Virus record (IMG/VR): IMGVR_UViG_3300020403_001989
Span: 1 to 24,754 of that record
DNA: 24,754 nt
Reading direction: 5' to 3' (one strand)
From: a virus
Lineage: Duplodnaviria; Caudoviricetes
Under the pieces are notes generated by a model. The model searched no databases. It saw only the letters and a program-made list of their open reading frames with translations, and was not told the origin of the DNA. Made by a program: the position numbers and the translations under genes. This document shows positions 1 to 24,754 of this stretch, piece by piece. Numbering within the stretch: the stretch's first letter is position 1; each line of letters starts with the position of its first letter.

Positions 1-941
1 TCAGATACTATGACATTCGCATTGCAGAAGGCATCACTATCAGTGGTCAGCTAACAATTCGTTGGGCAGAGAAGCACCTTAACAAGTATATGAACCAGGT
101 GCTCGGTACAGACAATCAAGATTATGTGATTGCCATTGATACTGACTCATTGTATATCAATATGGGTGGTCTTGTTGAAAAGGCTAAACCTAAAGATCCT
201 GTTAAGTTCCTTGACCGCGTAGCAGAGGAAAAGATTGAGCCAATGCTTGATCTTGCCTATCAACAGTTGAAGGACTATCTCAACGGCTACGATCAGATGA
301 TGGTAATGAAGCGAGAGGTGATTGCATCTAAGGGTGTGTGGACTGGTAAGAAGCATTATGTGTTAAACGTACACAACAGTGAAGGTGTCCAGTACAAAGA
401 ACCCAAGCTCAAGATGATGGGTATTGAAGCAGTAAGATCATCAACTCCAGCTGTGTGTCGTCAAATGTTTAAAGATACACTCAAAGTTATTCTGGAAGAA
501 AAGGAACCTCAAGTACAAAAATATATTCGAGATTTACGTGAAAAGTTTGCAAGAATGCCTATAGAGGATATTGCGTTTCCACGCTCTGTTAACCGGCTAC
601 CGTTCTATAAAGACAGTGTAACGCTGTTTAAGAAGGGTACACCTATACAAGTGCGCGCAGCTTTGACATACAATTTTTACGTGGATCAACATCAACTCAA
701 CAATAAATATGAGAAAATATATTCAGGTGAAAAGATAAAGTTCTGTTACCTGAAACAACCGAATAGGGTTCAAAGCAATGTTATTGCCTTTCCTCAAATC
801 TTGCCTGAAGAGTTTGGTGTTCGCGAGCACGTGGATTACGACACCCAGTTTGAGAAGGCTTTTATTGAACCCGTCAAGAGTATTCTGGATGCTGTGGGTT
901 GGGATGTAGAACCTAGAGCAACCTTGGAGGCGTTTTTCTAA
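1..941 (+). CDS. 43: T4-like family B DNA polymerase gp43, C-terminal part (5' end outside window)
   Basis: Frame is open from base 3 ([16 protein letters not shown]...). It contains the catalytic DTDS motif, [17 protein letters not shown] and the C-terminal clamp-binding tail TLEAFF. The ATG at 90 is internal. Confidence 0.97.
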
Positions 942-1216
942 TGAGCGACAATATCCACAACGCGTTCGACTTTGGATTCAGTCTTGTAGATGAAGAAGAA
1001 CTGGAAGCAGTCCAGAGTGCGCATCAACAAGTTCAATCTACTTCTGCCACAGCTGCAGAACTAGAAGCTAGACTCACTCGTCTATATGACGCGTTTCAAC
1101 CATTGCTTAACAACCTAAAAAAGAGTAGCAACAAGGAATACGTATACTGGCCCGATCGGTATGAGAAGATCGAGGCATTCCAAGATATGCTCGACGGAAT
1201 CTACAAAGGCCAGTAA
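941..1216 (+). CDS. Hypothetical protein (91 aa, helical)
   Basis: TAATG coupling to gp43 and to the next gene. No recognisable motif. Confidence 0.8.
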   Translation: MSDNIHNAFDFGFSLVDEEELEAVQSAHQQVQSTSATAAELEARLTRLYDAFQPLLNNLKKSSNKEYVYWPDRYEKIEAFQDMLDGIYKGQ

Positions 1217-2265
1217 TGGGTCTCCTAACTCTTGTTATGGCGCTTGCTATATCTGGTGTAGCAGCGTGGTACAGCATTGCTGGGCTGGTTGCTATATTCT
1301 CCGGAGCAGCTACCGCAATTATTATAATGGGTGGTGTGCTAGAGGCCGGTAAGTTAGTTACTGCTTCTTGGTTGTATAATAACTGGAAAGAAGTACCGTT
1401 CTTACTAAAGTCCTATCTCACTACGGCCGTAGTTGTATTAATGTTAATCACCTCTATGGGTATCTTTGGCTTCCTGTCAAAGGCACACTTGGAACATTCT
1501 ATATCAGTAGGTGGCACAAATGAATTACAAATCTCTAACTTGGAAAGACAGATTGCGAGACAGCAGTCAATCATTACAGATGCAGAAACGGTACTCTCGC
1601 AATTGGATCAACAAGTCGCTGTACTCATTGAGTATGACAGAATTCGTGGCCCTACAGGTTCGATTGCGGTCCGCGAAAGTCAATCGGAAGAGAGGGGTCT
1701 TCTCAACGAGACGATCGATGCTGCGTATATTCGAATCGATGGACTCCAAAAAGATCTCACGCCGCTGCAACAGGAAAAACTGGCTATAGAGGTCGAGGTT
1801 GGTCCTTTAAAGTACATCGCTGAGTTAATCTATGGTGATCAAGCTCGTGACTTTTTTGACGAAGCCGTACGTTGGGTTATCATGCTTATTGTGTTTGTAT
1901 TTGATCCACTTGCTGTACTTTTGCTCATAGCAGCTAATATGACTTTAACTAAACCTAAGTCTCCAAAGCCACTGAAAGAAATAGACGCTGTAGTTGTCAA
2001 TGAGATAGACGATGACTGGCTAACAGAAAGAGTTGCAGTTGAAGAAGATGAGCCCACTGACGATTACGAGGTTACCGAGTGGCAAGTTGTTAACACCACC
2101 ACTTCAAAAGAGGAGCTAAAAAGTTTATTAAAGAGTGTTGATCAAAAGCTGGTAGACCTGTATACTCACCGGAACACTTTAGAAAACAAACAAGAGAAGC
2201 GTTCACTGCAACGCTTAAAGAAAAAGATTATTGACAAACTGAATAATGAGGAATCCAATGAGTGA
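1216..2265 (+). CDS. Membrane protein with N-terminal TM helices, central coiled coil and a further TM segment
   Basis: About 3 hydrophobic N-terminal segments, a heptad-like middle, the segment VIMLIVFVFDPLAVLLLIAAN, then an acidic/basic tail. Confidence 0.8.
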   Translation: MGLLTLVMALAISGVAAWYSIAGLVAIFSGAATAIIIMGGVLEAGKLVTASWLYNNWKEVPFLLKSYLTTAVVVLMLITSMGIFGFLSKAHLEHSISVGGTNELQISNLERQIARQQSIITDAETVLSQLDQQVAVLIEYDRIRGPTGSIAVRESQSEERGLLNETIDAAYIRIDGLQKDLTPLQQEKLAIEVEVGPLKYIAELIYGDQARDFFDEAVRWVIMLIVFVFDPLAVLLLIAANMTLTKPKSPKPLKEIDAVVVNEIDDDWLTERVAVEEDEPTDDYEVTEWQVVNTTTSKEELKSLLKSVDQKLVDLYTHRNTLENKQEKRSLQRLKKKIIDKLNNEESNE

Positions 2266-3310
2266 CTTCTTTCGTGACATTGTAAAACAACTTAATGATG
2301 AAAACACCACCATCGCCGAAGATGGATTAGCCAGTGCTGAGTACAGTGGTAACATCGATACTGGTAGTTATATTTTAAACGCTGCACTTAGCGGTAGTAT
2401 CTACGGTGGCGTACCTAACAATAAGATCACAGCATTTGCTGGTGAGTCTGCAACTGGTAAGACCTTCTTTGTCATGGGTGTAGTTAAGAAGTTTCTTGAC
2501 GACCATGAGACTGGAGCCGTGTTCTACTTTGACACAGAAGCAGCTGTAACTAAAGAGATGATGAAGCAGAGGGGCATTGACACTAATCGAGTAATCATTA
2601 GTGAGCCAGATACTATTCAACGGTTCCGTCACACAGCACTACAGATCCTAGATAACTACAATAGTACGTCTGGTGAAAAGCCTCCGATGCTTATGGTGCT
2701 TGACTCACTTGGTCAGCTTTCAACTACTAAGGAAGTAGAGGACACTGCATCAGGTAGTGAGACTCGTGACATGACTAAGGCCGCTACTCTCAAAGCTACG
2801 TTCCGAGTACTTAACCTGAAGCTAGCCAAAGCTAATGTACCGATGCTGGTTACTAACCACGTATACGAAGTTGTAGGATCATATATCCCAACTAAAGAGA
2901 TGGCTGGTGGTAGTGGTCTCAAGTACACTGCATCTCAGATCTGCTTTCTGTCAAAGAAGAAGGAAAAGGATGGTAAAGATGTAATCGGCAACATCATTAA
3001 GGTTAGGATGGCCAAGTCTCGTCTTACAAAAGAGAACAAGTTGGTAGAGGTACTGCTTACATACGACAAGGGTCTTGATAGGTACTATGGTCTTCTTGAG
3101 CTTGCTGAGAAGTATGAGATTGTAAAGAAGGTAGCTAACCGATTTGAGATGCCTGATGGCACAAAGGTATACGCTAAGGCGATCTTGAAAGACCCGACAA
3201 AGTACTTTACAGAAGACCTGCTTGCTCGTATCGACGAAGCTGCTCAGATGGAGTTTACATACGGCTCCAACGACGACTATGAGATTGAAGAAGACGAACT
3301 TGCAGTATGA
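2258..3310 (+). CDS. uvsX: UvsX RecA-like recombinase
   Basis: DTGSYILNAALSGS, Walker A GESATGKT, FDTE, VLDSLG, GGSGLKY. Start placed at MSDFF because GAGGA lies upstream. T4 synteny. Confidence 0.96.
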   Translation: MSDFFRDIVKQLNDENTTIAEDGLASAEYSGNIDTGSYILNAALSGSIYGGVPNNKITAFAGESATGKTFFVMGVVKKFLDDHETGAVFYFDTEAAVTKEMMKQRGIDTNRVIISEPDTIQRFRHTALQILDNYNSTSGEKPPMLMVLDSLGQLSTTKEVEDTASGSETRDMTKAATLKATFRVLNLKLAKANVPMLVTNHVYEVVGSYIPTKEMAGGSGLKYTASQICFLSKKKEKDGKDVIGNIIKVRMAKSRLTKENKLVEVLLTYDKGLDRYYGLLELAEKYEIVKKVANRFEMPDGTKVYAKAILKDPTKYFTEDLLARIDEAAQMEFTYGSNDDYEIEEDELAV

Positions 3311-3564
3311 CACCCAAGTACGCCATCCTTGAAGCAAAGGATGATGACAGCGTTTGTCCTATAATGATAGTTGAAGGTGAATACGAGAATGTAGTATACA
3401 CCTACGATGTAGTAAAGATATCTGATGACGGTGTTCTTTCTTACACATACAACATTCTTAGGGGTGAGGCAAGCGGTAAACATTTCGAAAATACACTAGG
3501 TGACATTCTAGTGCAGATGATTGAGGATAAAGTTTTTGATGACGATAGAGACGAACATTCTTAG
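3307..3564 (+). CDS. Small acidic protein in the gp40 position between uvsX and gene 41
   Basis: ATGA overlap with uvsX. The gp40 link rests on synteny only. Confidence 0.65.
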   Translation: MTPKYAILEAKDDDSVCPIMIVEGEYENVVYTYDVVKISDDGVLSYTYNILRGEASGKHFENTLGDILVQMIEDKVFDDDRDEHS

Positions 3565-4939
3565 TCAGCTAATTCACAGTGAGCAGTACGCTCGTAAAGT
3601 ACTTCCGTTCTTAAAAGAAGAATACTTCCAAACTATTACTGATCGGTTACTTGTAACTAAGATCAAAGATTATATGGAAAAGTATAATGTACCTCCATCT
3701 AAGGATGCATTGTACATTGAGTTAGAGAATACTGATTCACTAAGTGAGGCTGACTATAGCAACACCGTATCACAAGTCGAGCAGCTAAAGCAAGACGACG
3801 ACGTAAATGAACAATGGCTTATTGATAAGACTGAAGAGTTCTGTCAAGAGAAGGCTGTGTACAATGCCATCATGGAATCGATTCATATTATCGATGGTAA
3901 GAGTAAGAGCAAGACCAAGCAAGCTATTCCACAAGTACTATCGGAAGCACTTGCTGTGTCTTTTGATAATCACATCGGACACGACTTCATAGAAGATTAT
4001 CAACAACGATTTGACTTTTACCATCATAAAGAAGAACGAATACCTTTTGATCTTGACTATATGAATAGAATCACTAAAGGTGGTCTTCCTCGTAAATCTC
4101 TAAACATCATCCTGGCTGGTACTGGTGTTGGCAAGTCTCTCGCTATGTGTCATTTTGCTGCTAGTAACATGATGGAAGGTAAGAATGTATTGTACATAAC
4201 AATGGAGATGGCAGAAGAGAAGATTGCAGAACGTATCGATGCAAACTTACTTAACGTCAAGGTCGATGAGCTCATTAACCTTCCAAAGGATATGTACGAT
4301 AAGAAGATAGATGATCTTCGGCAGAGGACTCCTGGTCGTTTAATTATCAAAGAGTATCCTACTGCATCAGCTCACTCTGGACACTTCAGACATCTAATCA
4401 ACGAATTAAAGATAAAGAGAAACTTTAGTCCTGATATCATCTATATAGATTATCTGAACATATGTAGCAGTAGCAGAACAAAGGCTATAGGAGGCACTAT
4501 AAACTCCTATACATTCATAAAAGCAATAGCAGAGGAGCTGCGTGGACTTGCTGTCGAAAAGAACGTACCAATCGTCTCAGCCACTCAGACAACTCGTTCT
4601 GGATTCAGTAGTAGTGATTTAGGATTAGAAGATACGTCAGAGTCTTTTGGACTACCAGCTACAGCAGATTTTATGTTCGCTATTATTAATAGCGACGAGT
4701 TAGAGCAGCTTGGTCAGCTAATGGTCAAGCAGTTAAAGAACAGATATAATGATCCAACCTTGTTTAAAAGATTTGTTATTGGTGTCGATCGTGCTAAGAT
4801 GAGACTGTATGATGTTGAGCAAACCGCACAAGACGATATTGTTGATGACCGTCCAGTAATGGACAACACAGAGGTTGGTAAAAGTCTGAATGCAAGTTTT
4901 GGTAAACCTAAAAAGGACTTTAGTGATTTATTTGCATAA
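3539..4939 (+). CDS. 41: gp41 replicative DnaB-like helicase
   Basis: Walker A AGTGVGKS, YITMEMAEE, IKEYPT, IYIDYLNI, SATQTTR, TSESFGLPATAD, KQLKNRY. ATG 3539 follows GAGGA. Confidence 0.97.
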   Translation: MTIETNILSQLIHSEQYARKVLPFLKEEYFQTITDRLLVTKIKDYMEKYNVPPSKDALYIELENTDSLSEADYSNTVSQVEQLKQDDDVNEQWLIDKTEEFCQEKAVYNAIMESIHIIDGKSKSKTKQAIPQVLSEALAVSFDNHIGHDFIEDYQQRFDFYHHKEERIPFDLDYMNRITKGGLPRKSLNIILAGTGVGKSLAMCHFAASNMMEGKNVLYITMEMAEEKIAERIDANLLNVKVDELINLPKDMYDKKIDDLRQRTPGRLIIKEYPTASAHSGHFRHLINELKIKRNFSPDIIYIDYLNICSSSRTKAIGGTINSYTFIKAIAEELRGLAVEKNVPIVSATQTTRSGFSSSDLGLEDTSESFGLPATADFMFAIINSDELEQLGQLMVKQLKNRYNDPTLFKRFVIGVDRAKMRLYDVEQTAQDDIVDDRPVMDNTEVGKSLNASFGKPKKDFSDLFA

Positions 4940-4957
4940 CAACAATAAGGAAACTAG

Positions 4958-5125
4958 ATGCACGTCCGAGTTTTATTTACATGCAACGACGAGTTACGAA
5001 AGGCATTGAATCATTATCATGGAAGAACCGGTTTAGCAAGTATGAAAGAAATGAAGAGTTGGTTTTATCAATATGGTCATTCTAGAGATATAGAGCTACT
5101 GGGGAAGTTGAGAGAAAACAAATAA
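4958..5125 (+). CDS. Small hypothetical protein (55 aa, not in ORF track)
   Basis: AAGGA RBS. MHVRVLFTCNDELRKALNHYHG...LRENK*. The stop abuts the next ATG and the ORF fills the gap. Confidence 0.7.
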   Translation: MHVRVLFTCNDELRKALNHYHGRTGLASMKEMKSWFYQYGHSRDIELLGKLRENK

Positions 5126-5872
5126 ATGAAAGTATTATTAGTAGGTGAGTTGTGTAACGACGAGTATGTCTACTGTGACGTCAATAGGGTAAGTCCAGAA
5201 GCACCTGTTCCTGTTGCTGACATAAACTGGATTAGCAAAATGGATGGTATGGCTGGTAATGTTGCCAACAACCTTCGTGCCTTCGGTATTGATGTTCTTC
5301 ATTATCGTAACAGAGCTGACCAAGGTATTAAGAAGGTAAGGTACGTTGATATTAAATCCGGTCATCATCTGCTTAGAGTAGACACCACACATCCAAACAT
5401 TACTCCTTTTGATGTAAGAAAAGTAAGCCATGATCTTGAACAGTATGATGCAATTGTAATTAGTGATTACAACAAAGGGTATGTTACTTACGAAGCAGTT
5501 CAGCAACTGCGTACATTATTCAATGGTCCTATCTTGATAGATAGTAAGAAGGATGATCTTGGCCAGTTTGAAGGATGCATTGTTAAGATTAATGAGGATG
5601 AGTACAACAAAGCTAAATCGTTACCCCGCTCAGTGATTGTAACTCTTGGTAGCAAAGGTGCAATGTACAACGAGCAAGTGTTTCCATCTCCATCAGTCGA
5701 AATGTTTGATGTGTGTGGTGCAGGTGATACTTTCCTCGCTGGTCTCACATATAAAATACTTCAAGGCGAACCAATAGGTCCTTGTATTGAATATGCAAAC
5801 AAGTGTGCAGGCATTGCCGTACAGCATAGAGGCACATACACTCTACGTAAAAAAGATATTGAGTCATTATGA
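5126..5872 (+). CDS. PfkB-family sugar kinase, HldE/RfaE kinase-domain-like (heptose-7-phosphate kinase)
   Basis: RVSPEAPVPV, GMAGNVANN, ISDYNKG and DVCGAGDTF are HldE kinase signatures. No adenylyltransferase domain is fused. Confidence 0.9.
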   Translation: MKVLLVGELCNDEYVYCDVNRVSPEAPVPVADINWISKMDGMAGNVANNLRAFGIDVLHYRNRADQGIKKVRYVDIKSGHHLLRVDTTHPNITPFDVRKVSHDLEQYDAIVISDYNKGYVTYEAVQQLRTLFNGPILIDSKKDDLGQFEGCIVKINEDEYNKAKSLPRSVIVTLGSKGAMYNEQVFPSPSVEMFDVCGAGDTFLAGLTYKILQGEPIGPCIEYANKCAGIAVQHRGTYTLRKKDIESL

Positions 5873-6732
5873 AGATTCTCGTTACTGGTTATAAAGGTTT
5901 CATTGGTAGTCACGTATACAAATATCTTGTTGAAGAAGGACATGATGTAGTTGGTTATGATTGGGATGAAAGTTATGGGTGTCTACCATACGTAAGAGAT
6001 CTAGAATGGGTAATCCATCTTGGTGCCATTAGCAGTACTACTGAGAGAGACGTATCAAAGGTATTTGCTCATAATTATGACTTCTCCATCAAGCTATACA
6101 ACGAATGTTGTGCGTATGGTGTTAGCATGCAGTATGCATCTAGTGCAAGTGTGTATGGTGACTTAAAGTCTTTTTCAGAAGATAGTGATTGCAGGCCTCT
6201 TAATGCTTATGCTTGGTCTAAGTATATGTTTGATCGTTATGTAAACAATATCGATATCTGTAACAAAATTACATGCCAGGGTTTCAGATACTTTAACGTG
6301 TACGGTACTAATGAAGAACACAAAGGTGATCAAGCATCTGTGTTCACCAAATTCAAGAACCAGGCTATCAAAGAAGGTAAAATTAGCTTATTTGAAAACA
6401 GTGAAAACTACAAACGTGACTTTGTTTGTGTAGATGATATAGTACAAGTACACAAGCAGATGCTTTGGAAGAAAGATCGTGGTGTGTTCAATGTTGGTAG
6501 TGGAACTGCTACTAGCTTTCAAAAGGTAGCTGATCTTTGTAGTAAACGACTTGGTGTGCCTATTGAATATATTCCAATGCCTGATAATCTCAAGAATCAA
6601 TACCAGGAATACACCAAAGCAGATATTAGCAAACTAAATAGTATTATCGATATAAAGTGGACTACTCCTAAACAGTGGATAGATACTAACTTAGATGCAG
6701 TTGAAGATATCAGAAAATCAACTTATACCTAA
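5869..6732 (+). CDS. hldD: ADP-L-glycero-D-manno-heptose 6-epimerase (extended SDR)
   Basis: TGxxGFIG, HLGAISSTTE, YASSASVYG, PLNAYAWSK, RYFNVYG, RDFVCVDD, YQEYTKAD. Confidence 0.9.
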   Translation: MKILVTGYKGFIGSHVYKYLVEEGHDVVGYDWDESYGCLPYVRDLEWVIHLGAISSTTERDVSKVFAHNYDFSIKLYNECCAYGVSMQYASSASVYGDLKSFSEDSDCRPLNAYAWSKYMFDRYVNNIDICNKITCQGFRYFNVYGTNEEHKGDQASVFTKFKNQAIKEGKISLFENSENYKRDFVCVDDIVQVHKQMLWKKDRGVFNVGSGTATSFQKVADLCSKRLGVPIEYIPMPDNLKNQYQEYTKADISKLNSIIDIKWTTPKQWIDTNLDAVEDIRKSTYT

Positions 6733-7336
6733 TCCTACAATCACCAAGCCGGTCGATTGTGATCTCTTGCTACAAGCAGATCATCGTTACTTTGACAAAG
6801 ACGGTTACGAACTAAACTACCAAGAAAGATTGTTCCATAAGAACAGTGGTGTCATTATAGACGAAGGCCATCTGTTTCATACCGCTAATCACGTATCGTG
6901 GTTTTACGATAAAGAAGAAAGTCAGAATCTATTGGTACTTGATCACAGTACACAAAACATGAGATGGAACTATACTGGCGCGGCTCGTGAACAAATACAA
7001 GAGCTTGCTGTCCACAAGCCATCTTTAAACAAACTACTTGGCGTTGTGCAAAAATGGGGCATTGACTTTAGTCTTGACTATGTGTATACTGGGCACTGTT
7101 TAGAAGTGTTCCATATCGAAGCGGACTATTTGAATTACGATGAAGCCATGGTAGATAAAGAGAAAGCAGAGCAGTTGATCTTAAACACTGATTGGTGGGA
7201 TGGTGCTCGTTGTTTGTTACGTGACTCTAAGAAGTGGTCACATTTGAATAGTGATGATCAAGCGGACTACAAATCCAAGTACTTTGGATGGAAACGAGCT
7301 TTTGATAATAGAAAGGTGTTTAACTTTGCGGCTTGA
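6695..7336 (+). CDS. Hypothetical protein (213 aa) inside the sugar-nucleotide cluster
   Basis: Long ORF overlapping both neighbours. Trp/Asp-rich segments (KWGIDFSLDY) but no family recognised. Confidence 0.75.
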   Translation: MQLKISENQLIPNPTITKPVDCDLLLQADHRYFDKDGYELNYQERLFHKNSGVIIDEGHLFHTANHVSWFYDKEESQNLLVLDHSTQNMRWNYTGAAREQIQELAVHKPSLNKLLGVVQKWGIDFSLDYVYTGHCLEVFHIEADYLNYDEAMVDKEKAEQLILNTDWWDGARCLLRDSKKWSHLNSDDQADYKSKYFGWKRAFDNRKVFNFAA

Positions 7337-7724
7337 AGGCTTAGTTGAAAAAGGTTGGGGGCACGAGTTCATATTTGCTACAAACGATAAGTACTGTGGC
7401 AAGTTGCTCAAGTTCAATACTGGATCAAGATTCTCAATGCACTTCCATGATGAGAAGGATGAGACTTGGTTTGTGTTGGAAGGTAAATTCTTAGTCAAGT
7501 ACATTAATACTCTTAACGCTGATCTCAATGAAATTATATTGAATAAAGGTGACACGTGGCGTAACGAACCACTGGAACCTCATCAGATTATTTGTTTAGA
7601 GGAAGGTACTATTATTGAAGTGTCTACCCCGGATAGTGTAGAGGATAACTATCGGGTTTGGCCTGGCGATAGCCAGAATGGAGATAGTTATGAAGAAGAG
7701 AAGTTACGACCAGACGGTAGTTGA
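7326..7724 (+). CDS. Cupin protein (mannose-6-phosphate isomerase C-terminal/sugar isomerase-like)
   Basis: KGWGHE, SMHFH..KDETW, H and EVST cupin motifs. Probable TTG start at 7326 after AAGGTG. Confidence 0.8.
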   Translation: MRLEGLVEKGWGHEFIFATNDKYCGKLLKFNTGSRFSMHFHDEKDETWFVLEGKFLVKYINTLNADLNEIILNKGDTWRNEPLEPHQIICLEEGTIIEVSTPDSVEDNYRVWPGDSQNGDSYEEEKLRPDGS

Positions 7725-8916
7725 CCAGCTCAAAGGAAGCGTCCATATTGAACATACTTTAGCTAAGCAAGGCTCGCTTCAGCTACGCAAGTTGTTTTCT
7801 GAGAACCCATACATAAACACTTTCGGCGCCTATAATGGGCAGCAGGCGGTGCAGCATGTCAAAGCCGGTCTCAAAGCCATTTACGTTAGTGGGTGGCAAG
7901 TCGCAGCAGCAGCAAACTCCACGGATGAAACTTATCCTGACCAGAGTCTGTATGCTGTCAACTCTGTTCCTAATGTCGTTCGTAATATCAATAATAGCTT
8001 TCGTCGACAAGATCAAATCTCTGTATCGGAAGGTGGTGACGGCTTTCCGTTCGCACCTATCGTGGCTGATGCAGAGGCAGGCTTTGGAGGCGCACTTAAC
8101 TCTTATGAGCTTGCAAGGAATCTCATCGAGGCAGGAGCGGCAGCGGTACATTTCGAAGATCAACTCGCATCTGAAAAGAAGTGCGGACATCTGGGCGGAA
8201 AAGTACTTATACCTACTAGTCAGGCTATTCGCAATCTTAATGCTGCTAGGCTTGCTGCTGACGTGGCCGGGACCGACACCCTGGTCATTGCCAGAACCGA
8301 CGCAGAGTCAGCTAGACTACTAACTAGCGACATCGACGAGATTGATCGTAAGTTTATTAAGAACGGTAAGCGCGCTTACGAAAAAACCTTACGCACTCCT
8401 GAAGGCTACTATGAGATTGAAGGTGGTCTTGCGATGGGATGTGAGCGTGGACAAGCGTATGCAGAGTATGCTGACCTCGTGTGGTGTGAAACTTCTAAGC
8501 CCTGCCTACACGAAGCAAAGCGATTCGCTGATGCAGTGAAAGGTGCTGTGCCAGATGCTATGCTTGCATACAACTGCTCTCCTTCATTTAACTGGCGACA
8601 GTCTATTCCTGGTGACCAAGAACTTCAAGACTTCCAATGGGAGCTTGGTAAAATGGGATTCAAGTTTCAATTCATTACACTTGCTGGCTTCCACGCTACA
8701 AACTATTCTGTGTTTGACTTTGCTCGCAAGTACAAGAAAGATGGGATGTTTGCTTACTCTAGGTTACAGGAGATGGAGTTTGCAGCTCAGTCAGATGGAT
8801 ACACAAGTGCTAAGCACCAGCGTGAAGTTGGTGTCGGGTACTTTGATATTATAACTAATGCATTGGGGGCCTCTACTGCCGGGTTGGCAGGATCAACAGA
8901 GACGGAGCAGTTCTAA
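7690..8916 (+). CDS. aceA: Isocitrate lyase
   Basis: SGWQVAA, YPDQSLY, PIVADAEAGFGG, HFEDQ, catalytic KKCGHLGGK, ARTDA, LAYNCSPSFNW, QFITLAGFH, HQREVG, STETEQF. ATG 7690 follows GGAGA. Confidence 0.97.
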   Translation: MKKRSYDQTVVDQLKGSVHIEHTLAKQGSLQLRKLFSENPYINTFGAYNGQQAVQHVKAGLKAIYVSGWQVAAAANSTDETYPDQSLYAVNSVPNVVRNINNSFRRQDQISVSEGGDGFPFAPIVADAEAGFGGALNSYELARNLIEAGAAAVHFEDQLASEKKCGHLGGKVLIPTSQAIRNLNAARLAADVAGTDTLVIARTDAESARLLTSDIDEIDRKFIKNGKRAYEKTLRTPEGYYEIEGGLAMGCERGQAYAEYADLVWCETSKPCLHEAKRFADAVKGAVPDAMLAYNCSPSFNWRQSIPGDQELQDFQWELGKMGFKFQFITLAGFHATNYSVFDFARKYKKDGMFAYSRLQEMEFAAQSDGYTSAKHQREVGVGYFDIITNALGASTAGLAGSTETEQF

Positions 8917-8996
8917 TGAAACCTACACCACTTTCAAGCGATGTGATGTTCTTTTGTTTAGTAATTGCTATTGTCTGTACTGCATGGAGCTTGTAA
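8916..8996 (+). CDS. 26-aa hydrophobic peptide
   Basis: MKPTPLSSDVMFFCLVIAIVCTAWSL*. TAATG overlap with aceA; the stop abuts the next ATG. Confidence 0.55.
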   Translation: MKPTPLSSDVMFFCLVIAIVCTAWSL

Positions 8997-9335
8997 ATGT
9001 TTAAGTCAATTGGTTTTTGGATCTACGATCTATACAACTTCTTTTTTAACTTAAAGATGAATCCATTGAGATTTATCCCTAATGCTTTTACACAGTTTAT
9101 TCTTATGTTTTACCTATCTGTAATGTGGACGGTAGTGTTTACGTTGTGGATGGGACACTCAATCTATTTTGGTATTGGAAGTGTAGGTGGCCACTTACTT
9201 ATAGTTGGCGCTTTCTTTATCACGGCATTAACATTTCAAGATGCTGAAAAGAATGGTCATCTTTGGGTCAAACGGATGCCTTTGCCTGATCCTAAAAAGA
9301 ACAAATGTGTGTGGGACTTGGAGAAAGAAGGATGA
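8997..9335 (+). CDS. Membrane protein with two TM segments
   Basis: Two long hydrophobic segments, coupled at both ends. Confidence 0.75.
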   Translation: MFKSIGFWIYDLYNFFFNLKMNPLRFIPNAFTQFILMFYLSVMWTVVFTLWMGHSIYFGIGSVGGHLLIVGAFFITALTFQDAEKNGHLWVKRMPLPDPKKNKCVWDLEKEG

Positions 9336-9544
9336 AAGAAAAGTTACTAAAAGCAGTTAAAGCCAAACACCAAGCAGTGATGGAAGAAGCACTTGTTAAC
9401 ATTGAAGTATATGAGAACAGTGTTGGTATTGGTGAGCACCCAGACTTGGTCGGTGCTGTTGAAGACCAAGTTGATAAGTACGTTCACGCCTTAGAAATGG
9501 TAGAGGGTGTAGACAAGATCCTTCACTCATTAAGCTATGACTAA
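9332..9544 (+). CDS. Small helical-hairpin hypothetical protein
   Basis: ATGA overlap; MKEKLL...NSVGIGEHPD. Confidence 0.75.
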   Translation: MKEKLLKAVKAKHQAVMEEALVNIEVYENSVGIGEHPDLVGAVEDQVDKYVHALEMVEGVDKILHSLSYD

Positions 9545-9683
9545 AATTTTTGTTTGGTATTGGATTATAAGTCCAGTTGTATTATACTTCGGTATGCTGT
9601 ATGGTGATTACCTTGACGGTGAGTACACACCACCTTGGCAAAAGAAAAAGAACGGAGTTAATTCAGGAGCAAAATTCGGATGA
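9537..9683 (+). CDS. 48-aa single-TM peptide
   Basis: MTKIFVWYWIISPVVLYFGMLYG...AKFG*. Overlaps the upstream stop and has an ATGA junction downstream. Confidence 0.6.
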   Translation: MTKIFVWYWIISPVVLYFGMLYGDYLDGEYTPPWQKKKNGVNSGAKFG

Positions 9684-9781
9684 GTGAAATAGTAATGTGG
9701 GCGTTGCTGGTACCAGCCGCTATATTGTTTCAAGCATTACTCATAGCACTTGTCCTTGATTGGAGTTCACACGATGAATAA
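9680..9781 (+). CDS. 33-aa single-TM peptide
   Basis: AGGAG RBS; MSEIVMWALLVPAAILFQALLIALVLDWSSHDE*. Confidence 0.6.
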   Translation: MSEIVMWALLVPAAILFQALLIALVLDWSSHDE

Positions 9782-10211
9782 AATTTTACTAGGTTTAGTA
9801 ACATTGTTACTCGTTGGTTGTGGTCAGAATGATCCAGGCTTAGCAAAGCAAGTGGGATTGTCAAAAAACCAACTTGCTGATATTGAAGCAAGGATATGCT
9901 CATACGATGGTAACGATTGCTTCCTTCCTATTATGGCACTTAACGTCGAAGGAGGGATGCAAGTTGCAGTTGTAGATTCACTTCCGGGTGAGGCCAAGTA
10001 TGCTGCTTGTGGTGCATGTCATGGCGCACAAGGTGGAGGCGGTGTTGGTCCTGCATTAGCAGGTCAGACCGTAGAGTACATTGTCGGCCGACTAAACCAA
10101 TATAAAGCAGGTGAAAAGGTTGGTAACCAAAGTAACCTTATGTGGGGTCAGGCAGCAGGACTTTCTGATCAAGACATAAACGAACTAGCGGAGTATATTG
10201 TAACGCTATGA
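9774..10211 (+). CDS. Monoheme class I cytochrome c (c553/c4-like), predicted lipoprotein
   Basis: Signal peptide with lipobox LLVG-C, heme motif CGACH, PALAGQ, distal Met in NLMWGQA, LSDQDINELAEYI. GGAG RBS before ATG 9774. Confidence 0.92.
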   Translation: MNKILLGLVTLLLVGCGQNDPGLAKQVGLSKNQLADIEARICSYDGNDCFLPIMALNVEGGMQVAVVDSLPGEAKYAACGACHGAQGGGGVGPALAGQTVEYIVGRLNQYKAGEKVGNQSNLMWGQAAGLSDQDINELAEYIVTL

Positions 10212-10318
10212 AAATAGATAAAGAATTTATTAAAGACGTTTGGAAGCACGACAAGTATTTTTGGATCTTTTTATTCGTTATGTTCCCTCTGATGATGTAT
10301 GCGAATTACGCGTCATGA
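10208..10318 (+). CDS. 36-aa single-TM peptide
   Basis: MKIDKEFIKDVWKHDKYFWIFLFVMFPLMMYANYAS*. ATGA overlaps at both ends, GGAG upstream. Confidence 0.65.
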   Translation: MKIDKEFIKDVWKHDKYFWIFLFVMFPLMMYANYAS

Positions 10319-10881
10319 AGAATGTGTTTGCAAAATCCATGACGACGTTCTTTCGGTTCTTTGCCGATACGTTCTTTGCTAAACGATATGGCCACCGTGC
10401 TGTAGTACTTGAGACCATTGCTGGTGTTCCTGGTATGGTTGGTGGTATGCTTATTCACCTCAAAAGTCTAAGACGACACGAGAGAGGATACGGTCCACAG
10501 ATAAGAGAACTGTTAGCCGAGGCAGAAAATGAGCGTATGCATCTCATGTTTTTTATTGAGATTGCTAAACCGAATTGGTTTGAAAGACTGCTGATTGTAA
10601 CAGCTCAGTTTGTATTTTTGTTATTCTATACAATCCTCTATCTTATCTCTTCAAGTACAGCTCATAAAATGATAGCATACTTTGAAGAGGAGGCAGTCAA
10701 AAGCTACACTGAGTATCTGGAGCTAATTGAATCTGGAGAAATTGAAGACGTTCCTGCTCCACAGCTTGCAATTGAATACTATGGTCTCAAACGCACTGCT
10801 ACTCTTAGTACCATGGTTATGAGTGTACGAGATGATGAACGCAAGCACAGCAAAGTCAATCATAGGATGGCTGGATTCTAA
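10315..10881 (+). CDS. aox: Alternative (ubiquinol) oxidase, AOX, di-iron carboxylate
   Basis: LETIAGVPG, EAENERMH, FEEEA and RDDERKH supply all four iron-binding motifs. Start revised to ATG 10315 (ATGA coupling). Confidence 0.94.
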   Translation: MKNVFAKSMTTFFRFFADTFFAKRYGHRAVVLETIAGVPGMVGGMLIHLKSLRRHERGYGPQIRELLAEAENERMHLMFFIEIAKPNWFERLLIVTAQFVFLLFYTILYLISSSTAHKMIAYFEEEAVKSYTEYLELIESGEIEDVPAPQLAIEYYGLKRTATLSTMVMSVRDDERKHSKVNHRMAGF

Positions 10882-10994
10882 TGGATGCTGCTCTGATTGG
10901 AATTATTGTTATTATGACTTTACCAATGATTGGTCTTGGTATTACTTATTACCTATCTTACCTTTCTTCGGAGTCTGTTAGAGAGGATGATTAA
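10881..10994 (+). CDS. 37-aa single-TM peptide
   Basis: MDAALIGIIVIMTLPMIGLGITYYLSYLSSESVREDD*. TAATG overlaps at both ends. Confidence 0.65.
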   Translation: MDAALIGIIVIMTLPMIGLGITYYLSYLSSESVREDD

Positions 10995-12040
10995 TGGACT
11001 CCATAAATCTCGTCCTATCTAACCGTTGCCAAGCAGCGTGTGTTTGGTGCCCAAGCACTAGAGGCACTAAACAAAAGTACGATATGCCTTTTGAGCTTGT
11101 TGAGCGGATTGTCGAAGAAGTAACAAGCGAGTCGTTTCCATTTGAGATAAAATCTGTTAGACTTAGTGAAAACGGTGAGGCTATTCTTAATCACGACTTC
11201 TTTAAGATAGCTAGGTACATAAGAGAAAAGCTACCAAATAGTCGTATTGACCTAATGAGTAATTTCTTGTCTCTGGACAAGGACAAGTCTGCTATTATTG
11301 TTAAAGAAAGACTTGTGGATGCTCTTACAGTCAACATTGATGGCCACGACAAAGAAAGCTACGAAGCTGTTAAACGTGTTGATTACGAAACAGTCATTCA
11401 AAATCTTAAAGACTTTAACTCACTTCACGTTCATCATGGCAGTACTATTGAGGTGTTAGTAAATGCAATGCCTTATTATGAGTATGATCAAGCAGTTAGA
11501 TGGGTACTAAGAACTAAGCCACTTAATTATGTTGATCACAGAAGTGATAAGATTAGCAAGAAGATTGATAGGTCCACTAGGGCTGAAGATATTATAAAAA
11601 GGCATTACAGTGATGAAGTGCCTTACAGCAACTTCGATCTGGTGTTAAAGAGTCTTCATTTTCTTCATAACAATCCGTATATGAGATTCAAAAAATCTCG
11701 GCCAGGTTTATGGGCTGAACGTCAAAGTATTGCAGACGGAACTGCCAAGCCAGTTATGCAAAAAAATGAACTGTCGTGTCCCGAACTGCTCAGAGTAATG
11801 AACGAAGCATTTATTTCTCCAGCTGGAGATTGGTATCCATGTTGTTTAGATGATAACCAAGACATATCTCTTGGAAACGTATACGATAATACCATATTGG
11901 AAATCTACAATTCTGAGAAACGACAGACGTTTATTCAAATGCTAATAGACAAAAAGTTTGATGAAATTGGATATCCTTGTAATACTGTTGAGGCTTGTCA
12001 AACTATTGTATTCAATGACGTAAAGGATTATTGTGAGTAG
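10994..12040 (+). CDS. Radical SAM protein with SPASM/twitch-type C-terminal domain
   Basis: CQAACVWC (CxxxCxxC), NGEA, C-terminal C...GDWYPCC...LGN...PCNTVEAC. Confidence 0.88.
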   Translation: MDSINLVLSNRCQAACVWCPSTRGTKQKYDMPFELVERIVEEVTSESFPFEIKSVRLSENGEAILNHDFFKIARYIREKLPNSRIDLMSNFLSLDKDKSAIIVKERLVDALTVNIDGHDKESYEAVKRVDYETVIQNLKDFNSLHVHHGSTIEVLVNAMPYYEYDQAVRWVLRTKPLNYVDHRSDKISKKIDRSTRAEDIIKRHYSDEVPYSNFDLVLKSLHFLHNNPYMRFKKSRPGLWAERQSIADGTAKPVMQKNELSCPELLRVMNEAFISPAGDWYPCCLDDNQDISLGNVYDNTILEIYNSEKRQTFIQMLIDKKFDEIGYPCNTVEACQTIVFNDVKDYCE

Positions 12041-12407
12041 AACAGCCAACAAAGTACTTACTAACGATGATGAGATGCTCGATGATGTCGTCATTCAAAC
12101 CGATAGCGGCAACGAGTACTCTGTTGGTGAGATCAAGCATTCAAACAGGTTACTAAAAAGTGTAACACCAAAGTACACTATCGACTGGTATCTTAAATGG
12201 TTCAGCAGTCTTGTAGTACTAGCTGCAATGAGTATCAGAGGTATCGAGGAGCTGATCTACTACGATCTGATATTAAGCATCGTTGGTATCACAGGATGGC
12301 TTGCTGTATCGGTGCTTTGGAAAGATCGAGCACTGATACTACTTAATGGTGTTGGCCTCATTATGTTTATGAACACTCTGTTTACCAAATACTTGTTCGT
12401 GACATGA
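12033..12407 (+). CDS. Small membrane protein (about 3 TM segments)
   Basis: WYLKW...WKDRALILLN. GTG start after AAGGA. Confidence 0.75.
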   Translation: MSRTANKVLTNDDEMLDDVVIQTDSGNEYSVGEIKHSNRLLKSVTPKYTIDWYLKWFSSLVVLAAMSIRGIEELIYYDLILSIVGITGWLAVSVLWKDRALILLNGVGLIMFMNTLFTKYLFVT

Positions 12408-12568
12408 TTGTGTGTATCTGTAAAGGTGTGTCTGATTCTACTGTCCGTGAACTTCTTAACCACATTGACCTGTCCAAAGTAAAAGAAGTAACTGGAGCAA
12501 GTACTCAATGTGGAACGTGCAGCCAGCTACTTGAACTTATAGCCAGTGAAAGTAAGAACGACAAATAG
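12404..12568 (+). CDS. bfd: Bfd-like [2Fe-2S] ferredoxin (54 aa, not in ORF track)
   Basis: MIVCICKGVSDSTVRELLNHIDLSKVKEVTGASTQCGTCSQLLELIASESKNDK* has the CxC...CGxC Bfd pattern. ATGA overlap with the upstream gene. Confidence 0.88.
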   Translation: MIVCICKGVSDSTVRELLNHIDLSKVKEVTGASTQCGTCSQLLELIASESKNDK

Positions 12569-12571
12569 TTG

Positions 12572-12600
12572 TTGACTAAATCCGTCACTGCCCTGATAAT
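12572..12600 (+). promoter_or_regulatory. Sigma70-type (early) promoter
   Basis: TTGACT-17 bp-GATAAT. Shares CCTGATAATG with the promoter at 13074. Confidence 0.75.
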
Positions 12601-12605
12601 GGACG

Positions 12606-12637
12606 ACATGAATGGGCACACCCGTTCATGTTTTTTT
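12606..12637 (+). terminator. Intrinsic terminator
   Basis: ACATGAATGGG-CACA-CCCGTTCATGT stem followed by a T run. Confidence 0.75.
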
Positions 12638-12660
12638 GTTTAGTTACATAGGAAATGATT

Positions 12661-12915
12661 ATGTCTATTTTTGACAAAGTGTTTAACGTACTGGTAGTTG
12701 AAGGCCGTGAGGCATCTGCAAAGCAAATGGCCAGCTGGTTTGGTACTACAACCAACACCATCGCTGCTCGAGTCTCTGAGCTTCGTACTCAGGAAGGCTT
12801 CGCTATCTACGCTAACAAGCGTACCGACAGCAAAGGACGTACTTCTACGTTCTACCGCGCTGGTAACCCCACTCGCGCCGTTGTAGCTGCTGGCTACCGA
12901 GCTCTTGCTGCGTAA
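12661..12915 (+). CDS. Small basic winged-helix-like DNA-binding protein
   Basis: SAKQMASWFG..NTIAARVSELR followed by a beta wing (TFYR). Strongly biased codons; AGGA RBS. Confidence 0.65.
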   Translation: MSIFDKVFNVLVVEGREASAKQMASWFGTTTNTIAARVSELRTQEGFAIYANKRTDSKGRTSTFYRAGNPTRAVVAAGYRALAA

Positions 12916-12927
12916 GAGCCACCCCTC

Positions 12928-12950
12928 AAGGCCGCAATCAGTGCGGCCTT
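12928..12950 (+). terminator. GC-rich hairpin, probable terminator or RNA-stabilising stem
   Basis: AAGGCCGCA-ATCAG-TGCGGCCTT followed by a pyrimidine-rich tract rather than an immediate U run. Confidence 0.55.
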
Positions 12951-13018
12951 ACCCTTATTCCTTTTCTGCCTTTTTGTAGCTTTTTTATATGCAAAATGGT
13001 TCTAAAAAAGTTAGTCTC

Positions 13019-13069
13019 TAACCCCTTGATTCTACTGGGAAATAAAACTCCTTTTAGATCAAGGGGTTA
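13019..13069. repeat. 12-bp perfect inverted repeat
   Basis: TAACCCCTTGAT (13019-13030) and ATCAAGGGGTTA (13058-13069). Confidence 0.9.
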
Positions 13070-13073
13070 CTGC

Positions 13074-13102
13074 TTGACAAATACATCCGTAGACCTGATA
13101 AT
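13074..13102 (+). promoter_or_regulatory. Sigma70-type (early) promoter
   Basis: TTGACA-17 bp-GATAAT, upstream of GGAGG RBS and ATG 13137. Confidence 0.8.
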
Positions 13103-13136
13103 GTCCCCATTGAATGAGAGATCGCCTGGAGGGCAT

Positions 13137-13334
13137 ATGAGTATTCGTAATGAGATCAAAGAGTTGTTTGTTCGCGCTTCGCAGAACAATGATAACATCT
13201 TTGATGGCAAGATTGATTGGGGCTTTGTCGAAGCAGATGTTATGATTGAACTCGGCGTTGACCGTATCATCGAAGAGATGGGTTCGCTTGAAGCATTTTA
13301 CCCTTTGTTTGACTCACTTGTAGAGGCTGCGTAA
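13137..13334 (+). CDS. Hypothetical early protein (65 aa, acidic)
   Basis: GGAGG RBS before MSIRNEIK. The track start at 12996 runs through the promoter. Confidence 0.75.
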   Translation: MSIRNEIKELFVRASQNNDNIFDGKIDWGFVEADVMIELGVDRIIEEMGSLEAFYPLFDSLVEAA

Positions 13335-13651
13335 TGGAAAGACTGTTTGAATTTAAGAACACGATTGACGACTCACCTAAGACTGTCGCTCGTCACTTTA
13401 TGAAGAAGTATCGTCCTGCTCTTCTTGCTAAGAAGAAGCATCGTATGACTGCTGTGAAGCTGACTGATGATCAGATGGCTAACATTGGTGATCAGATCAT
13501 CAAGCAAGCTCGAGCTAAGGGTAGTAAGCGTACCATGGCTTTCGACATGTACCATGCTGGTGCATCTGCTGCTGACGTTTCTAAGACGTTGTGCATCACT
13601 TATGCTAACGCTCACTACTACAAGCGTGCGTTCAAGAAGGAGTTCGGTTAA
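13334..13651 (+). CDS. Basic protein with C-terminal HTH-like segment
   Basis: GASAADVSKTLCITYANAHYY. TAATG coupling; GGAGG-like RBS. Confidence 0.7.
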   Translation: MERLFEFKNTIDDSPKTVARHFMKKYRPALLAKKKHRMTAVKLTDDQMANIGDQIIKQARAKGSKRTMAFDMYHAGASAADVSKTLCITYANAHYYKRAFKKEFG

Positions 13652-14058
13652 TGCCTAAGAAGTTGGATCCTGCTGTACAGAAGGTGCTTGATAAGATGTT
13701 GGTCAAGCCAACTGCTACTTTTGACAACCACACGCTGGAATATGCTAAGGGTGTAGCTGACGGTTCTATTAAGGTTAAATACTTCAGGGCAAGTGACATT
13801 CCTGAGAAGAAGCCTACACCCGAGGCTTTCAAGAAGAAGCACAAGAAGGCAAAGACCAGGGCAAAGCAAAAGTCTGTCTATAGGTCAAGTCGACGCATTC
13901 CTTCTGAGTACAGCCATGATGATATGGTTCCTACTATAAATGGAGGTATACTCAGAGGGTACTCTCGGCAAGATGTCATACGAGCTCTTGTTGAGAATTT
14001 TAGGGTTTCAAAGCATAGTGCTGGTTATCACTATGACAAGTTTGTTGGCAAGCGATAG
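13651..14058 (+). CDS. Lys-rich protein with C-terminal HTH-like segment
   Basis: AAGGAG RBS; GYSRQDVIRALVENFRVSKHSAGYHY. Confidence 0.7.
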   Translation: MPKKLDPAVQKVLDKMLVKPTATFDNHTLEYAKGVADGSIKVKYFRASDIPEKKPTPEAFKKKHKKAKTRAKQKSVYRSSRRIPSEYSHDDMVPTINGGILRGYSRQDVIRALVENFRVSKHSAGYHYDKFVGKR

Positions 14059-14066
14059 GAAAAGTT

Positions 14067-14261
14067 ATGAAAGACACATCAATCTATGCTCAAGCTGTTA
14101 AAAGGATCGAAGGATTCGTTAATCGGTTCAATGATCTTGATGATATCGACTTCGAAGACGACAGTGCTCTTTTGTCGGAAGCGATGAAAGCTATTGAAGG
14201 TATTGATGGCACTCTGTATGAGCTTACAGAGATGTTAGATCATAATCGGTACATCACGTGA
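14067..14261 (+). CDS. Hypothetical acidic protein (64 aa)
   Basis: AGGA RBS; tightly packed between neighbours. Confidence 0.7.
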   Translation: MKDTSIYAQAVKRIEGFVNRFNDLDDIDFEDDSALLSEAMKAIEGIDGTLYELTEMLDHNRYIT

Positions 14262-14461
14262 TGGAAAGGCTTTGGATCGACGTTTGGCCTGATCGGCCGT
14301 GGAACGAAGAGCGTGGTCATATCGACGATGATCCATACTTGTTTGTGGATCGCCACGTAACGATTCGTAAAGACGGTACACCTGTATTGGTCTTTGGAGT
14401 CGAGCAGATGGAAACCGAGTTGAGAGCATTACTGAATGCTGTAAGGAGAGGTGAACGATGA
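14258..14461 (+). CDS. Hypothetical protein (67 aa)
   Basis: GTGA and ATGA overlaps at its two ends. Confidence 0.65.
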   Translation: MMERLWIDVWPDRPWNEERGHIDDDPYLFVDRHVTIRKDGTPVLVFGVEQMETELRALLNAVRRGER

Positions 14462-14892
14462 GCTTTGAGACGCTTCAAAAGAATCTTCGAGCTGAAGGTT
14501 GGTTTGTTGAATGGAACATGCCTTGCTGTCAATCCTGTGCTTGGTCTATGGTCAGTCACGAAGATATGTCTCGTGTCCTTTTCAATCACACACAAGATTG
14601 TGAGAACGAAGAGGACTGGGAGCCTGAGGTTATGTGTACTGAATGTTGGGGTCACGTTAATCACGATGAGTACGAAGAGGATTGTCCTGAGTGTGGTGGC
14701 TATGGTTATGTCGACAATTGCGAAGACATTCCAATTATGACACCTGAAGAAGCTGGCCGAAGTCTGTTTTGTTTTAACGGTGACAAAGAAGGTACCAAGA
14801 ATCTGGTTGACATTCTTCCCTTGATCGAGGAGAGTGGATGTAACTGGTCTTGGGACAAGTGTGGTGGCACACGAATAGAGATCAGCTGGTAA
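14458..14892 (+). CDS. Cys-rich acidic protein with a Zn-ribbon-like insert
   Basis: CCQSC, CTECWG...CPECGGYG; GAGGTG RBS. Confidence 0.72.
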   Translation: MSFETLQKNLRAEGWFVEWNMPCCQSCAWSMVSHEDMSRVLFNHTQDCENEEDWEPEVMCTECWGHVNHDEYEEDCPECGGYGYVDNCEDIPIMTPEEAGRSLFCFNGDKEGTKNLVDILPLIEESGCNWSWDKCGGTRIEISW

Positions 14893-14902
14893 TTCTATGC
14901 TT

Positions 14903-14979
14903 CGGAGTATAGCGCAGCCTGGTAGCGCATCTGCTTTGGGAGCAGAGGGTCGTAGGTTCGAATCCTACTACTCCGACCA
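14903..14979 (+). tRNA. tRNA-Pro (anticodon TGG) with encoded CCA
   Basis: Acceptor CGGAGTA/TACTCCG, D stem GCGC/GCGC, anticodon arm TCTGC-TTTGGGA-GCAGA, T arm GTAGG-TTCGAAT-CCTAC, 3' ACCA. Confidence 0.97.
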
Positions 14980-14994
14980 ATTCAGGAAACTTTA

Positions 14995-15066
14995 ATGACT
15001 TTTTTGTTAACTATTTTAGGTTTTGTAATTTTAGTTACTTGGTTAGTAATAAAGGACGAAGAATGA
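14995..15066 (+). CDS. 23-aa single-TM peptide
   Basis: AGGA RBS; MTFLLTILGFVILVTWLVIKDEE*. ATGA overlap with the next gene. Confidence 0.55.
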   Translation: MTFLLTILGFVILVTWLVIKDEE

Positions 15067-15698
15067 TAGAACTCGATAACAAAATCCTATTGTCTGTACC
15101 TGGCTTTGATGTAGAGCTTGTTAGAAAGTACAATGCTTATGTTCGTAAGCGTACTCGTCAGGTAGCTACCGGTCGCGTCTCATATCGTAAGGATGGGTCA
15201 CAAAACAAATGCTACCGAGCAGAATGGAACTTCAATGCTCGTAACGGTTATGGTATTGAGTTTAAGGATATCAAAGAAGCTCAGAAGTATTGTGAGCGTA
15301 TCCAGAAGTCTAAGACGTATCGAGACCTTAATGGTACGTACACGTACGTTGTAGCTAAGAAGGACATGGGTAGCCGCTCAAGGTTTACTGGGATGGCCTA
15401 TAACAATGGAAAGATCACTTTGTGTCCTCGTAACGGCATGAATCAGTACACTCTGCTACACGAGATGGCTCACCAGTGTGGTGCTCGTCACCACGATGTT
15501 AGGTTCAGACAGATCCTTGTCAAGCTAGTGTCTAGGTTTATGGGACGTGACATGGCTAAGAAGCTCAAGCAAGAGTTTCGCAATGTTGGTTTAAAGATGA
15601 GTCAGACATCTACTATAAAAAGTCCGCAGAAGTGGTTAGAGGACTACTATAGGATGCAACGATTAAGAGAGATACATATATCAGGAGGTGCAGCATGA
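15063..15698 (+). CDS. HExxH zinc metalloprotease-like protein (SprT-like), basic
   Basis: FTGMAY...TLLHEMAH...HHDVRF. Start at ATG 15063 after AAGGA. Confidence 0.75.
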   Translation: MIELDNKILLSVPGFDVELVRKYNAYVRKRTRQVATGRVSYRKDGSQNKCYRAEWNFNARNGYGIEFKDIKEAQKYCERIQKSKTYRDLNGTYTYVVAKKDMGSRSRFTGMAYNNGKITLCPRNGMNQYTLLHEMAHQCGARHHDVRFRQILVKLVSRFMGRDMAKKLKQEFRNVGLKMSQTSTIKSPQKWLEDYYRMQRLREIHISGGAA

Positions 15699-16042
15699 TT
15701 AAATTCTCATTTGTAGCAGCAGTAATTCTAGGTATTTCATTACTCACTTGGTCAAGTAAAAGCCAAGCTATCGGTGATACTGAGCAAGGTATTTTGTGGG
15801 GTATCTTTGGCACAACTGTGCTTATGGAGGTATTCGATCCTTCTAATAGAGATGATCAATACTATCCCAACAACCCCACGGGCGAGTTTCCTCCGTTCCG
15901 TTGTAATGGTGATTCAGTCACCTGTGCTTATCAAAGAGGTAAGTGGGAACGAGAATATGAGGACTGGCTCAAAGCCAAAGACAGAGCTTACCAATGTGGA
16001 AGATTCCCTGAGAATTGTAATCCTGAGTACAAAGGAGCCTAG
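15695..16042 (+). CDS. Secreted or membrane hypothetical protein
   Basis: Signal peptide ending SQA, second hydrophobic stretch, 4 Cys; GGAGG RBS. Confidence 0.75.
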   Translation: MIKFSFVAAVILGISLLTWSSKSQAIGDTEQGILWGIFGTTVLMEVFDPSNRDDQYYPNNPTGEFPPFRCNGDSVTCAYQRGKWEREYEDWLKAKDRAYQCGRFPENCNPEYKGA

Positions 16043-16071
16043 CACAACGTGACAGAACCAGGTAAGTTGAT

Positions 16072-16103
16072 AAATAGCCGGGACCCCTCGGCTATTTTTT
16101 TTT
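16072..16103 (+). terminator. Intrinsic terminator overlapping a late-promoter-like ATAAATA (16070-16076)
   Basis: AAATAGCCGG-GACCCC-TCGGCTATTT followed by a T run. Confidence 0.85.
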
Positions 16104-16112
16104 GGATCATCC

Positions 16113-17387
16113 ATGCCATCTTTTGCAAGCCTACAAGAACTTCAGACTGCAATTTCTCAGTTGGGTTATACTGAATTTGAAAAGAAGTCGTCACGTAAAC
16201 TTGTTATCCTTTTACCACGTGGTGGTGATAGGGCTGGTACACTAGATCAAGTGGCCACAAAGTACAAGAGCTATGGTGGTAAGTATAATGACAAGTCTAG
16301 TGAATCAAGTGTTGGCCGATCGGAGTTTACTGGAGGCTACACTGTTCTAGCAAAGATAAAAGGTGGTGGAGGTTCTGGTGCAGGATCCAGTTTAACTAAA
16401 CTTACTGAGTCAGCACAATGTGTGTACAATGCATGTCACTATGCTGGAGACAAATTTACTAACGCTAACCTTAAAAAGCATTCTGGTAAAGCTGACACCG
16501 ATGAGCAGCTAGATAACATTCTTAACAAGCTCCCTGATGATTGGATTGTTTCATCTAAACTTATAGCCGAGAAGTTGAAAAAACAATTTCCTGATAGAGG
16601 TAAAGGCTACGTACACCATAGAGGATCTTCTTGGGTAAATGCGCTGGAGTCTCATTGGAAAATATTAAACACTGAAGCAGGTAAGCCGTTTGCTAATCTC
16701 AATAAATGGTCACCAGCTGATATATGGATGGTATCATCTACTGGCTCTAGAGTCGATCTTACATCTACAAATAACATAGTGGAGTTAAATGAATTACTTG
16801 TTAAGATGCTCAAGTCTAAAGATATAGTTGGTGTATCGTTAAAGAAGGTCGTTAACATAGCAAATTACAAAGAACTTAATGTTGGTTTTAATAGACCGAC
16901 ATATAAGTTCGAATCTACAACAACTGGCCTGAGAGGCTTCTTTCAGTCTAACGATGGATATATGATGTTTGATGGAGGCAAGGCCCAGTTTAGAACATTT
17001 GGATCAACGTGGCAAGGTGAGTTGAAAGGTAAGAATGCTAACATGGGTAAGGTTTCTGGTGGGCCTATTGAATCTATTATTCGACTTCAGTTCAAGAAAA
17101 ACTTTGTACCTCAGAGACAATTGTCGAGTAGAACAGATAATGATATGAAGCAGTTTTACGATTGGTACTCATCCATATCATATCATGACGATATCAGCTA
17201 CGATGATTTTTATGCTGAGTCCGCTAAAAAAGATCAAACGTGGTACATATCAAAAATAATGACTACCCAGCTTATGAGCATTGTAGAGTCATTTTCAACA
17301 AAACAAAAAGACGAGTTTGCATCAGCTCTTGTTAATTATGCTGGCTCCGAGTCTGTGTTATCAGGCCCATATGTAAAGGTCTATTAA
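16113..17387 (+). CDS. Hypothetical protein with a putative PD-(D/E)xK nuclease-like core
   Basis: TESAQC...NKWSPADIW...VGVSLKK resembles the E...PD...xK layout. Function is inferred. Confidence 0.55.
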   Translation: MPSFASLQELQTAISQLGYTEFEKKSSRKLVILLPRGGDRAGTLDQVATKYKSYGGKYNDKSSESSVGRSEFTGGYTVLAKIKGGGGSGAGSSLTKLTESAQCVYNACHYAGDKFTNANLKKHSGKADTDEQLDNILNKLPDDWIVSSKLIAEKLKKQFPDRGKGYVHHRGSSWVNALESHWKILNTEAGKPFANLNKWSPADIWMVSSTGSRVDLTSTNNIVELNELLVKMLKSKDIVGVSLKKVVNIANYKELNVGFNRPTYKFESTTTGLRGFFQSNDGYMMFDGGKAQFRTFGSTWQGELKGKNANMGKVSGGPIESIIRLQFKKNFVPQRQLSSRTDNDMKQFYDWYSSISYHDDISYDDFYAESAKKDQTWYISKIMTTQLMSIVESFSTKQKDEFASALVNYAGSESVLSGPYVKVY

Positions 17388-18613
17388 TGAAAAAGTTCTC
17401 ATCAGTATTATCAGAATCTAAAAATACTCACATGGAGCACATTGAGGACATGGTCTTCAATGAAGGTGCTGCTGGTGCTCGAAGGGCTATCAATTCGTTG
17501 AGAAACTTGAGAGACATGCTAGCTGGTAATAGTAATAATAAAGTAAACGCTACCGTGAAGTGGGACGGTGCTCCAGCCATCTTTGCTGGTATCGATCCTA
17601 GTGATGGAAAATTCTTTGTTGCCAAAAAGGGGATATTTAATGTCAACCCACAACTCTTCAAAACCCAAGCAGACATCAACAAGGCATTATCGGGTGATCT
17701 CAGAGACAAGTTTACTATCGCCCTTAGAGAATTTCGCCGACTGGGCATTAAGCAAGGTGTCTTTCAAGGCGATCTCTTATTCACTAAAGGAGACGTGGAG
17801 ACGACTACCATATCTGACGAAAAGATGTATACATTCCATCCGAATACGATTGTATATGCTGTGCCTGTTACTTCTAGTCTCGGACAAAGAATTAGAAAGG
17901 CGTCTATCGGAATTGTCTGGCATACGAGTTACTCTGGAAGAAGTTTATCACAAATGAAGGCATCGTTCGGTAAAGGCATCACAAAGAAGATGAGACAAGT
18001 ACCTTCTGTATTCATGGACGATGCTACTTACCGAGACGTTACTGGTAACGCTAAGTTTACTAGTGGTGAAACTGTTAAATGCACTGCTTTAATTAGTATG
18101 GCTGGCAAGATGCTTAACACTATCTCCGGCGACGTGCTCAGAATGATCGCTGAAGACGATGAGCTCAAAGGTAAGATAAAGACATATAACAATACCTATG
18201 TCAGAGCTGGTGAGCCTTTTCCCAATCCACAAAAGCACGTCCGTGGTCTTCTTAACTACATCGAGCAGTGGTACGATAAAGAGATAAGTACTAAGAAACA
18301 GCAAAAGACTAAGGACGAGTGGACTGCTAGAAAGAAAGCTGTCCTTGGAAAGGTGTTTGGTAACGTATCTGACCTTACTAATATCTTTTCATTTATGAAT
18401 ATGATCATTCAAGCTAAGCAAATGATTATAGATAAAATGAACAGAGCTTCTAATATGAAAGTGTTTCTTAAAACACGTGATGGTTTCAAAGTAACAAATC
18501 CCGAAGGCTTTGTTGCCATAGATAAAGTAGAAGGTGCTGTCAAGTTGGTTGACAGGTTACAGTTCTCACACGCAAACTTCTCACCAGATGTATTGAAAGG
18601 CTGGCAGAAATAA
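17387..18613 (+). CDS. Conserved T4-like phage protein with ligase/covalent nucleotidyltransferase-like motifs
   Basis: KWDG (motif I), FQGDLL (III), EGFV (IV), VKLV (V). N-terminus MKKFSSVLSE then KNTHMEHIED. Confidence 0.65.
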   Translation: MKKFSSVLSESKNTHMEHIEDMVFNEGAAGARRAINSLRNLRDMLAGNSNNKVNATVKWDGAPAIFAGIDPSDGKFFVAKKGIFNVNPQLFKTQADINKALSGDLRDKFTIALREFRRLGIKQGVFQGDLLFTKGDVETTTISDEKMYTFHPNTIVYAVPVTSSLGQRIRKASIGIVWHTSYSGRSLSQMKASFGKGITKKMRQVPSVFMDDATYRDVTGNAKFTSGETVKCTALISMAGKMLNTISGDVLRMIAEDDELKGKIKTYNNTYVRAGEPFPNPQKHVRGLLNYIEQWYDKEISTKKQQKTKDEWTARKKAVLGKVFGNVSDLTNIFSFMNMIIQAKQMIIDKMNRASNMKVFLKTRDGFKVTNPEGFVAIDKVEGAVKLVDRLQFSHANFSPDVLKGWQK

Positions 18614-18616
18614 ATA
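18610..18616 (+). promoter_or_regulatory. Candidate T4-like late promoter (ATAAATA)
   Basis: Matches 7 of 8 bases of TATAAATA and lies about 35 nt before an ATG with an AAGGA RBS. Confidence 0.5.
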
Positions 18617-18649
18617 ATAACAAAAGCGATAAGTCTAAGGAAAACTCGC

Positions 18650-21232
18650 ATGGAAAAAACAGTATTTACATTTGGTAGGTTGAACCCACCTACTGTCGGT
18701 CACGAGAAGCTCGTCGATAAGGTCAAGCAGGTTGCAAAGCGACTTGGTGCTGAACCCCACGTCTTCCTCTCCCACAGTCAAAATTCTAAGAAAGATCCTC
18801 TTAACTATAACCAAAAGTTTAAGTATGCTAAGCAGGCTTTTGGTAAAATAGTTTACAAGTCCAATGCGCGCACCGTTATTCAGATAATGCAAGAGCTTGA
18901 AAAGATGAATCACAAAGACGTTGTGATGGTCGTTGGTTCTGATCGTGTGCAAGAGTTCCGTACTTTACTCAATAAGTACAACGGCAAGGATTATACTTTT
19001 AACAGTATCAAGGTAGTGTCTGCTGGTGAGAGAGATCCAGACGCTGAAGGCGTGTCTGGTATGTCGGCGTCTAAGATGCGCGCTGCTGTGTCAGCAGGAG
19101 ACCAGTCATCATTTATGAAGGGTGTCCCTTCTAAACTATCAAGACAATCAGCAGCTAGAATGTATTCAGACTTGAGGTCAGCTATGAACATTACAGAAGA
19201 CTTTAATGAATTCGATTGGGATCTGTGGGCAGAGACAGTTGACATTGATGAAGTAGAAATTATAGACGAAGCAGTTCTTTCGTTCTCACAACGAATAAAG
19301 CGCGCTCGTACAATGAAAAGACTTGCTCCACGTATGAAGAACCTTCGTCGCATCAAGAAGTTTCGCATGGCAGACAAGAATATCTTAATGAAGCGAGCTC
19401 GCAAGCAGGCTATCAGTTTGTTTAGAAAGAAAGTTGCTGGTGATAAAGGTGCACATTACTCACAGCTGTCTCCTGCTGCTAAGATTTCCATTGATAAATT
19501 AGTTCAGAAGAAAATGCCCGCGGTAACTAAACTAGCTCAGCGTCTACTTCCAAAGGTCCGAAAAGCAGAGATAGAAAGGTTAAGAACTGCTCGTAAGACA
19601 AACGAGTCACTCGAAGAAGGTAATAAGGCACAGCTTGGTATACCAGCTAATGCTACTAATGCTCAGTTAAGAAAGATTCGTAGCAGCGACTCATCGACTA
19701 AACAACAGAAGCAGAGAGCACACTGGCTACTTAATATGCGTAAAGAGGAAGACGAGTCTTTAGATGAGAAATGCTGGCCTGGTTATAAAGAAGTCGGTGG
19801 TAAAATGAAGAACGGTAAGATGGTTCCCAACTGTGTACCTGAGGAACTAGATGATAAAGATGTACCAAAAGTTAAAAAGATTATTAAGAAACTTAAAGGT
19901 GCAAGCAAGGCTCATGCTGGTCAAGCAAAGGACCTAGAAAAAGCAGTTAACGAAAAACCTGAAGTACCTCAGGATCAAGATATTCAAGACCGTAAGGGAA
20001 CTCAACCTAAGAAGTACTTTAAGGATCTTTCAAAGTCTACTAAGACTGCTCGTGATGCACACTTTAAAAAATATGCTAAAAAGGATGATAGCAATCCTGA
20101 CAACTACAAACCGGCTCCGGGTGACAAGAAGGGTAAAACTAAACCATCAGTTCACACTAAAAAATATAAGCAGATGTACGGAGAAGATTATAATACACCT
20201 GCAGCGGAAAAGGTAGATGCGAACAAGACTTACAAAAGGTTCGCTGCTTTAACAGATTTAGATTTGAACACATACAACCGTAACCTAACTATAGATGAGT
20301 ATTCATACGGTCCTGCTAATCCTGATAATGAGAAAGACTCACAAATGTTTTGGGAGAAGAAGGCTGATCTTTGGAACTGTAGTGTAGATCAAGTCAAGTC
20401 TATGAGATGTAACAACTGCTCTGCTTTTAATCAATCAGATCAAGTTAAGAAAATGATGAGCGATGCTTTGGGTCCAAAAGGTAAAGACATTACCGAAATG
20501 GCCGATCTTGGATATTGTGAATTCTTTGAATTTAAATGTGCTGGAGAAAGAACTTGTGACGCGTGGGTTGGTGGAGGTCCTATAAAAGAAAGTAACGGAC
20601 AGACTGATGATGTAGCAGACATAGTCCCGGACCGTATTCGTATTTCTATGATTTCTGGATCTAAGAAACGTTTCCTTAACGATAAGTTTGAAAAGATGCT
20701 CGAACAGGATAATGTTACGAGAACTAAGGACAGGCATTCAGACGAAAAGGAACGGTTAAAGACTCAGCACAAGCGAGAGAAAGAACAACAGAAAGCTGCT
20801 CACGACAGACAGCTTGACCGTTCTAAAATTAGAGACATTAGGACTGAGAGCTTAGATGAAATGTTCGAAGCAATGCAGCGCAAGCAGCAGAAAGGTAGTT
20901 CATCTATTGTACCCCGTAATAACTACATGCTTGATGAAAAGCAGATTGATGCGTTGAAAAAGAAAGCTGAAAAGTCTGGCATCCCTTATGGTACTTTGAA
21001 GAAGGTATACAATAGAGGTATGGCAGCTTGGAAGAGTGGCCACCGTCCTGGCACTACTCCCCAGCAATGGGCCTTTGCTAGAGTAAACAGTTTTGTAACA
21101 AAAAGTAAGGGCACGTGGGGTGGGGCTGATAAAGACTTGGCTGCTAAGGTGCGTAAGGAGGAAGGCGGAGCTGGTGAAGAAGGTTCTAGTCGACTCTCTA
21201 ATAAGTATAAAAAAGATACACCAGGAGAATAA
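18650..21232 (+). CDS. 860-aa modular protein: N-terminal cytidyltransferase-like (HIGH-family) nucleotidyltransferase followed by many small modules
   Basis: FGRLNPPTVGH, KDPL, VVGSDR and MSASKMR in the first ~180 aa. Then basic and Cys-rich modules separated by acidic linkers. Confidence 0.8.
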   Translation: MEKTVFTFGRLNPPTVGHEKLVDKVKQVAKRLGAEPHVFLSHSQNSKKDPLNYNQKFKYAKQAFGKIVYKSNARTVIQIMQELEKMNHKDVVMVVGSDRVQEFRTLLNKYNGKDYTFNSIKVVSAGERDPDAEGVSGMSASKMRAAVSAGDQSSFMKGVPSKLSRQSAARMYSDLRSAMNITEDFNEFDWDLWAETVDIDEVEIIDEAVLSFSQRIKRARTMKRLAPRMKNLRRIKKFRMADKNILMKRARKQAISLFRKKVAGDKGAHYSQLSPAAKISIDKLVQKKMPAVTKLAQRLLPKVRKAEIERLRTARKTNESLEEGNKAQLGIPANATNAQLRKIRSSDSSTKQQKQRAHWLLNMRKEEDESLDEKCWPGYKEVGGKMKNGKMVPNCVPEELDDKDVPKVKKIIKKLKGASKAHAGQAKDLEKAVNEKPEVPQDQDIQDRKGTQPKKYFKDLSKSTKTARDAHFKKYAKKDDSNPDNYKPAPGDKKGKTKPSVHTKKYKQMYGEDYNTPAAEKVDANKTYKRFAALTDLDLNTYNRNLTIDEYSYGPANPDNEKDSQMFWEKKADLWNCSVDQVKSMRCNNCSAFNQSDQVKKMMSDALGPKGKDITEMADLGYCEFFEFKCAGERTCDAWVGGGPIKESNGQTDDVADIVPDRIRISMISGSKKRFLNDKFEKMLEQDNVTRTKDRHSDEKERLKTQHKREKEQQKAAHDRQLDRSKIRDIRTESLDEMFEAMQRKQQKGSSSIVPRNNYMLDEKQIDALKKKAEKSGIPYGTLKKVYNRGMAAWKSGHRPGTTPQQWAFARVNSFVTKSKGTWGGADKDLAAKVRKEEGGAGEEGSSRLSNKYKKDTPGE

Positions 21233-21233
21233 G

Positions 21234-21503
21234 ATGTTAAAATTTAGCCAGTACATTGAAGAGGCTACTTATCAGGGTAAAAAAGTTACTCTTAATAAGC
21301 CTATGCCTGGTGATGTAAAAAAGTCTAAGGTGTATGTTGATCCTGATGGTGATGGTAAAGCCAAGAAGGTAAACTTTGGTGACAAGAATATGAAGATCAA
21401 GAAGAATAATCCAGCTCGCCGAAAATCTTTCCGAGCTAGACATAATTGTGATAACCCCGGTCCAAAAGATAAGGCAAGATACTGGAGTTGCAAAGCCTGG
21501 TAA
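21234..21503 (+). CDS. Small basic phage protein, probably virion-associated
   Basis: AGGAG RBS; MLKFSQYIEE...VNFGD...RRKSFRARHNC...YWSCKAW. Confidence 0.75.
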   Translation: MLKFSQYIEEATYQGKKVTLNKPMPGDVKKSKVYVDPDGDGKAKKVNFGDKNMKIKKNNPARRKSFRARHNCDNPGPKDKARYWSCKAW

Positions 21504-21509
21504 CAATCT

Positions 21510-22055
21510 ATGGATTTGAAATGTGAGAGAATCCTAGATGATAGTGATTTAGACTTCCTGAGAGACCTATCAAAAGAACTGAAGTGGAAAGAGATTTATC
21601 AGCTTTGGAATGTATTCAAATGCCGTATATCTCGACCACACGGCAGAGACAAGCACATTACTGAGAAAATGAAAACCCTTTTGGGTATAGATTTTGATTG
21701 TGACGGAATTACTTATTTTCTTGATTATGTGCCGGGATCATTTACAAGGATGCATCACGACCGTGACTCTGAGTTAACTGTTATTACAATCTTGGAACAA
21801 AACAACTTGGTTGGAGGCTACAGTTTATTCTACGATAATTATCTTTGCCCTGAGGGTGGAAGACCTAACACATTAGTGTGTCGTAGAGATGATAAAGAGA
21901 AGGAGTCACCACCATACAATCAACCAATAATTCCTGTTGTAGTTTCTCCTAAGGTAGGGGATAGTCTAATCTATGACAAACATCTTAACCATGGTGTGTC
22001 TAGAGTTCAGTCAGGAAATAGAATAGTATTTGTTTGTTGGTTTAGAAAGAAATAG
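21510..22055 (+). CDS. 2OG-Fe(II) oxygenase superfamily protein
   Basis: HxD (HHD), LVGG, distal HGV, and RIVFVCW. Confidence 0.8.
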   Translation: MDLKCERILDDSDLDFLRDLSKELKWKEIYQLWNVFKCRISRPHGRDKHITEKMKTLLGIDFDCDGITYFLDYVPGSFTRMHHDRDSELTVITILEQNNLVGGYSLFYDNYLCPEGGRPNTLVCRRDDKEKESPPYNQPIIPVVVSPKVGDSLIYDKHLNHGVSRVQSGNRIVFVCWFRKK

Positions 22056-22062
22056 GTTTGTT

Positions 22063-22635
22063 ATGAGAGGAATGCAGGCGATTGAAAGAGTCGTCGAGTA
22101 TGGTGACGTTGATACTGTACTAGATATTGGATCGTGGAATGGCGATCATGCTAACTATCTTAGGGGCCATGGTAAGACAGTTAGCACAGTAGACTTTAAT
22201 GTCAAGGCTGACTATCAAGGAAATTATCTTGATCTAGATCTGCCACAGTTTGATTGTATATGGTGCTCGCATACCTTAGAGCATCAGACCAATCCAGGTA
22301 CGTTTCTTTTAAAGTGTTGGAACGACCTTAAAGATAATGGACTGCTTGCTGTTACTGTTCCCAGTATGGAAAAGTATGGAACTAAAGTAGTAGATGGCCA
22401 CATGACATATTGGAATGCTGGTGTACTACTCTACCATCTTATCCTTACAGGTTTTGATTGCAGTGAAGCTAGAGTAGCAACATATAACAACGAAGTGTCT
22501 GTGCTTGTTCGAAAGGTTAAAGCTAACCTTCCCAGAATATCAAGTGACAGAGGTGAGATAGATAGATTATCTAAGTTCTTCCCTATTGATGTATCACAAG
22601 GGTTTGATGGATCAATAAAGGAGACTAACTGGTGA
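22063..22635 (+). CDS. Class I SAM-dependent methyltransferase
   Basis: VLDIGSWNG, FDCIWCSHTLEH, LKDNGLLAVTVP. Confidence 0.85.
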   Translation: MRGMQAIERVVEYGDVDTVLDIGSWNGDHANYLRGHGKTVSTVDFNVKADYQGNYLDLDLPQFDCIWCSHTLEHQTNPGTFLLKCWNDLKDNGLLAVTVPSMEKYGTKVVDGHMTYWNAGVLLYHLILTGFDCSEARVATYNNEVSVLVRKVKANLPRISSDRGEIDRLSKFFPIDVSQGFDGSIKETNW

Positions 22636-23555
22636 AAGCTGGTATAGTTGTAAATGATAGTGGTGCCATCTATCGAAACGCTGCACTTGCGTTTGGTAAG
22701 TTGTTTGACGAGGTATATCTTTGTAATGAGAGCACACTAACAGATGAGCTTGACACTTGTGACATGTTTGTGGTTATCGGTAACTATTTTATAAACTACT
22801 ACACACAAAGAGCCGGCCCAGTAAAGAAATACGTTGCAGCTAGTGGTAAGCCATTCATAGTTGTAACAGGAAGTTTGTTTAACACAAAGAACCCACACAA
22901 GTATGTAAGACTTAACGTCAATGGGTTCTGTAACAACTTTGCTATGATGCCACCAAGTAGTCCTGAAAGACTCATAAAGCTAATGTCTTTTCATAACCTG
23001 CAGCACATAGGCAAACACACGAGAGGAGACAAAATAGTAATAGCACCTAATGCATTAGCATCTCCTATGATGTTTGGTAAAGATGTTAACAAGTGGGTCT
23101 ACTTCTTGATGGATCAATTAGAAGATATAACCGATAGACCAATACAATTGAGATATCATAGGAAAGCTGTTATTGAACCAAGCGCATGGATGAGTAGAAT
23201 TCATAAACGGTTTGGAGACATTATAGATATCTACACAGATCAAAAAAGTGATAATGGTCCATTAGAAGACGCATACTGTGCTATTACTTACAATTCAACA
23301 TTTAGTGTGCTATCACTGTTATCTGGTTCAAGTAACATAACAATGCATCCTGGTAACTTTGTATACGAGATTACTAAGAATAGTTTAAGCGAAGAAAACC
23401 TTACATACTATCCAGGATACAATGAGATTGAAAGTCACTATAGTAAACTAGCTAACATGGAATGGAGTGTTAGTGAAATAGAGGACGGTTCAGCTTGGGA
23501 GGTGTTGGGTCCCATGGTTGAAGAGAATATACAGTTGAATAGGCAATGGTTATGA
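22632..23555 (+). CDS. Putative GT-B glycosyltransferase-like protein (capsule-synthesis KpsC/S-like C-terminus)
   Basis: IQLRYH, AITYNSTFSVLSLLSG, WSVSEIEDG. Glyco-gene context. Confidence 0.5.
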   Translation: MKAGIVVNDSGAIYRNAALAFGKLFDEVYLCNESTLTDELDTCDMFVVIGNYFINYYTQRAGPVKKYVAASGKPFIVVTGSLFNTKNPHKYVRLNVNGFCNNFAMMPPSSPERLIKLMSFHNLQHIGKHTRGDKIVIAPNALASPMMFGKDVNKWVYFLMDQLEDITDRPIQLRYHRKAVIEPSAWMSRIHKRFGDIIDIYTDQKSDNGPLEDAYCAITYNSTFSVLSLLSGSSNITMHPGNFVYEITKNSLSEENLTYYPGYNEIESHYSKLANMEWSVSEIEDGSAWEVLGPMVEENIQLNRQWL

Positions 23556-23752
23556 AGTGGTTGGATAGATTAATGGGTATACCTTTAGAGGAAAACCCAA
23601 TTGATAAAGCTATAACCGAAAAGGGACAACACCCTGAGGTAAATAAAGTATATGAAGCAAGGTGGGTTTGGTACCATACCATCCTGGCTATTGAAATTGG
23701 ATTTACAAATATACTTCTTTTGTTGATCCTTGCTGTACTAGCGTTTAAGTGA
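23552..23752 (+). CDS. Small protein with C-terminal TM helix
   Basis: ATGA overlap; hydrophobic C-terminus. Confidence 0.7.
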   Translation: MKWLDRLMGIPLEENPIDKAITEKGQHPEVNKVYEARWVWYHTILAIEIGFTNILLLLILAVLAFK

Positions 23753-23759
23753 GATTGAT

Positions 23760-24527
23760 ATGTTAACTGTGTATGTTGGTTGGGACTCGAAGGAGCCCGA
23801 AGCGTTTGATGTATGTAAGCATAGTATTGAAGAGACTGCGTCTAAGCCTGTATCGGTTATACCGTTAAAGAAAAAGCAGTTTATTGAAAGACAGTTGTAC
23901 TGGCGACAAGAAGATAGTAGAGACAGTACAGAATTTACAATGACAAGATTTATGGTACCTTGGTTAAATGGATACTATGGTAAAGCAATCTTTTGTGATT
24001 GCGACTTCTTGTTTGAGACAGATATCATGGAGTTGGTAGATCAGTTTGATAAAACCAAAGCAGTACAGGTTGTCAAACACGATTATACTCCAAAAGAAAA
24101 GACCAAGTTTCATGGACACGTACAGCACGTTTATCCAAGAAAGAACTGGTCTAGCCTAGTAATGTGGAACTGCGCACACGAAGCAAACAGGTCCCTAAAC
24201 TTAGATGTGATAAATAGTAAGGACCCAAGCTATTTGCATCAGTTTAAATGGCTTCAAGATGATGAGATTGGTGAGCTTAGCCACGAATGGAATTGGCTAG
24301 AGGGACACTATCAAGAACCTAAAGATGGTAGTCCAAAGGCAATACACTTCACCAGGGGTGGTCCTTGGTTTGAAGGATACGAGAACGTACAGTATGCAGA
24401 CCGATGGTTGGCTGCACAGAAGAGGTTAAAAGAAAAAGATGACGACTCACCGCTCACTCGAGAACTCAATCAGAGACATAATGGCGACGACTTCAATCCA
24501 GAGTACGCCTTTAGAAGAATCGGTTGA
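23760..24527 (+). CDS. GT-A fold glycosyltransferase (GT8-like)
   Basis: STEFTMTRF, DxD motif (DCD), YPRKNWSS, WNWL, IHFTRGGPW. Confidence 0.85.
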   Translation: MLTVYVGWDSKEPEAFDVCKHSIEETASKPVSVIPLKKKQFIERQLYWRQEDSRDSTEFTMTRFMVPWLNGYYGKAIFCDCDFLFETDIMELVDQFDKTKAVQVVKHDYTPKEKTKFHGHVQHVYPRKNWSSLVMWNCAHEANRSLNLDVINSKDPSYLHQFKWLQDDEIGELSHEWNWLEGHYQEPKDGSPKAIHFTRGGPWFEGYENVQYADRWLAAQKRLKEKDDDSPLTRELNQRHNGDDFNPEYAFRRIG

Positions 24528-24754
24528 AGAGATAGTTGAACAAGATCCACTTCTTGCTGATGAACTACCAGTTACTGAAAACGGTCAAGACGTTGAACAC
24601 GTAGAACAAGAAGAGATTGTTGAAGCTCAAGAACCAGAAACTTTATCAGACGACTCAGCTGACCTTGAAGAAGAGCAGCTCGATGAAAAAAAGCTGGATT
24701 CCTTTGGCCGTATGGTACGATACACTACACGAGGCGGTAAGACAGCTGACTACA
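24481..24754 (+). CDS. Partial ORF with very acidic N-terminus (runs off window)
   Basis: MATTSIQSTPLEESVEEIVEQD...LEEEQLDEKKLDSFGRMVRY..., open to the window end. Confidence 0.7.
   Translation, partial: MATTSIQSTPLEESVEEIVEQDPLLADELPVTENGQDVEHVEQEEIVEAQEPETLSDDSADLEEEQLDEKKLDSFGRMVRYTTRGGKTADY

Follow-up and report, generated by a model that had tools for sequence, protein, structure and literature searches.

A variable gene slot behind isocitrate lyase in a T4-like phage, with cytochrome c, alternative oxidase and a recurrent small membrane protein

How phages steer electron flow in their hosts has been described well for cyanobacteria and little for the heterotrophs that respire much of the ocean's carbon. 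Cyanophages carry genes of photosynthetic electron transport, namely psbA, PTOX, petE and petF. In cyanophage S-SCSM2R, a gene has been annotated as an alternative oxidase (AOX) (PMC12801897). The glyoxylate-shunt genes aceA and aceB have already been published as phage auxiliary genes (Hurwitz 2013, PMC4053976); an aceBA operon is found in a T4-like virus (Nishimura 2017, PMC5332604), and huge phages hold 98 isocitrate lyase (ICL) and 22 malate synthase genes (bioRxiv 10.1101/2025.02.27.640493). T4-like phages of marine Gammaproteobacteria and SAR86 carry Fe-S auxiliary genes, comprising IscU, A-type carriers and radical SAM (PMC5332604, section 14).

The DNA analysed here (the window) is a stretch of 24,754 nucleotides. 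Like the phage aceA/aceB systems, it presents an intact ICL gene in a T4-like marine phage. Unlike the aceBA operon, the window and 10 long relatives lack malate synthase, and the ICL gene adjoins respiratory genes: no malate synthase was found in the window, which covers about 9% of its phage genome, and PF01274 was found in none of the 10 long records, 8 of which bear ICL. In the huge-phage set, too, ICL commonly occurs with no malate synthase. With regard to the cyanophage islands, the window shares a T4-like phage and a variable island that encodes a quinol oxidase together with a small electron carrier, and an electron-valve logic is likely common to both by analogy; in contrast, its AOX is of gammaproteobacterial affinity and its carrier is a c-type cytochrome. 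An earlier reading made from the letters alone (the sequence-only reading) had drawn an analogy to cyanophage psbA/PTOX/petE modules. This holds for how the genes may work and fails for photosynthesis genes, of which none was found among the 42 window proteins. The Fe-S phages resemble the window in the radical SAM gene, the similar inferred host group and the IscU found near some ICL and AOX loci (within 4 kb in 9/80 and 10/80 loci, respectively). They differ in that section 14 of that paper names no AOX, cytochrome c or Bfd; the words 'oxidase' and 'cytochrome' are absent from its main text. AOX and ICL are not mentioned in the available part of Wegner 2024 (PMC11480375), nor did a term search find them in the main text of Tian 2024 (PMC11360552).

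ICL and AOX genes are frequent among uncultured marine phages, yet both are annotated as hypothetical in the sole GenBank relative, phage C48C1 (OQ984149.1, 156 kb, filed under Kyanoviridae), on which a literature search found no publication. Its ICL (76%), its AOX (60%) and its homologue of a small membrane protein referred to here as m8997 (71%, also hypothetical) resemble those of the window, but its AOX lies 18 kb from ICL and no cytochrome c or Bfd match was found there. No PHROG family exists for ICL or AOX.

Genes of the coupled run

The features of the locus, all on the plus strand, are as follows.

90..7724, +, upstream coupled run of DNA polymerase, UvsX, gp41 helicase, PfkB kinase, epimerase and cupin, continuous with the block
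7690..8916, +, isocitrate lyase of the short (E. coli/Bacillus-like) type, 408 aa, fixed anchor of the slot (PRK15063, KKCGH loop)
8916..8996, +, optional hydrophobic ORF, 26 aa (homologues in L027 and L248; pN < pS; skipped in contigs of runs X9 and X11)
8997..9335, +, m8997, uncharacterised membrane protein, 112 aa, recurrent AOX neighbour
9332..9544, +, phrog_1811, function not assigned, 70 aa (near AOX in 5/9 clusters)
9537..9683, +, 48-aa ORF with one hydrophobic stretch (60-72% identity in L007, L010 and L145; pN < pS)
9680..9781, +, optional hydrophobic ORF, 33 aa (skipped in X11 contigs)
9774..10211, +, monoheme class I cytochrome c, predicted lipoprotein (CGACH, lipobox-like LLVGC)
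10208..10318, +, optional hydrophobic ORF, 36 aa (85% in the matching part of L003, L074 and L094; an X10 contig lacks it)
10315..10881, +, alternative oxidase (true AOX), 188 aa (PF01786, 225.6 bits)
10881..10994, +, hydrophobic ORF, 37 aa (homologues of 43-48% in L003 and L116)
10994..12040, +, radical SAM protein with SPASM/twitch domain, probable passenger (CX3CX2C and C-terminal cysteine-rich domain)
12033..12407, +, DUF6552 membrane protein, by profile match (start at 12033 GTG or 12075 ATG)
12404..12568, +, BFD-like [2Fe-2S] protein, 54 aa, probable passenger (PF04324, 39.9 bits, cut-off 26)
12572..12600, +, Sigma-70-type promoter-like site (10/12), right border of the slot, preceding an 86-aa gene at 12655
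12605..12640, +, 12-pair hairpin (12605-12632) and T run, terminator-like or leader hairpin of the next transcript

The block from ICL to Bfd (7690-12568, plus strand) comprises 13 ORFs, which encode ICL, a lipoprotein cytochrome c, AOX, radical SAM/SPASM, a Bfd-like protein and small membrane proteins, and all 12 junctions overlap by 1-8 nt or abut. The coupling described in the sequence-only reading was thus confirmed; its count of about 14 ORFs is reached only if the upstream cupin is included. The same coupling extends upstream through the replication genes (between pol and cupin, 10/10 junctions show an overlap or a gap of no more than 18 nt), so that the overlaps do not set the block apart as a special unit. 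Because cupin and ICL overlap by 35 nt and the coupling reaches back to pol, ICL does not mark a 5' boundary of the run. No promoter of the block's own was found either, promoter-like sites being at chance level (20 vs 17.2), and the T4 late promoter motif TATAAATA does not occur within the window. Pol, UvsX and gp41 bear out the T4-like core genes claimed upstream, and the catalytic motifs claimed to be intact were all found: KKCGH in ICL, the AOX ligand positions, CGACH in cytochrome c and CX3CX2C in radical SAM. In all 10 block genes having a partner sequence, pN lay far below pS; selection was read from this comparison only, a dN/dS of 0.0 reflecting saturated synonymous sites. In RNA run X20, three short contigs among 6 are close in sequence to this phage, and none falls on ICL; this sparse cover was not counted as evidence.

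ICL exceeds the cut-off of NCBIfam PRK15063 (615.6 bits vs 562) and stays below that of the methylisocitrate lyase profile prpB (104 vs 354). Its KKCGH catalytic loop, at residue 163, was present in 93/93 full-length viral matches. The phage ICLs group as a phage-only clade (SH-aLRT 99), which we read from the tree as an old one. No donor was found in the 16/64 parts of the genome collection searched, where the best bacterial ICL reached 56-60% identity; in 28/121 genomes of the G401 order, ICL reached 57-60%. These bacterial ICLs fall outside the phage clade.

In AOX, residues E33, E73, H76, E124, E175 and H178, which we take to be the di-iron ligands, and Y131, presumably the catalytic tyrosine, were located by alignment to trypanosome AOX and are invariant in 22/22 alignment rows. 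The phage AOX groups with that of the G401 order (100/99) and nests among AOX of streamlined Gammaproteobacteria, whereas alphaproteobacterial AOX are less similar (at most 62% vs 69%, full-length matches). A search of 50,697 phage records at E 1e-5 gave no cyanophage match. Judged from this absence and from its position with gammaproteobacterial AOX, in a tree containing no PTOX row, the enzyme is assigned as AOX rather than PTOX. AOX takes quinol electrons past cytochrome c, and the two therefore represent parallel branches rather than one chain.

The cytochrome c exhibits CGACH at residues 79-83, a lipobox-like signal LLVGC at 12-16 and a conserved Met123, the predicted axial ligand. Its best matches are c4/c552/c554 proteins (best E 1.6e-16). 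No close host source was identified, as 3/5 candidate genomes gave only 28-42% matches to longer c-type proteins, and no homologue was found in GenBank phages.

For m8997, an N-terminal helix followed by a two-helix membrane hairpin is predicted (model pLDDT 74), and His66 is invariant in the alignment. No match was obtained in Pfam, PHROG or NCBIfam, and Foldseek of the model against PDB gave nothing at E 0.001, the best hit being a complex I accessory subunit (E 2.1). Fold matches by VIA (best Z 6.5) were generic helical hairpins with nothing specific, and neighbours in the ESM Atlas were all hypothetical and mostly viral; both were discarded. Homologues occur in bacteria too, so that the family is common to these phages and abundant streamlined bacteria. 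It comprises three deep subfamilies, each found adjoining AOX. Among the small ORFs, the one at 9680..9781 gave no homologue outside this population. The 48-aa ORF at 9537..9683 is conserved in other phage lineages.

The radical SAM protein reached no named equivalog cut-off that would give its subfamily. Beyond the window, the gene was found in the contig of a second assembly (L002) alone, corresponding to 1/32 ICL clusters. In run X11, depth over this gene is low, which was not counted as evidence. DUF6552 is common in these phages, often elsewhere than beside AOX. The Bfd-like protein was found in 2/50 records, is skipped in an X10 contig and has one GenBank phage match, Pseudomonas phage Y5; its absence from 5/5 candidate host genomes is an uninformative blank. 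It resembles the solved Bfd (PDB 4e6k, 6e6q) in its equal length and four cysteines (E 4e-9) but, unlike it, falls below the equivalog cut-off of PRK10509 (25.7 vs 75). Tyr2, Leu5 and Lys40 of the solved Bfd, presumably bacterioferritin interface residues, are replaced by Ile, Ile and Thr. Of the earlier assignment as Bfd, the Fer2_BFD domain with its four cysteines is retained and the Bfd equivalog is not.

At the right border, the promoter-like site at 12572-12600 is kept in L003, L248 and L073. The hairpin begins 5 nt past it, and its T run is interrupted in the same three relatives; terminator-like sites between 6000 and 14000 number 7, vs 4.9 +/- 2.7 in shuffles. The hairpin may act as a terminator, as the leader of the following transcript, or as both. 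The terminator said to end the run therefore stands as a hairpin with a T run, and its role as terminator is in doubt, given the promoter-like site 5 nt upstream and the T run that is not kept.

Variation of the slot and recurrence of its genes

Close relatives were chosen by gp41 (17 records at >=87%). ICL comes after cupin in the 6/6 that reach that far. Four other close-relative records span the slot: all four lack cytochrome c, AOX and radical SAM there, and deletion scars are seen in three. The slot measures 3.7 kb in the window and L002, 2.1 kb in L073, 368 bp in L248 and 355 bp in L003 and L004, the short forms retaining remnants of the m8997 start. L074 and L094 share the fusion ORF of the short slot though their polymerase is only about 50% identical, which indicates that the slot has been exchanged between lineages. 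Within the population, contigs skip single genes (8912-8997, 9683-9816, 10211-10328 and 12400-12590). As the closest relatives keep only ICL, this is a swappable gene slot and not a fixed five-gene iron programme.

Searches of viral contigs gave 181 AOX and 152 ICL stretches. Of 39 AOX clusters, 20 hold m8997 and 12 cytochrome c; profile-based neighbour counts placed these within 2 kb of AOX in 17 and 11 clusters, respectively, as compared with 5.3 and 2.9 expected under uniform placement, a null that ignores island structure, for clusters that share ancestry. Among 17 families tested, m8997 was the commonest near neighbour of AOX. AOX, cytochrome c and m8997 occur in several orders, shuffled across lineages, and m8997 lies beside AOX in varied settings: after gp41, between pol and UvsX, and near ribonucleotide-reductase-like genes. 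Among 31 records chosen by ICL, 12 hold AOX, 9 m8997 and 6 cytochrome c, the latter two always with AOX. A block of ICL, m8997, cytochrome c and AOX was also present in L007, L008 and L123. The sequence-only reading's joint set therefore survives in part: AOX, cytochrome c and m8997, sometimes with ICL, recur in distant phages, and radical SAM and Bfd do not.

Proposed role and competing explanations

We consider it probable that the region is the variable tail of a replication run, in which a recurrent set of AOX, cytochrome c and small membrane protein likely serves as an electron outlet in a heterotrophic gammaproteobacterium, the remainder being passengers. This explanation takes up the gene identities, intact motifs, purifying selection, variability and recurrence observed above, and adds a likely host, timing and physiology read from the sequences. 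The heterotrophic host claimed earlier is likely, given the grouping of AOX with the G401 order, and is probably a SAR86-like gammaproteobacterium. No close bacterial sister was found for window-type m8997 or, in the 16/64 of the collection searched, for phage ICL, and the host of this particular phage is therefore not fixed.

The slot would lie between the lineage-fixed ICL gene and the conserved promoter-like site, with single genes coming and going, and its genes would be read together with those of DNA replication. By cleaving isocitrate into glyoxylate and succinate, ICL would spare carbon and yield less NADH; malate synthase may come from the host, or glyoxylate may be used directly. Quinol would be reoxidised by AOX with no protons pumped, so that dehydrogenases keep turning and reactive oxygen is limited, and the parallel branch through complexes III and IV would be supported by the cytochrome c. 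The cell would thereby gain carbon sparing and additional electron exits while phage DNA replicates. Radical SAM, the Bfd-like protein, DUF6552 and most small ORFs would be passengers. Since each gene may be useful alone, a shared slot and promoter require no obligate unit. Together, ICL and AOX would shift both carbon respiration and energy conservation in the infected cell.

Plain hitch-hiking is a serious but doubtful alternative, in which no slot gene depends on another, and the joint recurrence of AOX, cytochrome c and m8997 reflects one host-group gene pool and recombination at shared junctions. It is consistent with the gene-precise gains and losses, the varying gene orders and the further families that cluster near AOX, such as one that we take to be dCMP-deaminase-like (6/6 clusters). 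Linkage is also lacking in host genomes (in the putative host family, the m8997-AOX link is not clear, 7/11 vs 8/20, p 0.27), and unlinked copies occur in complete phage genomes, the two genes lying 13-21 kb apart in 4/5 near-complete genomes that hold both. Nevertheless, each of the three deep m8997 subfamilies adjoins AOX, in different genomic settings, and among 8 near-complete genomes m8997 is present in 5/5 with AOX and in 0/3 without it, both of which speak against plain hitch-hiking.

A bolder form of that explanation seems unlikely to us, though it merits mention: AOX, m8997 and membrane-anchored cytochrome c may constitute a respiratory bypass kit of T4-like phages that infect SAR86-type bacteria, the heterotroph counterpart of PTOX/petE, often reassembled and here joined to the ancient phage ICL. 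In it, m8997 would perhaps bind heme or quinone, and the kit, together with ICL, would uncouple carbon flow from proton pumping while the cell is infected. The m8997 family is a new and testable lead, being small, uncharacterised and repeatedly beside AOX.

The sequence-only reading itself is improbable. Under it, ICL, cytochrome c, AOX, radical SAM and Bfd would be co-inherited as a coordinated carbon, respiration and iron programme and would rewire an iron-limited host. The five genes are intact and coupled here, the whole block was found in runs of 2014 and 2025, and the block of L007, L008 and L123 repeats part of it. AOX, cytochrome c, radical SAM and Bfd all require iron, so that four of the five proteins would consume it, and no iron-uptake or flavodoxin family was found among the 42 window proteins scanned. 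Induction of the glyoxylate shunt by iron limitation in marine heterotrophs, as given in the available parts of PMC6618146 and PMC11069385, favours the programme. However, all five genes occur together only in this population, and the rarity of radical SAM and Bfd, the missing 5' boundary and the unreached Bfd equivalog also weigh against it. An ICL gene no more than 3 kb from AOX was seen in only 4/39 AOX clusters, and in 0/19 long records chosen by AOX. Independent assortment among related phages, named beforehand as incompatible with the programme, is largely what was found: relatives lose or replace genes behind ICL, variants skip single genes, and close relatives do not keep the gene content and order of a co-inherited operon. 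The five-gene programme as an inherited unit is thus largely refuted.

Finally, an assembly chimera or captured host DNA is very improbable: no single read-set contig spans the entire block, only overlapping pieces, but L002 holds a near-identical block, overlapping contigs of run X1 (study P1, from which the window may itself derive) and runs X3 and X5 (study P2) bridge its junctions at even depth, its GC and GC3 agree with the core genes, and its ICL falls in the phage-only clade. The chimeric join looked for was thus not supported, and the block is, as had been claimed, phage-encoded and intact, with its genes under purifying selection.

Gene content, coupling and borders of the block

The linear window (24,754 bases, approximately 9% complete) carries T4-like DNA polymerase, UvsX and gp41 genes (PHROGs, E 1e-82 to 1e-127), in agreement with the sequence-only reading, which had placed T4-like core genes upstream of the block. 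The other features are as follows.

5126-7724: PfkB kinase, nucleotide-sugar epimerase, a 213-aa gene without known function and cupin, between gp41 and isocitrate lyase (ICL)
7690-12568: the block, thirteen ORFs
12572-12640 (with the hairpin below) and 13074-13102: a pair of strong promoter-like sites of sigma-70 type, opening a run of small unknown genes
12605-12632: hairpin
14903-14979: tRNA-Pro (TGG)
16113-24527: DUF6267, an 860-aa cytidyltransferase-like/DUF5824 protein, 2OG-Fe(II) oxygenase, methyltransferase and glycosyltransferase-like genes

The block genes and their motifs are intact, in line with the sequence-only reading. ICL scores above the PRK15063 equivalog and retains KKCGH, and the alternative oxidase (AOX) retains all known ligand positions in the alignment. 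The cytochrome c exhibits a single CxxCH, a conserved Met and a lipobox-like signal. The radical SAM protein combines CX3CX2C with a SPASM/twitch domain and matches no named subfamily among the equivalog models. The last ORF, read as Bfd, is BFD-like but falls below the Bfd equivalog (25.7 versus the 75 needed), and it departs from Bfd at three residues, which presumably form part of the bacterioferritin interface. A BFD-like match (38%) was also found in Pseudomonas phage Y5 (OQ572407.1, 49988-50152). The genes are under selection: pN is well below pS in the 10 block genes for which a comparable relative made the calculation possible, three tiny ORFs among them.

Every neighbouring pair of ORFs overlaps or abuts, so the proposed coupling stands, with thirteen ORFs rather than about fourteen. 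Nevertheless, the ten junctions from the polymerase to cupin are equally tight and cupin overlaps ICL; the block therefore closes a coupled run that opens with replication genes and exceeds 12 kb, and its tight coupling means little. The hairpin, which begins 5 nt 3' of the promoter-like site, marks the right border of the block. Its proposed role as the single terminator is not certain, as the T run behind it is interrupted in L003, L248 and L073, three related viral records in which the promoter-like site is conserved. This same hairpin, directly behind the first of the two sites, shows paired changes in L073, and the small genes behind the two sites probably constitute an early region.

A chimeric join with host DNA is excluded by a second, near-identical assembly of the block (L002) and by overlapping contigs from three public runs (X1, X3 and X5) that bridge the block junctions, for example 6396-8256, 8562-10081, 9981-10551, 10536-11220 and 11025-12687. 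At least half of the words of the block are present in six public runs, all marine metagenomes, from two studies (2014 and 2025).

Turnover and recurrence in other phages

Among 80 loci chosen by gp41, 17 showed at least 87% identity, and ICL follows cupin in all six of these that reach past cupin. The gp41-ICL interval is variable too, with kinase and epimerase missing from L248 and kinase from L252. Five records span the slot between ICL and the promoter-like site.

L002: 3.7 kb, content as in the window
L073: 2.1 kb, with m8997 (an uncharacterised 112-aa membrane protein, window 8997-9335), phrog_1811, three other ORFs, DUF6552 and Bfd-like
L003 and L004: 355 bp, near-identical to each other
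L248: 368 bp

In L073, AOX lies 8.4 kb beyond the slot. Since the short forms retain the first codons of m8997, fused to later sequence, they represent gene losses. L074 and L094, from a lineage with approximately 50% polymerase identity and a different gene order, carry the same fusion ORF, so the slot appears to be exchanged between lineages. Individual genes are skipped in environmental contigs: the ORFs of 26, 33 and 36 aa, and the Bfd-like one. The block genes thus largely assort independently among related phages, which argues against a fixed module. The radical SAM query matched only the contig of L002 in the viral contig collection, a search that reaches close relatives only; 45 relatives were found elsewhere, without gene context.

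A subset of the proposed five-gene combination, together with m8997, does recur. Within 3 kb of ICL (best 80 of 152 stretches, 32 clusters, many loci incomplete), AOX was found in 6 clusters, cytochrome c in 6 and m8997 in 8, while Bfd and radical SAM were found in one, the population of the window. Within 3 kb of AOX (best 80 of 181, 39 clusters, many likewise incomplete), the counts were 18 for m8997, 11 for cytochrome c and 4 for ICL, in several gene orders. m8997 lies at most 2 kb from AOX in 17 of the 20 clusters holding it (5.3 expected under uniform placement), and cytochrome c in 11/12 (2.9 expected). Although m8997 lies near AOX more often than any other of the 17 families tested (each in at least 6 clusters), closeness alone is no proof, as two other families reach 8/8 and 6/6. 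The one at most 2 kb from AOX in 8/8 clusters (L110:6159-6401 and relatives) is, like m8997, an unknown family; its members measure about 80 aa, have one hydrophobic end and gave no NCBIfam match. IscU and an A-type-carrier-like gene were observed close 3' of AOX in L152:4827-5557 and L116:11414-12113.

Fifty long, mostly fragmentary records were searched whole. Of the 31 chosen for ICL, 12 held AOX, 9 m8997 and 6 cytochrome c; every record with either of the latter two also held AOX (Fisher p 1e-5 for m8997 and 1e-3 for cytochrome c, for records that are not independent). ICL was found in none of the 19 chosen for AOX, Bfd in 2/50, and malate synthase in 0/10 long records. Among eight complete or at least 80% complete records, m8997 is present in 5/5 with AOX and 0/3 without, at 13-21 kb from AOX in four of the five. 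Phage C48C1 (OQ984149.1) encodes three of these proteins, all annotated as hypothetical protein.

26279-26830: AOX
44175-45416: ICL
47680-47964: m8997

Proposed role and precedents

The block would be expressed together with the replication genes. ICL may save carbon and lower NADH output, AOX would act as a non-pumping electron valve, and cytochrome c could support a parallel branch. Iron is needed by four of the five named proteins. The five-gene iron programme suggested by the sequence-only reading is not supported as a unit: in the loci searched, all five genes were found together in this population alone. For ICL itself, iron stress may be a fair selective context, because PMC6618146 and PMC11069385 tie the glyoxylate shunt of marine heterotrophs to iron limitation.

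The block is a real auxiliary-gene island of a kind already known, with undescribed respiratory content. Phage aceA is reported in PMC4053976, PMC5332604 and bioRxiv 10.1101/2025.02.27.640493, and an AOX-annotated gene of cyanophage S-SCSM2R in PMC12801897. In a literature search confined to mostly open-access papers, large AMG supplements aside, no listed paper describes this combination.

Probable host group and the m8997 family

AOX was found in 97/201 genomes of the order of bacterial genome G401, in 11/400 Gammaproteobacteria and in 33/351 Alphaproteobacteria (at most 62%). In the AOX tree (58 rows, alphaproteobacterial and PTOX rows left out), 38 phage sequences share a group with 10 of the G401 order (support 100/99), and the subclade of the window comprises 21 rows, all phage. 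The phage ICL sequences cluster in a clade of their own (SH-aLRT 99), and none of the 15 bacterial rows kept stands as its sister. The G401 order is thus the likely host group; the window-type m8997, like ICL, is phage-only, and neither points to an exact host. Genome size (0.7-1.8 Mb) and the GC content of its AOX loci (30-38%) suggest that this order is SAR86. The order splits by ICL type: 28/121 genomes have a short type, and most of the rest have a long type or match more weakly. In 7/25 of its AOX loci (L375, L378, L381, L385, L386, L389 and L399), the gene directly coupled to AOX encodes an exported, pseudoazurin-like protein of 143-153 aa.

m8997 is one good new lead. It has no match in the profile libraries, 274 relatives in a near-length search, eleven invariant positions including His66, and a helical hairpin predicted by the structure model. 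Among 401 sampled Gammaproteobacteria it was found in G401 alone, and within the G401 family in 69/139 genomes. Within this family m8997 is not clearly tied to AOX (7/11 versus 8/20, for incomplete genomes and with pooled listings taken as the same sample); the two lie 1.0 kb apart in genome G517 and 4.4 kb apart in G513. A shorter form occurs in 14/46 genomes of the order labelled Pelagibacterales. There, in 6/18 loci, which are probably one orthologous locus (L326, L335, L337, L341, L342 and L343), a small CxxCH protein of 87-97 aa lies directly 3' on the same strand.
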